From Candidatus Jorgensenbacteria bacterium GW2011_GWB1_50_10 (GTDB lineage Bacteria; Patescibacteriota; Minisyncoccia; UBA6257; GWB1-50-10): 64,000 nt of DNA. The position numbers were made by a program, and so were the translations under genes. The notes under the pieces are model-generated. The model worked only from the letters and a program-made list of their open reading frames with translations. It did not search any database and was not told the origin of the DNA. The stretch is taken from assembly GCA_001004105.1 (NCBI GenBank), contig LCQK01000001.1, positions 166,928 through 230,927 on the forward strand, read 5' to 3'. Positions 1-64,000 of the stretch are shown one piece after another; position 1 is the first letter of the stretch, and each line of letters begins with the position of its first letter.

Positions 1-620
1 ATTTGCGCCGCCCGAGACATCTGTGTCAAAAATTGAAGAGTCCAAGGTGCCGGTTAATTTCCCGGGCCGCCAGCTCGTTTCCACTTTGTAGTCGGAGTCG
101 CCGCAGCTATTGTCGTTTGCGCAATTGAAGCTTATCCAGCCGTCAATCTCATTCCAGGCGTAGCCCTGAAAAAGACCGTTTGCATCAATCGTTACCCGGT
201 AATTGGAATTAGAGCAGACGCTTGAAGCGTCTTCCACCGACGAACCGTCGCAGTCGCCGTCACCGCACCAGAAACTTATCCAGCCCACAGTATCGTTCCA
301 GGCACAGCCGGAGAGATTGCCGCTGCCGTCGGGGTTCGTAACCTGGTAGTTGGAGGTGCCGCAGATGTCGCCGGAAGGTGAAGTGTGGCAGTCAAGAGAA
401 ATTTCGGCAATGGAAGAAGAAGCGTAGCCGGAGATAGAGGAAGTGCTAACTTCCACGTTACCGTAGTGGTAGAAATCCCACCACCCGCTCACGTCTGACC
501 AAGCCCAGCGGTTTGTGGCGGAGATGTTGGTTGCCGAGCTGGAGGTTTGGACAAAAACAATAATGAGAGCCACCGCGAGGCCAGTGCCGACCACGATTGC
601 CGAAAGAAGTTTCTTCCACA
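1..620 (-). CDS. Partial (C-terminus beyond window edge) Cys-rich repeat surface/secreted protein with N-terminal signal-anchor; repeats contain GW(I/W)SF and C..GDxDC motifs
   Basis: Reverse strand is open from ATG at 620 to position 1 (MWKKLLSAIVVGTGLAVALIIVF...); hydrophobic N-terminus; internal repeats (NYQVTNPDG..GWISFWC / NYRVTIDANG..GWISFNC); TATAAT-like box just upstream on minus strand. Confidence 0.5.
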
Positions 621-671
621 TCTTTTAATTTAAATTATACCAGAATTTTGATAATCTGGAGGGAGGCAAAA

Positions 672-1712
672 ATGCTCTTCAATTTTAAAGTCGGTTTTAT
701 CGCGCTCCTGGGTCTTATTCTCGTTTTTGCCGCTTCCAATTTTGATTCCGTCGCGGACGGCAGCCGAAAATTCTTAGGTGAAGCGAGTGGTTTGTTCAAG
801 GAAACCTTCTTTCCGCAGGATAATTTCCGGGAAGTGGCGGTTATTCCGCTCAATTCTTCGGTGCCGGGTGAAGAAAAAAATGAACCGGTTGAGAAGGAAT
901 TATCCGCCGTGGCAGCGGTTTCCCGAACCGTTTGCGATTTTGATTCAGGTAGCGCGCCCGTGCCGGACAAAATAATTTTGAATGAAATTGCCTGGATGGG
1001 AACGGCCGCCGGTTTTGATAAAGAGTGGATTGAAATTAAAAACATTTCCGACGAACCGGCTAACATTTCCGGTTTTCAAATTTTAGATAGGGACGAACAG
1101 ATTAAAATTATTTTTCCAAAAGGAGCAATTATTCCCGCCGGAGGATTTTATCTTTTGGAACGCGGCGAAGAAGCCGTTTCACAAGTCAAAGCTGATTTAA
1201 CTTATACCGGTAATTTGCGGAACGCCGATGAAGCGCTTGAATTTTTTGACGGCGATTGCAATTTAATTGATGAAGCAAGCGCGAGTCCGAATTGGCCGGC
1301 CGGCGACAGCAAAAACAAATTTACAATGGAGAGAAACGCCGATGGAAATGGTTGGCACGCTTCTTCGGTGAAAGATGGGACGCCGAAAAAAGAGAATTCA
1401 TCAGCGGCGGTAATTCCTATAAGTCCGATAGGAAATGCAACAACTTCAGAAACAGCCGTTTCACCGGGCGATTCTTCGTTTCAATCGCCACCGCTATCGC
1501 CACCCGAAGCGTTTGTCGCGGGGAAAATCAACATCAACACAGCGGGATACGAGGAATTGCAGAAGATTACGGGTGTCGGGCCGGTAATCGCGGGGAGGAT
1601 CATTGATTACAGGAACGTGAACGGGCCATTTGGGCAAATTGAGGACATTAAAGATGTTAAAGGCATCGGCGACATCACGTTTCAGAAAATGCAAGATGAA
1701 ATCACTATATAG
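672..1712 (+). CDS. ComEA-like DNA-binding protein: N-terminal signal/TM, lamin-tail (LTD) domain, C-terminal helix-hairpin-helix
   Basis: GGAGG RBS 9 nt before ATG at 672 (track ORF 597 starts too early); LTD-like block ILNEIAWMG...WIEIKN...GFQILD; C-terminal HhH NINTAGYEELQKITGVGPVIAGRIIDYR..GPF as in ComEA. Confidence 0.7.
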   Translation: MLFNFKVGFIALLGLILVFAASNFDSVADGSRKFLGEASGLFKETFFPQDNFREVAVIPLNSSVPGEEKNEPVEKELSAVAAVSRTVCDFDSGSAPVPDKIILNEIAWMGTAAGFDKEWIEIKNISDEPANISGFQILDRDEQIKIIFPKGAIIPAGGFYLLERGEEAVSQVKADLTYTGNLRNADEALEFFDGDCNLIDEASASPNWPAGDSKNKFTMERNADGNGWHASSVKDGTPKKENSSAAVIPISPIGNATTSETAVSPGDSSFQSPPLSPPEAFVAGKININTAGYEELQKITGVGPVIAGRIIDYRNVNGPFGQIEDIKDVKGIGDITFQKMQDEITI

Positions 1713-1790
1713 GAAGTCCCGCCGCCGATCTCAGGCAACTCCTTTCTATAAGAAGTTCCGGACTTTTATTTCTTTTCTTTCTCTCTTTTT

Positions 1791-1818
1791 TCATTTTCTC
1801 CCATATGGGAGAAAATGA
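1791..1818. repeat. Perfect 28-nt palindrome TCATTTTCTCCCATATGGGAGAAAATGA (CCCATATGGG-core family)
   Basis: Reverse complement identical; intergenic downstream of ComEA-like gene; shares core TTTCTCCCATATGGGAGAAA with copies at 10339, 11038, 61877. Confidence 0.8.
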
Positions 1819-2144
1819 GATATGGCAAAAACTTCAGAGAGATGCTCAGCGGCATATTAGGGAATGGAGCAATCTTTTCTCCGATATAGGAGTAACGGAA
1901 ATTCTGAAGAGTTCGAGCTATAAACGGGTTGATTTCCAAGAAAATCAGGTTCAAATTCGGTTCGCGCCCTCGCCGCGCGGTTCAAAATAGGGGAATTGGG
2001 AAAAAATTTGCCAACCTCCGAAAATTATGACGTTTTAGGAGGTTATCCCCACTTGCCACGTTTGACCAGTCAGCCATAATTTATCATGCCGAGCGTCGAA
2101 GAAAATCCGCCGGCTGGCGGATTAAAAAAAATCAAAAATTTTTC

Positions 2145-4613
2145 ATGAAAAAAAGGAAAAACGTTGCCGCAAAAGTGGTCACCCTAACTGATGAAACCGT
2201 GAACTCCAGTTTTTCGGAGAATGCCTTGAAAATGATGCGGAAACGCTACCTTTTTACTGACGAGAGCGGCAAACAGGAGGTGCCGGCCGACATGTTCAGG
2301 CGCGTGGCAAAGAATTTGGCGGAAGTTGAACGCAATTACGAGCACGACGAAAGGCGGGTAAAGCAAGTTGAAGGCGATTTTTACGAAATCATGGCGCGGA
2401 AGGAATACACGCCGGCAGGACGGACGCTCACCAACGCCGGGACGCCGCAATCTTTGATTGCAAACTGCATCGTTCTCCCCATCCGCGATTCAATGGAAAG
2501 TATTTTCGGAACTTTGAAAGACGCTTCGCTCTTACAGCAAGCCGGTTCCGGTTTGGGATTCGCTATCGACGAGATGCGGCCCTCCATGTGGCCGACCAAG
2601 CGCTCGCGCGGCCACTCTTCCGGGCCGGTTTCGTTCCTGAAGGTTTACAACGAAGCGTTTGGCACGATTAAGCAGCAGGGCCGGCACGGCGCGAATATGG
2701 CGATGATGTCGGTCAATCACCCGGACGTTTTGGATTTCATCCGGTCCAAAGAAGTGGAAGGGGAAATCCGCAATTTCAATATCTCGGTCAAGGTGACCGA
2801 TGAATTTATGAAACTCGTTGAAGAAGCGCCGGAGACAAAATGGTACTGCGAGTGGAGCGGTGAAAAATTGAAACCGCGAAAAGTTTTGCGCCACCCGAAC
2901 GGCTCTGTTTACGGCTACGAAGACGTGGATATCACGGTCGGCGAAATGTTTGACGAAATCGTGGAGTACGCTTGGCTAAACGGCGAACCGGGAATCGTTT
3001 TCATTGACGAGGTGAATCGGACAAACCCTTTGCCCTCGCTCGGTCCCATTGCTTGTTCCAATCCCTGTGGCGAGCAATTTCTCCACCCTTACGACAACTG
3101 CAATTTGGGTTCCATCAATCTCGCGGTTTTCGTGAAAGACGGAAAGGCGGATTACGCCCGTTTGCGTTTTGCGACAAAGACCGCCGTGCGCCTAATGGAC
3201 AACGTCATTGACCGGTTTGATTTTCCGGTGAAAGAAGTGACCGAACTTGCCAAAAAGAACCGGCGCATCGGGCTCGGGATTATGGGTTTCGCCGACATGC
3301 TCTATCAGTTGGGAATTAAATACAATTCCGAAAAAGGATACGAGACGGCCGAGAAGGTGATGAGTGTGATTCAGGAAGCTTCGCATGAGGCCTCGGCGGA
3401 ACTCGCCAAAGAAAAAGGCGCCTTCCCCAATATCAAGAAGAGTATTTTTGCCAAAGGCCCGAAAATGCGCAACGCCGCTTTGACGACGGTCGCGCCCACC
3501 GGTTCCATTTCCATGATGTACGACACTTCTTCCGGGGTAGAACCCAATTTCGCCCTGGCCTATGTGAAACAGGACAAAGATGGCGTCAAGTATCACTATT
3601 TGAACAGGTATTTTGAGGAAGAATTGAAGCGGCGCAACTTTAGCGAGGAAAAAATCAATGAAATCAAGGAAGAAGTCATGAAAACCGGCGGCATCCAGAA
3701 ATTGGACTCTCTGCCTCAGGACTTGCGGGACACATACGTCATTTCCATGGATATTCCGGGAGGGGACCACGTGAAAATCCAGGCCGCTTTTCAGAAACAC
3801 GTTGATAATTCCATCTCCAAGACGATTAATTTCCCCGGGAGCGCGACCAGGGAAGACGTGAAGCGCGGTTATATCCAGGCCTGGAAGGCCGGTTGCAAGA
3901 GCTGCACGGTTTACCGCGACGGTAGCCGCAACGTCCAGGTTTTGAACGTAGGGAGCGGCGAGAACATGATTTCTATCACAGATGTTCCTTCGGGAAAGAA
4001 ACGCGAAGCGCAAGCGCAACCGGTTTTGAATCTGGAAATTGACAAAGGCAAGCTTTCACCCCGGACGCGGCCGGCAGTAATGAGCGGCAAGACCTATAAG
4101 ATGAAAATAGGCTACGGTAATCTGTACGTGACGATTAACGACGATGAGACCGGTGCGCCTTTTGAGGTTTTTGCCGCAATCGGCAAGACCGGCGGCTTTT
4201 TCCAAGAGCAGAGCGAGAGCATCTGCCGGCTGATATCGCTATCGCTTCGGGCCGGCATTAAAGTGGAGGAAATTATTGACAACCTTAAAGGTATTCGCGG
4301 ACCGATGCCGGTTTTCACCGACAAAGGCACAGTCCTATCGCTCCCGGATGCGATCGCGAGAATTCTGGAAGAACACGTGACCGGCAAGAAAGAAGATGCC
4401 GTGGAAGAGTTGCCACAGGTGGCGGAACTTCAAGCACCTCAACCATTGGTGGTTACGGCCAAAGTTGATTTGAATTCATATGAGAACGGCAACGGAACGA
4501 AATCAATCGCCGATTACGGCTTGATGCCGGGCTGCCCCGAATGCGGCGAGATGCTTCAGATGAGCGAAGGGTGCCTTTCTTGCCGCAACTGCGGCTTCAC
4601 GCGCTGTTTGTAA
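2145..4613 (+). CDS. nrdJ: Class II (adenosylcobalamin-dependent) ribonucleotide reductase NrdJ with C-terminal zinc ribbon
   Basis: 822 aa; active-site NPCGEQ, TVAPTGSIS, C-terminal CPECGE...CRNCG; monomeric class II RNR length. Confidence 0.85.
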   Translation: MKKRKNVAAKVVTLTDETVNSSFSENALKMMRKRYLFTDESGKQEVPADMFRRVAKNLAEVERNYEHDERRVKQVEGDFYEIMARKEYTPAGRTLTNAGTPQSLIANCIVLPIRDSMESIFGTLKDASLLQQAGSGLGFAIDEMRPSMWPTKRSRGHSSGPVSFLKVYNEAFGTIKQQGRHGANMAMMSVNHPDVLDFIRSKEVEGEIRNFNISVKVTDEFMKLVEEAPETKWYCEWSGEKLKPRKVLRHPNGSVYGYEDVDITVGEMFDEIVEYAWLNGEPGIVFIDEVNRTNPLPSLGPIACSNPCGEQFLHPYDNCNLGSINLAVFVKDGKADYARLRFATKTAVRLMDNVIDRFDFPVKEVTELAKKNRRIGLGIMGFADMLYQLGIKYNSEKGYETAEKVMSVIQEASHEASAELAKEKGAFPNIKKSIFAKGPKMRNAALTTVAPTGSISMMYDTSSGVEPNFALAYVKQDKDGVKYHYLNRYFEEELKRRNFSEEKINEIKEEVMKTGGIQKLDSLPQDLRDTYVISMDIPGGDHVKIQAAFQKHVDNSISKTINFPGSATREDVKRGYIQAWKAGCKSCTVYRDGSRNVQVLNVGSGENMISITDVPSGKKREAQAQPVLNLEIDKGKLSPRTRPAVMSGKTYKMKIGYGNLYVTINDDETGAPFEVFAAIGKTGGFFQEQSESICRLISLSLRAGIKVEEIIDNLKGIRGPMPVFTDKGTVLSLPDAIARILEEHVTGKKEDAVEELPQVAELQAPQPLVVTAKVDLNSYENGNGTKSIADYGLMPGCPECGEMLQMSEGCLSCRNCGFTRCL

Positions 4614-4630
4614 AAAACAAAAATAAAAGA

Positions 4631-4666
4631 CCAACCCGCCTCTCTTAAGGGGCGGGTTGCTGTTTG
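4631..4666 (+). terminator. Rho-independent terminator after nrdJ
   Basis: Stem CAACCCGCC / GGCGGGTTG (9 bp) with loop tctcttaag, followed by CTGTTTG. Confidence 0.55.
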
Positions 4667-4896
4667 CGGCCGTTGGGGATGAGACGGGCGAGAACTTCCT
4701 CTTCGGTTTCTGCTCTCCGCTCGCCGTTGCCGACGTCTCTTTTCCATCGGCAGACTTCCAGAGTGACGGTGAGATTGTACACGAACGATTTTTCTCCGTC
4801 CGCGGCGAGGTTTACCGCCGTAATCCAAGCGGGGTTGAGGCCGTAGAGGCAGATCCCTAACTCCTTCCGCTTTTCGGAGAGTTCAGTCGCGTCCAC
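4645..4896 (-). CDS. Hypothetical small protein (GC-rich islet), GTG start
   Basis: 83 aa ORF; GGGAGGG immediately upstream of GTG; weak motif similarity (NPxx..A..EV) to the N-terminal half of the 56507 orphan protein; opposite-strand ORF 4657..4860 is an alternative. Confidence 0.3.
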   Translation of the reverse strand: MDATELSEKRKELGICLYGLNPAWITAVNLAADGEKSFVYNLTVTLEVCRWKRDVGNGERRAETEEEVLARLIPNGRKQQPAP

Positions 4897-4968
4897 TTTC
4901 CCTCCCTGAGAGTTCTAATTTAATTATATTCCTCGCAGATTTGATTTTTTGAGGGAAAAGTGCATAAA

Positions 4969-5199
4969 CTACAGGTAGCCCCCATCTTGGAGGAATATAT
5001 GTTTCAGGGGATTATCGCCTTGCCGCCAGGAAGGACTCTGGATGACGTTCGGGAGTTGAAGCCCAACGAAGGCGAGTGGCGGCCGCTGCCTGGCCTCTTC
5101 TGCATCAGTGATAGCGAACCCGCCGTTGCTCACCCTAACACGGACGGTATCGTGGGGTGTCCGGCGTGTCTCGCTACAGAAGATTTCACCGACGGTCAC
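4969..5199 (-). CDS. Hypothetical small protein (GC-rich islet), GTG start; possible paralog of the downstream ORF
   Basis: 76 aa; GGGGAGGG upstream of GTG, same initiation signature as 4645..4896; C-terminal GDNPLKHIFLQDG resembles KYNPLLKAFLAYND of the 56507 protein; plus-strand ORF 4999..5250 (GGAGG-6-ATG) is an equally possible alternative in this GC-rich stretch. Confidence 0.25.
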   Translation of the reverse strand: MTVGEIFCSETRRTPHDTVRVRVSNGGFAITDAEEARQRPPLAFVGLQLPNVIQSPSWRQGDNPLKHIFLQDGGYL

Positions 5200-5262
5200 C
5201 GCCCTCCCCGGCGGTTCCGTCGTGCGCTCGTCGGTTCCGACAGCGAGTGACGGGCAACCGCA

Positions 5263-5309
5263 GAAGCGAAAACGGCTCCGAACATCAGTTCGGGGCCGCT
5301 TCGTTTTTC
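5263..5309. terminator. Imperfect hairpin with T-runs on both strands (bidirectional terminator between the GC-rich islet and the SWIB gene)
   Basis: GAAGCG...GGCTCCGAAC atca GTTCGGGGCC..CGCTTC then GTTTTTCC on plus; reverse reading gives the hairpin then TTTTCGCTTC. Confidence 0.45.
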
Positions 5310-5333
5310 CGGAAGAGATTTAGATAAAATATC

Positions 5334-5588
5334 CTAGGAAAGGTGTTTGGAAACGAGCTTTGTCATTTCAAACATGCTCACCGTTGCTTTGCCGCCAAAC
5401 ACTTTCTTAAGATTATCATCGGCGTTAATGTTGCGCTTGTTCATCGGGTCCTGGAGATTGTTCTTTTTGATGTATACCCAGAGCTTTTTAACGACCTCCG
5501 ACCTGGGCATGGGCCCCGAGCCGACCACAGCAGCCAGTTCCTCGCTGATATTCATCGGCCTCATAAACGCTGAATTAGATTTTGCCAT
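5334..5588 (-). CDS. SWIB/MDM2 domain protein
   Basis: 84 aa; LAAVVG..MPRSEVVKKLWVYIKKNNLQDP..KRNINADDNLKKVFG motif pattern typical of SWIB. Confidence 0.8.
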   Translation of the reverse strand: MAKSNSAFMRPMNISEELAAVVGSGPMPRSEVVKKLWVYIKKNNLQDPMNKRNINADDNLKKVFGGKATVSMFEMTKLVSKHLS

Positions 5589-5648
5589 ATGTTTTATTGA
5601 TTTTCGACAGCTTTATTATACCAAATTCCACTTAAACTTTCTATATGG

Positions 5649-5670
5649 GCTCCCCGGGCAGGGAATCGAA
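5649..5670 (-). repeat. Degenerate duplicate of the tRNA-Asn 3' end (T-loop half plus acceptor 3' strand), att-like direct repeat
   Basis: Minus-sense TTCGATTCCCTGCCCGGGGAGC vs the intact tRNA 3' end TTCGAATCCTGCCCGGGGAGC, about 108 bp apart; no complete cloverleaf can be folded for this copy. Confidence 0.5.
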
Positions 5671-5776
5671 CAAAATTTCGCCTTCGCGAAATTTTCTGAC
5701 ACCTTGCGGTTTCAGTACTTCTACCACGGGAAAACTCCCGTTTTCCCGACCCCTTTCCCGTTCGAATCCTACTCTG

Positions 5777-5848
5777 CTCCCCGGGCAGGATTCGAACCTG
5801 CGACCTTCGCTTTAACAGAGCGCCGCACTACCGCTGTGCTACCGGGGA
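5777..5848 (-). tRNA. tRNA-Asn (anticodon GTT)
   Basis: Minus-strand cloverleaf TCCCCGG TA GCAC AGCGGTA GTGC G GCGCT CTGTTAA AGCGA AGGTC GCAGG TTCGAAT CCTGC CCGGGGA G. Confidence 0.85.
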
Positions 5849-5999
5849 ATGTTGAAATTATTACACGATTTGTTAAGATACATCAAGCGATATGGACCGC
5901 AAAGAATTAATCAGGACAGTCTATCTTTATCTTTTCTCGCTGGGAGCGAAAGGAGAAAAACGCCTCGGCGTTTAGAATTCCTCAATTAAAAATAAATAT

Positions 6000-6073
6000 C
6001 CCCCTATAGCTCAGTCCGGTAGAGCAGCTCCCTTTTAAGGAGATGGTCCCAGGTTCAAATCCTGGTGGGGGGA
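6000..6073 (+). tRNA. tRNA-Lys (anticodon TTT)
   Basis: CCCCCTA TA GCTC AGTCCGGTA GAGC A GCTCC CTTTTAA GGAGA TGGTC CCAGG TTCAAAT CCTGG TGGGGGG A. Confidence 0.85.
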
Positions 6074-6103
6074 CAAGAGATTGGGGTATTTATTTTTGCC
6101 TCA

Positions 6104-6157
6104 CTGCCATCTGATAAGGAGATGGTCGTAGGTTCAAATCCTACACGGGGGACAAGA
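6104..6157 (+). pseudogene. Partial duplicate of the tRNA-Lys 3' half (anticodon-arm 3' side, T-arm, acceptor 3' strand) with compensatory T-stem changes
   Basis: TAAGGAGATGGTC-GTAGG-TTCAAATCC-TACAC-GGGGGACAAGA vs tRNA TAAGGAGATGGTC-CCAGG-TTCAAATCC-TGGTG-GGGGGACAAGA; no matching 5' acceptor strand. Confidence 0.5.
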
Positions 6158-6186
6158 TTTTTTAGAGGTGATATTATATAGAGGCT

Positions 6187-7614
6187 TTGAAAATACTCAA
6201 GAGCAAGAAAGTCATCATCGGTTTGATTGTCGTTGTTCTTGCGGTTTTTGTTTATTTCGTGAGCCGCGACAAAGGACCGCAGTACGAATACGCAGTCGCG
6301 GCGCGCGGCAACATCCTGCAGGAAGTAAGCGTCACCGGCCGCGTGAAGCCAGCGGAGGACGTGACGCTCGCTTTTGAAACAAGCGGCCGGGTGCGCTCCG
6401 TAAGCGTGAAGGTAGGTGATACGGTTTTTGCAGGGACGGTGCTCGTGCGACTGGATGCGGCTGAGCTTTCGGCCGAACTTGCCAAAGCCGAATCGGATTT
6501 GGCGACGCAGAGAGCAAAATTGGACGAAGCGAAAACAGCCCTCGGAAACGTTTACACAGGAGCGATAAATGATTTGAATAGTGCCTATCTTAAAGCCGAT
6601 GACGCGGTTCACGTGAAGATAACCTCGCTTTTTACAAGTTCCGGCCAGTCGGTTTATCAGCTCAGTTTCGACACCTGCGATTACGAGGCGAAAGTTAACG
6701 CCGGCGGTGAAAGGGCGGCGGCCGAAGAAGATTTGAAAAAATGGAAAAGCGAACTTGCGTTGTTGAACTCCGATTTATCGGAAACAGAGAGCGGCGAGTG
6801 GCTTAACGCCGGCCGGACCCACCTTAATCTAGTTAAAGGGCTTCTGGAAAATTTGAATAAAGCTCTGAATGCCGACTGCATTTTGAACCAATCATCGCTT
6901 GACACTTACCGGGCGAGTTTGAGCACGGCAAGGAGCAACGTTAATGATGCGCTTGTCGCGTTAAGCAATAAGGAACAAGCCATTCTTTCGCAGAAAGCTG
7001 CTGTCACCTCAGTCGAAGTGTCGGAGAAGAGCTACGAAGCTTCCGTTTCAACCATTAAAACCCAGCTTGCCAAAACCGTCCTTGTCTCGCCCATAAGAGG
7101 CACAATTTCTTCGGTGGAAGCGGAAGCTGGTGAGATTGTCGGCGCGAATGCCGCGGTTGCTTCCGTCATTTCCGCGGCGGAACTGGAAATCGAAGCCAAT
7201 ATCCCGGAGGTGGACGTGGCCAAAATCAAAGTCGGGGATGAGGCCAAAGTGACGCTCGACGCCTACGGAAGCGGCGTTGTTTTCCAAGCGATGGTTTTCC
7301 AAATTGACCCGGCCGAGAAAATCATTGAAGGAGTGCCGACCTATCGGACCAAACTGCAGTTTACGGAAAAAGACGAACGGATTAAATCCGGCATGACAGC
7401 GAATATTGATATTCTCGCGGCAGAGAAAGAAAACGTTATTTACGTCCCGGCGCGGGCGGTGGTGGGCGATGACAACCGGACTTTTGTGAGAATACTCGAG
7501 GGAAACATACCTAAAGAAGCTGATGTTCAAACCGGTTTGCGCGGTTCGGACGGCAACGTGGAGATAATTTCGGGCTTGAATGATGGAGATAAAGTAGTGA
7601 CTTTTGAGAAATAA
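6187..7614 (+). CDS. HlyD-family periplasmic adaptor (membrane fusion protein) of a MacAB-like efflux system
   Basis: 475 aa; N-terminal TM anchor, coiled-coil rich centre, C-terminal beta-barrel-like region; first gene of an adaptor/ABC/permease operon; the in-frame start appears to be TTG. Confidence 0.7.
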   Translation: MKILKSKKVIIGLIVVVLAVFVYFVSRDKGPQYEYAVAARGNILQEVSVTGRVKPAEDVTLAFETSGRVRSVSVKVGDTVFAGTVLVRLDAAELSAELAKAESDLATQRAKLDEAKTALGNVYTGAINDLNSAYLKADDAVHVKITSLFTSSGQSVYQLSFDTCDYEAKVNAGGERAAAEEDLKKWKSELALLNSDLSETESGEWLNAGRTHLNLVKGLLENLNKALNADCILNQSSLDTYRASLSTARSNVNDALVALSNKEQAILSQKAAVTSVEVSEKSYEASVSTIKTQLAKTVLVSPIRGTISSVEAEAGEIVGANAAVASVISAAELEIEANIPEVDVAKIKVGDEAKVTLDAYGSGVVFQAMVFQIDPAEKIIEGVPTYRTKLQFTEKDERIKSGMTANIDILAAEKENVIYVPARAVVGDDNRTFVRILEGNIPKEADVQTGLRGSDGNVEIISGLNDGDKVVTFEK

Positions 7615-7619
7615 AACAG

Positions 7620-8336
7620 ATGTCCCTCATTGAGGTTAAAAATCTTAAGAAGTCCTACGAAGCGGACGGGGCGGGGACGCCCGCGCTCCAGGGCGTAAAT
7701 TTCACCGTGGGAACGGGCGAATTCGTGGCGGTCATGGGCCCATCGGGGTCCGGCAAGTCAACCTTGCTTCATATTTTGGGATTTTTGGACCGGCAGAGTA
7801 CCGGCAAATATTTTTTTGAAGGCAGAGCCATAGACGAGTATTCCGACGACGAACTCGCTTTAGTCCGCAATAAGAAAATGGGATTTGTTTTCCAAACTTT
7901 CAATCTTCTGCCGCGGATGACCGCCTTGGAGAACGTGGAGCTGCCCCTGGTTTACGCGGGTATACCCGAGAGAACAAGAAGAAAAATGGCCGAAGCTGCG
8001 ATTGCGGATGTCGGCCTCGCTCACCGCTTGCATTACGAATCAACCAAGCTCTCCGGCGGGGAAAAACAACGGGTCGCGATTGCCCGCGCCCTCGTGAACG
8101 ACCCGGCCGTGATTTTTGCCGATGAGCCGACCGGCAATTTGGATTCGGAGTCCGGCCGCCAAATCATGGAAATCATCCGCAATTTGAACCAAACGCACGG
8201 CCACACGGTGATTTTAATCACTCACGAAACCTATACGGCCAATTACGCTGAGCGGGTGATTAAACTCCTTGACGGGGAAATCGTCAGCGATGAAAAAGTC
8301 GCCGAGAGGACAACGGGCGTGAGCTTCAAAAAATGA
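7620..8336 (+). CDS. ABC transporter ATP-binding protein (MacB/LolD-like)
   Basis: Walker [10 protein letters not shown], signature [15 protein letters not shown], Walker [13 protein letters not shown]. Confidence 0.85.
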
Positions 8337-8337
8337 C

Positions 8338-9579
8338 ATGAACTTTCGAGACACTTTTCAAACTTCCGTTCGGGGACTCAAAACCCATAAATCGCGCTCG
8401 TTCCTTACGATTTTGGGGATAGTGATCGGCATCACGGCTATTATCATGGTGATGTCTTTGGGGGCCGGGGCGGAAAGTTTGATTTTAGGGCAGATTCAGT
8501 CCATTGGAAGCAAAACCATCGCCGTTATCCCGGGCCGCGAACCGAAAGGCCCGACCGATTTCATCTCCACCTTTACAGATTCACTGAAGCAGAGAGATTT
8601 GGACGCCTTAAGCAACAAGGCGAATGTGCCCCATCTAGCGAAGCTCATGCCCGTTCTTTTCGGCGGCGAGACGGCTTATTACGGCAGCGAGACCTACCGG
8701 CCGAACGTTTTCGGCGTCACCGACTTATTTGCGGAAATTTACAACATTTACCCGAGCGAGGGTCGGCTTTTTGGCGCTGAGGAGATTAAAAGCTACGCCG
8801 ACGTGGCGATAATCGGCTCGGAAGTGAAGAAAGAACTTTTCGGCGAATGGGAAAACGCTTTAGGCAAACGGATAAAAATCAAGGGTCGCAATTTCCAGGT
8901 TATCGGTATTTTGGGGAAAACCGGCCAGTTTTCGTTTCTGAACTTTGACCAGGGCGTGATAGTTCCTTACACCACTGCCGGGCAGTACATTTTCGGCATT
9001 AAATATTTCCACCGGCTGGTGGTGGAAGCCGACAGCGAAGTGAATGTTCCCGTCACGGTGGAGGACATCAAAATCACTCTCCGTAATTCCCACAATATCA
9101 CCGATCCGGAGAAAGACGACTTTTTTGTCCAGACCCAGGCGGACGCGATTAAAACCGTAGGCACGATCACCACGGCGCTCACCGCGTTTCTTACGGCCAT
9201 GGCGGCAATATCGCTCCTCGTCGGCGGCGTCGGCATCATGAATATTATGCTTGTGTCGGTTACGGAGCGGACGCGGGAGATCGGCTTGCGTAAAGCGCTC
9301 GGCGCGACCGAGAGCGATATCTTGCGCCAGTTTCTTTTTGAGGCGGTGATTTTGACCGGCATCGGCGGCGTTATCGGAATTATTTTGGGGTTTTTATTGT
9401 CGTTCGGCGTTTCTTTGGTTTTGAGCCGGGCGGTGCTCTCGGGGTGGGAATTCTCTTTCTCCATTCCGGCCGCGATTTTGGGACTCACGGTTTCCGCCTT
9501 CATTGGCTTCGTCTTTGGCATTTATCCCGCGAGAGAGGCGGGTAAGAAAGACCCGATTGAGGCGCTAAGATATGAATAA
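8338..9579 (+). CDS. ABC transporter permease, MacB/FtsX family
   Basis: 413 aa; N-terminal TM, large periplasmic domain, C-terminal FtsX-like 3-TM bundle (ERTREIGLRKALGAT). Confidence 0.8.
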   Translation: MNFRDTFQTSVRGLKTHKSRSFLTILGIVIGITAIIMVMSLGAGAESLILGQIQSIGSKTIAVIPGREPKGPTDFISTFTDSLKQRDLDALSNKANVPHLAKLMPVLFGGETAYYGSETYRPNVFGVTDLFAEIYNIYPSEGRLFGAEEIKSYADVAIIGSEVKKELFGEWENALGKRIKIKGRNFQVIGILGKTGQFSFLNFDQGVIVPYTTAGQYIFGIKYFHRLVVEADSEVNVPVTVEDIKITLRNSHNITDPEKDDFFVQTQADAIKTVGTITTALTAFLTAMAAISLLVGGVGIMNIMLVSVTERTREIGLRKALGATESDILRQFLFEAVILTGIGGVIGIILGFLLSFGVSLVLSRAVLSGWEFSFSIPAAILGLTVSAFIGFVFGIYPAREAGKKDPIEALRYE

Positions 9580-9646
9580 CCTTTTTGCGGCGTTTTGCTA
9601 TAATACATTTAGGTAGACAAAAGGTCGGTTTCCAAATCAAAAATAA

Positions 9647-9868
9647 ATGAAAGCTTTACACAAAGTTGCTTTCGTCCTGCTCGTCATCGGCGGTTTGAAC
9701 TGGCTCTTGACCGCTTTCGGCTGGAACGTGGTGGCTTACTTGGGCGACACGCTCGCAACGGTTGTTTACGTTTTGGTCGGCCTCTCGGCGATTTACTTAG
9801 TTGCCACGCACGGCAAGGATTGCAGGTGGTGTATGAAAGGAGGGATGGGCGGCGGCATGGGCACGTAG
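9647..9868 (+). CDS. DUF378 family small membrane protein
   Basis: 73 aa; MKALHKVAFVLLVIGGLNWLL...two TM helices typical of DUF378. Confidence 0.65.
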   Translation: MKALHKVAFVLLVIGGLNWLLTAFGWNVVAYLGDTLATVVYVLVGLSAIYLVATHGKDCRWCMKGGMGGGMGT

Positions 9869-9893
9869 GTTTGATTGATTTGTTGAACTTACG

Positions 9894-10208
9894 GTGACGA
9901 TGACGGTTGTGCCGGAACTTCCGGTTTCGCTCATGGGTTTAGGCAAGTGTGAGCACTGCGACGGCATCGTTTCTCTGGACCTTGAGCTTCAGAGAAAACC
10001 AGGTGCGGAATCTCTCTCGTGTCCCCACTGCCACCGCGAGATTTCTTTTGCGAAAACCTTCGGTTTCAAGCCGAATCCGTCAAGTTTCAAAAAGGTGAGC
10101 TGGGTTGGCTCGGACGGCAACCGGACCGACGTTAAGCCAGAGGATGATTTCAATCTCGGCCCGTTCCGGGTGCTCGTCGGAGCCAAGCTCGTCGTGAGCG
10201 CAAGCTGA
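9894..10208 (+). CDS. Hypothetical zinc-ribbon protein
   Basis: 104 aa; CEHC..x20..CPHC motif; no recognisable family. Confidence 0.4.
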   Translation: MTMTVVPELPVSLMGLGKCEHCDGIVSLDLELQRKPGAESLSCPHCHREISFAKTFGFKPNPSSFKKVSWVGSDGNRTDVKPEDDFNLGPFRVLVGAKLVVSAS

Positions 10209-10338
10209 AGAGGTTTACGAGAAGCCAGAAAGGCGCCGCTCCGTGAATTTACGGACCGCGGCGCTTTCGTTCTAATCTTCTTAAATAATCTATTAAAGCA
10301 AAAAGCTGGTTCCTGTTTCAATTTCATTTATTAATAGT

Positions 10339-10384
10339 CTCTTCTATTCACTTTCTCCCATATGGGAGAAAGTGAATAGAAGAG
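10339..10384. repeat. Perfect 46-nt palindrome CTCTTCTATTCACTTTCTCCCATATGGGAGAAAGTGAATAGAAGAG
   Basis: Reverse complement identical; 150 bp upstream of the GC-rich orphan gene 10538..10921. Confidence 0.85.
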
Positions 10385-10446
10385 AATCAAACTCAATTTA
10401 AAAATTGAGAGAATGAAAATCTGACTTTAACAATCCACACCCCTTA

Positions 10447-10474
10447 TTGACTATTTTCTTTTAATATCTACAAT
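10447..10474 (+). promoter_or_regulatory. Sigma70-like promoter (TTGACT-16-TACAAT) for the orphan gene 10538..10921
   Basis: -35 TTGACT 10447..10452, -10 TACAAT 10469..10474. Confidence 0.4.
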
Positions 10475-10537
10475 CTGTTCTTAGTCCCTAGTGATCTATC
10501 CTCAATCCATCCAACTTAAGCGGAGAGGAGAAAAACC

Positions 10538-10921
10538 ATGCGGGTACAGGTTGCTCCATCCCAGGCCCAGATTTTTCAGAAGATGATGGCGGGGGCGAAA
10601 AAACCCATCACCGACGGGGCGCTCGTCCGAGTTGACCTACTGCACCTCGTGACACGGAGGGTCAGCCGCCGGACGAGAGAGGCGTATTTCAACGCCAGGG
10701 GGCGAGTTCGGCCGAGGTGCTTCTTCGTCCAGGGGAACGGTGCGCCCATTTCGGAGAGAATCCGGTTTGAGGGCATTGTTCTTCGGGGGAGAGGCGAGTT
10801 CGCGGCTCACGACGTCTTCAACGTGATGGTGGACGCGCGCGACCCGGCGGTCACGGTCATCCGGCCGTGGAAGGACGATGAGCATCCGGAGGAAAACACC
10901 GACGTGAAGCCCGCGCACTGA
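10538..10921 (+). CDS. Hypothetical GC-rich orphan protein (127 aa); shares C-terminal motif VTV(I/Y)RP(W/M)K with the 56507 protein
   Basis: GGAGAGGAG RBS then ATG; about 60% GC vs AT-rich flanks; own promoter and terminator; flanked by CCCATATGGG palindromes. Confidence 0.5.
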   Translation: MRVQVAPSQAQIFQKMMAGAKKPITDGALVRVDLLHLVTRRVSRRTREAYFNARGRVRPRCFFVQGNGAPISERIRFEGIVLRGRGEFAAHDVFNVMVDARDPAVTVIRPWKDDEHPEENTDVKPAH

Positions 10922-10956
10922 AGAGCACAACTAAGGGATGGAGTAACAAGAACGAG

Positions 10957-10994
10957 GGGCAGTCGTCCGCCGGATGACTGCCCTTTTGATTTTT
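10957..10994 (+). terminator. Rho-independent terminator
   Basis: GGGCAGTC gtccgccggat GACTGCCC followed by TTTTGATTTTT. Confidence 0.6.
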
Positions 10995-11037
10995 CTAATT
11001 TTTATAAATTATTAATTATTAAGTTGCGATTGTCTTT

Positions 11038-11069
11038 ATTCACTTTATCCCATATGGGATAAAGTGAAT
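11038..11069. repeat. Perfect 32-nt palindrome ATTCACTTTATCCCATATGGGATAAAGTGAAT
   Basis: Reverse complement identical; downstream flank of the orphan gene. Confidence 0.85.
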
Positions 11070-11084
11070 GCTTAGTGAGTATGT

Positions 11085-11123
11085 GAAAACAAAACGGCCG
11101 CGATTCCTGGTGAATCGGGCCGT
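11085..11123. terminator. Imperfect hairpin flanked by A-run and T-run (bidirectional terminator between convergent genes)
   Basis: AAAACGGCCGCGATTCC tggtg AATCGGGCCGTTTTCAG. Confidence 0.4.
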
Positions 11124-11125
11124 TT

Positions 11126-11512
11126 TCAGTTCAAGCTGGTAGGAAGGGCGATAGCGAAGTTTGTTGCGAGTCGAATGCGCTTACGCTTCATGTTAGCCAT
11201 TTCCCACGCGAGATGCGAGATGAGGCAAACAGAGGCGAGTTCGGTTTCGGTGAGGTCGTCCTGTTCCTTGAGGATGTTGCAGCCGTGGATGGCTTCTTCG
11301 GCATCGTGGCGAAGAATTTTCCAGAGCGGAAAATCTTCACCGGTTCTCCGGAACGCCTCGACGAGATTTTTGAACGTTTTGATTCTCATCATGGCGTAGA
11401 GGAAAGCGCCCATCTCGAGTGAACACTCCGCTTCATCGGCTTCTTCGTAGCGCCGCTTGCAGTAGTCAAGCGCTTGCCCGAAAGCCGCATCGGAAATTTC
11501 TTTAATCAGCAT
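11126..11512 (-). CDS. Hypothetical protein (128 aa)
   Basis: Clean ORF, no recognisable motif. Confidence 0.45.
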   Translation of the reverse strand: MLIKEISDAAFGQALDYCKRRYEEADEAECSLEMGAFLYAMMRIKTFKNLVEAFRRTGEDFPLWKILRHDAEEAIHGCNILKEQDDLTETELASVCLISHLAWEMANMKRKRIRLATNFAIALPTSLN

Positions 11513-11582
11513 GGATGCTGCCGCCTTTCTTCGGGTTTGGTTGTTTCGGTACCGCTTTCATGAAAGCACAAAGCCTGTGGAT

Positions 11583-11609
11583 TTGTAAAATTTAACGATG
11601 TGCTATAAT
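11583..11609 (+). promoter_or_regulatory. Sigma70-like promoter with extended -10 (TTGTAA ... TGcTATAAT)
   Basis: -35 TTGTAA 11583..11588; TGC then TATAAT 11604..11609; spacer 15-16. Confidence 0.35.
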
Positions 11610-11680
11610 TCAAGGCACAACCTGAAAATAAACAATCCATCCCAAATCTTGTGAGGAGAGAAGGGGTGGAGGGTTGTTCG

Positions 11681-11721
11681 AGAAAGGCCTCTTTTTGAAG
11701 GAGAGGCCTTTCTGTTTTTTG
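11681..11721 (+). terminator. Strong rho-independent terminator about 70 nt downstream of the promoter (bounds a ~105-nt transcript / leader)
   Basis: Perfect 12-bp stem AGAAAGGCCTCT / AGAGGCCTTTCT then GTTTTTTGAG. Confidence 0.6.
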
Positions 11722-11788
11722 AGTGCTTGATAAAATTTTTTTGGAGGAGCGGCAGGAAAAGAAGAAGTCGGTTTCTTTGGAGAAAGCG

Positions 11789-11848
11789 ATGATGGCAATC
11801 GTTTTTGTCGTTCTCGCCGGCGTTTTCGCGCTGATTATTCTCTCATGA
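11789..11848 (+). CDS. Candidate 19-aa hydrophobic leader peptide ([19 protein letters not shown]) translationally coupled to msrB
   Basis: GGAGAAAG SD 6 nt upstream of ATG; stop TGA overlaps ATG of the downstream ORF as ATGA. Confidence 0.3.
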
Positions 11849-12306
11849 AGCCGGCAAACCGGAGAACGGGCCCCGCAAACCAGAAGGAAAACGGGCCCTT
11901 TTTCTATAATGAAGAGATGGACAAAGAAAAATTACCACCAGAACTCTATCGCGTGGCATATGAGAAAGGCACCGAGGTGCCTTTCACCGGCAAATATGTT
12001 CATGAAAAAGCCGAGGGTATGTACAGGTGCGCCGTCTGCGGCAGCGAACTTTTTTCGTCGGAGGCGAAATTTGATTCCGGCACCGGCTGGCCGAGTTTCA
12101 CCGAGCCGGCCAATTTGAACAATATTGAACTAAAGGAAGATTTAAGCGGAGGCATGCGGCGCACCGAGGTTTTGTGCAGAAAGTGCGGGGCGCACTTGGG
12201 CCATGTTTTTGACGATGGGCCGCGGGACGGGCGCCTGCCTGCCGGCAGGCAGGGCAAGCGTTATTGCATCAACTCCGTTTGTTTGGACCTGGAAAAGAAA
12301 GAGTAG
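11845..12306 (+). CDS. msrB: Peptide-methionine (R)-S-oxide reductase MsrB carrying an in-frame LPAGRQ insertion
   Basis: CxxC...[23 protein letters not shown] MsrB motifs; ATG at 11917 is an alternative start; 6-aa insertion between DG and GKRYCINS encoded by the palindrome. Confidence 0.85.
12234..12253. repeat. 20-nt perfect palindrome CCTGCCTGCCGGCAGGCAGG, in-frame inside msrB (encodes LPAGRQ)
   Basis: Direct read; reverse complement identical; no stop codon in any frame. Confidence 0.9.
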
Positions 12307-12322
12307 TGTGATAAAAACAAAT

Positions 12323-12370
12323 CCCGCCAGTCCATGGACTGGCGGGGCCGCCAGTCCATGGACTGGCGGG
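12323..12370. terminator. Two tandem 24-nt palindromic hairpins (CCGCCAGTCCATGGACTGGCGG twice) between convergent genes
   Basis: Each unit is self-complementary with CCATGG centre; lies between the msrB stop and the minus-strand ORF stop. Confidence 0.45.
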
Positions 12371-12376
12371 ATGAGT

Positions 12377-12562
12377 TTAACGGAAGTTCCGTCTCGGAGG
12401 TCTTTCTTCGCGGTAACAATCACGGCACATCAAGTTGCTCATGCGGGCCGGATCCGGCTCGAAAGGGAGCTCGGTAATCGCTTTGCCGCACTTGGAGCAC
12501 TTCCAGTCACCCTGATACATCTTCCGCGGAGGAAAACCACCGTTATCCTGGTTAAAAGCCAT
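12377..12562 (-). CDS. Hypothetical small zinc-ribbon protein (61 aa)
   Basis: CSKCGK..x22..CRDC; clean ORF convergent with msrB. Confidence 0.4.
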   Translation of the reverse strand: MAFNQDNGGFPPRKMYQGDWKCSKCGKAITELPFEPDPARMSNLMCRDCYREERPPRRNFR

Positions 12563-12697
12563 TTTGCTTTTTAATTTGCGACCTTCGGACTTGAAGCAGA
12601 ATGGCTTTCGCCCTCTTACTTGATAATCCTTAATTTCCGAGTTTAGGGCAGGGAATTTGTTTTGTCAAATGGGCTGTGGTATAGTGTTTTCAACCCA

Positions 12698-13099
12698 ATG
12701 AAATCCTTTTTAGCAGTTTTGACTTTCGCGAGCTTGGTCCTTATCGCCGTTTTCGGGTTTGCGGCGATGAGCCACGGCGCGGGTCACTGCATTGCCTCAG
12801 CGGTGCAGGGCGCCGTCTGTCCCAATAATGACTTGTTCGGATTCGCTTCCTTCCATATCGGTTTTTTTAAGAATTTCGGCAACGCGGCTTTTAAGTCCTT
12901 ATTGGCGGGAATAACTCTTCTTGCCCTCGCTCTACTTACGCTACTCCTGAAGTCGCCCGAATTTTCCGGTCTCGGCTTACGAGAGGCGACTTTCCAGAGA
13001 ACCGGCGGCAGTGAATTTGTCACCTCTTCCATCAAAAACAATCGGCGCTGGCTTTCTCTTTTGGAGACGAGTCCCACTTTGTCTTTGGCGTTAAGATAG
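12698..13099 (+). CDS. Hypothetical membrane/secreted protein
   Basis: ATG at 12698 (MKSFLAVLTF...); the track start at 12662 is a TTG; hydrophobic N-terminus and a second TM. Confidence 0.4.
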   Translation: MKSFLAVLTFASLVLIAVFGFAAMSHGAGHCIASAVQGAVCPNNDLFGFASFHIGFFKNFGNAAFKSLLAGITLLALALLTLLLKSPEFSGLGLREATFQRTGGSEFVTSSIKNNRRWLSLLETSPTLSLALR

Positions 13100-13161
13100 A
13101 ACCGTAATCGGAACGGTCGAATCTTAGCGCGCTCTTATTCCGAATCCCCGGGATTTTTAGT

Positions 13162-13680
13162 TTGACAATCGCAAAAAACATGAACACAAAAATAAAAACA
13201 ACAATAATTATCAGTTTGCTCGTGGTAGCGAGCATTGGTTTGATCCTTGTTACCAAACCGGCGCCTGCGGGCAGTGATAATTTTCAGGCATCATTAAATT
13301 CCGCTCTTCAGACGGACGAACCGTCTTTTGATTTTGGGACCATTTCCATGGCTGGAGGTAACGTGAGCCGCGAATTTTCTTTCGTGAATTCCGGCGGCGA
13401 AACGCTAACCATAAACCAAATCTACACTTCCTGTATGTGTACGACGGCCGTTCTGGATTTGGCCGGCAGGAAGTTTGGGCCGTTCGGCATGCCCGGCCAC
13501 GGTTTTTCCACCCCGATTAAAGCCGAAGTTGCCCCGAGCGGCGCGGGAAAAATTAACGTGGTTTTCGACCCGGCCGCCCACGGACCGGCTGGAGTCGGCC
13601 TCATTGAAAGATTTGTCTATGTTCAAACCGGGGACGGAGCAGTTCTTCGCTTCCGAATAACGGCGTTGGTCACTCCATAA
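13162..13680 (+). CDS. DUF1573 domain protein (membrane-anchored)
   Basis: FDFGTI..G..VSREFSFVNSGGETLTIN..YTSCMCT pattern typical of DUF1573. Confidence 0.6.
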   Translation: MTIAKNMNTKIKTTIIISLLVVASIGLILVTKPAPAGSDNFQASLNSALQTDEPSFDFGTISMAGGNVSREFSFVNSGGETLTINQIYTSCMCTTAVLDLAGRKFGPFGMPGHGFSTPIKAEVAPSGAGKINVVFDPAAHGPAGVGLIERFVYVQTGDGAVLRFRITALVTP

Positions 13681-13700
13681 AATGAAGAGGATTTATTTGA

Positions 13701-14396
13701 TTGTTCTTGCGGCAGTACTGGTTCTTGGGTTTTTCCTTTTCTTCCGGTTTACAGGAGCAGGCCAGGATCTTCTTTGGTCCGTATCCAGTGGCGGGAAACT
13801 CCTTCTACCGCTGCGCCTTTCTCGTCGGTTTGGGTGGGAAAACCGGCCAGATCCTAAAAATCGGCGGCACTTACATCTTAGGGCTTTTCGTGGTCTATGT
13901 CCTGATTGGTCTTGGGATATTGAACGCGCTTCATTTTTTCAACACGCCGCATTTCATGGCGAAGGTCGGAGCGTTTATTCTTATCGGCTGGGGCATCTTG
14001 GAGATTGTCGGTGAATTTTTCCCAAGATTTCCGATTAAGCTCAAAATTCCGGATGCGGCCCATCACAAAATGGCCGAACTCATGGCCAAGGCCTCTTTAC
14101 CGGCGGCTTTTGCACTTGGCGGCTTGGTGGGTTTGTGCGAATTCCCTTGCACCGGCGGGCCGTACCTCATGGTGCTGGGCCTTCTTCACGATGCGGGCAC
14201 CTATCTTCGGGGTTTCGGCTATCTCATCTTCTACAACGTCATTTTCGTCCTGCCGCTTGTGATAATTCTTCTTATTGCAAGCCACGAAGGACTACTCACG
14301 AAGGTGCGGGACTGGCAGAGAAAAGAGAGACGGCTGATGAGATTGGGAACCGGAGCGGCTATGATTGTATTAGGGTTATTAATTTTTGTATTGTAA
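13701..14396 (+). CDS. CcdA/DsbD_2-like thiol-disulfide transporter membrane protein (start uncertain; possible frameshift with overlapping frame 13682)
   Basis: Second conserved motif GLCEFPCTGGPYL (cf. CcdA AGWTPCTGPIL), PYPxxxxxFY near TM1; multi-TM; upstream frame 13682 has an operon-coupled ATG and a TM N-terminus. Confidence 0.6.
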   Translation: MFLRQYWFLGFSFSSGLQEQARIFFGPYPVAGNSFYRCAFLVGLGGKTGQILKIGGTYILGLFVVYVLIGLGILNALHFFNTPHFMAKVGAFILIGWGILEIVGEFFPRFPIKLKIPDAAHHKMAELMAKASLPAAFALGGLVGLCEFPCTGGPYLMVLGLLHDAGTYLRGFGYLIFYNVIFVLPLVIILLIASHEGLLTKVRDWQRKERRLMRLGTGAAMIVLGLLIFVL

Positions 14397-14400
14397 ATTT

Positions 14401-14871
14401 ATGGCTTTAGTCATCACAACAGGTTCAATTCTCGTTATCACTGGCTTGGCTTGGCTATTGAATAAGGTTTTACCCTTCAAGGTTTGCCCCATTTGCGCCG
14501 GCGTCTCCGGTACCTGGTTTTTATTGTTAATCGGAATCCTATCGGGTGTGCTCCTAGTTACTAGTTACCAATTACTGGTTTCTATCCTTATGGGCGGCAC
14601 CGTGGTCGGCATTGCCTACCAAGGCGAGAAAAGCATGGGTGTCGCGCCGGAGAATTTCTTAAAATTCAGAACAGCGACCATTGTTCCTGGTTTTATTCTG
14701 GTTTATTTTGCCGTAAACAACATCAGTTGGCTTACTTTGGTTGTTGAGGCGGTAGCATTGGCGGCGGTTACATATCTCTACTTTGTATTGCCGTTCTCTA
14801 AAAGTATTTCATCTCCGCGGGATAATCAAAAAATTGCTGAACTTGAAGAAAAAATGAAAAATTGTTGCTAA
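14401..14871 (+). CDS. Integral membrane protein with CPIC motif (possible thiol-disulfide oxidoreductase partner)
   Basis: ATG 14401 (MALVITTG...); 4 TM; CxxC in TM1; C-terminal NCC. Confidence 0.45.
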   Translation: MALVITTGSILVITGLAWLLNKVLPFKVCPICAGVSGTWFLLLIGILSGVLLVTSYQLLVSILMGGTVVGIAYQGEKSMGVAPENFLKFRTATIVPGFILVYFAVNNISWLTLVVEAVALAAVTYLYFVLPFSKSISSPRDNQKIAELEEKMKNCC

Positions 14872-14873
14872 CC

Positions 14874-15239
14874 ATGAGGAAATATTCGTTATTTATCATC
14901 ATCTTAATTATTGTTGCCGCGGCTGTGGCGGTTCTGATTATCAATCCTGGTAAGAAGGCGTCGGCTGAGCTCAATAATTTTGCCGCTTGTCTTGCGGGTA
15001 AAAACATTACTATGTACGGCGCCGAATCCTGCTCCTGGTGCCAGAAGGAAAAAGCGAATTTCGGAAGCGCTTTTGAGCAAGTGCCTTACGTGGAGTGCCC
15101 GGACGAACCGCAGAAATGCATCGCGCTCGGCATTGAAGGAACGCCGACCTGGATTTTCCCCGACGGTAGAAAGTTAGTTGGTTATCAAGGTCTCCAAAAA
15201 CTGTCGGAAGCGAGCGGCTGCTCATTGCCGCAGAATTAA
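14874..15239 (+). CDS. Membrane-anchored thioredoxin/glutaredoxin-fold protein (CSWC active site)
   Basis: N-terminal TM then MYGAESCSWCQKEK...GTPTWIF; ATG 14874 (track ORF starts on TTG). Confidence 0.7.
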   Translation: MRKYSLFIIILIIVAAAVAVLIINPGKKASAELNNFAACLAGKNITMYGAESCSWCQKEKANFGSAFEQVPYVECPDEPQKCIALGIEGTPTWIFPDGRKLVGYQGLQKLSEASGCSLPQN

Positions 15240-15240
15240 A

Positions 15241-16089
15241 ATGCAGAAATTAACTTTACCGCTTAGCATCATTTTCTCGGTGCTCATTGTGCTGGGCGCC
15301 GTCGCTTACCGGAGCGGGTTGGAGGCGCCGCTTACGGGGAGTTTCCTCTCGGCTGCCGGAGATGAGAGCAACGTTTTCTGGCCGGAGTGGGGGAATTTGG
15401 GAAAAAAGTTGGTTGATTCCGGCGCCATTGACCCGAATAAGTTTGAATCGGTCTATGCCAGCCGGGGCGGCTTGAGCGAAGGTGAGAAGAAACTGCTCTA
15501 CGGCGACAATAACGGCAAGCTGGTTGTAAACGGAGAAAACGCCGGATTTGTCCTAAACTTACTCTGGGCTTTTGGTCTTGCCAACAAAAATCCGATTCTT
15601 GAAGAAGGCCCGATGATGGACACTCGTTATGGCGGCGCCGGAAATTTTGCCTCAACCGGTGGCTGGACTTTGGCTAAGGGTGATGCAATGGAGTATTACT
15701 CGAAAATTCTTCTTGTTGTTCTTACGCCAAAACAACAGGCGTTAGTAGAGGAAGTTTCAAAGAATATCTATCGACCCTGCTGCAATAATTCCACTTATTT
15801 CCCGGATTGCAATCACGGCATGGCGATGCTCGGATTTTTGGAACTTTTGGCCGCCCAAGGCGCAAGCGAAGAAGAAATGTACCGCGCGGCGTTTCAAGCG
15901 AATTCACTATGGTTCCCCGACACTTACGCGACCATCGCCGAATATCTGAAATCAAAAGGTATTGCTTGGGAGAACGTAAGTCCAAAAGAAATTTTAGGGC
16001 CGGCTTTTTCCAGTTATTCGGGCTTCAGCCGGATTCTCGCCGAATTTACGCCGCCCGAAGGCACGGGAGGTGCAAGCTGCGGAGTTTAG
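15241..16089 (+). CDS. Hypothetical exported Cys-rich protein (CCNNSTYFPDCNHGM motif)
   Basis: ATG 15241 MQKLTLPLSIIFSVLIVLGAVA signal anchor; conserved cysteine cluster. Confidence 0.5.
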   Translation: MQKLTLPLSIIFSVLIVLGAVAYRSGLEAPLTGSFLSAAGDESNVFWPEWGNLGKKLVDSGAIDPNKFESVYASRGGLSEGEKKLLYGDNNGKLVVNGENAGFVLNLLWAFGLANKNPILEEGPMMDTRYGGAGNFASTGGWTLAKGDAMEYYSKILLVVLTPKQQALVEEVSKNIYRPCCNNSTYFPDCNHGMAMLGFLELLAAQGASEEEMYRAAFQANSLWFPDTYATIAEYLKSKGIAWENVSPKEILGPAFSSYSGFSRILAEFTPPEGTGGASCGV

Positions 16090-16147
16090 TATCGACAGGA
16101 TGGTTATAATTAAAGGGAAAGGCCGAAAAACTAATAATTAATTAAGA

Positions 16148-16348
16148 ATGACTCAAAATCTTGGTAAGTTGGACAGAATTTTGCGGTTTCTCTTGGCTTT
16201 TTGGTGGCTTGGTCCATGGGCACCACAGTATGAGGCGGCTGGGGTTAATCTTGTTATCGCCGTTATCGGCTGGATAGCCCTTATTGAAAGTTTTTGGGGC
16301 TGGTGCTGGCTCCATAAACTGTTTGGCATAGATAACAAGAATCAGTAA
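16148..16348 (+). CDS. DUF2892 (YgaP-like) small membrane protein
   Basis: LDRILRFLLAF...GWIALIESFWGWCWLHKLFGI resembles the DUF2892 GWCP.Y.L.GI motif. Confidence 0.55.
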   Translation: MTQNLGKLDRILRFLLAFWWLGPWAPQYEAAGVNLVIAVIGWIALIESFWGWCWLHKLFGIDNKNQ

Positions 16349-16396
16349 CTGAAAATAATCAAAAAGGTCGGTAGTTAATTAACACATACAAAAATT

Positions 16397-16672
16397 ATGG
16401 AATTGAACAAGCAAAAATTTTCCCTCGCGGCCGCCGGGACAATGGGAATTGTTTACGTTGTTTGCGCGGTTTTCGTGGCCTTGTGGCCGGACTTCGCTCT
16501 CCGGCTTTTCGGCTGGCTGGTTCATTTGGTGAACGTCGATAAATTCGTTGGCGACGTTGCCATAACTTTCGGCGGATTTGTAGTCGGACTTCTCCAAGCA
16601 GCCGTCTATACCTACATCGGTGCGTGGATTTTCGCCTCCCTGCACAACAAGTTTATGCAGTCAAGAGCATAG
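16397..16672 (+). CDS. Hypothetical small membrane protein
   Basis: 91 aa, two TM helices. Confidence 0.45.
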   Translation: MELNKQKFSLAAAGTMGIVYVVCAVFVALWPDFALRLFGWLVHLVNVDKFVGDVAITFGGFVVGLLQAAVYTYIGAWIFASLHNKFMQSRA

Positions 16673-16682
16673 AAAGTTTATC

Positions 16683-16889
16683 ATGCGCAAAAAATTGAAA
16701 TCGATTCTCGGTTGGTTCGGATTTCACATTGACCCGGAGCAAAAAACCGCGTTTGACGTTGTCTGCGGAATGGAATTAAAATCGTTTTCTATCAAACAGG
16801 CGAGCCCTTACAAAGGCGAAACTTATTACTTTTGTTCTGAATCATGCAAGGATCATTTTGATGCCGACCCTAAAAAGTACATCGGATAA
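16683..16889 (+). CDS. YHS/TRASH domain metal-binding protein
   Basis: DPEQKTAFDVVCGMEL...YYFCSESCKDHF..P.KY; ATG at 16683. Confidence 0.7.
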   Translation: MRKKLKSILGWFGFHIDPEQKTAFDVVCGMELKSFSIKQASPYKGETYYFCSESCKDHFDADPKKYIG

Positions 16890-17630
16890 ATGCAATACGC
16901 TTGGTTAATTTGGAGCTTGATACTTCTCGCGATTTGGTTTGCGGTCTACCTTTCGCTGAAAAATAAAGAGAGCCGGAAAGAAATGCTTACGGTGAGTTTC
17001 TGGACTTCTCTTTTGGGTTTTACCGAACCGCTTTTCGTGCCGGAGTACTGGGCGCCGCCTTCGCTCTTTGATTTGGCGATGCGAACAGGTTTTGACGTAG
17101 AAAGTCTGATTTTTTCTTTCGGCATCGGCGGAATTGCGGTTGTGCTCTACGAACGGGTTTTCCGCACAAAACACGAGCTAATGCCGCAAAAAGAACGGCA
17201 CGCCGGAGGCCACCGTTATCATTTGTGGGCAATCATTTCCACACCGGTTATTCTTGTTGTTCTTCTTTTGACGACGAATCTAAATCCCATTTATTCGTCC
17301 GCTATTGCTTTAGTTGCGGGAGGATTGTTTACTTGGTATTGCCGGCCCGACTTGAAGAAAAAAATGATTGCAAGCGCATTTATTTTTTTTGGCCTCTACT
17401 TTTTATATTTTTTGACTTTAATAATAATGTTCCCCGGTTATGTTGAAAAAGTATGGAATTTGAGCGTTATTTCCGGAATTTTAGTCTTGGGCATACCGCT
17501 TGAGGAACTGATGTTCGCTTTGAGTTTCGGATTTTTGTGGTCAAGTATTTACGAGCATTTCACCTGGCGGCGGGTAAAAAATCTTGACACAAGCGTTATA
17601 ATGATAAGAAAAGGTCGGAAAATTAAATGA
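16890..17630 (+). CDS. Hypothetical polytopic membrane protein (about 7 TM)
   Basis: 246 aa, hydrophobic throughout. Confidence 0.5.
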   Translation: MQYAWLIWSLILLAIWFAVYLSLKNKESRKEMLTVSFWTSLLGFTEPLFVPEYWAPPSLFDLAMRTGFDVESLIFSFGIGGIAVVLYERVFRTKHELMPQKERHAGGHRYHLWAIISTPVILVVLLLTTNLNPIYSSAIALVAGGLFTWYCRPDLKKKMIASAFIFFGLYFLYFLTLIIMFPGYVEKVWNLSVISGILVLGIPLEELMFALSFGFLWSSIYEHFTWRRVKNLDTSVIMIRKGRKIK

Positions 17631-17634
17631 ACTA

Positions 17635-18120
17635 ATGAATCAGGAGTTAAATAAAAATTCGGCGAAATGGCTTTTTGTCCTGCGGGTCGTAACCGGCTGG
17701 CTCATGTTTTACGCTGGTATCACCAAGATTCTTGACCCGAACTGGAGCGCCGCCGGTTACCTGAAGGGCGCGCAAACGTTTGCCGGATTCTACCAGTGGC
17801 TTGCTAGTGACAGTCTGCTTGGCATCGTTAATTTCGTTAACGAGTGGGGTCTTACGATTTTGGGTGTGTCGCTTATCTTGGGTATCGGCGTGAGATTGAG
17901 CTCCATTTTGGGCGCGATTCTCATGCTTCTCTACTATTTTCCAGTGGCGAACTTCCCTTTTGTGGAGCACGGGTTTATCGTGGACGACCACATTATTGAC
18001 GCCGCCGTTCTCGCGTTTTTGGCCGCCGTTCGGGCGGGTCGTTATTACGGATTGGAGCGCTGGTGTTCCAATTTGCCGATTTGTTCGAAGTTCCCAAAGT
18101 TGCGGAACTGGCTTGGATAA
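17635..18120 (+). CDS. DoxX family membrane protein
   Basis: WLFVLRVVTGWLMFYAGITKI...DoxX-like 4-TM pattern. Confidence 0.65.
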   Translation: MNQELNKNSAKWLFVLRVVTGWLMFYAGITKILDPNWSAAGYLKGAQTFAGFYQWLASDSLLGIVNFVNEWGLTILGVSLILGIGVRLSSILGAILMLLYYFPVANFPFVEHGFIVDDHIIDAAVLAFLAAVRAGRYYGLERWCSNLPICSKFPKLRNWLG

Positions 18121-18136
18121 GTAAACTGAAACCCAT

Positions 18137-18463
18137 ATGAAGTTGGGTATTATCTTGCAGTCAAATAAACCGGAACACGCTTGGAATACGTTTCGTTTGG
18201 GAATCACGGCGCTTAAAGCCGGTCATCGGGTAGAAGTTTTTTTAATGAACGAAGGCTCGGAGCTTGATGCTATTCCCGATTCTAAAGATTTTGACATCTC
18301 TGCAAAACTGGCGGAATTCAAAGAACTGAAAGGCGAAATATACGCCTGCGGCACTTGTCTCGAATTGCGTGGAAAGAGCGAAAGCAAAGTGTGTCCGGTT
18401 TCCACGATGTCCGATTTATTAAAAATGGTTGAGAAGTCGGACAAAGTTTTAGTTTTTGGATAA
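18137..18463 (+). CDS. DsrE/DsrF-like sulfur-relay family protein
   Basis: 108 aa; KLGIIL...FLMNEG..YACGTC pattern. Confidence 0.65.
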   Translation: MKLGIILQSNKPEHAWNTFRLGITALKAGHRVEVFLMNEGSELDAIPDSKDFDISAKLAEFKELKGEIYACGTCLELRGKSESKVCPVSTMSDLLKMVEKSDKVLVFG

Positions 18464-18490
18464 AATGATAAAAAGTAATAAAATGAACCT

Positions 18491-18871
18491 ATGAATACAA
18501 AACTTATTGAATGGATCCTGCGTATCGCAGTTGCCGGAGAGTTTATCGGTCACGGTGTATTTGCGCTTCAGGGTCGCAAAGCATGGGTGGAATGGTTTTC
18601 TATTTTCGGCATCTCTGATGCCCAGACCGCAACCACGCTTTTGTGGCTTGTCGGTTTAATGGATGTCTTCTTGGCGGTTTTGATTCTAATTAAACCAGTT
18701 CGCCTCGCGCTTCTTTGGATGGCTTTCTGGGGCTTCTGGACCGCGCTTATGCGCCCCGTTGCCGGAGAGTCAATTTTTGAATTCGTAGAAAGATGGGCTA
18801 ACTGGGGAGCACCGCTGGCGTTGCTCCTCACAGTCGGTTGGCCTAAATCTTTTAAGGAATGGTTCAAATGA
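18491..18871 (+). CDS. Hypothetical membrane protein
   Basis: 126 aa, 3-4 TM. Confidence 0.5.
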   Translation: MNTKLIEWILRIAVAGEFIGHGVFALQGRKAWVEWFSIFGISDAQTATTLLWLVGLMDVFLAVLILIKPVRLALLWMAFWGFWTALMRPVAGESIFEFVERWANWGAPLALLLTVGWPKSFKEWFK

Positions 18872-19470
18872 AAGTTATGAGGAAATTTATAATTACAACT
18901 TTTGTTTTAGGATTGGCTCTCGTTATTGCTGGCCCAGCAAAGGCTCAAATGATGGGCAATTTTTCCAATACGACGGTTGATTGGAACGAAGTCGTCGAGC
19001 ATACTGCCCGCGAAGAACAAGAAGGCAAAGAGCTTTGGGATAAATTTCAAGCCAAAGAGGTCGCTTGCGAGAATTTGAGCGACGAACAGTTTGGGGTACT
19101 CGGCGAGTATTTTATGGGGCAAATGGCCGGAGATTCGCACGCCGCCATGAACGCGATGATGATTCAGACGCACGGTGAAGACGGCGAGGAGCAAATTCAT
19201 ATTGTCATGGGCAAGCGTCTTTCCGGTTGCGATACCTCGGCGGCATTTCCTTTTGGCGGCAGCGGCTGGATGCCCATGATGAATATGATGTGGGGAGGTT
19301 GGTCGGCTCCTCTTGGTGATAATAATTCGAATAATATGATGTGGAATTGGGGTCAAAACATGATGGGTTGGGGAGGATTCGGGTGGCTCTTTACGCTTAC
19401 CTGGATTGTCTGGCTTATTGTCGGCATCTTCCTCGCCGTCTGGCTTTGGCAGAAAATCAATAAGAAATAA
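18868..19470 (+). CDS. Exported Met-rich (MMxxMM / MNMMWGGW) protein with C-terminal TM anchor; putative copper-binding
   Basis: ATGA overlap with the upstream stop; signal peptide; Met-rich repeats typical of Cu(I) binding; adjacent to the Cu-ATPase. Confidence 0.55.
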   Translation: MKVMRKFIITTFVLGLALVIAGPAKAQMMGNFSNTTVDWNEVVEHTAREEQEGKELWDKFQAKEVACENLSDEQFGVLGEYFMGQMAGDSHAAMNAMMIQTHGEDGEEQIHIVMGKRLSGCDTSAAFPFGGSGWMPMMNMMWGGWSAPLGDNNSNNMMWNWGQNMMGWGGFGWLFTLTWIVWLIVGIFLAVWLWQKINKK

Positions 19471-19473
19471 TCA

Positions 19474-21582
19474 ATGAGTGAAAAAGTTTACATTTGTCCG
19501 ATGCACCCGGACGTTAAATCATCCGTGCCCGGTCTTTGTCCCGACTGCGGAATGCGGCTTGTGGAAATAAAAGAAAAGGCAAAGCATTACAAGCACAAAG
19601 AGCAGGGAGACAACGATTATGACAAGCACGCCGGTCACAGCACAATTTCCTTTTTGCGCAAGTTTTGGGTGAGTTTGATTTTAACCGTCCCGGTAGTCCT
19701 TTATTCGGATATTGCCGAAAAAGTTTTGAAAATCAAAATGCCGGTTTTTACCGGCTCGGATTATCTCGCGGCGATTTTGGGCTCGGTTGTATTTTTCTAC
19801 GGCGGCTGGATATTTCTTGCAAGCGGATGGCGCGAAATGAAGGCACGCTTGCCTGGAATGATGACTCTGATTGCGATCGCCATAACCGCCGCCTACTTCT
19901 GGAGCGTCTATGCAGTTTTTGCCGGAGCAGATACTCTCTTTTGGGAACTTACTACTTTAATTACCATCATGCTCCTTGGTCACTTTTTGGAGATGCGGGC
20001 GGTGCAGAGTTCGCGGCGGGCGCTCTCTGAACTTTCCAAGCTTCTGCCGGATAAAGCCGAAGTGATAAAAGACGGCAAGAGCGAGATGATTCCTTTGAAT
20101 AAACTCCAGGTGAGCGACGTTATTTTTGTCCGGCCGGGCGGCCGCATTCCGGCTGACGGTGTTGTAACGGAGGGCGAATCCGACGTAGATGAATCGCTTA
20201 TGACCGGCGAGTCCAAACCGATTAAGAAAAAGGCGGGGAATGAGGTTATTGCCGGGGCTTTGAACACCGACGGCTCGCTCAAAATCAAGGTGGCCAGAAT
20301 CGGCGAACAAACGTTTCTCTCCGGCGTGATGCGGCTCGTGCGCGAGGCCGAGGTCTCCAAATCGCGGCTCCAGGTTTTATCCGACCGGGCGGCGTTTTAT
20401 CTCACGATTATCGCCGTTTTTTCCGGAATTATTACTTTAGTTGCTTGGCTTCTCTCCGGTAGGGAAGTTTCTTTTGCCGTTTCGAGGTTGGTTGCGGTAT
20501 TGGTCATTGCCTGTCCGCACGCGCTCGGGCTTGCCGTGCCTTTGGTCGCTTCTATTTCCACAACACTTGCGGCCAAGCGCGGATTTTTGGTAAGGCAGCG
20601 TTTGGCACTTGAGGCGGCAAGGAACGTTGATGTAGTGCTTTTTGACAAGACCGGCACGCTTACCCGCGGCGCTTACGGTGTGACCGAAGCGGTGGCTTAT
20701 GATTCGACGACGACGGACCGCCTGCTTCAGGTCGCAGCTTCCGTCGATGCTCATTCCGAACACTTCATTTCGCACGCCATTGTGAAAGAGGCAAAAACAA
20801 GAAACATTGATTTGCTTGAAGTCAAAAATTTCCAGCGAGTGGCCGGTAAGGGCGTGCGGGGCACAATTGACGGGAAAATTTTTCTTGTGGGCGGCGAAGC
20901 GATTTTAAACGAGAGCGGCGTGGTTGTTCCCGAAGCGCTGCGGGCAGAGATTAACGAACTCAAAAATCAGGGCAAAACGATTGTTTATGTTGTTTCGGAT
21001 GCCGTTTTTTACGGCTTCTTTGCTTTAGCCGACGTAATAAGGGAAGAATCTAAGGAAGCGGTGCGGGAACTCAAAAAATTGGGCGTGAAAACGGCGATGC
21101 TGACTGGCGACTCTGAAGAAGTGGCCAAGTGGGTGGCATTCGAAACCGGTTTGGAGGAATATTTTGCCCGCGTTCTGCCGGGCGAGAAAGCGAATATAGT
21201 TAAAAAACTTCAAGCCGAAGGCCGCCGGGTGGCGATGGTGGGCGACGGCATCAATGACGCGCCAGCTCTAACACAGTCGGATTTGGGAATAGCTATCGGC
21301 GCGGGCACGAACGTGGCGATCGAATCGGCCGGCATAATTTTGGTGCGGAACGACCCGCGCGACATCACTTCCATCGTCAAACTTTCGCGGGCGACCTATT
21401 CCAAAATGATTCAAAATCTCTTTTGGGCAACTGGCTACAATATTGTCGCCCTGCCGCTTGCCGCCGGCGTACTTGCAAGTCAGGGAATACTTTTAGAACC
21501 GGCCCTTGCCGCCGTTTTCATGTCGCTTTCAACCGTGATAGTCGCCTTCAACGCTTTACTTCTCAAGCGCCGCGTCTTATAA
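19474..21582 (+). CDS. copB: Copper-translocating P1B-type ATPase (CopB-like, CPH motif) with N-terminal CPMHP...CPxCGMxL metal-binding domain and His-rich stretch
   Basis: DKTGTLT, TGES, GDGINDAP, transmembrane CPH (VIACPHALGLA), N-terminal YICPMHPDV..CPDCGMRL. Confidence 0.9.
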   Translation: MSEKVYICPMHPDVKSSVPGLCPDCGMRLVEIKEKAKHYKHKEQGDNDYDKHAGHSTISFLRKFWVSLILTVPVVLYSDIAEKVLKIKMPVFTGSDYLAAILGSVVFFYGGWIFLASGWREMKARLPGMMTLIAIAITAAYFWSVYAVFAGADTLFWELTTLITIMLLGHFLEMRAVQSSRRALSELSKLLPDKAEVIKDGKSEMIPLNKLQVSDVIFVRPGGRIPADGVVTEGESDVDESLMTGESKPIKKKAGNEVIAGALNTDGSLKIKVARIGEQTFLSGVMRLVREAEVSKSRLQVLSDRAAFYLTIIAVFSGIITLVAWLLSGREVSFAVSRLVAVLVIACPHALGLAVPLVASISTTLAAKRGFLVRQRLALEAARNVDVVLFDKTGTLTRGAYGVTEAVAYDSTTTDRLLQVAASVDAHSEHFISHAIVKEAKTRNIDLLEVKNFQRVAGKGVRGTIDGKIFLVGGEAILNESGVVVPEALRAEINELKNQGKTIVYVVSDAVFYGFFALADVIREESKEAVRELKKLGVKTAMLTGDSEEVAKWVAFETGLEEYFARVLPGEKANIVKKLQAEGRRVAMVGDGINDAPALTQSDLGIAIGAGTNVAIESAGIILVRNDPRDITSIVKLSRATYSKMIQNLFWATGYNIVALPLAAGVLASQGILLEPALAAVFMSLSTVIVAFNALLLKRRVL

Positions 21583-21599
21583 TTCAAAAATAAAAAACT

Positions 21600-21683
21600 A
21601 TGAACGGTTCTGAGTTTTGGATTTTCGCCGTTATCGCCTTTATTCTCGTTATCTTGGGCTTTAATTTTGTTTTCGCTTCCTGA
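21600..21683 (+). CDS. Candidate 27-aa single-TM peptide (MNGSEFWIFAVIAFILVILGFNFVFAS) coupled to the downstream nuclease gene
   Basis: Stop and next start overlap as TGATG; no SD; highly hydrophobic. Confidence 0.25.
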   Translation: MNGSEFWIFAVIAFILVILGFNFVFAS

Positions 21684-22441
21684 TGCCGAATGGGCAGAGG
21701 ATAAGAAATCTTTTCAATCCCGACTCGCAAGAGCCCTTTAAGCTTAGCCGTTCCAAGTTGGAGCTTTTCACCGAGTGCCCGCGGTGTTTTTATCTGGACC
21801 GCCGCTTAGGCATTGGACGGCCGTCCGGTCCGCCGTTTACGTTGAATAACGCCGTGGATTTCTTGCTGAAAAAGGAATTTGATCTGCACCGGGCGCGCGG
21901 AGAGCGCCATCCGCTCATGGCCGCTTACGGGATAGAGGCGGTGCCTTACCCTTCCGACCATATGGACGAGTGGCGGAATAATTTCCAAGGCGTTCAGTTT
22001 TTTCATCGGCCGACCAAACTTTTAATAACTGGCGCAATAGACGATATCTGGATTGACAATAAAAAAGAATTGATTGTCGTGGATTACAAAGCGACAAGCA
22101 CCCAGAATGGCGTGAACATAAATTCCGAATACCGGGTTTCCTACAAGCGGCAGATGGAAATTTATCAATGGCTCTTGCGGCAGAATGGTTTCAAGGTTTC
22201 GGACGTCGGCTATTTTGTCTATGCCAATGGCGACAAAGACAAGGCGGCCTTTGACGGCAAGCTGGAATTCAAGGTGGAAATCATTCCGTACAAAGGGAAC
22301 GACGCATGGGTGGAAAAAACCGTTTTCGCCGCGCATAAGTGCCTTATCGGCGATTTGCCGAAGCCGGGAGAAAACTGCGAGTACTGCCTGTATAGGGCGG
22401 CGGCAAGCAAACATGAGGACGAGAAGCGTTTAGGGTTATAA
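21683..22441 (+). CDS. PD-(D/E)XK nuclease superfamily protein, Cas4/RecB-like with 4-Cys Fe-S motif
   Basis: N-terminal CPRC, central GAIDDIWID..IVVDYKAT, C-terminal C..C..C (CLIGD..CEYC); no CRISPR-cas nearby. Confidence 0.65.
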   Translation: MPNGQRIRNLFNPDSQEPFKLSRSKLELFTECPRCFYLDRRLGIGRPSGPPFTLNNAVDFLLKKEFDLHRARGERHPLMAAYGIEAVPYPSDHMDEWRNNFQGVQFFHRPTKLLITGAIDDIWIDNKKELIVVDYKATSTQNGVNINSEYRVSYKRQMEIYQWLLRQNGFKVSDVGYFVYANGDKDKAAFDGKLEFKVEIIPYKGNDAWVEKTVFAAHKCLIGDLPKPGENCEYCLYRAAASKHEDEKRLGL

Positions 22442-23419
22442 TTGATCATGGAAGCAGAAAAAATGATTTACGAAGATATTAAAAATTTTTTCGGGCAATT
22501 CGCCTGGAAACCGGAGATCGTTAACGATGATGGAGAGCGGTTTCGCAAATTCCTTGCGGTCGGCATGGGCGGTTCTAATCTCGCCGCCGATCTCGTGAGG
22601 ATTTTGCGGCCGGATTTGGACATTGCCGTCCACCGCGATTATGGCCTGCCGGAATATCTGGAAGCCGACCGGCTCGTCCTTTTGTGTTCCCACTCCGGCA
22701 ACACCGAGGAGGTAATTGACGCCTACAATGAGGCGGGTAAAAGAAATTTTAAAAGAATGGCGATTGGTGCGGGAGGAAAGCTCTTGGAACTTGCGGAAAA
22801 GGATAAAACTCCCTACCTTAGATTTCCGGAAAACAAAATTCAGCCGCGGGTCGCTTTGGGTTTCAGTTTCCTCGCGCTTTTGAAGGCAATCGGCGATGAG
22901 AAACTATTGGAAGCGTCGTCGCTTCTTGCGAAAACTTTAAAGCCGGCGGATTCGGAAGAAAACGGCAAGAAACTTGCCGAGGGTTTAAGAGGTTTCGTAC
23001 CGGTCATCTACGCCTCCAACAGAAATAAAGGACTCTCTTATGTTTGGAAAGTTATTTTCAACGAAACGGCGAAGATACCCGCTTTTGCGAACGTGTTTCC
23101 GGAATTGAACCACAACGAAATGACGGGTTTTGATTTTAACGGAGAAACAAAGCCGATGAACGAAAAATTGGCGTTTATATTTTTGGAAGACGGCGCAGAT
23201 TATTCTCGCATTACAAAAAGAGCGACCGTAACGATAAAACTTATGAGCGGCAAGAGATTCAAAGTTGAAAAAGTGGTTTTGACCGGTTCCTCGCCGGTAG
23301 AAAAAATTTTCAACTCCATCATTCTTGCTCACTTCACGGCTTATCATCTAGCTTTGAATTACGGAGTGGAGCCGGAAGCGGTGCCGATGGTTGAGGATTT
23401 TAAAAAGCTGATTGGTTAG
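22442..23419 (+). CDS. Bifunctional phosphoglucose/phosphomannose isomerase (archaeal-type PGI/PMI, SIS domain)
   Basis: 325 aa; GMGGSNLAADL, CSHSGNTEE SIS motifs. Confidence 0.7.
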   Translation: MIMEAEKMIYEDIKNFFGQFAWKPEIVNDDGERFRKFLAVGMGGSNLAADLVRILRPDLDIAVHRDYGLPEYLEADRLVLLCSHSGNTEEVIDAYNEAGKRNFKRMAIGAGGKLLELAEKDKTPYLRFPENKIQPRVALGFSFLALLKAIGDEKLLEASSLLAKTLKPADSEENGKKLAEGLRGFVPVIYASNRNKGLSYVWKVIFNETAKIPAFANVFPELNHNEMTGFDFNGETKPMNEKLAFIFLEDGADYSRITKRATVTIKLMSGKRFKVEKVVLTGSSPVEKIFNSIILAHFTAYHLALNYGVEPEAVPMVEDFKKLIG

Positions 23420-23422
23420 ACG

Positions 23423-24070
23423 ATGAGAAGTAAATTTCTTCTGTTTGTTATCGTTGTTGTTCTTGCGCTTGTCATCTGGACTTCGTATGAAGCGGAAAGG
23501 TTTCTTGAGGATTTTTTGGCGGTTTCGGGGAAGCTCATTGCCGGCAACGAGATTGTCGTCGGTCTTATTTTTTTTGTTCTCGGCGCGTTCTCCGCAATGT
23601 TCGCTTTTTTCTCAAGCGTAGTTCTGGTGCCGGTCGCCGTTTACAATTTCGGGCTTTTCCCCACTTTTGTTCTCCTCTTCGGCAGCTGGCTTCTAGGCGG
23701 CACGGCTGCTTACTTCATTGGCAAGGGCCTGGGCCGGCGCATTATCAACCGTTTTTGGGCGTCCGGAAAATTGGATTATTACGAGAATTTAATCGCCGAC
23801 AAGCTCAATTTTTTCTTGGTTCTTCTTTTTCGGCTCGCCATGCCGGCGGAGATTCCCGGTTATCTTCTGGGAATTCTACGATATGGATTTAAGCCATATC
23901 TTTTGGCAACCGCCTTAGCGGAACTGCCCTTCGCCTTGGGCGCCGTCTACGGCAGCGAGTTCTTCTTGAATCGCCAAAAATCACTTTTTATCGCCGTCCT
24001 AGCCGCCGCAGCTCTAATTTTTACCATTGCGTTTTATTTTTTCCGCCGCAGGACGGATAGTATAAAATAA
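23423..24070 (+). CDS. TVP38/TMEM64 (DedA-related) family membrane protein
   Basis: 215 aa; multi-TM with GxxxLGRRIINRF pattern. Confidence 0.65.
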   Translation: MRSKFLLFVIVVVLALVIWTSYEAERFLEDFLAVSGKLIAGNEIVVGLIFFVLGAFSAMFAFFSSVVLVPVAVYNFGLFPTFVLLFGSWLLGGTAAYFIGKGLGRRIINRFWASGKLDYYENLIADKLNFFLVLLFRLAMPAEIPGYLLGILRYGFKPYLLATALAELPFALGAVYGSEFFLNRQKSLFIAVLAAAALIFTIAFYFFRRRTDSIK

Positions 24071-24074
24071 GAAC

Positions 24075-24338
24075 ATGGTTGAGAGATTCATAAAACCAGA
24101 AGAACGAACAGGTGATTCTTTAAGTGTTCAGGAAACCAATGAGGCGCAGTTGCGTCTTATGGAGCTTGCGGGTGTGGCTGATACGCCGGCGCGAGCGGCT
24201 TGGATTGCCGAAAATTCCGGCGCTTTCCGGGAGTTGCTCAACGACCCCGATTTCCGGCAACTGGTGAGAGACGGCAATTTCGACGAAGCCAAGCTCCGCT
24301 TGGATAATTTTAAGGCGGAAGAGCAAAAAGCGGCATGA
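24075..24338 (+). CDS. Hypothetical small protein
   Basis: 87 aa, hydrophilic, coupled to sodA. Confidence 0.45.
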
Positions 24339-24943
24339 GGCACGAACTACCAAAACTACCGTATGCCTACGATGCTTTGGAACCGTACATTGATGCGCGG
24401 ACGATGGAAATTCATCACACCAAGCACCACCAGGGCTACGTGGATAAATTGAATAAGGCGCTTGAGGGGCACCTGGATTTGGAGAGTAAGACGCTTGAGG
24501 AACTGCTTGGTGATCTTGAAGCGGTGCCGGAGGATATTCGGACAGCGGTGCGGAATCAGGGCGGCGGCCACTTCAACCACTCGCTTTTCTGGAAAATCAT
24601 GGCGCCGAAAGCAGGTGGTGAGCCACAAGGGGATTTAGCGGCGGCAATTGATAAAAATTTCGGCAATTTCGCCAAGTTCAAGGAAAGTTTTGCGAATGCG
24701 GCCTCCGGTGTTTTCGGCAGCGGCTGGGCGTGGTTGGTTGTTAAAAATAGCGAATTGGATATTATGACGACGCCGAATCAGGACAGTCCAATAATGCAGG
24801 GGCAGAAGCCGATTTTAGGTCTGGACGTTTGGGAGCACGCCTATTATCTCAAATATCAAAACAAGCGGCCGGATTACGTCGCTGCTTGGTGGAACGTAGT
24901 CAACTGGGCGGAAGTTCTGCGAAACTTTGAAATGCTAAAATAA
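24335..24943 (+). CDS. sodA: Fe/Mn superoxide dismutase
   Basis: [25 protein letters not shown]; DVWEHAYY. Confidence 0.9.
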
Positions 24944-24947
24944 AACA

Positions 24948-25424
24948 ATGGAATTGATAAGCGACAATTGGGACGTTATCTTCCGGCTCGCTGCCGCCCT
25001 GATTTTAGGGGGAGTTTTGGGGCTGGAGCGGGAGTTCGCCGGCAAAATGGCGGGGCTCCGGACTTATTCGCTTATAAGCGTCGGTTCCGCTCTTTTTGTA
25101 ATTGTTTCCCAACTGGTGAGCGAAAATTTCATTGGTGTTACTGTCTTTGATCCGCTTCGCGTTGCTTCGCAAATTGTGGTCGGCGTCGGTTTCGTTGGCG
25201 CCGGCCTCGTTATTTTCCGGGAGGTGGAGCACCGGCCGGGCGGGATTACCACCGCCGCGGGCTTGTGGGTTTCGGCCGGAATCGGTATGGCTTCCGGGTT
25301 TGGTCTTTACTCTGTTGCGGTTTTTGGAACAATCGCCGCGCTTTTCATTCTTTGGATTTTGGCTTTTGCCGACAGGAAAATAAGAGAAAAAGCCGAGAGA
25401 GACGAAAACAAAGTCCGCGGATAA
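24948..25424 (+). CDS. mgtC: MgtC/SapB family membrane protein
   Basis: AAALILGGVLGLEREFAGK..GLRTY MgtC signature. Confidence 0.8.
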   Translation: MELISDNWDVIFRLAAALILGGVLGLEREFAGKMAGLRTYSLISVGSALFVIVSQLVSENFIGVTVFDPLRVASQIVVGVGFVGAGLVIFREVEHRPGGITTAAGLWVSAGIGMASGFGLYSVAVFGTIAALFILWILAFADRKIREKAERDENKVRG

Positions 25425-25441
25425 ACCGCGGATTTTTATTT
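25414..25441 (+). terminator. Rho-independent terminator overlapping the mgtC stop
   Basis: TCCGCGGA taaa CCGCGGA followed by TTTTTATTT. Confidence 0.6.
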
Positions 25442-25442
25442 G

Positions 25443-25526
25443 TGCCCGAGGTGGGAGTCGAACCCACATGTCCTTGCGAACACAGGATTTTGAGTCCTGC
25501 GCGTCTGCCAGTTCCGCCACCCGGGC
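25443..25526 (-). tRNA. tRNA-Leu (anticodon CAA), type II with long variable arm
   Basis: GCCCGGG TG GCGG AACTGGCAGAC GC GCAGGA CTCAAAA TCCTGT var GTTCGCAAGGACATG TGGG TTCGACT CCCA CTCGGGC A. Confidence 0.85.
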
Positions 25527-25545
25527 CTGCCTGCCGGCAGGCAGG
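25526..25545. repeat. 20-nt palindrome CCTGCCTGCCGGCAGGCAGG abutting the 5' end of tRNA-Leu
   Basis: Direct read; first base is shared with the tRNA. Confidence 0.9.
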
Positions 25546-25593
25546 CGAAATTTTATTGATAATGCCACAAATATTGGGTAGAGTAAATATTAT

Positions 25594-26370
25594 ATGGCTC
25601 GCGTTATAGCGATTTGCAATCAGAAAGGCGGGGTGGGGAAGACCACGACCGCGATGAACTTATCGGCCTATCTTGCGATGGCCGGCAAGCACACGCTCCT
25701 TGTTGATTTTGACCCGCAATTCAACGCGACGGTGGGAGTGGGCGCAACGCACGCGCCGGACGAAACGATTTATCACGCGCTCTTAGCCGGGGTAGCCGTG
25801 GAGCGGATTATTAAGCCGACCTACCTTTCTAATTTTGAAATCGCACCGTCCTCGGCGGACTTGGCCGGAGCGCTTGTGGAACTCGTGAATTTGCCGGATA
25901 GGGAAACTTATCTTAGAAATTTTATAAACCGTATCCGCGACCGATACGATTTCATTCTCATTGACTTGGGACCGAGTTTGAATCTTCTAACGGTAAACGG
26001 CCTTATGGCTGCTGACGAGGTCATTGTGCCCATCCAGTGTGAGTATTACAGTTTGGAAGGATTGAATCAGCTTTTAGAAACGTTGGATTTGGTGAGAAAC
26101 AATTTGGGGCATCAGATCCAGGTGGCCGGAGCGTTGCTCACCATGTACGACAAACGTGAGAAACTTTCCCGGGAAATCGCCCGCGAAGTGAGACGGCGTT
26201 TTCCGCACAAGGTTTACGAGATTGAAATTCCGCGCTCGGTGGGTCTCGCCGAGGCGCCCCAATTCAAAAAACCGATAATGCTCTACGCTCCCCAGTCCTC
26301 CGGCGCAAGGGCCTATGAGGCGCTTGCCCGCGAGGTTATTGGCGTCCCGTCTTATCCACAAACGGCTTGA
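25594..26370 (+). CDS. parA: Chromosome partitioning ATPase ParA/Soj
   Basis: KGGVGKTTT Walker A; 258 aa. Confidence 0.9.
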   Translation: MARVIAICNQKGGVGKTTTAMNLSAYLAMAGKHTLLVDFDPQFNATVGVGATHAPDETIYHALLAGVAVERIIKPTYLSNFEIAPSSADLAGALVELVNLPDRETYLRNFINRIRDRYDFILIDLGPSLNLLTVNGLMAADEVIVPIQCEYYSLEGLNQLLETLDLVRNNLGHQIQVAGALLTMYDKREKLSREIAREVRRRFPHKVYEIEIPRSVGLAEAPQFKKPIMLYAPQSSGARAYEALAREVIGVPSYPQTA

Positions 26371-26705
26371 TTGACAGCGCCCGCGGTTCTTCTAACATTC
26401 TTTATTAGTTCGTGTCTTCTCGGGATGCGTGTTTGGTTTCCTGTGAGGCGTTCGTACGGCGCCAAATTGGTTTCCGGCACATGTTTTGGGGAGATTGCGG
26501 ACTCGTGCATGTGCATGTTGCTAAAGCAGAGGAAAGTGTATTCCGTTTCTTGGGAAGTGACGAAGTACTTCAAACTCCGGTGAGTTCTTTAATCAAAAAT
26601 TGAATTAATTACCCCGGAGTCCTTCAATGAAGGAAAAGATGCTTCTTAAAAGGCGGAATGCGGCCCCTCTGTTTTAGTTTTTGTAAGTGATATAAAATTG
26701 AGAGA

Positions 26706-27716
26706 ATGACAGGCAAAGGATTGGAATCTCTTATTCCCAAAAAAGATCGGGACGGGGAGATGTTCTCAAAAGACGCGGTCATTTCACCCAGAGCGAATGA
26801 AACGCCGCTCGACTCTCAACCTCGCTCTGTCCCGTTGGGGCGGGACAACCATACCCGCTCGGTTTCCCTGCCTGACCGGCAGGCAGGCGAGACACTTTCT
26901 CAAGCATCTCCCCGTCCCTCAATTAGAGATGAAGCGATATTCCAGATAGAAGTTGAGAAAATAAAACCCAACCCCTACCAGCCGCGGAAAGATTTTAACG
27001 ATGAAGAAATTGAAGATTTGGCCCGTTCCGTCCGCGAGTTCGGCATCATCCAGCCCTTAGTGGTCACCAAAGTTGAAAAAGAAACGGAGACCGGCACGAG
27101 CGTGGAATACGAGCTTATTACTGGAGAGCGCCGGCTTCTTGCGGCCAAAAAAATTGGTTTGCGGAGCGTGCCCGCAATCGTAAAGAGAGTGGATGTCGGG
27201 AAAGCCAAACTGGAAATGGCGCTTGTGGAAAACATCCAGCGGAGCGATTTGAATCCATTGGAAATAGCTAGGGGCTACGCGCGGCTGCAGGACGAGTTTA
27301 ATCTAACCCAGCAGGAGGTCGCCTCCCGGGTCGGCAAGAGTCGGGCTTCCGTTGCAAACACAGTGCGGCTTCTCGCTCTTCCAGGCGAAATGCAGGAAGC
27401 GTTGGGGGCAGGGAAAATAAACGCTTCGCAGGCCATCGCTCTTCTTGCCACCTCCGACATCAATGAACAGCGGCGCTTATTCAGCGAGTTTGTTCACGGT
27501 AAGACTATTAAAGGAGATGCGTCCCACGCCGCGAAAGCTGAAACGCCTGACCCGGAAAAACAATATTGGGAAAAACGCCTAGAAGAACGTTTCGGCGCGC
27601 CGGTCAAGATCATGCGCCGGGATGGCAGGGGAAAAATGGAAATTCGTTTCCATTCCAAAGAAGAATGGCAGGCGATCTTAGATAAGCTTTTGGGCGGCGA
27701 GAATCCCGAAACTTAG
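26706..27716 (+). CDS. parB: ParB/Spo0J partition protein with about 60-aa low-complexity N-terminal insertion
   Basis: GKGLESLIP, ParB box ELITGERRLLAAK, HTH; insertion contains the palindromic element (SLPDRQAGE). Confidence 0.85.
   Translation: MTGKGLESLIPKKDRDGEMFSKDAVISPRANETPLDSQPRSVPLGRDNHTRSVSLPDRQAGETLSQASPRPSIRDEAIFQIEVEKIKPNPYQPRKDFNDEEIEDLARSVREFGIIQPLVVTKVEKETETGTSVEYELITGERRLLAAKKIGLRSVPAIVKRVDVGKAKLEMALVENIQRSDLNPLEIARGYARLQDEFNLTQQEVASRVGKSRASVANTVRLLALPGEMQEALGAGKINASQAIALLATSDINEQRRLFSEFVHGKTIKGDASHAAKAETPDPEKQYWEKRLEERFGAPVKIMRRDGRGKMEIRFHSKEEWQAILDKLLGGENPET
26867..26887. repeat. Variant palindrome CCTGCCTGACCGGCAGGCAGG (one extra A) in-frame in parB
   Basis: Direct read. 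Confidence 0.85.
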
Positions 27717-29476
27717 CGGTTGAATTTGTAGTTTACTTCCTTGGTGCCGGCGATTTTTTTGATTTTAACGAGAATCTGCTCCAGTTTGGATTTGGTAAGC
27801 GGGGCGGTTCTCACGGTTACCGCCGAGATGGCGCCGCGTTTGTCGGTCTCGCTCGAGAGGTAGCCGATGTTTATTTTTGATTCGTCAAACTGGGCGGTGA
27901 CATCTTTCAGGAAACCGGGACGGTCTTGATTGACGATTTTGAATTCAACCCCTGCCGGGGCGGATTTCTCCCGCAGCGTTTTAATTTTATCTTTAATGGC
28001 GTTTTTGATTTGGCTTCTCGCGAGCGAAGTTTTAATGAAGCGGAGCCAGTCCTCCGACGGTTTTTTGGTCTTTTGAGTCATAATTTCCACGATGTCGCCG
28101 GACTGGAGCTCGTAGTTTAAGGGTACGATTTTGCCGTTCACTTTCGCGCCCACGCAGTTGTTGCCGACATCGGAGTGAATCCGGTAGGCGAAATCGACGG
28201 GGGTGGCGCCGGCGGGCAGGTCAATCACGTCGTTCTGGGGCGTAATGACGAAAATTCTGTCCTTGAAGAAATCGACGGCGATGGATTCAATTAGTTCCTT
28301 ATCGGAGAAGCTTTTCTGCCAATTGCGGAGCTGTTCCACCCATAAAAGCTCCTTACGCGAGAGAACGCCCTTCCATTGCTCGCTGTGTCTTTTGGAGTTT
28401 TTGATTTGTTCGTAAGCCCAGTGGGCGGCGATGCCGAGCTCGTCTACTTCGTGCATCTCGGCGGTGCGGACCTGAAACTCGGTGATAATATTCTCCAGAG
28501 CGAAAACCGTGGTGTGCAAACTTTGGTAGCCGTTAGGTTTCGGTCTTGCGATGTAATCCTTTATCCGGCCTGGCAGAGGCGGATAAAGTTTGTGAATGAC
28601 GCCCAGAGCCGCATAGCAATCCTCAATAGTTTTCACGACTATGCGGAGTGCCACGAGGTCATAAATTTTATCCAAATCCATATCGTAGCGCTGGAGTTTT
28701 TTATACAAACTGGAGTATCTTTTGGCCCGGGAATCAATAGCGATGACTTTGATGCCGTTACGCTCGAAATTTTTCCTGATGATCGGTTTTATTTTCCTAG
28801 CGTAAGATTCCCGCTCTTCGTAGCGGTCTTTGACGTTGTCCAAAAGCCATAGATACTCCTCGGGATGAAAGTAAGGGAAGGCGAGGTCTTCAAGTTCGCC
28901 CGAGAGACGCTGCATACCGAGCCGATAGGCGAGGGGGGCGTAGATTTCCGATGTTTCCCAGGCGATTCTTTTCTGCCGGTCTTCGGGCAGGAACTTGAGC
29001 GTCCTCATATTGTGCCACCGGTCGGCGAGCTTAATAATGACGACCCGGAGGTCGCGGCTAAAAGAGATGATGAACTTGCGGAGCGTCTCCACGTTCGGGT
29101 CGTGCTCCGGGTACTGGATTTTTTTGAGTTTGGTGAGTCCATCAACGAGGAAAGCCACTTCCTTGCCAAATTGTTTATCAATGTTTTTTAAGGTGAAGTT
29201 GGTGTCCTCGACGACGTCATGGAGAAGAGCGGCGGCAACCGAAGCCTCATCCAAACCCCACTTATGGACGGTTTCGGCAACCGAGAGAGAGTGAGTAATG
29301 TAGGGGTCGCCGCTTTCCCTTTTGACATCCTTGTGAGCTTCTTCGGCAAAAGCATAAGCCCTTTTGATAAGGCCGTTTTCGGGGTATTTTTGAAACCAGG
29401 AGGTGTTCATGGGACTTTTTATTTTATCCCCAAGCCGGTTTATTGACAAATAGAGCGGTTTTGAGGGACTTGACAT
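27713..29476 (-). CDS. relA: Bifunctional (p)ppGpp synthetase/hydrolase, RelA/SpoT family
   Basis: HD domain HDVVEDT, synthetase domain, TGS and ACT regions; 587 aa. Confidence 0.9.
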   Translation of the reverse strand: MSSPSKPLYLSINRLGDKIKSPMNTSWFQKYPENGLIKRAYAFAEEAHKDVKRESGDPYITHSLSVAETVHKWGLDEASVAAALLHDVVEDTNFTLKNIDKQFGKEVAFLVDGLTKLKKIQYPEHDPNVETLRKFIISFSRDLRVVIIKLADRWHNMRTLKFLPEDRQKRIAWETSEIYAPLAYRLGMQRLSGELEDLAFPYFHPEEYLWLLDNVKDRYEERESYARKIKPIIRKNFERNGIKVIAIDSRAKRYSSLYKKLQRYDMDLDKIYDLVALRIVVKTIEDCYAALGVIHKLYPPLPGRIKDYIARPKPNGYQSLHTTVFALENIITEFQVRTAEMHEVDELGIAAHWAYEQIKNSKRHSEQWKGVLSRKELLWVEQLRNWQKSFSDKELIESIAVDFFKDRIFVITPQNDVIDLPAGATPVDFAYRIHSDVGNNCVGAKVNGKIVPLNYELQSGDIVEIMTQKTKKPSEDWLRFIKTSLARSQIKNAIKDKIKTLREKSAPAGVEFKIVNQDRPGFLKDVTAQFDESKINIGYLSSETDKRGAISAVTVRTAPLTKSKLEQILVKIKKIAGTKEVNYKFNR

Positions 29477-29499
29477 CGGTTGGCGGCGGGACTAATTTG

Positions 29500-29891
29500 A
29501 TAACAGCAATCAAGGATCGAGTGTGCGTGTGCGTGTCTCCCCCGGCCATCTAATTGCGTGTCGGGCGTGGAATGGCGGGTCGCCAAGCGCTTGGTGACCC
29601 AAAGCTCTGCGGGGATGTCGAATGTCCGGATTCGCCGGCACGTCATAGTAGGGCTACTGCGGGAGCATCTCCGCACACTCGATTTCTATTAGTCGTGAGG
29701 TCACCCTCCAGGCCAGGTCTTACCTCGAGTAGGGTTCTTGGTGAGGGTACAACCCAGCCCGGACAACTGGAACCTCTTCAAGGAAGGGTAAGCGCTCCCG
29801 TAAGCCCTTCGACCTCACGAGACTTCAATGATGCCTTAGGCATCTGTAGCGATAACCCCCCGGTCGGCAACGATCGGGGGTGAGTATTTTT
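29500..29891 (+). ncRNA. Candidate structured ncRNA of about 400 nt (GC-rich, nested long-range helices, intrinsic terminator); identity unresolved, RNase P RNA is one possibility
   Basis: Long-range pairs GATCGAGTGTGCG(29515)/CGCACACTCGAT(29672) and AGTCGTGAGGTC(29691)/GACCTCACGAGACT(29810); many local hairpins; only garbage GC-rich ORFs; terminator at the 3' end. Confidence 0.35.
29856..29891 (+). terminator. Rho-independent terminator
   Basis: CCCCCGGTCG gcaa CGATCGGGGG then TGAGTATTTTT. Confidence 0.65.
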
Positions 29892-29905
29892 AGAAAGCCA
29901 TTATC

Positions 29906-29933
29906 TTGACAATAGTTTTTTTTTCACTAAAAT
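29906..29933 (+). promoter_or_regulatory. Sigma70-like promoter of groES (TTGACA-16-TAAAAT); no CIRCE element seen
   Basis: -35 29906..29911, -10 29928..29933. Confidence 0.4.
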
Positions 29934-29946
29934 CTTAACTACCAAC

Positions 29947-30237
29947 ATGAACCTCAAACCTCTTTCCAACCACTTATTTATAGAAGCAATTGAGGAAGAA
30001 AAAATGTCCAAGTCCGGCATTGTTTTACCGGATACGGCCGAGAAAGAAAAACCCGTGAAAGGGAAAATTGTAGCTGCGGGTCCCGGGAAATTGAACGAAA
30101 AAGGCGAGCGGATGCCGATGGCAGTCAAAGTAGGCGACGTCGTGCTTTTTAAAAAGTATGGGCCAGATGAGTTTGAACTGGACGGGAAAAAATATCTGGT
30201 CGGCGACGAGGACGGTATACTTGCAATCATCGAATGA
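29947..30237 (+). CDS. groES: Co-chaperonin GroES
   Basis: 96 aa; typical GroES sequence. Confidence 0.9.
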   Translation: MNLKPLSNHLFIEAIEEEKMSKSGIVLPDTAEKEKPVKGKIVAAGPGKLNEKGERMPMAVKVGDVVLFKKYGPDEFELDGKKYLVGDEDGILAIIE

Positions 30238-30284
30238 TTGCAAGTAAATAAGACCTATTGGACTGATAAGTCCTATTAAAAATC

Positions 30285-31907
30285 ATGGCTAAAAAAATTC
30301 TGTTTAACGAAGATGCGAGGGTGGCTTTGAAAAAAGGCATTGATAAGCTTGCCGAAGCGGTGCGGATGACGCTTGGTCCCCGCGGCCGGGCGGCGGTGAT
30401 TGAAAAGGGCTACGGTGCGCCACAGGTCACTTTTGACGGCGTCACGGTCGCCAAAGAAATCGAGCTTGAGGAAAAATACGAAAACCTCGGCGCGGATTTT
30501 ATCAAGCAGGCGGCCGAGAAAACGAACGACAACGTCGGCGACGGCACAACGACGGCGGTGGTTTTAGCCCACGCCATGATTGACGAAGGCGAAAAAGTCA
30601 TCCGCGAAAAAGGCTTTAATGTCATTCAACTCGGCGAGGAATTGAGAAAAGCAAGCCAAACCATTGTTAAGGAACTTGAAAAACAAAAAGAGTTAATTAA
30701 CGACAACAAAAAGGTGGAGGAAGTAGCTTCTCTTTCGGCCAAGGATAATGAAATCGGCAAGCTTATTGCCGAAGTGATGGAGAAAATCGGCAAGGATGGC
30801 GTGGTGACGGTGGAGGATTCCAATACCGTCGGCAATTCCTACGAAATGGTGGAAGGGATGCAGTTTGACCGCGGCTATATCTCGCCCTACATGATTACGA
30901 ACGCGGAGCGGATGGAGGCGGTACTGGATGACCCGTATATCTTGGTGACCGACGAGAAAATTTCCGCGATTGGTGACTTACTGCCGCTTTTGGAAAAAAT
31001 CGTGGCTAGCGGCAAAAAAGAACTTTTGATTATTGCCGATGATGTTGATGGAGAAGCCTTGGCGACTCTAATCGTGAACAAGCTTCGCGGTACGTTCAAT
31101 GTCGTGCCGGTCAAAGCTCCAGGTTTCGGCGACCGGAAGAAAGAAATGCTGCAGGATATCGCGGTCGTGACAGGCGCCACGTTTATTTCCAAGGAAATCG
31201 GCAAAAAGATGGAGAACGCTGATTTGTCAGTTTTGGGCCGCGCTAAAAGGGTTATTTCCGACAAGGATAACACTACGATTGTGGGCGGCACCGGGGATAA
31301 AAAGACGATTGATGAGAGAATTCACCAGTTGAAAGCTGAAGTCCAGAGAACGGAATCCGATTTCGACAAGGAAAAATTACAGGAACGGTTGGGTAAGCTC
31401 GCCGGCGGAGTGGCCGTGATTAAAGTCGGCGCGCCCACCGAAACCGCCCAAAAGGAATTGAAGCAAAGAGTGGAGGACGCGGTTCACGCGACTCGGGCGG
31501 CGATGGAGGAAGGAATTGTCCCCGGTGGCGGCATGGCTCTGTTTCATGCCTCGCCCGCGGAAGGGGGAGACGATTCCACGGTTCACGGCGCGGCCCGGCT
31601 CATTATTGATAAAGCCCGCGAGGCGCCGCTTCGGGCCATTATTGAAAACAGCGGTCTTCAAGCCGAGGAGATTATCGGGAAATTAAGGAGCGAAAAGAAC
31701 ATCTGGACGGGCTTCAACGCGATTGACAACAAAATTACCAATTTGAAGGAAGCAGGCATTATTGACCCTTTGAAGGTAACCAAAACCGCCTTTTTGAATG
31801 CGGTTTCGGTCGCGGCTAATTACCTCACGGTGGGTGTGGCGATTACCGATATTCCCGAGAAGAAAGAAGCACCTCCTGCCGGCGGCGGCATGGGAATGGG
31901 TTATTAA
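30285..31907 (+). CDS. groEL: Chaperonin GroEL
   Basis: 540 aa; [13 protein letters not shown]-terminal GGM repeat. Confidence 0.95.
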
Positions 31908-31920
31908 AACACTAAAAACT

Positions 31921-31939
31921 CTGCCTACCGGCAGGCAGG
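31921..31939. repeat. Variant palindrome CTGCCTACCGGCAGGCAGG just after the groEL stop
   Basis: Direct read; one G to A change relative to the consensus. Confidence 0.85.
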
Positions 31940-31972
31940 CCTTTATAAAATGAGGGTTTTTGACTATTTTAC

Positions 31973-32000
31973 TTGACTTTTACGGCGGTTGGGTTACAAT
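31973..32000 (+). promoter_or_regulatory. Sigma70-like promoter (TTGACT-16-TACAAT)
   Basis: -35 31973..31978, -10 31995..32000. Confidence 0.4.
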
Positions 32001-32040
32001 GGGATTATTAGCCTAATGAAGCGGGCTATTTTTTTTGGAT

Positions 32041-32439
32041 ATGACTACAGTAATTACAGCAGCCGTATTGGCCGCGAGACTGATTATTGCTCTCGGGTTT
32101 TTGCCTACGGCCGTTGCAGAAGACAAAAATCCGAGCGATCCAGCGCCCAAGGCCGTCCAAATCGTTGTCACGGCCTATTCCTCGAGCCCCGACGAGACCG
32201 ACAGCACGCCCTTTATTACCGCTTCCGGTAAGACCACCGGCGACGGGATCCTCGCGAACAACTGCCTGCCTTTCGGCACGGAGGTGAAAATTCCCGAGCT
32301 TTTCGGCGAGAAGATATTCGTCGTGGAAGACCGGAAGCATTCCCGCTACAGCTGCAACTGGCTTGATGTTTGGTATCCGACTAAAGCCGAAGCAAAGAAA
32401 TTCGGCATCAAGAAGGAGATAGAAGCGCTGGTTTTCTAA
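32041..32439 (+). CDS. 3D-domain (MltA/YocH-like) secreted protein
   Basis: Signal anchor; VTAYSS..DETDSTPFITASG...CLPFGT..DR pattern of 3D domain. Confidence 0.6.
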   Translation: MTTVITAAVLAARLIIALGFLPTAVAEDKNPSDPAPKAVQIVVTAYSSSPDETDSTPFITASGKTTGDGILANNCLPFGTEVKIPELFGEKIFVVEDRKHSRYSCNWLDVWYPTKAEAKKFGIKKEIEALVF

Positions 32440-32467
32440 CCGGCGCTTTTGCTATAATTTAGAGACC

Positions 32468-33022
32468 ATGAACGCAACGACCATTATTTTGATAGTTGTC
32501 GGCATAATTCTGCTTTGGCTCGTTTACGTTTTCAACAGCTTTATCCGCCTGAAGTACCGGGCAAAAGAAGCCTGGGCTGACATTGAGATTCAGCTCAAGC
32601 GCCGTTATGATTTAATCCCGAACGTAGTGGAAACGGTGAAGGGTTACGTGAGGCACGAGCGGGGAACGCTTGAAAAAGTGACCGAGGCGCGGACCAAAGC
32701 CATGAATGCCGACGGTTTGCACGAGAAAGCCGGTGCCGAGAATATGCTCTCAAACACTTTAAAAACCCTTTTTGCGGTTTCGGAAAATTACCCCGACCTC
32801 AAAGCCAACGCGAATTTTTTGGACCTCCAGCGGGAACTGGCTGATACCGAGAATAAAATCCAGGCGGCCCGCAGATTTTACAACGGTCAGGTTTTAGAAC
32901 TGAACACGAAAATTGAAACTTTCCCTTCGAATATTATTGCTCGGACGTTTAATTTCCAAAAAGCGGAATTTTTTGAAACCAAAGAAGAACTTGAACGGGA
33001 ACCAGTAAAAGTCAGGTTCTAG
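32468..33022 (+). CDS. lemA: LemA family membrane protein
   Basis: 184 aa; N-terminal TM and LemA core. Confidence 0.8.
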   Translation: MNATTIILIVVGIILLWLVYVFNSFIRLKYRAKEAWADIEIQLKRRYDLIPNVVETVKGYVRHERGTLEKVTEARTKAMNADGLHEKAGAENMLSNTLKTLFAVSENYPDLKANANFLDLQRELADTENKIQAARRFYNGQVLELNTKIETFPSNIIARTFNFQKAEFFETKEELEREPVKVRF

Positions 33023-33023
33023 T

Positions 33024-33929
33024 ATGACCTCGCTTTATACGCACAAAGCGTCTAACATCAGAAAGACGTGGTTGCTTTTTACCTTATTTTTCGTAATTGT
33101 CATCGGTATCGGCTGGGCGTTTTCCCGCGTCTACGGCAGTCCGGGAATTTTGTACTTTGCGGTGATTTTCTCGGTTTTAATGAGCGTCATAAGTTACTGG
33201 TACTCGGACAAAATCGTGCTCCGGATGACCAAAGCCCGTCCGGTTACGCAAGAGAATGCCCGGGAGCTTTGGAATGTTGTTGAAAATCTCGCGATTACCG
33301 CGGGGCTCCCGATGCCCAAGGTTTATTTGATAGATGAGAGGGCGCCCAATGCTTTCGCTACCGGCCGCGACCCAAAACATGCGGTGGTGGCGGTCACAAG
33401 CGGGTTACTTGAACGGCTTGACCGGTCAGAGCTTGAGGGAGTTATTGCCCATGAACTTTCCCACATCGGCAACCGGGATATGCTCGTTTCAACCGTTGCG
33501 GTAATTCTCGTCGGCTTTATCGCCATTCTTTCTGATATTTTTCTGCGGTCAATGTTCTGGCGCAGCGCTGGCCGAAGGCGGAACAGTGCGGGCGGCCTAA
33601 TGCTTCTTGTAGGCATAATTCTTTCAATTCTTGCGCCGATTTCAGCAATGCTCATTCAACTTGCAATTTCCCGCAAGCGCGAATTTTTGGCTGATGCTTC
33701 GGGCGCGCTTTTAACCCGTTATCCTGAAGGGCTCGCAAGTGCCCTAAAAAAAATCGCAAGCGACCCCACGCCTCTACCCGGTGCCACGAACACTAATTCC
33801 CACCTCTGGTTTGATGATCCTTTCACCCACGGTTTGGGCGGCAGAAAAACATCTCCGCTTCATCGCTTATTTATGACTCACCCACCGGTCGAAGAACGTA
33901 TAGCGGCCTTAAAAGGGATGAAAGCTTAA
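33024..33929 (+). CDS. htpX: Zinc metalloprotease HtpX (M48)
   Basis: HELSHIGNRD HExxH; 4 TM. Confidence 0.85.
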   Translation: MTSLYTHKASNIRKTWLLFTLFFVIVIGIGWAFSRVYGSPGILYFAVIFSVLMSVISYWYSDKIVLRMTKARPVTQENARELWNVVENLAITAGLPMPKVYLIDERAPNAFATGRDPKHAVVAVTSGLLERLDRSELEGVIAHELSHIGNRDMLVSTVAVILVGFIAILSDIFLRSMFWRSAGRRRNSAGGLMLLVGIILSILAPISAMLIQLAISRKREFLADASGALLTRYPEGLASALKKIASDPTPLPGATNTNSHLWFDDPFTHGLGGRKTSPLHRLFMTHPPVEERIAALKGMKA

Positions 33930-33931
33930 CC

Positions 33932-34342
33932 ATGCGCAAAGGTTGGGATTTATGGGCGGAAGGGAAATACTTTGATTTTTGGTCGGTTAATCATTTTTTG
34001 AGCGGGGTGATGGTGGCCGCGGCATTGCTCTTGCTCAACGTCTCCTTTTGGCCGGCGTTCGTCATTGCCTTTTTGATTTTCGTCGCTTATGAGCTTTTTG
34101 AAGTGGCGCTCCAGATTGGGGAGCATATGACGAACCGCGTGACCGATATTGTCGTTGACGTTGCCGGTTTCTTTGCCGCCGCTTATATTTTTCTAGTTCT
34201 TCAAAAACCTTTGAGCGTGACGTTCCTCGTCATTATTGTTTTATTAATTTTGGTTTTGACAATTTTGGGTTACGATGCCTGGGTGAAGCGCACTAAAAGG
34301 AGAGGAAAGGAGCCGGTTGATATTAAGGAAATCTACAAGTAA
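33932..34342 (+). CDS. Hypothetical membrane protein
   Basis: 136 aa, 4 TM. Confidence 0.5.
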   Translation: MRKGWDLWAEGKYFDFWSVNHFLSGVMVAAALLLLNVSFWPAFVIAFLIFVAYELFEVALQIGEHMTNRVTDIVVDVAGFFAAAYIFLVLQKPLSVTFLVIIVLLILVLTILGYDAWVKRTKRRGKEPVDIKEIYK

Positions 34343-34373
34343 TATTTTGAAAGATTACGGAGGGGTCGCATAG

Positions 34374-34413
34374 CCCTGCCTGCCGCCTGCCTGCCGGTAG
34401 GCAGGGCAGGCGG
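34374..34413. repeat. Extended/duplicated version of the palindromic element (CCCTGCCTGCCGCCTGCCTGCCGGTAGGCAGGGCAGGCGG) preceded by a 15-nt copy of the tRNA-Ser 5' end
   Basis: GGAGGGGTCGCATAG at 34359 repeats the tRNA 5' GGAGGGGT; the palindrome family core is tandemly reiterated. Confidence 0.8.
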
Positions 34414-34434
34414 AGGTCTAGTGCAATCCTATTT

Positions 34435-34519
34435 GGAGGGGTGCAGGAGCGGTTTAACTGGCGGTCCTGGAAAGACCGTATGTCGAAAGGCATCGAGGGT
34501 TCGAATCCCTCCCCCTCCG
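34435..34519 (+). tRNA. tRNA-Ser (anticodon GGA), type II
   Basis: GGAGGGG TG CAG GAGCGGTTTAA CTG G CGGTC CTGGAAA GACCG var TATGTCGAAAGGCATC GAGGG TTCGAAT CCCTC CCCCTCC G. Confidence 0.8.
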
Positions 34520-34522
34520 CTT

Positions 34523-35206
34523 ATGCAAGCCGTAATTTTAGCCGCTGGCGAAGGAATGAGGTTAAGACCACTGACTGATGCTATTCCGAAGTGCTTGCTT
34601 AAAGTCGGTAAGAAAACGATTTTAGAGCATATTTTTTCCCAGCTGCCGCAGGAAATTCACGAAGTTGTTCTTGTGGTCGGTCACCTGAAAGGCGAGATAA
34701 AAAAACAAATCGGCACGAGCAACGGAGGCCGGCGCATCCAATATATTGAACAGACCGAGCGGCTCGGTACCGGTCACGCGCTCTCCATCTGCAAAGACGT
34801 TTTAAACGACAGCAAGTTTCTCGTGCTCATGGGCGACAATCTTTATTTCAAAAAAGACATTGAAAATTGCCTGCGCCACGATTTATGTCTTCTTGCCCAG
34901 AAATTGGAGTCGCCGGAGCGCTTCGGCGTCTTGAGAATTGAAGACGGGATTCTGCGGGACATTATTGAAAGCCCGAAGTTATCAGTTGGGACACTCGTAA
35001 ACTGCGGTCTCTACGTACTGGACAAAAGAATTTTTGATTATCCGCTCGTGTCTATCGGGTTGAACGAGTACGGTTTGCCGCAGACAATCGTCAAAATGTC
35101 CAACCACCATCCCGTCGGAATTGAAAAAGCCAATTTCTGGCTTTCTATCAACACGGTTCAGGATTTGAAGCAGGCGGACAAGTATTTGAAGAAAATTTAC
35201 GTTTAA
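34523..35206 (+). CDS. Sugar-phosphate nucleotidyltransferase (NTP_transferase domain)
   Basis: AVILAAGEGMRLRPLTDAIPKCLLKVG motif; ATG at 34523, 3 nt after the tRNA. Confidence 0.7.
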   Translation: MQAVILAAGEGMRLRPLTDAIPKCLLKVGKKTILEHIFSQLPQEIHEVVLVVGHLKGEIKKQIGTSNGGRRIQYIEQTERLGTGHALSICKDVLNDSKFLVLMGDNLYFKKDIENCLRHDLCLLAQKLESPERFGVLRIEDGILRDIIESPKLSVGTLVNCGLYVLDKRIFDYPLVSIGLNEYGLPQTIVKMSNHHPVGIEKANFWLSINTVQDLKQADKYLKKIYV

Positions 35207-35362
35207 TCTTTCGCAAAAAGTTTTAACAAATTAAAAGTTATCCACAGATTTTGTAAAAAAACCTAAATGAAAAGGTTTATAATTAATACGTAAACAATTC
35301 GGCAGCTTGGTCGACTGTCAATAAAAGAAAAAACTTTTTTAAAACAGTTTTTCTGAAATAGA

Positions 35363-35437
35363 ATGGCAAAAAGAAGGAGAGCTAAAAAAGCAGCGCCGCG
35401 CAGGAGAAGGAGAGCGGCAAAGCGCAGAAGGAGATAA
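35363..35437 (+). CDS. Candidate 24-aa Arg/Lys-rich peptide (MAKRRRAKKAAPRRRRRAAKRRRR)
   Basis: Short ORF followed by a hairpin at 35458..35499; no SD; speculative. Confidence 0.2.
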   Translation: MAKRRRAKKAAPRRRRRAAKRRRR

Positions 35438-35506
35438 GCTCAGCAGGTACTTACAATTACCCCGTGAGATGATACTATTTGTCCCACGGGGTAATTTTTG
35501 AAAAAT

Positions 35507-35944
35507 ATGGCGAAGAAAAACTTATTAATAATAGTTATCTTGATTGTTGCAGTGATTATCGCGGTTTTTGCGTTTGGTAATAAAGCCGATAATAATCAGG
35601 AAGCAACACCCGGATCTCAAATACCGGTGCCGGGCAATACAATTTTTTATACCGATAGCGGTTTCTCGCCGAACCCCCTCACTGTCAAACTAGGTGAAAC
35701 GGTAACTTTCATAAATCAGAGTTCCAATCCTTTCTGGCCGGCTTCCGCCATGCACCCGACCCATAAAGTTTACCCGGGCTCTGACATTGAAAGGTGCGGC
35801 ACCGCCGAAGAGCCGAATATATTTGACGCCTGCCGCGGGATTCCCGCCGGCGGCTCGTGGTCTTTCACATTTGACGAAATCGGCAGCTGGAACTACCACA
35901 ATCATTTGAACTCAAGTCATTTCGGGAAAATTGTGGTCGAGTAG
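35507..35944 (+). CDS. Secreted cupredoxin-like fold protein (atypical ligand set)
   Basis: Signal anchor; TVKLGETVTFINQS...HP.H...NYHNHLNSSHFGKIVV resembles plastocyanin/amicyanin topology but lacks the canonical Cys ligand. Confidence 0.5.
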   Translation: MAKKNLLIIVILIVAVIIAVFAFGNKADNNQEATPGSQIPVPGNTIFYTDSGFSPNPLTVKLGETVTFINQSSNPFWPASAMHPTHKVYPGSDIERCGTAEEPNIFDACRGIPAGGSWSFTFDEIGSWNYHNHLNSSHFGKIVVE

Positions 35945-35946
35945 CG

Positions 35947-36130
35947 GAACTTTTATTTTTTACGTCAGACACTCTTCGGCTCGGGCGATTTCGTCCCGCT
36001 TCGGCGGGACTCAACCCTTCGCTCGCTTTAGACCGAGCACTCAAAGCATTGAGTGCTCGGTAGCTCGCTCACCCTAAAGGGCTCCGCCGAAGAATGGTAT
36101 TGAGAGTCTGACTTTAAAAAATAAAAGTTC
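35947..36130 (+). ncRNA. Structured repeat element copy A (about 184 nt): long closing stem, two internal perfect hairpins, conserved cores; second copy at 56176
   Basis: Closing stem GAACTTTTATTTTTTACGTCAGACACTCTTCGGC / GCCGAAGAAT..GAGAGTCTGACTTTAAAAAATAAAAGTTC; inner hairpins GTCCCGC-ttcg-GCGGGAC and CCGAGCACTCAA-agca-TTGAGTGCTCGG; conserved TCAACCCTTCGCTCGCTTTAGA and TAGCTCGCTCACCCTAAAGGGCTCCGCCGAAGAAT. Confidence 0.5.
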
Positions 36131-36400
36131 TGCAGGATTACTTGATTGGTTATTAATTGTTAAACGAAGCGGTTTTTATTAAGGAAACCGACTGTAGGTT
36201 TTTCACGCACTAAGCGAAGCCATTACCCCTGACGGCAACTCTCGGAGGCGAAAAAGATTGGTTCCGCGAAGCGGATTTTTCGCCGAGAGCGTAGCGGTGC
36301 GGCTTGTTGCTGGAGCAAGCCGACACCCGGTGACGGAAGAGGTGATGGCTGAACGATCTTGTTTGATTTTGAGCGTTAAAATAAGGTAAACTTCCTATTA

Positions 36401-38086
36401 ATGGCTCGCGAAACCGACCTAATTAAAGAGAGGTTGGACTTGGTTGAATTCCTGCGTTCTTACCTGAAAATTACGCCCGCCGGCAAGAATTTCCGGGCGC
36501 TCTGTCCATTCCACGCCGAAAAAACCCCTTCTTTCATTGTCTCGCCGGAACGGAAGATGTGGCACTGCTTCGGCTGCGGCTTGGGCGGCGACATCATCGG
36601 ATTCCTCATGCGCTACGAGAACCTGGAGTTTCCGGAAGCGCTCCGGTTCTTGGCCGAGAGAGCCGGCATTCCAATGCGGAGCTTGGACCCGCTCCAAGAG
36701 AAGCAATTCGGCGTTCTTTACTCACTCCAGGGGGCGGCCAAGGATTTTTACCGGGAGCATTTGGCAAAAAATGAAAAGGCCCGCGGCTATCTTAAGGAAC
36801 GAGGTTTGAACGACAAAACCATTGAGGAGTTTGAACTAGGGCTTGCGCCGGGCGGCGACTCCTTGACCCTCCACCTCATTAAAAAAGGATTTGACGTGAG
36901 CGATATTGTGCGAGCGGGTCTTGCCCACAAGAGCACGAGCGGAATGCTGCGCGACCGGTTTGAGGGCCGAATCATTTTTCCGATTGTAAATCACGTCGGT
37001 AAAATCGTTGCCTTCACCGGCCGGCTGCTCGACGAATCGGTAAATCAGGACCGGCCCAAATATTTGAATTCGCCCGAAACGCCGATATTCAACAAATCCA
37101 AAATTCTTTTCGGTCTCAATAAGTCCAAAAATGAAATCGCGAAGGTTCGGAGTGTTTTTTTGGTTGAAGGTCAGATGGACTTTCTTCTCGCTTGGCAGGC
37201 GGGGACGCAGAACGTCGCGGCCGTCTCCGGCACTGGTCTCACTAATTTCCATCTTGAGCGCTTGCGGCGTCTCGCCGATACCGTCCTTTTGAGTTTTGAC
37301 AACGATGAAGCTGGCTTGAAAGCTTTGGAACGCTCTTTGGACGTTTTCAATAATTACGATTTTCACATTAAGGTCATTGATTTGGGGATTTATAAGGACC
37401 CGGGCGATGCCTGCAAAGCCGAACCTGATTTTCTAGTGAAAGCGCTCGAGAATTCAAAGCCGGCTTTCGTCTACATTTTCAGCCGTTATTTCAAGGAGGC
37501 GCCCCGGGATGTCGCGAGTAAAAAAAGATTAGTGAGAGAAATGCTCCTCAAAATCCGAAAAATCAGAAGCCAAGTTGAACAGGCAAGCTGGATTAAGGAG
37601 CTCAGTGTTCATTCCGGCATTTCGGAGACGGCCTTAGAGAGCGAACTCCAAAATCTGCCCTCCGTTGAAACAAGGAGAACGGAAACAAGCGAAAAACCGC
37701 CTGAAGCTGCAATTCCCCGCATTGACTTGATCTCAAGCCGCCTGTTATCCTTGGCTTTCGGTGATGCTGTACTCCTCAAAACAGTGGATGGTTTGAGGGA
37801 TTGGCTGCCGGATGACTGGCGGCGGGTTTTGGAAAATCCGCAAGACGAAAAACTCGGTTTGATTGAAATGCGTTCGAGCTACGAGTTTGCCCTAAAGGAA
37901 CCCGAGATTTTAAAAACCGAATTCAATGAACTGGTGAAACAACTCCAGATTGAATCGCTAAAGCGCCAAATGGAAGAACTCCGTGAAGAAATCCGTCTCG
38001 CCCAGAACAAAGGTGACGACGATGCTCTTTCGGAAGTAATGGTGAGATTTAACGTTTTGGCGGGAAGACTGCAGAACCTTAAATGA
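36401..38086 (+). CDS. dnaG: DNA primase DnaG
   Basis: Zinc finger [17 protein letters not shown]; 561 aa. Confidence 0.9.
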
Positions 38087-39255
38087 AAAAAAGACAAAAA
38101 AAGGTAAAGAAAATTAAAAAGGGAAAGAAAAAAACCTTGCGCAAGCCCGCGAGGGAAGCGGTGAGAAACAGAATCCTTAAAATCGGTGAGGATTATCTTG
38201 AAGCGCTTGAAGATTTAATAAGGCGCGGCCGGGGCCGGGGATTCGTGACCGACGCCGAAGTGCTGAATTACTTCCCGAAAATAGAGCAAAACCTCGGTTT
38301 CTTGGAGAAGGTCTACGACCGGCTGGAGAAAGAAGGCATTAAGGTCAGGGAATCCGGGTCAATCATCGCCGGCGGCGAAGAAATCAGCGCCAAGGAACTA
38401 TCGGACGCGACGCGAATTGACCAGAATCTGCCGGATGCCGTTCAGATGTACCTGAAAGAAATCGGCCGGACGGCGCTTCTCACTTCCAAAGAGGAAAAAG
38501 AACTCGCCCGCCGGATTGAAAAAGGCGACGAGATTTCCAGAAAGAAACTTATTCAGGCGAACCTCCGGCTTGTCGTGTCGCTTGCCAAGCGCTACGTGAA
38601 CCGCAGTCCGCATCTTTCCATTCTTGATTTGATTCAGGAGGGGAACATTGGCCTTTCCCGGGCGGTGGATAAATTCGATTACCGCAAGGGGTTCAAGTTT
38701 TCCACTTACGCCACCTGGTGGATTAGGCAGGCCATTACAAGGGCGCTTGCCGATTACTCGCGGACCATCCGCATTCCGGTGCATATGGTTGAGACCATCA
38801 CCAAATACACCCAAACCAAACGCCGGCTGATGCAGGAGCTCGGCCGCGAACCGCTGCCTGAGGAAATCGCAACGGAAATGAATTTGGACGTGGAGAAAAT
38901 CCGCTACATCCAGAAAATTTCCCAGGAAGTGATCTCCCTTGAATCGCCGGTTGGCGACGACGATGAGGATTCCACTCTCTCCGACTTCATCAAGGATGAA
39001 ACGAGTTTAAGCCCAGACCAGCTTGCGAGCCAGGCGCTTTTGAAGGACCAAATCCGGGAAATTTTGGGCGACCTCACCGAACGGGAGCGGAAAATTCTTT
39101 CGATGCGGTTCGGTTTGGACGACAACATCACTCACACCTTGGAAGAAGTGGGAAAAGTTTTCGGCGTGACCCGCGAGCGCATCAGGCAGATTGAAGCGAA
39201 AGCTCTGGATAAAATCCGGCAGCATCATAAATCCAAAAAACTGGAAGGATATTAA
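38083..39255 (+). CDS. rpoD: RNA polymerase sigma-70 factor RpoD
   Basis: Regions 1.2-4 incl. [11 protein letters not shown], 390 aa. Confidence 0.9.
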
Positions 39256-39259
39256 GCAA

Positions 39260-40609
39260 ATGTCTAACAAAACACTTTTTGTTGTCGGTTTAATATTGTT
39301 TTTAGGTCTCGGTTCTTCGGCCCTCGCCCACGAAGATGCCTCGGGTGCGAGCATTGACTTAGGAGTGGGAAATCCTTTGATTTTGCCCGCCAACCCCCTT
39401 TATTTTTTTAAAGAACTGGGTCGCGATGTCAGACGTTTATTTACCTTCAACAAGGAGGCGAAGGCGCTTTTGGAATTGGAAATTTTGAACAAGAAAGCCG
39501 CGGAAATTAAATCTCTGGAAGAAAAGGAAAAAACCGAAGACGTCGTGAAAGCCATTCAGAAATATAAAAAGAGCGCTCTATCCCTCGCCGGACGGGTAAG
39601 CTCGCTAAAGCAAAGCGAGGCGGTGAAATATGAAAAACTGGTCGGCCTCTTGACCGACAAGCTTTTGAGACACCACGAACTTTTTGTGGAAATTTTGAGC
39701 CATAATGAGGATTTTAAGAAAGAAATAGAAGACACAAGAATCGTTTTGGATAAAGTAAGCGTCGCCATGGTGGTGAATTTTGAGAATCCGAACGATTTCA
39801 AGAAAATTTTCGAGGAGGCGGTGGCAAATTACAAAGACGGCACCCTTAAGGAGTTTAACGCCGTTCATGTTTTAGACAGAATTGAAGACCAACTGCCGGA
39901 GGAGGTGCGGGATAAAATCGTCTCCCTCAAAGACGATTTGATTTTGAGGTTTGAGGGCCGGTTTCGGGCCGAATCAAACGAAGATTTCATTAAGGTCCTG
40001 GACGAACTGACCATTAATAACCTCGAAGAACTAAAAGTTTTTGACGAAGTGAGGGAAAAGATCAGTGATTCCGGCCTGAAAAGCAAAATGAACTTAGTCC
40101 GGCAAAAAGCGTTTCTTGCTGCTGAAGAAAACGCTCTTACTGACCAGAGGGCGGCTGCCGAAATAATCGGTGCTGCCGAGGCATCAGTCCTGGAACTGGA
40201 AGGAAAAGTCGCCGCATCCGGCGCCGAGACGCAGAAGTCGGTAAGGAATCTTTTAGAAAAAGCCGATTTCCATTTTGAACAAGCCAAGAAATTTTTTGAT
40301 GGCGGTGAGTATGGTTCGGCCTTCGGCCAGGCGACCGCGGCTCTCGCGGAAGCGGAGAACGGTTTGGACCAGCTCGGCAAGGGGAGCGAGGATTTGTCTT
40401 CGGAAAATCTTGATTTAAGGAAGGAGTTCGACGAGTTGAAAGCCCGAGCTAAAGCGGAGAATCTGACCCCGGATGTCGTTCCTGACCTCTACGAACTTTT
40501 TGACGAGGCGGAAAAGCAAGTACTTGAGGCGAAGGCTGTAGAGAGCTTACGGGCGGTGAAAATTCTCCTGGCTGAGATTGAAGCGAAAATCCGGGCGAGA
40601 GAAAATTAA
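39260..40609 (+). CDS. Hypothetical secreted coiled-coil protein (Glu/Lys-rich)
   Basis: ATG 39260 MSNKTLFVVGLILFLGLGSSALA signal peptide; heptad-rich, about 449 aa. Confidence 0.5.
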   Translation: MSNKTLFVVGLILFLGLGSSALAHEDASGASIDLGVGNPLILPANPLYFFKELGRDVRRLFTFNKEAKALLELEILNKKAAEIKSLEEKEKTEDVVKAIQKYKKSALSLAGRVSSLKQSEAVKYEKLVGLLTDKLLRHHELFVEILSHNEDFKKEIEDTRIVLDKVSVAMVVNFENPNDFKKIFEEAVANYKDGTLKEFNAVHVLDRIEDQLPEEVRDKIVSLKDDLILRFEGRFRAESNEDFIKVLDELTINNLEELKVFDEVREKISDSGLKSKMNLVRQKAFLAAEENALTDQRAAAEIIGAAEASVLELEGKVAASGAETQKSVRNLLEKADFHFEQAKKFFDGGEYGSAFGQATAALAEAENGLDQLGKGSEDLSSENLDLRKEFDELKARAKAENLTPDVVPDLYELFDEAEKQVLEAKAVESLRAVKILLAEIEAKIRAREN

Positions 40610-40612
40610 TAA

Positions 40613-42373
40613 ATGAAATCCGAGGATATAAGAAAAAAATTTCTGGAGTTTTTCGCAAATAGGGGACACGCTATCGTGCCTTCGTCCTCGCTTATTCCCG
40701 ATGACCCGTCGGTGCTCCTCACCACCGCCGGCATGCAGCAATTCAAGCGGTATTACACCGGCGAACTTGACCCGATGAAGGATTTTGGGAGCTATAACAC
40801 GGCTTCGATTCAGAAATCGTTCAGAACTTCGGATATTGACGAGGTCGGCGACGAGTCACATCTCACCTTTTTTGAAATGCTCGGGAATTTCTCGTTCGGT
40901 GGGTATTTCAAGGAGAAGGCGGTAGAGTACGGCCGCGAATTCATTGAGGACGTGATGGGTTTGAAAATAGATTACGTAACGGTTTTTGACCCGACCAAGG
41001 TGCCGGCGGGCGACTGGCGGAAAGGCGTTCCCCGCGATGACGAATCGCGTGCCATTTGGGAAAAACTTGGCGTTAAAGATATCCGCGCCGAGGGGACGGA
41101 AGTGTTTTGGGGGCCGACCGGAGCGGAGGGACCCTGCGGTCCGACCACGGAAATTTATGTAAACGGCGTGGAGGTTTGGAACATTGTTTTCAACGAGTTC
41201 TATTGCGATAAAAACAGGAAGTTAGCGCCTCTAAAAACGCCGGGCGTGGATACCGGTATGGGTTTGGAGCGTTTGGCGATGGTTGCCCAAAATGTGCCGA
41301 CCATTTTTGAAACAGATTTGTTTAATCCATTGATTAGTCTTATATCTGGGAAATTGCCTATGCGTGTACGACGTATAATTTCAGATCATATCCGAGGCAT
41401 AGCCTTTTTAGTTTCCGATGGAGTGCGTCCATCGAACAAAGATGCTGGATACATGCTTCGTAGATTAATGAGGCGGGTTATTGCTTATGCTTACAGAGAT
41501 AATATTGGTTCTCCGCCGCAGGATATATTGAGACTCGTAGTCGACCAATACAGAAAGTTTCCTGATTATCGTAATTTGAATTCAGATATCGTTATTAAAG
41601 TCTTTAGCGAAGAGTATGAAGGATATAAGGAAAAAGTTGGTCCAGAAATTAAAGCTACAGAGAAGATTTTTTCTGAGTACAAAGCACAGGGGAAAAAATT
41701 AATCCCTCCCGCGGTTATTTTCGGTTTACATCAAAGCGCAGGTGTTACTTTTGATATATCAAGCGATATAGCGGAAGAATTAGGGGTAGAAGTTGACAGG
41801 AAGGCATTTGAGCAAGATTTGGATCGCCATAAGAAAATATCCCGTGCCGGGGGTGAGAAAAAGTTCGGCGGCCACGGCCTCATATTGAATACCGGTGAGC
41901 TTAAAGCGGGAAGCGAGGAGGAACTGAAAAAAGTGACGCGGCTTCACACCGCCACTCACCTTTTGAACCAGGCGCTCCGCGACGTTTTGGGAAAAGATGT
42001 TCGGCAGATGGGTTCGGATATCACCGTAGAACGGACGCGTTTTGACTTCACATTCCCCAGAAAAATGACCGCGGACGAGGTAAAGAAAGTAGAAAAAATC
42101 GTAAATGAAAAAATAGAGGAGAATTTGCCGGTGGGTTTCAAGGAAATGCCGAAAACCGAAGCGGAGGCAACCGGCGCCCTGCATTTTTTCAAAAGCAAGT
42201 ACCCGGAACGGGTAAAGATTTATTATGTCGGCAAATCATTGGAGGATGCCTGGAGCAAAGAGTTCTGCGGCGGTCCGCACGTGACCCGTATCGGCGAGAT
42301 CGGCAAATTCAGAATCATCAAGGAAGAAGCATCTTCGGCCGGCGTCCGCCGAATACGCGCAATCGTGGGATGA
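40613..42373 (+). CDS. alaS: Alanine--tRNA ligase, short form (catalytic and editing domains, no C-Ala domain)
   Basis: FLEFFANRGHAIVPSSSLIPDDPSVLLTTAGMQQFK; editing HTATHLL..CGGPHV; 586 aa. Confidence 0.85.
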   Translation: MKSEDIRKKFLEFFANRGHAIVPSSSLIPDDPSVLLTTAGMQQFKRYYTGELDPMKDFGSYNTASIQKSFRTSDIDEVGDESHLTFFEMLGNFSFGGYFKEKAVEYGREFIEDVMGLKIDYVTVFDPTKVPAGDWRKGVPRDDESRAIWEKLGVKDIRAEGTEVFWGPTGAEGPCGPTTEIYVNGVEVWNIVFNEFYCDKNRKLAPLKTPGVDTGMGLERLAMVAQNVPTIFETDLFNPLISLISGKLPMRVRRIISDHIRGIAFLVSDGVRPSNKDAGYMLRRLMRRVIAYAYRDNIGSPPQDILRLVVDQYRKFPDYRNLNSDIVIKVFSEEYEGYKEKVGPEIKATEKIFSEYKAQGKKLIPPAVIFGLHQSAGVTFDISSDIAEELGVEVDRKAFEQDLDRHKKISRAGGEKKFGGHGLILNTGELKAGSEEELKKVTRLHTATHLLNQALRDVLGKDVRQMGSDITVERTRFDFTFPRKMTADEVKKVEKIVNEKIEENLPVGFKEMPKTEAEATGALHFFKSKYPERVKIYYVGKSLEDAWSKEFCGGPHVTRIGEIGKFRIIKEEASSAGVRRIRAIVG

Positions 42374-42882
42374 ATTTGAGCCAAATAATAAAAAAAGGCG
42401 GCGTTGGCGTCATCCCGACCGACACCGTTTACGGCATCGTCGGTTCGGTTTTCTCCCGCAGAGCGGTGGAAAGGATTTACCGCTTGCGCAAACGCGACCG
42501 CCGAAAGCCGTTTATTGTTTTGATTTCCGGATTTGGCGACCTGAAAAAATTAAGCGTAAAACCGAATAAGGAAACGACATCTCTTTTGAAAAAACTGTGG
42601 CCGGGGCCGGTAAGCGTGATTTTACCCTGCAAAAACAAAAAATTCGCTTATATTCACCGCGGCACAAGTTCCGTTGCTTTTCGTCTACCTAAGGACATTT
42701 GGCTCCGGAATTTTTTGAAGAAAACCGGGCCGCTTGTCGCGCCTTCCGCCAATTTAGCCGGCAAACCGCCGGCTAAAACCATTGCCGAAGCGAGAAAGTA
42801 CTTCGGAAACAAGGTTGATTTCTATTTTAATAAAGGCAGACGCGGGGGAGCGCCTTCAACTCTTGTGGAGATAAAGAGGTAG
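42370..42882 (+). CDS. tsaC: L-threonylcarbamoyladenylate synthase TsaC/YrdC family
   Basis: GGVGVIPTDTVYGIVG..KRDRRKPFIVLI. Confidence 0.8.
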   Translation: MNLSQIIKKGGVGVIPTDTVYGIVGSVFSRRAVERIYRLRKRDRRKPFIVLISGFGDLKKLSVKPNKETTSLLKKLWPGPVSVILPCKNKKFAYIHRGTSSVAFRLPKDIWLRNFLKKTGPLVAPSANLAGKPPAKTIAEARKYFGNKVDFYFNKGRRGGAPSTLVEIKR

Positions 42883-42901
42883 GGATTATACTCTAAAACG
42901 G

Positions 42902-44524
42902 ATGAAGACGGAGAAAAAAATATTCCTGGAGAAAAAAGATGATGTTCAGTTCGCACTCCAGGCACTTCGTGAGACGCCGGCCGAACTGGTTATTTTAAAC
43001 ATTCCCCAGGAGTCGGTTTTAGGCAGAACCATAGATAATTTTCATACTCTAAAGAACAAAGCATCGGTTTTTCAGAAAGAAATTTCCATTGAGTCCTTAG
43101 ACGATAAAATTTTGGAGATGGCAAACGCTGCCGGTTTAAAAAGCTTGAACCCGCTTTTTCGCCGAAGCGAAAAATTAATCTCCGACATTGTGCTGAAATC
43201 AAAACCGGTTCCTAAGTTCAAGGCCCCGCGGAGGCTGGAAACTGAAGTTGAAGCTCCGCCGGAGGTAAAGCCGAAAATTGAAAAGAGGCCGGAATTGCCG
43301 AAAGTTTTCTTTGAGCCGAAAGAACCGTCCCCGAAAGTAATTTCTTTCCAAGAGCCAAGAATCATCATGAAGCGGCCGAAATCGCGGATGAGGCGATTCG
43401 TTTTCGTTGCCTTTTTGGTTCTGTTTGTTTCCGGCGTTTTCATTTTTGCGACGAACGTTTTACCCAAAGCGAATATCACTATAACCCTCAAAAAATTTCC
43501 AACATCTTTCAACGAAACAGTTTGGGCCGAAACGTCGGCGAAGGAAGCTGATGCCGGAACTAATATTATCTTGCCAGCCGAACTTATCGCCGCCAAGAAG
43601 AATTTGACGATGAATTTCCTGGCCACCGGCAAGGAAGAAGTGGAGCGCAAAGCCAAAGGGATGCTAACTGTTTACAACGCTTTCAGTTCCGAGCCCCAGG
43701 CGCTTGTTGCAAACACGAGATTTCTTTCACCTGACGGGAAAATTTTCCGCCTGACTGCGAAAGCCACCGTCCCCGGCGCGAAAATCGTGGACAATAAAAT
43801 CGTGCCTTCGAAAATTGACGTGGCGGTGACTTCCGACAAGCCCGGCGAGGAATACAATGTGCCAGCCTCCGCGAAATGGCGGATTCCCGGGTTTCAAGGA
43901 ACACCCCGCTATGAAGGTTTCTACGCCGAATCCGTGAGCGCCATGAGCGGCGGCTTTGTGGGCGAATTGCCCACGCCGACCGAAAACGATTTAGAGAAAG
44001 CGAGGACCGTAGTGACGGAGACTTTGAAGAACGCTCTCACGAACGAAACCAACATTCTTATTACTTCGCGCTTCAAGCTTTTTGACGAAGCGAAGCAATT
44101 TAGGTTTTTGACCGAACGGATTGACGAAGCCGATGAGGACGGCAATTTCGGCTTTTTCGGCGAAGCCGAACTCAAGTATCTGGTTTTTGAGGAAAAAATG
44201 CTGAAGAGTGTTCTGGAAAATAAATTGAGGTCCGCCGTGCCGGAGAAAAAAACGAGCGTCCGAGATTTTGCTTTGGAGTATGCTGAACCGAAAGTTGATT
44301 TTGCCTCCGGTCGGCTGGAGTTTAATGCCTCCGGCTCCATTGTTTTTACTTCCGCGATTGAAGCTAATAAACTCAAGGCGGAACTCGCTGGCCTTAGCGA
44401 GGAAAAATTGCGGCAGACGGTTTTTTTCCTGCCCGGCCTTGAAAAAGCGAACGTTTCCCTTTGGCCGTTTTGGGTCGGCCGCGTGCCCAAAAACGAAGAC
44501 CGCGTGAAAATTGAGATAAATTGA
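42902..44524 (+). CDS. Hypothetical membrane-anchored protein (540 aa)
   Basis: Single TM around residue 165, large extracytoplasmic domain; no family recognised. Confidence 0.5.
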   Translation: MKTEKKIFLEKKDDVQFALQALRETPAELVILNIPQESVLGRTIDNFHTLKNKASVFQKEISIESLDDKILEMANAAGLKSLNPLFRRSEKLISDIVLKSKPVPKFKAPRRLETEVEAPPEVKPKIEKRPELPKVFFEPKEPSPKVISFQEPRIIMKRPKSRMRRFVFVAFLVLFVSGVFIFATNVLPKANITITLKKFPTSFNETVWAETSAKEADAGTNIILPAELIAAKKNLTMNFLATGKEEVERKAKGMLTVYNAFSSEPQALVANTRFLSPDGKIFRLTAKATVPGAKIVDNKIVPSKIDVAVTSDKPGEEYNVPASAKWRIPGFQGTPRYEGFYAESVSAMSGGFVGELPTPTENDLEKARTVVTETLKNALTNETNILITSRFKLFDEAKQFRFLTERIDEADEDGNFGFFGEAELKYLVFEEKMLKSVLENKLRSAVPEKKTSVRDFALEYAEPKVDFASGRLEFNASGSIVFTSAIEANKLKAELAGLSEEKLRQTVFFLPGLEKANVSLWPFWVGRVPKNEDRVKIEIN

Positions 44525-44568
44525 CAATAATTTTTGATTTTGATAGGATTTCAAACTGACATCGTTAA

Positions 44569-44787
44569 ATGACGCGTGAGCAAAAAGGCGTAAAAGCCGA
44601 GGGTATGGTTTTTGAGGCGTTGCCGGGACTCCTGTTCCGAGTCCGTCTGGACGACGGCAAGGAAGTGCTCGCCCATCTCGCTGGCAAAATGAAAATCAAC
44701 TACATTCGCGTTATTCCCGGCGATCGGGTGATCGTGGAAATGCCCAGCGCCGAAGACAGACGCGGCCGCATCGTGAGACGATTCTAG
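44569..44787 (+). CDS. infA: Translation initiation factor IF-1
   Basis: 72 aa S1-like; [19 protein letters not shown]. Confidence 0.85.
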
Positions 44788-44792
44788 ATTTT

Positions 44793-44906
44793 ATGAAAGT
44801 CAGGACTTCGGTCAAGAAAATCTGCAGCAACTGCAAGATAGTCCGGCGCCACGGCCGACTTTACGTTATCTGCAAGAATCCGAAGCATAAACAAAAACAA
44901 GGTTAA
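44793..44906 (+). CDS. rpmJ: 50S ribosomal protein L36
   Basis: [37 protein letters not shown]; not in the ORF track because it is shorter than 60 aa. Confidence 0.85.
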
Positions 44907-44908
44907 TT

Positions 44909-45292
44909 ATGAGAGTAGTTGGAGTAAATATTCCCGACAATAAAAAAGTAGAAATAGCTTTGAGCTATCTTTACGGCGTTGGCCGTTCGCTTGCGGAGAA
45001 AATTTTGGCGGAAGCGGGCATTTCGACCGGAAAGAGAGCGAAAGACCTGACCGCCGAAGAGGTGAATAAAATCCAATCCATTCTTGAAAAAAAGTACAAG
45101 GTGGAAGGAGAACTTCGCCAGATTGTGAAGCAGAATATTTCCCGCCTGAAGGAAATTCAGGCCTACCGCGGCTTGCGCCACGTAAAGAAACTGCCGGTGC
45201 GGGGCCAGCGGACAAAGAGCAATTCAAGAACGGTCCGCGGCAACGTCCGGAAAACGGCCGGTAGCGGCAAGAGAAAAGTTGAACTGAAATAA
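44909..45292 (+). CDS. rpsM: 30S ribosomal protein S13
   Basis: MRVVGVNIPDNKKVEIALSYLYGVG. Confidence 0.9.
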   Translation: MRVVGVNIPDNKKVEIALSYLYGVGRSLAEKILAEAGISTGKRAKDLTAEEVNKIQSILEKKYKVEGELRQIVKQNISRLKEIQAYRGLRHVKKLPVRGQRTKSNSRTVRGNVRKTAGSGKRKVELK

Positions 45293-45294
45293 TT

Positions 45295-45732
45295 ATGGGA
45301 AAAAAGAAAGTAATCCAAAAATCGGAAACGGAAGCCGTGAAGGAGCCAGTTGTGACTAAAAAAAAGACCGAGGGCGCCCAGACAAGGTACGAGAAGGGTT
45401 TTATTTACATCCAGGCCTCCTACAACAACACGCTCCTTACGGTCACCGACGACAAAGGCAATGTTTTGACTTGGCTCTCCGCCGGCAGTTTGGGTTTCTC
45501 GGGACCGAAAAAAGCCACTCCTTTCGCCGCTTCCAAGGTAGCGGAGGCGATTGTGGAAAAAATTCAGAAATCGGGTCCGTCCACGGTTGAGGTTTTCGTG
45601 AAAGGCGTCGGTTCCGGCCGGGACGCCGTGCTCCGCTCACTCGCGGCCCAGGGATTGAACATTGTCTCCATTAAGGATATCACTCCGATTCCCCACAACG
45701 GTCCGCGGCCGAGAAAAGTCAGGCGAGTTTAG
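45295..45732 (+). CDS. rpsK: 30S ribosomal protein S11
   Basis: IYIQASYNNTLLTVTDDKGNVLTW. Confidence 0.9.
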   Translation: MGKKKVIQKSETEAVKEPVVTKKKTEGAQTRYEKGFIYIQASYNNTLLTVTDDKGNVLTWLSAGSLGFSGPKKATPFAASKVAEAIVEKIQKSGPSTVEVFVKGVGSGRDAVLRSLAAQGLNIVSIKDITPIPHNGPRPRKVRRV

Positions 45733-45748
45733 GTAATTCAAATTAGCT

Positions 45749-46348
45749 ATGAGAAAAATAACCGAAAAAAAGGAGAGGTATTTAGGCGTCAAGCTTTTTT
45801 TGAAGCCGGAGCGCTGTTCGAGTCCCAAGTGCGTGATGATCCGCCGGCCTTACCGGCCAGGCGTCCACGGCGCAAAAAGAAGGGGGCCGGTTTCCGATTA
45901 CGGCCGGCAGCTCCGGGAAAAGCAGAAAATTCAGATTGTCTACGGCCTCACGAACCGCCAGATGTGCAACCTTTTCAAGGAGCCATTAGGGAAAATTCTT
46001 TTGATTTTAGAGCAGCGGCTGGACAGAGTAGTGTATCTTTTGGGTTTGGCGCCCTCGCCCCGGGTCGCCCGGCAGTTTATTTCCCACGGCCATATTCAGG
46101 TGAATCAAAGGAAGGTGACAATTCCTTCCTTCCATGTTAAAGTGGGTGACATTGTGGGTATTCGGCCCGAGTCGCGGAAAGCCAAAATTTTTGAAGGCCT
46201 ACCAGAGAAATTGAAGCAGTACCAACCGCCGGCCTGGCTTGAACTCAATAAAGAAGAACTGAAGGGCAAATGTGTCGCGAACCCGCGGGCCGAAGAAATA
46301 AACCTTGGCGCTGACGCCAATTTAGTCGGTCAGTTTTATTCAAGGTGA
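45749..46348 (+). CDS. rpsD: 30S ribosomal protein S4
   Basis: S4 N-terminal zinc-ribbon-like region and S4 RNA-binding domain. Confidence 0.9.
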   Translation: MRKITEKKERYLGVKLFLKPERCSSPKCVMIRRPYRPGVHGAKRRGPVSDYGRQLREKQKIQIVYGLTNRQMCNLFKEPLGKILLILEQRLDRVVYLLGLAPSPRVARQFISHGHIQVNQRKVTIPSFHVKVGDIVGIRPESRKAKIFEGLPEKLKQYQPPAWLELNKEELKGKCVANPRAEEINLGADANLVGQFYSR

Positions 46349-46363
46349 AATAATTTTACTTAT

Positions 46364-47149
46364 ATGAAGTATTCACATCTGAGCGAAACAGTATCGATTA
46401 AAAAAGTTTCCGAAGACGGAAAAAAAGGGGTTTTTCACGTTGAGGGCCTCTATACAGGTTACGGTCAGACGGTCGGCAACGCCTTGCGCCGTGCCCTTCT
46501 TTCGTCGCTTCCCGGCGCGGCCATAACCCAGATTAAAATCAAAGGTGTGGACCATGAATTTTCAACGCTGCCCGGCATGGTGGAAGACGCCGTTGAACTC
46601 ACGCTGAATTTAAAAAAAGTCCGGTTTCATTTCTTCGCCGACGAGCCGCAGACTTTGAAACTCCACGTCAAAGGCGAGCGCGAAGTGAAGGCGGGTGACA
46701 TTGAGTCGACGACGCTCGTCAGAGTGGTAAATCCCGAGCTTCGCATCGCCACTTTAACCAAGAAAAACGCCGATTTGGACATGGAGCTTACGGTTGAAAA
46801 AGGTTTGGGCTACGTGCCTTCGGAGTCGCGCCGCCTAGAACGGCTCTCCGTGGGAACCATCGTGCTTGATGCCATTTTTTCGCCGGTCACGCGGGTTGAA
46901 TTTTCGGTGGAGGATATGCGGGTCGGCGAACGCACCGATTATAACCGCTTGGAACTTGAAATCGAAACTGACGGGTCCTTAAGTCCCTCGGAAGCGCTCC
47001 ATAAAGCGGCCAATGTTCTGAAGGATCATTTTGAAAAAGTTTCAGACATTCCGGTTGTTAAAGTTGAAACGGAGGCCATGCCTACCGGCAGGCAGGCGCC
47101 GAAAGAAGGTAGCAAGAAAAAACCGAGAGCGAAGAAGGCGAAATTATGA
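46364..47149 (+). CDS. rpoA: DNA-directed RNA polymerase alpha subunit, short form (N-terminal domain plus Lys-rich tail, apparently no alpha-CTD), tail carries a palindromic-element insertion
   Basis: 261 aa; alpha NTD motifs; C-terminal ...EAMPTGRQAPKEGSKKKPRAKKAKL. Confidence 0.85.
   Translation: MKYSHLSETVSIKKVSEDGKKGVFHVEGLYTGYGQTVGNALRRALLSSLPGAAITQIKIKGVDHEFSTLPGMVEDAVELTLNLKKVRFHFFADEPQTLKLHVKGEREVKAGDIESTTLVRVVNPELRIATLTKKNADLDMELTVEKGLGYVPSESRRLERLSVGTIVLDAIFSPVTRVEFSVEDMRVGERTDYNRLELEIETDGSLSPSEALHKAANVLKDHFEKVSDIPVVKVETEAMPTGRQAPKEGSKKKPRAKKAKL
47090..47107. repeat. Variant palindrome GCCTACCGGCAGGCAGGC in-frame in the rpoA tail (encodes PTGRQA)
   Basis: Direct read; same reading frame as the msrB and efp copies. 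Confidence 0.85.
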
Positions 47150-47496
47150 GGCACTTAGCGAAGGGCAGAAAATTCGGCCTCACAAAAGGTAAGAGAAAAG
47201 CGTTTTTGAAAACGCTTGCGGGGAATTTCATTAAAAAAGAGAGAATTGTGACGACCGAGGCGAGAGCCAAGGAAATCCGGCCGCTCGTCGAGCGGTTTGT
47301 AAGCTACGGCAAGCGCAGAAATTTGCAGGGACTTCGGCTTCTTCTTCAAAAACTTCCCAAAGAAGCCGCTTATAAGGTTTATTACGAAATTGCCCCCCGT
47401 TATGAAGGTCGCCGCGGCGGCTACGTTAGAATCGTGAAGCGCGCGGCCGCGAGGCGCGGCGACGGCGCAAAAATGGCCACCATTGAATTCGTTTAA
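47146..47496 (+). CDS. rplQ: 50S ribosomal protein L17
   Basis: MRHLAKGRKFGLTKGKRKA. Confidence 0.9.
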   Translation: MRHLAKGRKFGLTKGKRKAFLKTLAGNFIKKERIVTTEARAKEIRPLVERFVSYGKRRNLQGLRLLLQKLPKEAAYKVYYEIAPRYEGRRGGYVRIVKRAAARRGDGAKMATIEFV

Positions 47497-47498
47497 CT

Positions 47499-47846
47499 AT
47501 GGCCGAATACGTTATTGACGCAAAAAACAAAAAACTCGGACGACTGGCGAGCGAAATCGCGGTTATTCTCCAAGGCAAAAAAAATCCGACCTACGAACCT
47601 AAAGAAGCCGGCAGCGACCGCGTCGTCGTAAAAAACGTGGCCGGTTTGACTTTAAGCGGCCGCAAAACGAAACAAAAAGTTTATTATAAGCACACCGGTC
47701 CTTTGGGTCACCTCAAAATCAGGAAATACGAGGAAGTTTTCGCGAAAAACCCGGCCTGGGTGCTCCGCCACGCTGTTTCCCTGATGTTGCCCAAAAACCG
47801 TCTCCAAAAAGCAAGGATGAAAAGATTGGTCATTCTAGTAAAATAA
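47499..47846 (+). CDS. rplM: 50S ribosomal protein L13
   Basis: 115 aa L13 pattern. Confidence 0.9.
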   Translation: MAEYVIDAKNKKLGRLASEIAVILQGKKNPTYEPKEAGSDRVVVKNVAGLTLSGRKTKQKVYYKHTGPLGHLKIRKYEEVFAKNPAWVLRHAVSLMLPKNRLQKARMKRLVILVK

Positions 47847-47849
47847 TTT

Positions 47850-48296
47850 ATGGAAAAACAAAAAACAAGAGCCAAAGTGAAGAAAATAGAAGAGAAACCC
47901 GTCCCCAAGGAACGTTATTTTGAGGGCTTAGGCAGGCGAAAAACGGCGGTCGCGCGGGTGCGGATCGTAAAAGGCAACCGCGACGAAGTTATTATAAACG
48001 GCCGGGAACTTATGAAATATTTCCCGCTTCAAAAGCAGGCAAACACGGCCGTTTCAGCTTTCAAGCAGCTTTCCCTTAAGGGCTATAAAACGAGTGTCAG
48101 GGTTTCAGGCGGCGGCGCGAGCGCCCAAGCCGAAGCGGTTCGGTTGGGTGTTGCCCGTGCTTTGGTTCTAATGGACGCCGAACTTCGTTCGCGCCTTAAA
48201 GCGCTCGGATTCTTAAGGCGCGACCCGCGAATGGTGGAGCGGAAGAAATACGGGCTACGCAAAGCGCGAAGACCGCAGCAGTGGCGAAAGCGCTAA
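47850..48296 (+). CDS. rpsI: 30S ribosomal protein S9
   Basis: C-terminal GLRKARRPQQWRKR. Confidence 0.9.
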   Translation: MEKQKTRAKVKKIEEKPVPKERYFEGLGRRKTAVARVRIVKGNRDEVIINGRELMKYFPLQKQANTAVSAFKQLSLKGYKTSVRVSGGGASAQAEAVRLGVARALVLMDAELRSRLKALGFLRRDPRMVERKKYGLRKARRPQQWRKR

Positions 48297-49627
48297 AGCG
48301 AGGTCTTTAAAACTTCTCCAGCTTTCAAAAAATACAAGTCGTTTCCGCTTATGGCGTAATTCGCCACATCTTCGGCAATGTCCTCGGCGTTCAAGCCGTC
48401 GCGGGTGTCAAGTTCCGTGACCCAGAGATTGCCCCCTCGGAGGCCGATAAAATGGTTGGTTTTTGGAAGCCAGGTTACATTTTCAAGTTTGTTTTCGTCG
48501 CCTGCCGGAAGAATGATGTTTTTTGTAAAGACCTTATATTCAATGTCGCTTTGGTAATCGTCGAGATATAAAACCTGGAGCGAGCCGTCAGTTTTCGCGA
48601 TGGCCAACCTTTTTTCTTCAGGTGAAAGAACGGCGGTAAAAACTCCGTCGTCAAGGAGTGTGCTTGTCGCCGCGTTTCGGTTGTAAAGATAGAGTTTGTA
48701 AGATTCGTTCAAAAAGATGATTCTTCCGCCTCGCCCAACGATGAGGTTCAGATTTTTAGGGCCCACGAGGGGATAACTCGACCTGATCTTTAAAAGAAGG
48801 TTTATGACGTTCAGGTTCTCGCCGTCCCACAAGACGACTTCGCTTCCGCTTACGGCAAAATCATCGATTTTTTCCGAAAAAGCCAGTCTTTCGAGAGAGA
48901 GTTTTTTGAAATCCAGCGCGTAGAGGGAATTTTGGGTTGAAATAAGGATTTTCTGCGGCGTGAAGGGATGAAACAGAACTTTCTTAATGGGCACAACGCC
49001 TTGCAGGAGGAGTTGCCTTTGTTTTAAGGAGTTGAAAAGCTGGCTCAAATTCGTGGCGGACGAAGGATCATCCAAATCGAAGAGGAAAAAATTATTATTA
49101 TCTTTCGTCACCACAAATTTAGAGTTCGGCCCGCCGAGCAGAATGTCGTTCCCCCGCAGTATCACTTCATTGTTAAAGAGGAGCTTATTTTCCTCGTCCC
49201 GAAAAATAAGTCCTTTTTCCGTGAGATAAAAATTTTCCGTTTTTTCATTGATTTTTTCGGTTTCGGGCGTCACGGGCCACAATTTAATTTGGGAAACCGA
49301 GGTAATGAGACCGGATTTAACGGAGAGCGTTTTCCGCCAGGGACGAAAACCGGGTTTTGATACTTCAATTTCATATTCGCCTGGGGAGAGGTTCCTGATG
49401 AGCGAACCGGTTTCAAAGAGACCGGAGGAGCCGCTTGTTTTTTTGCCGTTCAAACGGATTTCGGCATCAGCGGGTGAATGCTTCAAAAACAGGCCGCCGG
49501 TTTTGACGATTTGGAGATGTTTCAGGTCAAGAACCATCCCTTGGGCGGTAAGAACAAGATAGGCACTGACTATGATAAAAACGGCGGCGAAGAATAAAAA
49601 AAGCAGCCGTCTGGTTTTCAAATTCAT
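48293..49627 (-). CDS. PEGA domain-containing exported protein (signal anchor, PEGA, beta-rich C-terminal region)
   Basis: GEYEIEVSKPGFRPWRKTLSV PEGA motif; N-terminal TM. Confidence 0.55.
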   Translation of the reverse strand: MNLKTRRLLFLFFAAVFIIVSAYLVLTAQGMVLDLKHLQIVKTGGLFLKHSPADAEIRLNGKKTSGSSGLFETGSLIRNLSPGEYEIEVSKPGFRPWRKTLSVKSGLITSVSQIKLWPVTPETEKINEKTENFYLTEKGLIFRDEENKLLFNNEVILRGNDILLGGPNSKFVVTKDNNNFFLFDLDDPSSATNLSQLFNSLKQRQLLLQGVVPIKKVLFHPFTPQKILISTQNSLYALDFKKLSLERLAFSEKIDDFAVSGSEVVLWDGENLNVINLLLKIRSSYPLVGPKNLNLIVGRGGRIIFLNESYKLYLYNRNAATSTLLDDGVFTAVLSPEEKRLAIAKTDGSLQVLYLDDYQSDIEYKVFTKNIILPAGDENKLENVTWLPKTNHFIGLRGGNLWVTELDTRDGLNAEDIAEDVANYAISGNDLYFLKAGEVLKTSL

Positions 49628-49651
49628 ATGGGATAGTATACTTTAAAGGAC

Positions 49652-50947
49652 ATGAAATTCGTAGTTAGGGGCGGTAAACCATTGAAGGGAGAAGTTAAGC
49701 TCGCCGGCGCCAAGAACGCCGCGACAAAGTTGCTCGTTGCGTCCATTTTAAGCGAAGAGCCTTCAGTTTTGGAAAATTTTCCGATTATCGGCGATACGGC
49801 AATTACCGCGGGCCTCTGCGAAGAATTGGGAAGCGAAATTTTAAAAGACGGCAATACTGTTTCCATCAAAACGCCGGTCATTAAAAACACCAGGGTCGGC
49901 TTGCTCACCCGCCGCAACCGGATTCCCGTTTTGGCCTTAGGACCGCTTCTTGCGAGAGCCGGCCGAGCCGAAGTGCCGGTCGTAGGCGGCGATAAAATCG
50001 GCGCCCGGCCGGTTGATATTCATCTGGAGGCGTTAAAAAAGCTTGGAGCCGAAGTTACGATTTCCGGTGCTTCTTACGAAGCCAAGGCGCCGGAGGGCTT
50101 ACGGGGAGCAGAGATAACCTTCCGTTTTCCTTCGGTCGGGGCGACCGAAAACACACTCCTTGCCTCGGTTTTAGCCAAGGGCAAAACCGTCATGAGAAAT
50201 GCGGCTCTTGAGCCCGAGATAATGGACTTAATCAAATTTTTGCAGAAAATGGGGGCGATTATCGAGCTTGGGGCGAACCGCACAATTTATGTGGAGGGCG
50301 TCTCGCGCCTGCGGGGAGCAAAACACAGTATTTTGCCGGATCGGAACGAAGCGGTTTCTTTTGCCTGTCTTGCGGTCGTGACGGGGGGCGATATCTTCGT
50401 AAAAGACGCCGTTCAGGAACATTTGATAACTTTTTTGAACACCTTACGGAGAATCGGCGGCGACTACGAGGTGGTTAATGGAGGTGTGAGATTTTGGAGA
50501 GCCGGCAAACTTACGCCCACTAGCATTGAAACCGACACCCATCCGGGTTTCATGACCGATTGGCAGCAGCCGCTTGCCATACTTCTCACGCAGGCCGAGG
50601 GCGTTTCAAAAATCCACGAGACCGTTTACGAAGACCGTTTCAGCTACACCAAGGACTTGAATTTAATGGGAGCGGATATTATTGTGACTACGGAGTGTCT
50701 CGGTAGTTTGCCTTGCCGTTTCTCCGGAAAATTTCCCCATAGTGCGACGATAAGTGGACCGACGCCCTTGAAAGGAATGAAGTTGGAAGTGCCGGATTTG
50801 CGGGCGGGGATGGCGCACCTGACCGCCGCTTTAATCGCCGAGGGGGAGTCCGAAATTTCGGGCGTGGAGGAAATCGACCGCGGTTACGAAAGGATAGATG
50901 AGAGATTGAGATATTTGGGCGCCGACATTAAAAGAATTGACGATTAA
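49652..50947 (+). CDS. murA: UDP-N-acetylglucosamine 1-carboxyvinyltransferase
   Basis: 431 aa, EPSP-synthase fold motifs. Confidence 0.9.
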   Translation: MKFVVRGGKPLKGEVKLAGAKNAATKLLVASILSEEPSVLENFPIIGDTAITAGLCEELGSEILKDGNTVSIKTPVIKNTRVGLLTRRNRIPVLALGPLLARAGRAEVPVVGGDKIGARPVDIHLEALKKLGAEVTISGASYEAKAPEGLRGAEITFRFPSVGATENTLLASVLAKGKTVMRNAALEPEIMDLIKFLQKMGAIIELGANRTIYVEGVSRLRGAKHSILPDRNEAVSFACLAVVTGGDIFVKDAVQEHLITFLNTLRRIGGDYEVVNGGVRFWRAGKLTPTSIETDTHPGFMTDWQQPLAILLTQAEGVSKIHETVYEDRFSYTKDLNLMGADIIVTTECLGSLPCRFSGKFPHSATISGPTPLKGMKLEVPDLRAGMAHLTAALIAEGESEISGVEEIDRGYERIDERLRYLGADIKRIDD

Positions 50948-50954
50948 CTCAAAA

Positions 50955-51962
50955 ATGTTTGTAAGAAAAATAGGCATTGATTTGGGAACGACGAATACTT
51001 TGGTTTTTTTACCTGACAAAGGCATCGTCATCAACGAACCAACCGTCGTTGCTCTCCGCCGGCCCGATAACGGCGTTTTGGCGGTTGGCGCCGAGGCCAA
51101 AGAAATGGTGGGGCGCACACCCGACAATATCGTCACCTACAAACCTTTAAAAGACGGCGTCATTGCCGAGTATTACATCACTCAAGCGATGCTCAAATAT
51201 TTCATTGCCAAAAGCATCGGTCCTTTCAACGTTTTCCGGCCAGAGGTGGTCATTTCTGTGCCGGCCGGCATTACTTCCACCGAGTATCGGGCGGTCATGA
51301 ATGCGGCCCGGGAGGCCGGCGCTCGCGAAGTTTATCTCGTTAAGGAGCCGCTTTTGGCTTCCTTGGGTGCCGGTATCCCCATTCATTCTTCGGAAGGGAA
51401 TATGATTGTGAATATCGGCGGCGGCACGACGGAGGTCGCCATCATTTCCTTGGGTGGCATTGTTGCCTGGGCGAGCCGGCGGGTGGCCGGCAACCGTTTT
51501 GACCAGGCCGTTTCCGAGTATATCAAGAAAAAATACGGCCTCGCGATTGGCGAGAGCACGGCCGAGAACATCAAAATCGCGGTGGGCAGCGCCTTGCCGA
51601 ACCGGACGAAGCTTGAGGCGAAAATCCGCGGCCGCGACTTGCTCTCCGGCTTGCCGCGGGATTTGGTGGTGAATTCCAATGAGGTGGCGGAAGCGATTAA
51701 TCCGTACTTAATAGAGATAATGGATGCGGTCCAGTCGGTTTTCAACGTCACGCCGCCGGAACTCGCGGCTGATATCATGGAAAAAGGCATTATTCTTTCG
51801 GGCGGCAGCGCCCAACTTCGGAATTTGGACGAATTTTTCAAGCGGTCTTTGGGGGTGGCGGCCTACATTGCGGAGGACCCGTTTTTCTGCGTTGCCCGCG
51901 GCACGGCGACGATCTTGAATCACCTCGACGTTTATAAGCGGACGCTTTTGACCAAACGATGA
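50955..51962 (+). CDS. mreB: Rod shape-determining protein MreB
   Basis: IGIDLGTTNTLV, actin-fold phosphate motifs; ATG 50955. Confidence 0.85.
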   Translation: MFVRKIGIDLGTTNTLVFLPDKGIVINEPTVVALRRPDNGVLAVGAEAKEMVGRTPDNIVTYKPLKDGVIAEYYITQAMLKYFIAKSIGPFNVFRPEVVISVPAGITSTEYRAVMNAAREAGAREVYLVKEPLLASLGAGIPIHSSEGNMIVNIGGGTTEVAIISLGGIVAWASRRVAGNRFDQAVSEYIKKKYGLAIGESTAENIKIAVGSALPNRTKLEAKIRGRDLLSGLPRDLVVNSNEVAEAINPYLIEIMDAVQSVFNVTPPELAADIMEKGIILSGGSAQLRNLDEFFKRSLGVAAYIAEDPFFCVARGTATILNHLDVYKRTLLTKR

Positions 51963-52720
51963 CGGAGCTTTACGGTCACGAGGGTAAACTTGCCGCTTTT
52001 CAAAAACTGATCGAAAGCGGCCTCTTGAGCCACGCTTATCTTTTTTACGGCGCTCCCGGGATAGGTAAGTTTCATTTTGCGAAAATTTTGGCTCGGAGAA
52101 TGGAATTCGGCGCCGTTTCGCCTAAAAAAGAACCGTTCTTAGACACCTTTTTTATTGAACCGGATGAAAAAGGAACAATCGGAGTGGAGACAGTCCGCGA
52201 AATCAGAAAATTTTTGTCGCAAAAGCCCTTCCGGTCAAGCCGCCGGCTTGCGGTTGTCCGGGACGCCGAGGCCTTAACCAGGGAAGCACAAAGCGCGATG
52301 CTCAAAATCGTTGAAGAGCCGGGAGAGGCGGCACTCATTGTTTTTATAGCGCACGACCCGCAAGTCCTTTTTGCGCCGCTCCGCTCACGGCTATTAAGGA
52401 TTTATTTCCGCCATTTCAGAAAAGAAGAACTTGAATCGATTCTTGTGGGCCTTAAAGTAAGCGCCCGGGATGCTAAATCAATCGCTTCAAAATCGTTCGG
52501 CCGCCTGGACTTGGCTCTTCGCTTCGCTAAAGGAAAGAAAATAAGGACCGATGATTTATTTGAAGAAATAACCCAGGAAATTCTCAATCTTTATTTTAAG
52601 GGAGTTAAAGCGGAATCCGGGAAACTTTCAGAGCTCCTTAGTCGGGCAACGGCTGCGGTGCGCTTCAATCTCAATGCCAATCTTCAGCGCAAGGCCCTGG
52701 AATACATAATGGAGCAATGA
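51959..52720 (+). CDS. holB: DNA polymerase III delta-prime subunit-like (HolB)
   Basis: AYLFYGAPGIGKFHFAKILA AAA+ Walker A, 253 aa. Confidence 0.7.
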   Translation: MTELYGHEGKLAAFQKLIESGLLSHAYLFYGAPGIGKFHFAKILARRMEFGAVSPKKEPFLDTFFIEPDEKGTIGVETVREIRKFLSQKPFRSSRRLAVVRDAEALTREAQSAMLKIVEEPGEAALIVFIAHDPQVLFAPLRSRLLRIYFRHFRKEELESILVGLKVSARDAKSIASKSFGRLDLALRFAKGKKIRTDDLFEEITQEILNLYFKGVKAESGKLSELLSRATAAVRFNLNANLQRKALEYIMEQ

Positions 52721-53268
52721 ACGATTTTATTTCCGATTTTAAAACTAAACTCTCCGCCGTTCTTTCCGATTTCAAAAAGGAATTGGGCGGGATTCGGACG
52801 AATCGCCCGACGCCGGCTATTTTGGAAAACATCCGGGTGGAGTATTACGGCCAAAAATTACCCCTCAATCAGGTTGCCTCGATCGCCATTGAACCGCCGC
52901 GCGACATCGTGGTTTCCGTTTGGGATGCTTCGGCTATCCCCGAAGTCGTGAAGGGCATTGAATCGGCCTCAATGGGCTTATCGGCCGCCCCCCAGGGCAA
53001 CATCGTCCGGGTTCATTTGCCGGAGCTCTCCACCGAACGGCGGGCGGAACTTACCAAACTTGTGGGACGCATTGCTGAAGATTACCGCATCAAGGTGCGG
53101 CACCTCCGGGATGAGGTTAATAAACACGCGGAAAATCTTTTCAAAAGCGGAGAAATCAACGAGGATATGAAGTTCAAATCAAAGGAAAAAATCCAGGAAG
53201 AGACGGAAAAAACCAACAAAGAGATTGAAACGGCCCTTGAGGGAAAAATCAGGGAAATAAAGGAATGA
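52717..53268 (+). CDS. frr: Ribosome recycling factor
   Basis: 183 aa RRF pattern. Confidence 0.9.
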   Translation: MNDFISDFKTKLSAVLSDFKKELGGIRTNRPTPAILENIRVEYYGQKLPLNQVASIAIEPPRDIVVSVWDASAIPEVVKGIESASMGLSAAPQGNIVRVHLPELSTERRAELTKLVGRIAEDYRIKVRHLRDEVNKHAENLFKSGEINEDMKFKSKEKIQEETEKTNKEIETALEGKIREIKE

Positions 53269-54308
53269 TCATCGTTCTTGTCGTCGTCGGCCTGTCGCTT
53301 TTGATTTTAGTCCACGAATTCGGCCACTTTTTGGCCGCCAAACTATCGGGCGTCAAAGTGGAGGAATTCGGTCTGGGTTTTCCGCCGCGCCTCTTCGGTA
53401 AAAAAATAGGCGAGACGATTTACAGCATAAACCTCCTGCCTTTCGGCGGCTTTGTGAGAATTTTCGGTGAGGACGGAAGCGAGGAAACCAAGCGGGACGA
53501 GAAAAGTTTTTCCAATCAGCCCATCTCACACCGTTCGGCGATAATTCTCGCCGGTGTCATCATGAACGTAATCCTTGGCTGGCTTATCTTGAGCTTGGTT
53601 TTCGCAATCGGCGCGCCGGAACATTTGATGATTGCCGAAGTTGCCCCCGGCTCACCGGCCGCCGAAGCCAAATTGAAAAGCGGCGACGTCATTTTGGAAG
53701 CGAGAACCAGAGAGGTTTTAAGCGACCCGGTGAGAAGCAGCGCTTTTGTGGATTTGGTGGAGAACGCCCCAGGAGAAGTTTTTTTGAAGCTAAAGCGGGG
53801 CAAGGATGTTTTTGAGACGACTCTCGCACCCCGGAGGGAACCGCCCGCGGGGCAAGGACCGATTGGCGTGAGTTTGGTGGAAATCGGAATTCCCTCCGAG
53901 CCAATTCTTAAAAGTTTTTACCGGGGGCTCACCGCCACTTTCCGAACCTTAGTTTTGGTTGCCGTAGGCCTTTGGACATTTTTCAGCCGGCTTTTCGTCT
54001 CGCCCGAAGTGCTGGAAACCGTGGCCGGCCCGGTCGGCATTTTCGCCCTCTCGGCTCAGGCCGGTTATTTGGGCCTTGTTTATCTTTTTCAACTTCTCGC
54101 TTTCATTTCTTTGAACTTGGCGGTTTTGAATCTTATTCCTTTTCCGGCTCTGGATGGCGGTCGTTTTCTTCTTCTTATTATTGAAAAAATCAAAGGTAAG
54201 CCGATTTCGCGCCGCTTTCAGGTTGTCGTTAACGCCGCGGGCTTCGTTTTTCTCATTGTTTTAATGCTCATCGTCACTTGGCGCGATGTACTCCGCATCT
54301 TAGAGTGA
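53265..54308 (+). CDS. rseP: RIP metalloprotease RseP (site-2 protease, M50) with PDZ
   Basis: HEFGHF HExxH in TM1, PDZ region, C-terminal LDGG. Confidence 0.8.
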   Translation: MIIVLVVVGLSLLILVHEFGHFLAAKLSGVKVEEFGLGFPPRLFGKKIGETIYSINLLPFGGFVRIFGEDGSEETKRDEKSFSNQPISHRSAIILAGVIMNVILGWLILSLVFAIGAPEHLMIAEVAPGSPAAEAKLKSGDVILEARTREVLSDPVRSSAFVDLVENAPGEVFLKLKRGKDVFETTLAPRREPPAGQGPIGVSLVEIGIPSEPILKSFYRGLTATFRTLVLVAVGLWTFFSRLFVSPEVLETVAGPVGIFALSAQAGYLGLVYLFQLLAFISLNLAVLNLIPFPALDGGRFLLLIIEKIKGKPISRRFQVVVNAAGFVFLIVLMLIVTWRDVLRILE

Positions 54309-54323
54309 TATTATTAATTCAAG

Positions 54324-56168
54324 ATGGCTAATTCCTCGGGAAACAGTAAAGACGTAGTTTACTTCGGCCGGACCGATTTTCGGGGCGAGAACCGGCTCTT
54401 CGGCGTGAAGCGCGCCGATCGGCGCCAGCACATGTATGTTATCGGCAAGACCGGCACCGGCAAGAGCGCGCTCCTGCACAATATGATCGTCCAAGATATT
54501 GCAAACGGCGAAGGCGTTTGCGTCGTTGACCCCCACGGCGAACTCGTTGAGGATATTCTCTCCAAAATTCCCGAGGAGCGGCTAGAGGATGTGATTTATC
54601 TTAATCCGGCCGACACCGAACATTACGTCGGCTTCAACGTGCTGGAGTTGCCGGACCCGAAATACAAACATCTGGTCGCCTCCGGCTTAATGGGAATTTT
54701 CACCAAAATCTGGGCGAATGTCTGGTCGGCGCGGATGGAGTACATCTTGAACAACGCCGTCCTCGCCCTACTGGACACGCCCAATTCCACGCTTTTGGGT
54801 ATTACCCGAATACTCGTTGATAAGGAGTACCGGCAGAAAATTATCGCCAATCTCAAGGACCCGGTGGTGAAGGCCTTTTGGGTTCACGAATACGAAGAAT
54901 GGCAGGATAAATTCCGTAACGAAGCCATCGCTCCCATTCAGAATAAAGTCGGCCAGTTCCTTTCAACCGCCCTCATTAGGAACATTGTGGGGCAGGCCAA
55001 AAGCACGATAGACATTTTTAAAATAATGAACGAGGGAAAAATTTTTATCGTAAATCTTTCTAAAGGCAGAATCGGCGAAGATAATTCTGCTCTCCTTGGA
55101 GCCATGATTATCACCAAAATCCAGCTCTCGGCCATGGAGCGCGTCCGCCTTCCCGAGGAGGAACGGGTGGATTTTTATCTCTATGTCGATGAGTTTCAGA
55201 ATTTCGCGACCGATTCCTTCGCGGGCATTTTGTCGGAGGCCCGCAAATACCGCCTCAATCTGATTTTGGCCCATCAGTACGTGGGCCAGCTCGTGACCGA
55301 AACTTCCACCCGGGTGCGGGATGCCGTTTTCGGCAACGTCGGGACAATGATTATTTTCCGGGTGGGGGCGGCTGATGCTGAATATCTGGAGCCGGAATTT
55401 ACGCCGGAATTCACGATTCAGGATATCGTCAATCTCCCGAACTACCACGTTTATTTGAAACTGATGGTAAACGGCGTGACAAGCCGCCCTTTTTCTTCCC
55501 GGACCCTGCCGCCGTTTAAGGTCCAAGCCTCGCCACTTATCAAGGAAAAAGTGATTGCTTCTTCCGTGAAGCGTTATGGCCGGCCGAGAGTGGTGGTGGA
55601 AGAAGAAATCAACCGCTGGAGCGGGATTATGGCCGGGGAAGGAGGCGCTCCCCCAAGCGGCAAGTATGAAGCGACTTGTTCCATTTGCGGCAAACCGGCG
55701 ATTGTGCCTTTCAAACCCGAGCCGGGCCGGCCGGTTTACTGCAGCGACTGTTTTGCCAAAATTGAGGCCGGCGAACTAAAGCCGCTCCCCGCCAAACTTT
55801 TTACCGGCAAACCTGAAAAGAGATATACAAGCGATTTATCGGCCTTAGGCATTGAATTTGAAGGGTCGCCAAAAAAAGAAACGATGGTGGGTGGGCTCGC
55901 CCGCAACGCTTCGCGTAGCGATGCGGGCGGGGGATTTCTAGAGAGAAGGAACCGGCCCGAAAGAAGAAGATATGAGCGCCCGAGGCAGGGTCCGCCACGG
56001 CCGCAATCCATTATCCGGGAAAGTTCGGTGCCGGAGGAGACCGAGAAGCCACTGGGGCTTAGTGAACTCACGCCTCAAGAGGAAAAAATCAAACCCGAAC
56101 GGAGTAAACCCGAGCCGGACGTGGCCGGTCTCCAAGAAGCGCTCCGAAAGGCGCTGGAGAATAAGTAG
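54324..56168 (+). CDS. VirD4/TraD-type (T4SS coupling protein-like) AAA ATPase with C-terminal zinc ribbon and RG-rich tail
   Basis: Walker A GKTGTGKS, VVDPHGE, Walker B YLYVDEFQNF; C-terminal CSICGK...VYCSDCF; no other T4SS genes in the window. Confidence 0.5.
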   Translation: MANSSGNSKDVVYFGRTDFRGENRLFGVKRADRRQHMYVIGKTGTGKSALLHNMIVQDIANGEGVCVVDPHGELVEDILSKIPEERLEDVIYLNPADTEHYVGFNVLELPDPKYKHLVASGLMGIFTKIWANVWSARMEYILNNAVLALLDTPNSTLLGITRILVDKEYRQKIIANLKDPVVKAFWVHEYEEWQDKFRNEAIAPIQNKVGQFLSTALIRNIVGQAKSTIDIFKIMNEGKIFIVNLSKGRIGEDNSALLGAMIITKIQLSAMERVRLPEEERVDFYLYVDEFQNFATDSFAGILSEARKYRLNLILAHQYVGQLVTETSTRVRDAVFGNVGTMIIFRVGAADAEYLEPEFTPEFTIQDIVNLPNYHVYLKLMVNGVTSRPFSSRTLPPFKVQASPLIKEKVIASSVKRYGRPRVVVEEEINRWSGIMAGEGGAPPSGKYEATCSICGKPAIVPFKPEPGRPVYCSDCFAKIEAGELKPLPAKLFTGKPEKRYTSDLSALGIEFEGSPKKETMVGGLARNASRSDAGGGFLERRNRPERRRYERPRQGPPRPQSIIRESSVPEETEKPLGLSELTPQEEKIKPERSKPEPDVAGLQEALRKALENK

Positions 56169-56175
56169 GGAATTA

Positions 56176-56367
56176 AAACTTCTTTTCTTACGCCAGACAG
56201 CTTCAGCTCGGGCGATTTCCCCCGCCTGTCCATGGGCAGGCGGGGTCAACCCCTCGCTCGCTTTAGATCCGGTGGTATGACGCGTCATACCACCGGATAG
56301 CTCGCTCACCCTAAAGGGCTTCGCCGAAGAATTGAGGGGTAAGTCTGGCGCAAAGAAAAGTAGTTTT
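56176..56367 (+). ncRNA. Structured repeat element copy B (about 192 nt), homolog of copy A with compensatory changes
   Basis: Closing stem AAACTTCTTTTCTTACGCCAGACAGCTTCAGC / GCCGAAGAAT..GTCTGGCGCAAAGAAAAGTAGTTT; hairpins CCCCGCCTG..CAGGCGGGG and TCCGGTGGTATGACG/CGTCATACCACCGGA; same conserved cores as A. Confidence 0.5.
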
Positions 56368-56381
56368 GATAAGAGAAGAAT

Positions 56382-56410
56382 TTGACAAAATCAGATTTAT
56401 CTGATATAAT
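56382..56410 (+). promoter_or_regulatory. Consensus sigma70 promoter TTGACA-17-TATAAT driving the 56507 orphan gene through a hairpin-containing 5'UTR
   Basis: -35 56382..56387, -10 56405..56410; 5'UTR hairpin GGTATAAGA/TCTTATACC; SD CAGGAGG. Confidence 0.55.
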
Positions 56411-56506
56411 TAAAGATAGCACAATGGTATAAGATCACTCTGGTCTTATACCCCTACCAGATGCCCGGACGGGCTCAAAGGGTCGGATGACCCAGGAGGC
56501 ACAGCA

Positions 56507-57016
56507 ATGTCGTTACTGAAAACGATGTCCCCGAGGGAGCAAGAGAGGATTCAACACGAACGGCTCGTGAACCGGGATTTCCCCTGGTTGTGGGCCGTGA
56601 GAAGCGAGTGGGATTTTCCAGCGCAGGAGATGACAGTTCAGTACGCTGGTAAATACAATCCACTTCTCAAGGCGTTTCTTGCCTACAATGACTCCATACT
56701 CAAAGAGATTTGGGTTCGAGTTGAGGTCAAACATCCTCGGGGCAAGGACTACACCGGTTACTCTTTCTCCGCGGTGAGGAAAGTAGACGAACCCCGGGAT
56801 CGCTCTTGGGCGGAGGCGATTTTGTGCAGAGTTCCTTACGGGGGCGTAACTCACCTCGCGATTCTGAGTTACCGTCATCATCAAGACGGCACGGAGGATA
56901 GGAGTAGGCGTCAGGTAACGGTCTATCGGCCGATGAAGCCGGAGATGACCCTCGACGCCTTCCTTCTCGAGGCTGTCGAAGAGGCGGAAAAGAACAAGCC
57001 GCGGGCGTGGAAATAA
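56507..57016 (+). CDS. Hypothetical GC-rich orphan protein (169 aa)
   Basis: Strong promoter, SD and terminator; shares VTVYRPMK with the 10538 protein and NPLLKAFL with the minus-strand ORFs at 4645-5199. Confidence 0.55.
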   Translation: MSLLKTMSPREQERIQHERLVNRDFPWLWAVRSEWDFPAQEMTVQYAGKYNPLLKAFLAYNDSILKEIWVRVEVKHPRGKDYTGYSFSAVRKVDEPRDRSWAEAILCRVPYGGVTHLAILSYRHHQDGTEDRSRRQVTVYRPMKPEMTLDAFLLEAVEEAEKNKPRAWK

Positions 57017-57034
57017 CCCGCAGTTGCAGAGTTT

Positions 57035-57066
57035 GGAGGCGACACGAAAGTGCCGCCTCTTTCTTT
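57035..57066 (+). terminator. Rho-independent terminator
   Basis: GGAGGCG acacgaaagt GCCGCCTC then TTTCTTTTT. Confidence 0.55.
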
Positions 57067-57651
57067 TTATCCTTTCTCCACCCGTTCTACGTAATCGCCG
57101 CTTGCCGTGTTTATGCGGATGATGTCGCCTTCATTGATGAAGAGGGGAACATTTACTTTGGCGCCGGTTTCCAAAGTCACGGTTTTAGTGCCGCCCTGGG
57201 CGGTGTTGCCTTTGACGCCCGGCGGCGCTTCCGTCACTTTCAAGTCCATCTTGACGGGCGGTTCGATATTGATGATTTTTTCGTTGAATTTGAAAGCCCG
57301 TGCCTCGCTGCCCTGTTTCAAATAATTTGCCGCTTCGCCCACGATGTCGGCCTTGAGGGCAAATCTTGATTTGGGATTGCCAGAGACGTGGAACCAGTAC
57401 TCCTGCCTGCCGGCAGGCAGGCGCCGCGCATAAATAAACTCAACCGGAATTATCTCAATATCTGCCTCTTTGAACGAGTCGTTCTGGTGGGCGGCGTATT
57501 CCCGGACCTTGCCGGAAATTAAATTCTTGATTTTGAGCTGGGCCACGGGCTTGCGCTGCTGCATCCGGACGAAGGCGTAGTCCAGTACCTCATACGGCTC
57601 GCCGTCTTTAATGAACAACATCCCGACTTTTAGTTCGTTGTAGGAAAGCAT
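57067..57651 (-). CDS. efp: Elongation factor P carrying an in-frame LPAGRQ insertion
   Basis: 194 aa EF-P; FIYARR-LPAGRQ-EYWFHV where canonical EF-P has a short loop. Confidence 0.9.
   Translation of the reverse strand: MLSYNELKVGMLFIKDGEPYEVLDYAFVRMQQRKPVAQLKIKNLISGKVREYAAHQNDSFKEADIEIIPVEFIYARRLPAGRQEYWFHVSGNPKSRFALKADIVGEAANYLKQGSEARAFKFNEKIINIEPPVKMDLKVTEAPPGVKGNTAQGGTKTVTLETGAKVNVPLFINEGDIIRINTASGDYVERVEKG
57402..57421. repeat. 20-nt palindrome CCTGCCTGCCGGCAGGCAGG in-frame inside efp
   Basis: Direct read, perfect copy. Confidence 0.9.
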
Positions 57652-57720
57652 AACGAGAACTATTGTGCCCTAATTCCCAAAAATAATCAACGCCTGGGAA
57701 CCTGTATAATTAGATTAAAT

Positions 57721-59493
57721 ATGACTGAAACAAAGGTCTGCCAAAGTTGCAAACAAAGTTTTGTAATAGAGGCCGAGGATTTTGATTTCTACATGAAAAT
57801 CCAAGTTCCGCCGCCGACGTGGTGTTCGGATTGCAGAATCATGCGGCGGCTTGCTTGGCGAAACGAGCGAACGCTGTATAAAGCGAAGTGCGCGAATTGC
57901 AAGAAAGATATTTTTTCCGCTTACTCACCGGACAAACCATTTCCGGTTTTCTGCCACGATTGCTGGTTTTCCGATGCCTGGGACCCTATAGCCTACGGCC
58001 GTGATTATGATTTTTCCAGGCCCTTTTTTGAGCAGTGGGGCGAGCTTTTTCAGGAAGTGCCGCGGCTCAATCTCTGGCAATTGAACTGCGTAAATTCCCC
58101 GTACTCAAACATTATCCGCGATGCCAAGAATTGTTACCTTGCTTTTTCCATGGTTGGCGGTGAGGAGGTTTTTTATTCAAAAATCATTGACCGTTCGAAG
58201 CAGATTTTTGACAGTTTGCTCGTCGTAGACAGCGAGCTCTGTACAGGGGTGATTTACGGTGCGAAGAATTATAACGTCCACAATTCTCTCTCCGTTAACT
58301 CATGCTTGGATTCGTCTTTCTTATTTGACTGCCGGAACGTCAGAAACTGCTTCATGAGTTCCAACTTCCGCAATAAAGAATATGTTTTCAAGAATAAACA
58401 GCTTACAAAAGAGCAGTATATTGGAGAATTAAAGAAGATTAATTTCGGCAGTTTTTCGGTTTCCCAGGGCTTAAAAAAGGAATTTGATGAAATGTTGCTT
58501 CGGTCTATTCATGAATATGCTGATAATAACAAGGTAGAAAACTCCACCGGTGATAAGTTAATGAACGTGAGAAACGTAAAAGATTCTTTTGAAAGTTATG
58601 AGATGGAGAACTGCCGCTTTATGGGGCGGTGCCTTCAAATTAATGATTCAATGGATTGCGTATATACAGGAGTTGGTTCAGAGTTGATTTTTGAATATAC
58701 TAGCGGTGGCTCGGCGATGCGAAACATTAAATTTGCGATTGCCTGTTTTGGCGGCGAGAGCGACTGTATTTATGTTGGTTGGTGCAAGAACTCGTCAAAT
58801 CTTTTCGGTTGTTTTGGGGTTCGTGACAAACGTTATTGTATTTTAAACAAGCAATACACAGAAGCAGGGTATGATGAATTGGTATCGAAAATTATAAAAC
58901 ACATGGACGCGATGCCATATGCGGGAAAGAACGGCCGCATTTATAAATATGGAGAATTCTTTCCGATTGAACTTTCGCCGTTTTCATATAACGGCAGTGT
59001 GGCGCAAGAACACTACCCGTTTGCGAGGGAGGAGATCCTGGCGCGCGGGTACAATTATCGCAAGCCGGACGTGAAGGATCCGGCGATTGACGTCAAAAAT
59101 GAGGAGATTCCGGATGATATTACCTCGGTTAAAGACGATTTTGTGGGTAAATCAGTCGCCTGTGCTCACGCCGGAGAATGTATCCATCAGTGCACCGTTG
59201 CTTTTAAGATTGTTCCTCAAGAACTTACGATGTATCGGAGAATTAAACTTCCTCTGCCGCGTTTATGTCCCAACTGTCGCCACTACGAACGCTTGAGATA
59301 TAGGAATCCTTGGAAACTCTGGCACCGCAAATGCACTTGTGCCGGCCAAAAATCAGAAAATGGCGTCTATCAAAACACCACTTCTCATTTCCACGGTGCA
59401 GGCCATTGCCCCAACGAATTTGAAACAAGTTATTCTCCGGACAGAAAGGAGGTCGTCTACTGCGAGCAGTGCTATAACACTGAGGTAGTGTAA
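57721..59493 (+). CDS. Hypothetical Cys-rich protein with homologous double zinc-ribbon modules at both termini and a central beta-helix-like repeat region
   Basis: N-terminal CQSC..CSDCR..CANC..CHDC; C-terminal CPNCR..CTC..CEQC; internal repeat of the module (Y.K..P.P..C..CR..R...RN...L...C....YSPD...V.C..C). Confidence 0.55.
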   Translation: MTETKVCQSCKQSFVIEAEDFDFYMKIQVPPPTWCSDCRIMRRLAWRNERTLYKAKCANCKKDIFSAYSPDKPFPVFCHDCWFSDAWDPIAYGRDYDFSRPFFEQWGELFQEVPRLNLWQLNCVNSPYSNIIRDAKNCYLAFSMVGGEEVFYSKIIDRSKQIFDSLLVVDSELCTGVIYGAKNYNVHNSLSVNSCLDSSFLFDCRNVRNCFMSSNFRNKEYVFKNKQLTKEQYIGELKKINFGSFSVSQGLKKEFDEMLLRSIHEYADNNKVENSTGDKLMNVRNVKDSFESYEMENCRFMGRCLQINDSMDCVYTGVGSELIFEYTSGGSAMRNIKFAIACFGGESDCIYVGWCKNSSNLFGCFGVRDKRYCILNKQYTEAGYDELVSKIIKHMDAMPYAGKNGRIYKYGEFFPIELSPFSYNGSVAQEHYPFAREEILARGYNYRKPDVKDPAIDVKNEEIPDDITSVKDDFVGKSVACAHAGECIHQCTVAFKIVPQELTMYRRIKLPLPRLCPNCRHYERLRYRNPWKLWHRKCTCAGQKSENGVYQNTTSHFHGAGHCPNEFETSYSPDRKEVVYCEQCYNTEVV

Positions 59494-59494
59494 A

Positions 59495-60931
59495 ATGTCT
59501 TCTTACGACATTTTCTTTTTTGTTGCGTTGTTTTTCTTAGCTGGAGTGTTTTTGTCGAGTATCGGAGGAGAGTTTTGGATATTAGTTTTGGTTGTCGCGG
59601 CGGGAGCCGCGTTTTTGTTTTGGGGCGTTTGGCGCAAAAACAGAAGATTTTTTTGGCTTGCCGGTCTGGTTTTTATCACTATCGTGGGCGCGCTTTATTA
59701 CACCGGGGATGATTTGAAATTCCAGGGAAGCGTCAATATTCATTTTGACGAGAAAATAACTTTTACCGGCGTCATTATTTCCAACCCAACCTTGAAAAGT
59801 GGCAGTCAAGAATTTAAATTGAAATTAAATCCGCCCTTTAGCGGCAATGTTTTAGTAAAAACCGCCCGCTATCCCGAGTTCAGTTATGGCGATGAAGTGC
59901 GGATTGAGGGAAAAATAGAGAGACCGTTTTCCGGAAGTTATGCTCAATATTTGAGTAAAGAAAAGATAAGCGGCGTCGTAACTTTTGCCGAGGCCGAAGA
60001 AATCTCAAGCGGCAAGGGAAGCAAAATAAAAGCGCTCCTTTTCGGCGTCAAAAATGCCGTGATTGGCTCGTTTCAGAATATTTTACCGGTGAAGGAGGCA
60101 GCCTTTGCTTCCGGCCTTACTTTGGGCGAGCGGGGAGAGTTTTCCGAAGAGTTTCGGGAAGCAATGTCAAAGAGCGGCACGACGCATTTGGTAGCGCTCT
60201 CCGGCTACAACATCACGATTATCGTCGGCGCCGTGACGGGGCTCTTTGTTTGGTTTCTCTCGCGCCGGGTTTCATTTATTCTCACTATCATTGTGGTTTT
60301 GGGTTTCGTGCTCATGACCGGCGCCGAGGCCTCGGTGGTACGGGCGGCGATTATGGGAATTTTAGTGATGCTCTCACGCGAAGTGGGGCGCTTGTTTGAT
60401 TTCCGGAACGCGATAATCTTGGCCGGACTCCTCATGGTTCTTCAAAATCCCAAAGTGCTCGCTTTTGACGCCGGTTTTCAATTGTCGTTTCTCGCGCTTC
60501 TCGGAATAATCTATCTTCGGCCGGCAGTCGTGAAATTTTTCCGGGTCAGTGACGACGAAGGGTTTTTGTCTTGGAAAGGCAACCTTTTGACCACCGCCTC
60601 AGCGCAATTTATGGTTGCGCCGCTTTTGATCTCCAGTTTCGGCAGTTTTTCGCTCACCTCGCTTGCCGCAAACGTCTTAATTTTGGAACTTGTCCCGCTC
60701 ACGATGTTTTTGGGTTTTCTTACCGCCTTTTTGGGTTTTTTCGCCAGTTACTTTGCTATGATCTCAGGGCTTATCGTTTCCGTGCTTCTCAAATTTGAGA
60801 TGTTTGTCATAGAACTCTTCGCTAAATTGAGTATTCCTTTCGGTTCGGGTGCCGGAAGTTTATTTTTCGTTTTCTATTACATGGTTCTTGTCGGTTTCAT
60901 AATTTATGTGGGAAAAATTAGCCGAGCATAA
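59495..60931 (+). CDS. comEC: ComEC/Rec2 competence protein, membrane channel part (DUF4131 plus competence domain)
   Basis: TTHLVALSGYNITII motif, 10+ TM. Confidence 0.8.
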   Translation: MSSYDIFFFVALFFLAGVFLSSIGGEFWILVLVVAAGAAFLFWGVWRKNRRFFWLAGLVFITIVGALYYTGDDLKFQGSVNIHFDEKITFTGVIISNPTLKSGSQEFKLKLNPPFSGNVLVKTARYPEFSYGDEVRIEGKIERPFSGSYAQYLSKEKISGVVTFAEAEEISSGKGSKIKALLFGVKNAVIGSFQNILPVKEAAFASGLTLGERGEFSEEFREAMSKSGTTHLVALSGYNITIIVGAVTGLFVWFLSRRVSFILTIIVVLGFVLMTGAEASVVRAAIMGILVMLSREVGRLFDFRNAIILAGLLMVLQNPKVLAFDAGFQLSFLALLGIIYLRPAVVKFFRVSDDEGFLSWKGNLLTTASAQFMVAPLLISSFGSFSLTSLAANVLILELVPLTMFLGFLTAFLGFFASYFAMISGLIVSVLLKFEMFVIELFAKLSIPFGSGAGSLFFVFYYMVLVGFIIYVGKISRA

Positions 60932-61775
60932 AAACAAAATTATCGTTTTGCTCGCGGCCCTCGCGATTCTTGATTTTTTGGTTTTTTGGCAAATCGGCAG
61001 GGCGGGAACGGAGGATGAAAATTTAAGGATTTATTTCTTGAGCGTCGGCCAGGGCGACAGTGAGCTTGTCGAACTACCGGGCGGCGTGAAGGTTTTGATT
61101 GACGGCGGCCCGCCGAACGGCTTGGTCTCCGGAGAATTAAGTAAATTTCTGCCGATGGGTGACCGTTACGTTGATTTAGTGGTGATGAGCCATCCGCAAT
61201 TGGACCACTTCGGCGGCTTGATTGAAATTTTGAGAAATTACGAAATCGGCGCCTTCCTTACAAGCGGCCGTGAGGGGGAAGCCGCGGCTTTTGCCGAGCT
61301 TGAGCAAGTAATTGAAGAGAAGAACATAAAAGTTATTACGCTCTCTGCCGGCGACAGAATCCGCTATCTTGATTCTCGTTTTGAAATTTTGAGCCCCGAA
61401 CCGGCCGATTTGAAAAGCAGAGAATTGAACGATGCCACGCTTGTGATGGAGCTTACGAACGGGGCGGCGAAGGCGCTTTTTACGGGTGACATCGGAGCAG
61501 ACATTGAGGAGAAGATTTTCTGGAAATTGGAGAATATCGATATTCTCAAAGTCCCTCACCACGGCTCCAAATTTTCTTCATCGGAAAAATTTCTCGCGGC
61601 GATAAAACCGGCGGTCGCGGTGGTGGAAGTCGGCAAGAACAGTTACGGCCATCCGACGAAAGAAGCGCTCGATCGGGTAAGTTCCGTGGGCGCCCGCATT
61701 TTCCGGACGGATTTGGACGGCACTTTAAGGTTTGAACTAAGCGATAAGGAGATTAGAATTTTTCAGCAGAGATAA
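60906..61775 (+). CDS. ComEC C-terminal metallo-beta-lactamase domain encoded as a separate, +1-overlapping ORF
   Basis: MBL motif VMSHPQLDHFGG, D..H; overlaps the upstream ORF by 26 nt in the +1 frame. Confidence 0.75.
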   Translation: MWEKLAEHKNKIIVLLAALAILDFLVFWQIGRAGTEDENLRIYFLSVGQGDSELVELPGGVKVLIDGGPPNGLVSGELSKFLPMGDRYVDLVVMSHPQLDHFGGLIEILRNYEIGAFLTSGREGEAAAFAELEQVIEEKNIKVITLSAGDRIRYLDSRFEILSPEPADLKSRELNDATLVMELTNGAAKALFTGDIGADIEEKIFWKLENIDILKVPHHGSKFSSSEKFLAAIKPAVAVVEVGKNSYGHPTKEALDRVSSVGARIFRTDLDGTLRFELSDKEIRIFQQR

Positions 61776-61800
61776 CCAGTTGCTGTAAGATTTCTGTCTC

Positions 61801-61834
61801 GCCTCAAAAACGCCCATATGGGCGTTTTTGAGGC
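61801..61834. repeat. 34-nt perfect palindrome GCCTCAAAAACGCCCATATGGGCGTTTTTGAGGC (hairpin after the comEC-MBL stop)
   Basis: Reverse complement identical; CCCATATGGG core; no T-run. Confidence 0.8.
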
Positions 61835-61876
61835 GGTAGAGAAAAAGTTTAGTTTGGAAATTGGGTTGTTCTTTCT

Positions 61877-61914
61877 CTATTTCACTTTCTCCCATATGGG
61901 AGAAAGTGAAATAG
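61877..61914. repeat. 38-nt perfect palindrome CTATTTCACTTTCTCCCATATGGGAGAAAGTGAAATAG
   Basis: Reverse complement identical; same family as 10339 and 11038. Confidence 0.85.
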
Positions 61915-61968
61915 TTAAGGCGAAGAGTTCAATCAGGGGATTAGAATTTTTAAGGAGAATAAAGTAAA

Positions 61969-63378
61969 ATGATAAGAATGAAAGGAAGGATTTTAGCAGG
62001 CGAAATCAGCAAATACGAAGGGGAGGAAGTGAAATTGAAGGGCTGGGTGGATTCCCGCCGCGACCACGGCGGCCTTATTTTTATTGATGTCCGCGACCGG
62101 AGCGGCCTGGCGCAGGTTGTTTTCAATCCAAAGAAGGATAAGAAACTTCACGAAATTGCGGAAGAACTGCGGCCGGAATGGGTAGTGGCGATTCGCGGGG
62201 AAGTCGTGAAACGCCCGAAGGGAATGGAGAATCCGAAGATTTTAGGCGGCGAATTTGAGGTCGTGGCTCTGAAACTTGAGGTTTTGGCCCAGGCCTTGCC
62301 GGTGCCGCTTGACGTTACCGGCGACGGGGCCGATGTCGGCGAGGAAATCAGGATGAAATACCGCTATCTGGATTTGCGCCGGCCGCGGATGCAGAAAAAT
62401 ATCCGGATGCGCGATAAAGTCATCAAGTTTTTCCGCGACTACTTGACCGCCCGCGATTTTGTGGAAATTGAGACGCCGCATTTGAGCAAGTCCACGCCGG
62501 AAGGAGCCCGCGACTACGTTGTCCCTTCCCGGCTCCACGCCGGCAAGTTCTATGCTCTACCCCAATCTCCCCAGCAGTATAAGCAGCTCCTCATGGTGGC
62601 CGGCTTTGAAAAATATTTTCAGATTGCCCGGGTCTTCCGCGACGAAGACACACGTGGCGACCGCCAGCCCGAGCACACCCAGCTCGATATTGAAATGTCT
62701 TTCACCAGCCCCGAAGAAGTGATGAGTTTAGTTGAGGAAATGGTGACGGAGATGATCGGCGTTCTTTACTCGGAGAAGAGGATTGAGACACCATGGCCGC
62801 GGCTAGATTATGCGGATGCAATGAAGAAATACAGCACCGACAAGCCGGATTTGCGCAAAGACAAGAACGATCCGAATGAAGTCGCCTTTTGCTGGATCGT
62901 GGATTTTCCGCAGTTTGAGTTGGACAAAGCCACGAAACAAATTCAGCCGGTGCATCATATGTTTGTAGAACCGGCGGAGGGCGGTGCCGATTTACTGGAT
63001 TCCGAACCGCTTAAAATGACGAGCACGCAGTATGACTGGGTTTGCAACGGCTATGAACTAGCAAGCGGCAGTTTGCGAATTACCGATCCAACGCTTCAGA
63101 TGAAAGTATTCAAACTTTTGGGCATGAGCGAAGAAAAGGCACGGGCTGATTTCGGTCACTTGCTTGAAGCGTTCAGTTTCGGCGTGCCGCCCCACGGCGG
63201 CATCGCGCCGGGTATTGACCGACTGGTAATGATTTTGCAGAATGAACCGAACATCCGGGAAGTGATTGCTTTCCCCAAAACCGGCGACGGGCGGGATTTG
63301 ATGATGGACTCACCGAGTGAAGTTTCTAAAAAACAACTGAAAGAACTTCATCTCAAAATTGATAAAAAGGAAAAATAA
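61969..63378 (+). CDS. aspS: Aspartate--tRNA ligase (archaeal/short type, possibly non-discriminating)
   Basis: OB-fold N-terminus, class II motifs FRDEDTRGDRQPEHTQLDIE, GGIAPGIDR. Confidence 0.85.
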   Translation: MIRMKGRILAGEISKYEGEEVKLKGWVDSRRDHGGLIFIDVRDRSGLAQVVFNPKKDKKLHEIAEELRPEWVVAIRGEVVKRPKGMENPKILGGEFEVVALKLEVLAQALPVPLDVTGDGADVGEEIRMKYRYLDLRRPRMQKNIRMRDKVIKFFRDYLTARDFVEIETPHLSKSTPEGARDYVVPSRLHAGKFYALPQSPQQYKQLLMVAGFEKYFQIARVFRDEDTRGDRQPEHTQLDIEMSFTSPEEVMSLVEEMVTEMIGVLYSEKRIETPWPRLDYADAMKKYSTDKPDLRKDKNDPNEVAFCWIVDFPQFELDKATKQIQPVHHMFVEPAEGGADLLDSEPLKMTSTQYDWVCNGYELASGSLRITDPTLQMKVFKLLGMSEEKARADFGHLLEAFSFGVPPHGGIAPGIDRLVMILQNEPNIREVIAFPKTGDGRDLMMDSPSEVSKKQLKELHLKIDKKEK

Positions 63379-63379
63379 T

Positions 63380-63985
63380 ATGAAACACCCCAAGACCGAA
63401 AGAACATTGGTAATTATTAAACCCGACGGCGTCCAGCGGGGGCTTATCGGCGAGATTATCAGGCGCTACGAGCAGAGCGGTTTGAAGCTTGTCGGTTTAA
63501 AAATGGTTGTGCCGACCAAGGATTTCATTGAAAAGCATTACTTAATCAATCCCGAATGGCGCCGGATAACCGGCGAGAAAACAATTGAATCCTATCGCAA
63601 GAATGGAAAGAAACCGCCTTCGGACGACCCGATTAAAGTGACCGAGGTTATCCTCAATAATCTGAAAAAATACCTGTCCTCGGGCCCCGTCGTCGCAATG
63701 GTCTGGCAGGGGATGCACGCCGTGGGCATTGTCCGGAAAATCACGGGCGGCACTGAGCCCCTAACCTCCGATGTCGGCACCATCCGGGGCGATTTGACGA
63801 TTGATTCCTACGAGGTATCCGACGTTGACGGCCGGGCAGTGCGGAATCTTATCCACGCCTCCGGCACCCCGGAGGAAGCGGAGGCGGAAATCCCCCTCTG
63901 GTTTTCGGAAAAAGAGCTTTTGAATTACCGCCTCATTTCCGAGGCGATATTATACGACGTGAATCTCGACGGGATTTTGGAATAA
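63380..63985 (+). CDS. ndk: Nucleoside diphosphate kinase (with internal insertion)
   Basis: ERTLVIIKPDGVQRGLIGEIIRRYEQSGLKL; active-site His region; 201 aa. Confidence 0.8.
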   Translation: MKHPKTERTLVIIKPDGVQRGLIGEIIRRYEQSGLKLVGLKMVVPTKDFIEKHYLINPEWRRITGEKTIESYRKNGKKPPSDDPIKVTEVILNNLKKYLSSGPVVAMVWQGMHAVGIVRKITGGTEPLTSDVGTIRGDLTIDSYEVSDVDGRAVRNLIHASGTPEEAEAEIPLWFSEKELLNYRLISEAILYDVNLDGILE

Positions 63986-64000
63986 TCTTTTGAATTATCC

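What the first reader, a model, noticed from the sequence alone, without database searches (positions are those of the whole stretch)
56176..56367. Copy B of the structured element, with compensatory base changes, upstream of a consensus promoter
The closing stem ACGCCAGACAGCTTCAGC / GCCGAAGAAT..GTCTGGCG differs from copy A (ACGTCAGACACTCTTCGGC / GCCGAAGAAT..GTCTGAC) by paired substitutions. The outer AT-rich stem (AAACTTCTTTTCTT / AAAGAAAAGTAGTTT) is also re-invented. Inner hairpin 1 becomes CCCCGCCTG..CAGGCGGGG and hairpin 2 becomes TCCGGTGGTATGACG / CGTCATACCACCGGA, both perfect palindromes. The cores TCAACCCCTCGCTCGCTTTAGA and TAGCTCGCTCACCCTAAAGGGCTTCGCCGAAGAAT are near-identical to copy A. 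Copy B sits 15 nt upstream of a TTGACA-17-TATAAT promoter driving a GC-rich orphan gene.
Basis: seen in the sequence. Interest (0 to 1): 0.8.

Follow-up and report, generated by a model that had tools for sequence, protein, structure and literature searches.

The report
Structured intergenic repeat after gene ends
Copy B is a real member of a previously undescribed, about 190-base non-coding repeat that folds into a branched hairpin structure just after the ends of genes in a few groundwater Patescibacteria, and it has no link to the promoter and gene next to it.

Summary
The sequence features are real. Window 56176-56367 (copy B) and 35947-36130 (copy A) share about 60 invariant linker bases, while the stems between them differ but stay paired. 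The window comes from Candidatus Jorgensenbacteria GW2011_GWA1_48_13.

Exact-pattern scans found only two more intact copies, in two other Patescibacteria (L001, L004). The same scaffold also holds a degenerate copy (C) and a fragment of another copy (D). RNAalifold predicts 59 pairs, 24 of them with changes on both sides. No Rfam family matches.

All five placed copies lie just 3' of a gene and point the same way as that gene. Close relatives (75-83% identical orthologues) lack the element at both loci.

The element is not tied to the promoter or the gene. The TTGACA-17-TATAAT promoter lies downstream of it. The "orphan" belongs to a protein family of about 160 aa that has its own conserved leader, and the homologue loci carry no element.

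Best reading: a new repeat of the ERIC/BIME/Correia kind that lives in 3' UTRs, is gained and lost as a unit, and probably acts as RNA (processing or stability). A free-standing functional RNA and a purely DNA-level element remain open. The family is small and its function is unproven.

The parts
56175..56367 (+). Copy B of the repeat, whole element. It starts 7 nt after the TAG stop (56166-56168) of the VirD4/TraD-like ATPase gene.
   Evidence: fold z = -8.6; nhmmer E = 2e-53; model R1, 190.3 bits.
56175..56198 (+). 5' strand of the terminal helix: pyrimidine-rich arm AAAACT-T-CTTTTCTT, then A, then CGCCAGAC.
   Evidence: Pairs with 56343-56367. In helix 1, 11 of 21 pairs change on both sides across the copies.
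56343..56367 (+). 3' strand of the terminal helix: GTCTGGCG, then CA, then purine-rich arm AAGAAAAG-T-AGTTTT.
56201..56207 (+). Helix P1b, 5' strand CTTCAGC. It pairs with GCCGAAG at 56323-56329, with an A.C mismatch in this copy.
   Evidence: Columns 32/166 of alignment A3 read G-C (A), A.C (B), G.U (L001), A-U (L004).
56208..56219 (+). Invariant linker J1, TCGGGCGATTTC.
   Evidence: Identical in all four intact copies. Predicted to pair CGGGCGA:TCGCTCG, but that helix never varies and so is untested (helix 3).
56220..56245 (+). Variable hairpin 1, CCCCGCCTG-TCCATGGG-CAGGCGGGG.
   Evidence: Different sequence and length in each copy but always paired (helix 4). 87% identical to a tandem palindrome at 12324-12370 (family D5).
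56246..56267 (+). Invariant linker J2, TCAACCCCTCGCTCGCTTTAGA.
   Evidence: One C/T difference among the four copies.
56268..56297 (+). Variable hairpin 2, a perfect 30-nt palindrome TCCGGTGGTATGACG|CGTCATACCACCGGA.
   Evidence: In helix 5, 8 of 13 pairs change on both sides. L001 carries nearly the same hairpin.
56298..56322 (+). Invariant linker J3 (TAGCTCGCTCA), small hairpin 3 (CCC-TAAA-GGG) and CTTC.
   Evidence: In L004 the loop of hairpin 3 carries an extra GCCCC-UUCG-GGGGC hairpin.
56330..56342 (+). Variable 3' internal loop, AATTGAGGGGTAA.
   Evidence: Differs in every copy. It is complementary to J2 only in copy B (-14.6 kcal/mol, 3 of 500 shuffles), not in A, L001 or L004.
35947..36130 (+). 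Copy A of the repeat. It starts 2 nt after the stop of a cupredoxin-like gene and lies 270 nt upstream of dnaG.
   Evidence: z = -8.7; 205.7 bits.
56382..56410 (+). Sigma-70-type promoter TTGACA-17-TATAAT with TG. This is a neighbour of the repeat, not part of it.
   Evidence: 12 of 12 matches. A TTGACA promoter-like box also precedes the homologous genes in L100 and L101, which have no repeat.

Best explanation
Copy B belongs to a small, previously undescribed family of non-coding mosaic palindromic repeats, 180-195 nt long. The family is seen so far in three Patescibacteria genomes.

Shown:
- Every placed copy lies directly 3' of a gene and in that gene's orientation.
- Each copy can fold into a terminal helix of about 19-22 bp (a pyrimidine-rich 5' arm and purine-rich 3' arm, plus CCAGAC/GUCUGG) and a 7-bp helix (CUUCRGC/GCYGAAG).
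- These helices close a branched core with two long, freely replaceable hairpins, a small third hairpin and about 60 invariant linker bases.
- The element is present or absent as a unit between close relatives, and it decays in place (copy C).

Inferred:
- It is carried on read-through transcripts of the upstream gene and acts in cis as RNA.
- The two-turn perfect terminal helix would serve as a site for double-strand-specific processing (RNase III type), as a block to 3' exonucleases, or both. That would mark the end of the upstream transcription unit before the next promoter.
- The invariant linkers would be the binding site of whatever factor uses or propagates the element.
- It spreads or is lost as a non-autonomous repeat.

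It is not a leader or regulator of the neighbouring promoter and gene.
For: - Family and structure: there are four intact distinct copies (A, B, L001, L004). Their folds score z = -8.6 and -8.7. RNAalifold gives 59 pairs, 24 of them changed on both sides. 96.5% of cells pair, against 38-47% for slid partners, and 0 of 500 shuffles reach the observed values.
- Linkers: they are invariant while the stems are saturated with change.
- Position: all five placed copies sit 0-58 nt after the stop codon of the left-hand gene and share its orientation. No promoter-like site lies upstream of A or B.
- Sense strand: there are two C(UUCG)G tetraloops on the given strand (hairpin 1 of A, hairpin 3 of L004). 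L001 has G.U pairs.
- Repeat behaviour: one scaffold holds at least four copies or variants, including a decayed copy C that contains another dispersed palindrome, and a scaffold gap that exposes the 5' end of a copy D.
- Presence/absence: relatives with 75-83% identical ATPase and DnaG orthologues lack the element at both loci. The ATPase-efp spacer is 121, 30 or 7 nt in relatives against 898 nt here. The spacer before dnaG is 205 or 275 nt against 456 nt here. The model finds nothing in about 127 kb of relatives' DNA.
- Neighbourhood: no transposase, reverse transcriptase or integrase is nearby.
Against: - No expression data exist, so transcription, strand and processing are all inferred.
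- The opposite strand folds 2.6-7.8 kcal/mol better in all four copies.
- Stems are almost free of G.U pairs, and some are palindromic through the loop. Correction of DNA palindromes by template switching would give the same picture without any selection on RNA.
- A stabiliser or processing site would not obviously need about 60 invariant unpaired bases.
- Two predicted core helices never vary, so they are untested (helices 3 and 6).
- Only four intact sequences are known. Covariation counts from four related sequences are weak statistics.
- No target-site duplication or mobilising gene was seen.
Confidence: 0.4

Rival explanations
1. A free-standing functional RNA. The long terminal helix only serves to excise a core of about 140 nt from read-through transcripts, as processing stems do for rRNA. 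The invariant linkers would form a catalytic, ligand-binding or protein-binding core, for example a new self-cleaving ribozyme, an aptamer or a protein sponge.
For: - About 60 linker bases are identical in copies from three species whose ribosomal proteins are only about 60-67% identical, while every stem has changed yet stays paired. That pattern is typical of ribozymes and aptamers.
- The core is branched, and hairpins tolerate insertions (hairpin 3 in L004).
- UUCG tetraloops are present.
- No Rfam family matches, so it would be new.
Against: - Distribution is extremely patchy. Exact-core scans of 185,579 species genomes and of the JGI metagenome contigs found only two other organisms.
- Close relatives lack it.
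- One genome holds several copies, one of them decayed. This fits a dispensable repeat better than a needed RNA gene.
- No conserved tertiary pairing was found. The linker-to-loop pairing holds only in copy B.
- The hammerhead-like CUGAAGA is present in 2 of 4 copies and lies inside a helix.
Confidence: 0.25
2. A DNA-level element. It would be either a non-autonomous transposon (MITE-like, with CCAGAC...GTCTGG and the arms as terminal inverted repeats, moved by an enzyme encoded elsewhere) or a protein-binding or recombination site. Its RNA fold would be a by-product of DNA palindromes.
For: - It has terminal inverted repeats and several copies per genome.
- It shows presence/absence differences at two loci relative to close relatives.
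- A decayed copy exists.
- Both strands fold equally well.
- Hairpin 2 of copy B is a perfect 30-nt palindrome, and hairpin 1 is palindromic through its CCATGG centre. It resembles a dispersed palindrome elsewhere in the genome.
- Copies lie at gene 3' ends, where insertions are tolerated.
Against: - No target-site duplication and no shared flank was found.
- No transposase lies within about 80 kb.
- Copies differ most in the terminal repeats and least in the interior. That is the reverse of what recognition of transposon ends predicts.
- All 5 placed copies share the orientation of the left-hand gene, and UUCG loops point to one strand.
- There are no hits in phage, plasmid or viral collections.
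Confidence: 0.25
3. A Rho-dependent terminator module: C-rich unpaired linkers held between hairpins would load Rho once ribosomes leave at the nearby stop codon.
For: - The linkers are pyrimidine-rich and C-rich: TCAACCCYTCGCTCGCTTT and TAGCTCGCTCACCC.
- The element sits directly after stop codons and before the next promoter or tRNA.
- It has no canonical intrinsic-terminator features of its own.
Against: - Known Rho loading sites are poorly conserved in sequence, from my own knowledge. Exact invariance and a closing helix of more than 20 bp are not expected for them.
- Ordinary intrinsic terminators exist in this genome, for example 57035-57068 after the next gene.
- The presence of rho in this genome was not checked.
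Confidence: 0.05
4. A cis-regulatory element of the downstream gene: an upstream activating sequence, leader or attenuator for the 'orphan' gene.
For: The element ends 14 nt before the -35 box, so its A-rich 3' arm lies where upstream promoter elements sit.
Against: - The element lies upstream of the promoter, so it is not in that mRNA.
- The other four copies have unrelated downstream features.
- Homologues of the gene keep their own promoter-like box and a conserved leader but have no element.
Confidence: 0.04

Closest known systems
ERIC (enterobacterial repetitive intergenic consensus, also called IRU) elements
   Same: Both are non-coding imperfect palindromes of 100-200 nt found in transcribed intergenic regions. 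Copy number differs between related genomes, and the stems are kept paired. (The properties of ERIC are from my own knowledge.)
   Different: There is no sequence similarity: blastn against 5,426 E. coli genomes finds nothing. The host phylum differs. This element is branched, with three hairpins and about 60 invariant unpaired bases, and is not a single long hairpin. All copies seen so far share the orientation of the upstream gene.
BIME/REP mosaic elements of Enterobacteria
   Same: Both are a mosaic of palindromic units separated by conserved linker motifs, located at the 3' ends of genes. REP elements are known to stabilise upstream mRNA (my own knowledge). This genome also carries simple dispersed palindromes, and one of them resembles hairpin 1 of copy B.
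   Different: Here the linkers are invariant and the palindromes vary, which is the reverse of REP. A long terminal inverted repeat encloses the whole unit. No RAYT-type transposase was seen in the roughly 80 kb examined. There is no sequence similarity.
Correia (NEMIS) elements of Neisseria and other bacterial MITEs
   Same: All are small non-autonomous repeats with terminal inverted repeats. They are co-transcribed with neighbouring genes and fold into long hairpins that RNase III cuts (my own knowledge). They also show presence/absence differences between relatives.
   Different: Correia elements have conserved 26-bp terminal repeats and a TA duplication. In this element the terminal arms are the most variable part, and no duplication is seen. 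The copy number seen so far is a handful, not hundreds.
RNase III processing stems around rRNA, and intervening sequences in 23S rRNA
   Same: Both have a helix of about two turns formed by sequences that flank a structured RNA. The intervening sequences also occur sporadically (my own knowledge).
   Different: This element lies in mRNA 3' regions, not in rRNA operons. Cleavage has not been shown.

Membership tests
Any Rfam 15 family | Covariance-model score at or above the family's gathering threshold. | tested here: not met
   Only tRNAs reach threshold in the window. The best hits over 55900-56600 have E = 3-10 and lie far below threshold. L001 and L004 give only a tRNA.
MITE (non-autonomous transposon) | Terminal inverted repeats. 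| tested here: met
   The arms plus CCAGAC/GTCTGG pair in all intact copies. However, the arms differ between copies.
MITE (non-autonomous transposon) | Direct target-site duplication flanking each copy. | tested here: not met
   No direct repeat was seen at the boundaries, and no significant similarity was found between flanks of different copies (sequences).
MITE (non-autonomous transposon) | A cognate autonomous element or transposase with the same ends. | not testable with these tools
   None in the window or in 16 kb of extensions. The rest of the genome could not be read.
MITE (non-autonomous transposon) | Several copies, with presence/absence differences between relatives. | tested here: met
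   Copies A, B, C and D lie on one scaffold. The element is absent at both orthologous loci in relatives.
REP/BIME | Sequence similarity to REP units, and association with a RAYT transposase. | tested here: not met
   No blastn match in E. coli genomes. No RAYT-like gene in the DNA examined.
Riboswitch or 5' leader | Lies between a promoter and the regulated gene, and is linked to one gene family. | tested here: not met
   The promoter is 3' of the element. Downstream features differ in every copy. Homologues of the downstream gene lack it.
Intrinsic terminator | GC-rich hairpin directly followed by a run of U. | tested here: not met
   The scan finds no terminator-like site on the + strand at either copy. 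The arms run T-rich then A-rich, which is the reverse of a bidirectional terminator.
Known self-cleaving ribozymes (hammerhead and others) | Conserved catalytic core, for example CUGANGA...GAAA around three helices. | tested here: not met
   No Rfam ribozyme hit. CUGAAGA occurs only in L001 and L004; A and B read CCGAAGA. It is the 3' strand of helix P1b.
6S RNA, tmRNA or tRNA-like RNA | Match to the family model. | tested here: not met
   Rfam and ARAGORN find nothing at either copy.
Structured RNA in general | Base pairs kept through changes on both sides. | tested here: met
   24 of 59 pairs meet this, and 0 of 500 shuffles reach the observed values. The test cannot separate RNA pairing from DNA palindromes.
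Structured RNA in general | Evidence that one particular strand is the functional one. | tested here: inconclusive
   For the + strand: two C(UUCG)G loops, G.U pairs in L001, and 5 of 5 copies in the orientation of the upstream gene. Against: the minus strand folds slightly better in all four copies, and copy B has an A.C mismatch that would be G.U on the other strand.

The most novel reading that the evidence does not exclude
The invariant core of about 60 nt, held by replaceable helices, is the active site of a new class of catalytic or ligand-binding RNA. One example would be a self-cleaving ribozyme that processes the 3' ends of mRNAs. The RNA would be carried on a small mobile repeat in ultra-small groundwater bacteria.
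Probability: 0.12. Interest if true: 0.85.

Novelty: new variant of a known kind. Interest (0 to 1): 0.5.

Why it matters
Patescibacteria have tiny, tightly packed genomes, and very little is known about their non-coding elements. A multi-copy, structure-conserving repeat at gene ends shows that these genomes still tolerate or use such elements. It also offers a handle on how their transcripts are ended and processed.

The pattern of invariant linkers and replaceable stems is stronger than in typical bacterial repeats. It makes the element a reasonable candidate for biochemical testing. On the practical side, the repeat breaks assemblies: it sits at a scaffold gap in one public assembly.

Tried and rejected
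- Known RNA families: Rfam at gathering and at E <= 10 gave nothing.
- Phage, plasmid and E. coli collections: no blastn match.
- Viral contigs: four pattern scans gave only chance hits. None contained a second core, and none scored with the model.
- Literature: no paper contains the core strings, and no relevant Patescibacteria RNA motif paper turned up.
- Link to the 'orphan' gene: rejected.
- Pseudoknot between linker J2 and the 3' internal loop: significant only in copy B, so not a family feature.
- Pairing of GCUUUAG with CUAAAG: contradicted by the hairpin insertion in L004.
- Coding potential: hairpin lengths of 13, 17, 18 and 26 nt break any reading frame. The minus-strand ORFs share only the peptide that the linker encodes.
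- Shared flanks, or a carried-over piece of the ATPase gene in L001: looked plausible by eye but is not significant.
- A decayed copy at the dnaG locus of L097: not significant (364 of 500 shuffles).
- A recurring AAAACTTTT...CGYCA 'target' motif: a loose version is common in coding DNA, so it is uninformative.
- Function of the neighbouring protein: a single-sequence model was poor (pLDDT 46). The model built with an alignment is good (pLDDT 89), but it has no PDB neighbour and no Pfam or PHROG match. The afdb50 library was not available.

Full report
**Observation.** Both conserved cores occur exactly twice in the window, at 36011/56246 and 36061/56298, with one mismatch each. Shuffled sequence gives none. 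As single strands, copy B (56176-56367) folds at -96.4 kcal/mol and copy A at -87.9 kcal/mol. These are z-scores of -8.6 and -8.7, and none of 200 shuffles does as well. The promoter TTGACA-17-TATAAT, with a TG upstream of the -10 box, is at 56382-56410, 14 nt after the element. Two details need correction. Only one A-to-B difference in the closing stem is truly compensated (U-A to C-G). The G-to-A change at 56205 leaves an A.C mismatch in copy B.

**Source and relatives of the element.** Names given by public sources identify the window as Candidatus Jorgensenbacteria GW2011_GWA1_48_13. It covers roughly positions 166.7-230.7 kb of a 238,587-bp scaffold. An exact two-core pattern was scanned over one genome per species for 185,579 species, and it found one locus, L001, labelled a Saccharibacteria MAG. 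A similar scan of the JGI metagenome contigs found three copies identical to L001 and one new copy, L004. Viral contigs, phages, plasmids and E. coli genomes gave nothing real. No Rfam family matches any copy, and the core strings appear in no searchable paper. The L7/L12 protein of L004 is 67% identical to that of a Jorgensenbacteria-like relative, so the carriers are related but distinct species.

**Anatomy.** Aligning the four distinct intact copies gives the following plan:
- A terminal helix of 19-22 bp, made of a pyrimidine-rich 5' arm and a purine-rich 3' arm plus CCAGAC/GUCUGG.
- A 7-bp helix, CUUCRGC/GCYGAAG.
- Invariant linker UCGGGCGAUUUC, then variable hairpin 1.
- Invariant linker (C)UCAACCCYUCGCUCGCUUUAGA, then variable hairpin 2.
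- Invariant UAGCUCGCUCA, then a small hairpin CCC-UAAA-GGG, whose loop carries an extra GCCCC-UUCG-GGGGC hairpin in L004.
- CUYC, followed by a variable 3' internal loop.

RNAalifold predicts 59 pairs, 24 of which change on both sides. In the pair count, 96.5% of cells are paired, against 38-47% when partners are slid, and no shuffle of 500 reaches any observed measure. The covariation sits in the terminal helix, hairpins 1 and 2, and one position of the 7-bp helix (G-C, G.U, A-U, and A.C in copy B). The two predicted helices made only of invariant linker bases cannot be tested with these data (helices 3 and 6). A candidate pseudoknot between the second linker and the 3' loop holds only in copy B.

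**RNA or DNA, and which strand.** Covariation proves pairing but not the molecule. The opposite strand folds 2.6-7.8 kcal/mol better in all four copies. G.U pairs are rare. Hairpin 2 of copy B is a perfect 30-nt palindrome. Hairpin 1 of copy B is 87% identical to a tandem palindrome at 12324-12370. Three things favour the given strand as RNA:
- Two canonical C(UUCG)G tetraloops are among roughly six distinct tetraloops (hairpin 1 of A, hairpin 3 of L004).
- L001 has G.U pairs.
- Every placed copy points the same way as the gene on its left.

I treat the sense-RNA reading as favoured, not shown.

**Context.** Copy A starts 2 nt after the stop of a cupredoxin-like gene, and dnaG-rpoD follows 270 nt later. 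Copy B starts 7 nt after the stop of a VirD4/TraD-like ATPase gene. The L001 copy lies 58 nt after a GMP-synthase-like gene and before a quinone oxidoreductase-like gene; both names are my reading of the ORF translations. The L004 copy starts at the stop codon of rplL and ends about 20 nt before tRNA-Val. Neither A nor B has a promoter-like site upstream or a terminator-like site of its own. The window is otherwise housekeeping DNA: ribonucleotide reductase, an ABC transporter, a copper ATPase, SOD, ParAB, RelA/SpoT, GroEL, ribosomal proteins, EF-P and ComEC. It has no transposase, reverse transcriptase or integrase.

**Gain, loss and decay.** The closest relatives lack the element at both loci.
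- Locus B: the ATPase orthologue is 80-83% identical in the relatives, and the ATPase gene and the convergent efp gene are 121, 30 or 7 nt apart. Here the spacer is 898 nt.
- Locus A: DnaG is 74-75% identical in the relatives, and the spacer between the cupredoxin-like gene and dnaG is 205 or 275 nt. Here it is 456 nt, that is, 184 nt of element plus about 270 nt.
- Neither nhmmer nor the covariance model R1 finds a copy in about 127 kb of relatives' DNA.
- At locus B, two relatives keep only the first ~24 nt after the stop codon: TTAAAACTTTTTCCGCCAG against TTAAAACTTCTTTTCTTACGCCAG here (2 of 500 shuffles). This may be a remnant.

Extending the scaffold by 8 kb on each side turned up a third copy, C, which is degenerate (L104 2366-2592; 18.2 bits). 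It begins 4 nt after the stop of a Na+/H+ exchanger-like gene and ends at the stop of a convergent gene. It keeps both arms, CGCCAGAC, CTTCGGCTCG and hairpin 1. It has lost the invariant linkers and now contains one of the genome's simple dispersed palindromes. Its fold is unremarkable (z = -2.6). In another public assembly of the same scaffold, copy B is interrupted by a 10-N gap followed by the 5' end of a further copy, D. Flanks outside the arms share nothing between copies.

**The promoter and the 'orphan' gene.** A word-indexed search found only the gene itself. A full phmmer search of 1.84 billion representative proteins found 35 remote homologues of about 160 aa, with a conserved RLVNxDFPWLWAVR motif. 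None has a Pfam or PHROG match. A confident model (pLDDT 89) has no PDB neighbour. One homologue also sits convergent to efp. Homologue loci with upstream sequence have a TTGACA promoter-like box and a conserved leader but no copy of the repeat. The leader reads CCCGGAYGGG, then UCAAAG, then a second GGAY hairpin that shows a compensatory change in L101, then AGGAGG. The promoter, leader and gene therefore form a unit of their own that happens to lie next to copy B.

**Interpretation.** The evidence fits a repeat family that lives at gene 3' ends, is gained and lost as a unit, decays when not maintained, and keeps a precise structure. The closest known kinds are ERIC, BIME/REP and Correia elements. 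These are co-transcribed with neighbouring genes and act on mRNA stability or are cut by RNase III (my own knowledge of those families). I therefore favour a cis-acting 3'-UTR RNA structure whose two-turn terminal helix is a processing or stability element (confidence 0.4).

What does not fit a plain repeat is the distribution of change. The ends are the most variable part, and about 60 unpaired interior bases are invariant across species. This keeps two rivals alive:
- A free-standing functional RNA, excised by the terminal helix (0.25).
- A DNA-level element whose linkers are protein-binding sites (0.25).

A Rho-loading module (0.05) and a regulator of the downstream gene (0.04) are unlikely. 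With only four intact sequences and no expression data, the function is inferred, not shown.

Noticed in passing
window 56459-56506; also L100 ~228-285, L098 1-33, L101 ~5955-6000: A conserved 5' leader lies in front of the 'orphan' protein family. It has two short hairpins with GGAY loops (CCC-GGAC-GGG, then UCAAAG, then GGGUC-GGAU-GACCC), followed directly by AGGAGG and the start codon. It is nearly identical between loci whose proteins are only about 40% identical. In L101 the second stem changes on both sides (AGC/GCU). Rfam gives no hit. It may be a new cis-regulatory RNA.
   Followed up: partly
window 56507-57016: The 'orphan' belongs to an uncharacterised protein family of about 160 aa with an RLVNxDFPWLWAVR motif and conserved W and YR positions. 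It has 35 remote homologues, a confident AlphaFold model (pLDDT 89), no Pfam or PHROG match and no PDB fold neighbour. A 41%-identical homologue also lies convergent to efp (L098).
   Followed up: partly
L104 2366-2592 (same scaffold, about 5.5 kb left of the window start): Degenerate third copy of the repeat. The arms, CGCCAGAC, CTTCGGCTCG and hairpin 1 are kept. The invariant linkers are lost, and a dispersed palindrome TTTCAATTTATCCCATATGGGAGAAAATGAAA sits inside it.
   Followed up: yes
L102 2779-2835 (another assembly of the same scaffold): A 10-N scaffold gap lies inside copy B. It is followed by 47 nt that are the 5' end of a different copy (AAAGGAGGAAATTTTCTTTCTTCTCCCAGACGGCTTCGGCTCGGGCGATTC). 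The repeat evidently confuses assembly, and at least one more copy or variant exists in the population.
   Followed up: partly
L091 11825-11848 and L092 8588-8611: In relatives that lack the element, the first ~24 nt after the ATPase stop codon still resemble the 5' arm plus CGCCAG of copy B (2 of 500 shuffles). This could be a remnant of an ancestral copy or the original target sequence.
   Followed up: partly
window 36215-36355: A second structured stretch lies between copy A and dnaG. It has a long-range helix GCCATTACCCCTGACGG / CCGGTGACGGAAGAGGTGATGGC enclosing two hairpins; region 36133-36400 folds with z = -4.0. A 30-nt piece recurs inverted in the relative L097. It may be a dnaG leader.
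   Followed up: partly
window 12324-12370, 1789-1822, 10346-10379, 11038-11071, 61880-61913, 25523-25547 and others: The genome carries several families of simple dispersed perfect palindromes: CCGCCAGTCCATGGACTGGCGG (tandem pair), TTTCACTTTCTCCCATATGGGAGAAAGTGAAA (5 copies) and GCCTGCCTGCCGGCAGGCAGGC (9 copies).
   Followed up: partly
window 57399-57423 and 12231-12255: Copies of the GCCTGCCTGCCGGCAGGCAGGC palindrome lie inside coding regions (efp and an MsrB-like gene), where they encode LPAGRQ. This recalls palindromic elements that sit in frame within genes.
   Followed up: no
window 6115-6157: An 86%-identical duplicate of the 3' half of tRNA-Lys (6036-6078) lies 79 nt downstream of the tRNA. 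Its T-stem has changed on both sides (CCAGG/CCTGG to GTAGG/CCTAC). ARAGORN and Rfam do not call it a tRNA. It could be a relic of an integration site or an unusual tRNA-like element.
   Followed up: no

Follow-up and report, generated by a model that had tools for sequence, protein, structure and literature searches.

In the 64-kb stretch of DNA analysed here (the window), an ORF at 57721–59493 on the plus strand, with its ATG at 57721 and its stop codon ending at 59493, encodes a protein of 590 aa (68.5 kDa, pI 7.1), here termed F. The first-pass annotation had described a Cys-rich ORF of this length, and its coordinates proved exact, with 32 cysteines in the deduced product. Hydropathy analysis detected neither a transmembrane (TM) segment nor a signal peptide, so that a secreted or disulfide-rich protein was ruled out; F is predicted to be soluble and cytoplasmic. 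One base past its stop codon begins a split comEC on the same strand (59495–61775), with the DUF4131 and Competence domains encoded at 59495–60931 and the MBL part at 60906–61775, and F and the split comEC are probably co-transcribed. The gene for ATPase X, a soluble VirD4/TraD/HerA-like P-loop protein of 614 aa with its own CxxC-x17-CxxC finger (aa 448–479) and a low-complexity tail, is located 1.55 kb upstream of F (54324–56168, plus strand). Since a 169-aa ORF and, on the opposite strand, efp intervene, X and F do not form one operon in the window. A 341-aa ORF at 50937–51962 was drawn into the DnaK cluster by single-linkage clustering; its product is probably a protein of the MreB/actin type.

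Patescibacteria (CPR) account for a large share of bacterial diversity and have genomes of roughly 1 Mb, with many proteins annotated without a function. F has relatives there in large numbers: more than 6,800 word-filtered matches were full length and shared 46–82% identity with it, and a profile search with the F family over clusters at 50% identity collected 5,128 representatives at E ≤ 1e-3, of which 2,191 reached E ≤ 1e-30. Nearly all of the top 150 clusters span the whole profile and have a single architecture. GTDB species representatives contain at least 578 loci of the family. Every named source lineage falls within the Parcubacteria group, and for the Patescibacteria of this (Paceibacteria-type) group the family is a hallmark. 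Existing annotation of its members goes no further than hypothetical or generic zinc-domain protein, and literature searches on its domains, their accessions and Cys-rich tandem families of CPR bacteria found no description of the family. IMG/VR contigs contained no relatives of F and the matches in phage and plasmid collections were confined to the 80-residue finger module, on which grounds a mobile or viral origin was rejected; PADLOC (anti-phage defence) and PHROGs (phage families) gave no match to F at E ≤ 1. As judged from these comparisons, the F gene is genuine and strongly conserved, and belongs to an uncharacterised family.

The order of domains in F is a finger pair, a helix, beta-solenoid unit A with its trailing helix, unit B with its trailing helix, an acidic alpha/beta domain and a second finger pair, the terminal modules occupying approximately residues 1–95 and 476–590. 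These had been read in the first-pass annotation as the same double zinc-ribbon module at both ends. The duplication was borne out by BLASTP (residues 10–82 versus 491–585, 26% identity, E 9e-14) and by comparison of the two module profiles built from 50 homologues (hhalign, 99.1% probability, E 5e-19), similarity scores far beyond chance, and the sole large difference between the copies is a Cys/His-containing insertion of 22 residues in the C-terminal one. The term ribbon fits less well: because the second CxxC of each N-module finger is placed at the N-terminus of a helix in the AlphaFold2 model (C35/C38, helix 36–44; C78/C81, helix 79–82) and Pfam labels both zf_Tbcl and zf_Tbcl_2 'probable treble clef', the fingers look treble-clef-like rather than like classical zinc ribbons.

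By profile comparison, each terminal module is a divergent tandem of zf_Tbcl (PF13451) and zf_Tbcl_2 (PF23477 = TIGR04272), two Pfam domains that to our knowledge have no assigned function. N-terminal finger 1 (57730–57855, aa 4–45; this and all following features of F are on the plus strand) is zf_Tbcl-like, with predicted ligands C7, C10, C35 and C38, each at least 97% conserved, and a following Arg-rich helix (R39/R42/R43/R47). PF13451 scored 22.3 bits with the N module scanned alone and 18.8 bits with whole F, below its gathering cut-off of 24, and matched 29 of 85 F paralogues at E ≤ 0.05 (best 1.4e-7). N-terminal finger 2 (57868–57966, aa 50–82) is zf_Tbcl_2-like, its predicted ligands having the exact CxxC-x17-CxxC spacing (C57-x2-C60-x17-C78-x2-C81); these cysteines are lost in some paralogues. 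It scored 23 bits on PF23477 (module alone; cut-off 27) and 17.9 bits on TIGR04272 (E 0.0019; cut-off 36), and in precomputed annotation PF23477 is passed by three homologues (P0013, P0023 and P0113). C-terminal finger 1 (59161–59310, aa 481–530), also zf_Tbcl-like, has the candidate ligands C481/C487, C491, C516 and C519 and is strongly basic (+7 in F, family mean +4.6); clear basic charge is restricted to this finger, the rest of F being neutral to acidic. In C-terminal finger 2 (59320–59475, aa 534–585), which is zf_Tbcl_2-like and matches PF23477 at E 0.042, C538, C563, C581 and C584 are invariant. F is thus predicted to have at least four Cys4 zinc sites, and C540, H556 and H558, carried by the 22-residue insertion in the last finger, might form a fifth metal site. 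A standalone zf_Tbcl protein of the clostridial kind described below, scoring 88 bits on PF13451, aligned with the N module at 98.3% and with the C module at 93% (hhalign); given this homology and the scores below the PF13451 cut-off, the F modules were regarded as divergent relatives of zf_Tbcl and not as threshold-passing members.

A search for the terminal module as a standalone domain, which the first-pass annotation had proposed, found proteins of 92–93 aa in Clostridia (Bacillota), such as WP_187028406.1 of Pusillibacter faecalis (92 aa, 'zinc-ribbon domain containing protein'). They have the two fingers in the order and with the Cys spacing of the F modules, share with F the motif F-x-[IF]-x3-E-x2-FY ... 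P-x-x-C-x2-CR followed by CxxC-x17-CxxC, and match F by tblastn at E 6e-5 to 9e-4. Unlike F, they consist of the module alone, without a solenoid or a second copy, match the two Pfam domains at 3e-25 and 4e-19, and are encoded beside a sigma-70 family gene. The family of finger 2 in each F module also includes small CxxC-x17-CxxC proteins (TIGR04272) of Methanosarcina mazei that bind zinc, as determined by ICP-MS (PMC12704099); these are archaeal, single-finger proteins, whereas the F fingers score under the curated cut-offs. From the conserved Cys4 sets and the ICP-MS data on the Methanosarcina proteins, we infer that the F fingers bind zinc. LIM domains (CRP1/CRP2), like the F module, combine two consecutive treble-clef-type fingers in one interaction module, and the C-terminal finger of F is weakly LIM-like (W-H/K-x-C ... 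C ... YC-x2-CY). However, the matches to CRP entries in the PDB (E 0.05–0.9) and to Pfam LIM (4 of 85 paralogues, best E 0.0057) were not significant, and the two differ in ligand pattern, length (~80 aa in F versus ~55 aa) and taxonomic range, so that the likeness can serve at best as an analogy, one that suggests protein–protein binding. Even without a link to the ATPases described below, F provides the first large-protein context for the zf_Tbcl/zf_Tbcl_2 finger pair.

For the middle of the protein, a beta-helix-like repeat with the strings N-C-x-L-x-F-S / S-x-N-S-C had been proposed, together with an AlphaFold check. The strings are present as KNCYLAFS and SVNSC, and an AlphaFold2 model built from 148 sequences (pLDDT 94.0, pTM 0.92) was confident, with an all-beta solenoid in the middle; an earlier model from 50 sequences had a pLDDT of ~60 in the solenoids, and Foldseek was uninformative with it. 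Profile autocorrelation over residues 120–225 gave a 12-residue period (lags 12, 24, 36 and 48 on top). The middle is a tandem duplication of a unit of ~140 residues (104–240 versus 253–391; hhalign 99.7%, E 4.5e-27). Unit A with its trailing helix (58030–58440, aa 104–240) consists of 12-residue coils and ends with NxRNKxYxFxNxQxxKEQY; in the homologous unit B, also with a trailing helix (58477–58893, aa 253–391), G277 and N376 are invariant and C364 and Y379 nearly so. A separate, small and well-conserved alpha/beta domain follows (58915–59145, aa 399–475), which contains the motif YGEFFPxExSPFxYNxxxAQE, is acidic (family mean net charge −5.7) and has neither a Pfam match nor known relatives. 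Mean pairwise identity is 0.42–0.58 in the fingers and the alpha/beta domain, 0.35 in the solenoids and 0.28 in helix A.

Residues 96–475 had no match in Pfam, NCBIfam, PADLOC or PHROGs when F, its three segments and 50 + 85 family members were searched; a DUF6217 match in one member (E 0.012–0.036) was dismissed as noise. PDB sequence searches with F and two profiles returned nothing significant, and with the confident model the Foldseek matches in the PDB and BFVD were limited to generic beta-helices or small zinc fingers. The architecture had been noted as unrecognised, a statement that a match to a well-characterised family would have contradicted; it holds for F as a whole, which has no such match in any of these collections, but not for the terminal module, known as zf_Tbcl + zf_Tbcl_2. 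F can thus be folded at a pLDDT of 94, yet two thirds of its length have no structural or sequence relative, and for structural biology it represents a new multi-zinc beta-solenoid architecture.

Left-handed beta-helix (LbH) enzymes also have an all-beta repetitive solenoid, and the top Foldseek matches were of this type (PDB 3c8v, a 'putative acetyltransferase', E 2.3e-4; then LpxD, GlmU, LpxA, PglD and gamma-carbonic anhydrase). F could accordingly be an enzyme with its active site in the beta-helix, as in acyltransferases and gamma-carbonic anhydrases, and with the zinc fingers as structural caps, a reading with which the near-invariant acidic residues E148, D164, D312, E321 and E325 are compatible. 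However, TM scores of 0.05–0.13 with an rmsd of 17–25 Å indicate that only generic solenoid character is common to the two; comparison with LbH enzymes and gamma-carbonic anhydrases otherwise gave E 6e-3 to 0.4 with TM below 0.1. The period is 12 residues, compared with 18 in the LbH coil, and neither the Hexapep signature nor any other enzyme family was matched in the 135 family members (50 + 85). An enzymatic role is therefore highly improbable. In its 12-residue period and the fixed placement of Cys, Ser and Asn within the coils, the solenoid is reminiscent of the Tenebrio antifreeze protein. PF02420 (Pfam AFP, insect antifreeze) gave one weak precomputed match in one paralogue; a scan of 85 paralogues yielded no match to it at E ≤ 0.05, and since F is predicted to be cytoplasmic, disulfide-stapled coils like those of insect antifreeze proteins are unlikely.

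F is commonly encoded in multiple copies. Among 84 loci from related genomes, which were chosen by similarity to the query so that counts are not phylogenetically independent, 53 had 2–10 same-strand copies within ±8 kb, and on one contig (L002+L018) a 27-kb stretch contained at least 15; some tiny Patescibacteria genomes thus devote up to ~27 kb and at least 15 copies to this family. Paralogues within an array share 29–55% identity (median 40%), and 174 of the 177 array copies had their best match in another genome. A recent lineage-specific expansion or a hypervariable repertoire was rejected on these two grounds. The arrays, newly described here, consist of same-strand paralogues of ancient divergence.

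ATPase X matched TrwB_AAD_bind (6.7e-15) and zf_Tbcl_2 (1.5e-14) in Pfam, as well as DUF87 and TraG-D_C, while its NCBIfam TraD/VirD4 matches were far under the curated cut-offs. Within the window, the CxxC-x17-CxxC finger occurs only in X and F, and in other genomes X orthologues (~70% identity) are located 2–42 bp upstream of an F gene. X is the commonest non-family neighbour of F (34 genes in 25 of the 84 loci, almost all of them on the strand of F; X and M450, a 2-TM protein, were counted apart, as a fusion protein joins both in single-linkage clustering). At 19 loci it directly adjoins an F gene, and at 11 the closest relative of the window's F, with gaps of 0–261 bp, many of these adjacencies coming from two conserved syntenic layouts. 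About one X was found per 23 kb of non-F flank, and Patescibacteria genomes having such T4CP homologues contain about 2 each (PMC12102498); the local enrichment is roughly 20-fold. As the other 59 loci have no X within ±8 kb and F also occurs in other contexts (e.g. mur/mraZ and purine genes), the coupling is frequent but not obligatory. In genomic terms, F is thus linked to soluble, 'orphan' ATPases of the VirD4/TraD type, an association newly described here. In a 2025 survey, only 148 of 5,713 Patescibacteria T4CP homologues were near virB4; the ATPases, which were not near virB4 or relaxases, could not be explained, and exaptation was suggested (PMC12102498). The F family provides a concrete, testable handle on their role.

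We tentatively propose that F is a zinc-dependent adaptor for these VirD4-like ATPases, a possible role that we hold with limited confidence. F would be rigid and zinc-stabilised, with its conserved finger modules as handles flanking a beta-solenoid spacer. The C-terminal handle, being strongly basic, may bind nucleic acid, or else a handle may bind X, the long form of which carries the same CxxC-x17-CxxC finger as F; the more variable solenoid surface would set the cargo or partner specificity of each paralogue. The hexameric motor would then receive the cargo, for which DNA or some other nucleic acid is the most plausible candidate. Such presentation of cargo is the role of T4CP accessory proteins, such as the relaxosome proteins recognised by TraD/VirD4; like these, F adjoins a VirD4/TraD-like ATPase with a TraG-D_C region, but there is no relationship to them in sequence or fold. 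The weak LIM-like resemblance, favouring protein over DNA binding, weakens the adaptor reading.

That F binds nucleic acid or acts in regulation without the ATPase (for example as an organiser of DNA or RNA, or as a factor in transcription or translation), the X neighbourhood being inherited synteny, is rather less probable. Consistent with it are the basic C-terminal finger, the Arg-rich helices that follow the second CxxC, the Sigma70_r4+HARE-HTH gene that heads one conserved layout, the standalone modules directly downstream of sigma-70 family genes (two Oscillospiraceae-type records), the many loci without X, and housekeeping contexts including ribosomal protein genes, the dnaK operon, mur and pur genes. 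In contrast, the strong enrichment of X and the same-strand gaps of 0–40 bp in several layouts are hard to explain by synteny drift alone, and the rare finger common to F and the long form of X also argues for a connection with the ATPase.

Heat-shock genes recur near F (DnaK, 15 loci; GrpE, 8; DnaJ, 8), and in one layout F and X are interleaved with them (GrpE-F-F-(PaaX-like)-DnaK-X-F...F-X-DnaJ-F). F might on this basis serve in proteostasis or redox control, working with DnaK/DnaJ/GrpE as a holdase or co-chaperone rich in Cys and zinc, by analogy with Hsp33 or the DnaJ zinc-finger domain, and the recurrent neighbour CutA and the many cysteines outside the four finger sites could be seen in the same light. 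However, most of those cysteines are poorly conserved, the layout is limited to a subset of related genomes, and dnaK, grpE and dnaJ are not beside F in the window; we consider this role very doubtful.

In another layout, present at up to 10 loci, the F arrays are immediately preceded by the 2-TM protein M450, a small TM protein and X. Since T4CPs are substrate receptors (PMC12102498), the F proteins could themselves be substrates or effectors translocated by a non-canonical export machine of the VirD4-like ATPase with the neighbouring membrane proteins M450 and TM173, the arrays being the effector repertoire of an episymbiont. Multi-copy arrays are typical of such repertoires, and the conserved E-[VI]-x at the extreme C-terminus of the family (E588, 92%) could serve as a recognition tag. 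Against this, the paralogues are ancient, are under strong purifying selection and have orthologues in many candidate phyla, unlike fast-evolving effectors; tightly zinc-cross-linked folds would be poor substrates for translocation; and no channel component was identified, while F itself lacks a signal peptide. Export of F is thus unlikely, though less so than the chaperone role.

Returning to F as an adaptor, a wider and more speculative proposal, to which we give about as little credence as to the regulatory role, is that F and the orphan VirD4-like ATPases, in one layout also with M450 and TM173, form a hitherto unrecognised cytoplasmic or membrane-associated machine, in which up to 15 or more anciently diverged adaptors would feed different DNA or protein cargoes to a T4CP-type motor without a T4S channel. 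If true, this would explain why these ultra-small bacteria retain approximately two T4CP genes each, at a distance from virB4. The position of F just before comEC in the window would fit adaptor function in DNA uptake or processing, a link seen in few genomes. As ComEC was present in only 4 of 85 contexts, competence was regarded as context and not as a proven component; the F-ComEC-MBL order is repeated in L028, and ComEC is encoded near F in L022 and L052.

The 590-aa Cys-rich protein, here termed F, belongs to a real and ancient family of cytoplasmic, multi-finger beta-solenoid proteins, which is multi-paralogous and clustered with VirD4-like ATPases. Its ORF is where the first-pass annotation placed it, on the + strand of the window with the ATG at 57721 and the stop codon ending at 59493. 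The product (68.5 kDa, pI 7.1) contains 32 cysteines and no transmembrane (TM) segment or signal peptide, the maximum 19-residue hydropathy being 1.23. That annotation had also described the same module at both ends, and this was borne out: residues 10–82 align with residues 491–585 (26% identity, E = 9e-14), and profiles built from 50 homologues matched the N module (residues 1–95) to the C module (475–590) with 99.1% probability (E = 5e-19). Judged from these alignments, chance cannot account for the terminal repeat. The two copies differ substantially at one place alone, where the C module carries 22 extra residues. The quoted central motifs were likewise found in F, and the profile of residues 120–225 gave autocorrelation peaks at lags 12, 24, 36 and 48. 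Absent from the earlier description was a tandem duplication of the centre (residues 104–240 versus 253–391, 99.7% probability, E = 4.5e-27), with both units, A and B, closing with the motif NLRNKxY..N.QYTKEEY followed by a helix. Only 10 nt upstream of the ATG, at window 57705–57710, is a perfect TATAAT with a TG in front of it, for which no -35 was called; the transcript may have little or no leader. F (GC 0.44, GC3 0.50) and the adjacent comEC (GC3 0.53) form a dip in GC at 58–60 kb (window 57721–60931), the GC3 of the neighbours of F being higher (0.58–0.68).

Pfam scans of F gave sub-threshold matches, in the correct order, to zf_Tbcl (PF13451, residues 4–43) and zf_Tbcl_2 (PF23477 = TIGR04272, "CxxC-x17-CxxC", residues 50–82); scanned alone, the module scored 22.3 bits for PF13451 (cut-off 24) and 23 bits for PF23477 (cut-off 27). 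When F was compared by tblastn with phage and plasmid collections, the terminal module was the sole match, and it occurred there as a standalone protein of 92–93 aa carried by an Oscillospiraceae plasmid, a Subdoligranulum record and a faecal "phage" scaffold. This protein matches PF13451 (3e-25) and PF23477 (4e-19) and aligns with the N module (98.3%) and the C module (93%) of the F family. Because of these Pfam matches and this homology, the "double zinc-ribbon module" of the first-pass annotation is taken to be a divergent zf_Tbcl+zf_Tbcl_2 pair, the terminal fingers being, by sequence, divergent relatives of two Pfam families that are both without known function. The sole experimental datum found for such fingers is zinc binding by Methanosarcina mazei CxxC-x17-CxxC small proteins (PMC12704099). 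LIM/CRP fingers show a weak likeness to the profile of diverse F paralogues (E 0.05–0.9), with Pfam LIM matches in 4 of 85 paralogues; this is analogy, not membership. In two Oscillospiraceae-type records (L085, 3989–4267; L086, 3989–4270), a gene of the sigma-70 family is followed after 39–109 bp by that of the standalone protein, a position reminiscent of that of an anti-sigma factor.

An AlphaFold2 model based on 50 close homologues reached a pLDDT of 80.7 overall but only ~60 within the repeats; with 148 members of greater diversity, the pLDDT was 94.0 (pTM 0.92). In the model, the N module consists of a hairpin (aa 3–16) and two helices (18–27 and 36–44), followed by a second hairpin (53–66) and a helix (79–82), with C35/C38 and C78/C81 at the starts of helices 36–44 and 79–82. 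The module is double as first described, and its parts are modelled as treble-clefs, not as classical two-hairpin zinc ribbons. A linker helix (102–112) leads to unit A, all-beta with strands ~12 residues apart (119–228) and followed by helices (230–261), unit B, also all-beta (263–375) with a helix (381–397) after it, and a small alpha/beta domain (399–475); in the C module, the secondary structure of the N module recurs. We infer the coil geometry, since only the periodicity and the DSSP string, not the model coordinates, were used.

Four metal sites are predicted: 1) C7/C10/C35/C38, 2) C57/C60/C78/C81, 3) C481 or C487/C491/C516/C519, and 4) C538/C563/C581/C584. The ligand cysteines are conserved in 80–100% of the 148 members, except C60, C78, C81 and C487, which fall under the 80% cut-off, and site 2 is missing from some paralogues. 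The C-terminal insertion contributes C540, H556 and H558, a possible fifth site. A strong positive charge marks C-terminal finger 1 (+7 in F of the window, family mean +4.6). In a divergent subgroup (L025, 6151–7806; L044, 2792–4450; L033, 6238–7902; and similar paralogues), the Cys ligands are lost in both modules, N-terminal finger 2 reading ...KSDLSGE... and C-terminal finger 1 ...PLPRYHFDVRIKN...; the motifs around the lost ligands are retained and the solenoid gains Cys.

The first-pass annotation did not recognise the architecture, and neither did the databases: residues 96–475 of F and 135 relatives had no match in Pfam, NCBIfam, PADLOC or PHROGs, and PDB sequence searches with F and two profiles were empty. 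Foldseek with the confident model gave as best PDB match 3c8v, a structural-genomics "putative acetyltransferase" (E = 2.3e-4, probability 0.69), followed by the left-handed beta-helix enzymes LpxD, GlmU, LpxA, PglD and gamma-carbonic anhydrase, all with TM-scores of 0.05–0.13 and rmsd of 17–25 Å; that F is itself a beta-helix enzyme is most improbable. No match to BFVD fell below 1e-3. No published description of the family was found, and databases label it hypothetical. Its fingers are divergent and the remaining two thirds of F have no detectable relative; F is "new" in being uncharacterised, not as a demonstrated new mechanism. Its architecture, paralogue arrays and coupling to orphan ATPases resembling type IV coupling proteins (T4CPs) appear undescribed.

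A word-indexed search with F returned >6,800 hits, the best 120 of which are 46–100% identical, nearly all full length, and labelled "hypothetical protein", "Zinc-binding domain-containing protein" or "CxxC-x17-CxxC domain-containing protein". Among 1.84 billion cluster representatives, the F profile matched 5,128 at E<=1e-3 and 2,191 at E<=1e-30, and nearly all of the top 150 cover the whole profile with one architecture. GTDB species representatives supplied at least 578 confirmed loci, the named lineages including Nomura-, Giovannoni-, Lipton- (checked to lie within the Parcubacteria group), Jorgensen-, Harrison-, Staskawicz-, Kaiser- and Niyogibacteria, Sungiibacteriota and Paceibacterota; IMG/VR viral contigs yielded no relatives. 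Neighbourhoods were compared in 84 loci (1.11 Mb), which are related to each other and were picked for similarity to the query. They contain 200 F-family genes (177 full length), and 53 of the 84 have 2–10 same-strand copies within ±8 kb; the 64-kb window has one. In contig JALLOO010000001.1 of Patescibacteria AH-259-L05 (L002, 1–7779; L018, 1–17767), the first ~27 kb are taken up by at least 15 paralogues in tandem on one strand, and 8 copies are packed into 15 kb of L062. Recent expansion of the arrays was rejected, since copies within a locus are 29–55% identical (median 40%) and the best hit of 174 of the 177 lies outside their own genome. Mean pairwise identity is highest in the finger modules and the alpha/beta domain (0.42–0.58) and lowest in the solenoids (0.35) and helix A (0.28). 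One contig labelled "Burkholderiales bacterium" (L071, JAMPXW010000002.1), with four F genes and an ATPase in a typical Patescibacteria context, is probably mis-binned.

Clustering of all neighbouring ORFs identified a soluble P-loop ATPase (Pfam TrwB_AAD_bind, DUF87, TraG-D_C) as the most frequent non-family neighbour, VirD4/TraD-like yet far under the NCBIfam curated cut-offs. Excluding M450, a separate 2-TM protein, 25 of the 84 loci together contain 34 ATPase genes, which with few exceptions share the strand of F; they directly adjoin an F gene in 19 loci and lie beside the closest relative of the window F in 11, with gaps of 0–261 bp. Their density is ~1 per 23 kb of non-family flank; set against ~2 per Patescibacteria genome, and taking genomes of ~1 Mb, it amounts to a roughly 20-fold local enrichment. 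The genome-wide figure is that of a 2025 survey, which counted 5,713 VirD4-like T4CPs across 2,918 Patescibacteria genomes; just 148 were close to virB4, and its authors suggested exaptation (PMC12102498).

The ATPase of the window, X (614 aa, 54324–56168, + strand), is soluble, VirD4/TraD/HerA-like and without an N-terminal TM segment, and is one of these "orphan" T4CP homologues. It carries a C-terminal CxxC-x17-CxxC finger (aa 448–479, E = 1.5e-14) and a long, low-complexity, Pro/Arg/Glu-rich tail; X and F are the sole finger-bearing proteins within the window. X is ~70% identical to a "long" ATPase subtype encoded 2–42 bp upstream of an F gene in seven loci (L025, L069, L035, L021, L054, L042 and L047). 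We tentatively propose that F is an adaptor presenting cargo, most plausibly nucleic acid, to the VirD4-like ATPase: the conserved finger pairs would act as handles at the ends of a rigid solenoid, and the more variable solenoid would set paralogue specificity. A caveat to this proposal is that no ATPase occurs within 8 kb in 59 of the 84 loci. That F acts independently of the ATPase, as a nucleic-acid-binding or regulatory protein, is rather unlikely. The remaining probability lies with roles other than those discussed here. Between X and F are efp, on the opposite strand, and a 169-aa ORF (56507–57016, +) with no match in Pfam or NCBIfam and no relative among the neighbours in the 84 loci, preceded by a perfect sigma-70 consensus promoter (TTGACA-17-TATAAT with upstream TG, 56382–56410, +).

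Two layouts recurred: a) SecD/F, a Sigma70_r4+HARE-HTH protein, M450, TM173, ATPase and F array (with or without CutA), and b) S13...S9, GrpE, F, F, PaaX_M-like, DnaK, ATPase, F ... F, ATPase, DnaJ, F. A reading in which the F proteins would be translocated substrates of a machine of ATPase, M450 and TM173 is considered improbable. The module from the Sigma70_r4+HARE-HTH gene (~343 aa) to the ATPase lies, in that order, 5' of many F arrays (L040, 574–3991; also L007, L015, L026, L031, L019, L057, L077, L081 and L038). M450 (~450 aa) has N-terminal TM helices and no Pfam match, and the ~173-aa TM protein (TM173) occurs in six loci with this module. An apparent fusion of M450 to an ATPase fragment in L045 rests on cluster linkage, direct BLAST giving no confirmation. 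In L069, L035, L021, L054, L042 and L047, the F family interrupts the usually compact dnaK operon, with grpE, dnaK and dnaJ interleaved with F and ATPase genes; in the first three, the PaaX_M-like gene is on the opposite strand. A role for F in proteostasis, as a Cys/zinc factor linked with the dnaK operon, is very unlikely. The S13-S11-S4-RpoA-L17-L13-S9 cluster of the window (44909–48296, +), ~6 kb upstream of X, is the backbone that precedes GrpE-F-F in L069, L035 and L021, and the region is therefore syntenic but rearranged.

ComEC is split into two overlapping + strand genes (59495–61775), one encoding DUF4131+Competence (59495–60931) and the other the metallo-beta-lactamase part (60906–61775), which aligns to positions 417–663 of the ComEC_Rec2 model. 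ComEC with a split metallo-beta-lactamase part lies directly 3' of F in L028 as well as in the window, where a single base separates the two, and ComEC is in the vicinity of F in L022 and L052. Further downstream, an NDK gene (63359–63985, +) shares 20 nt with the end of aspS, and its Pfam NDK match falls into two separate stretches, which suggests that the domain contains an insertion.
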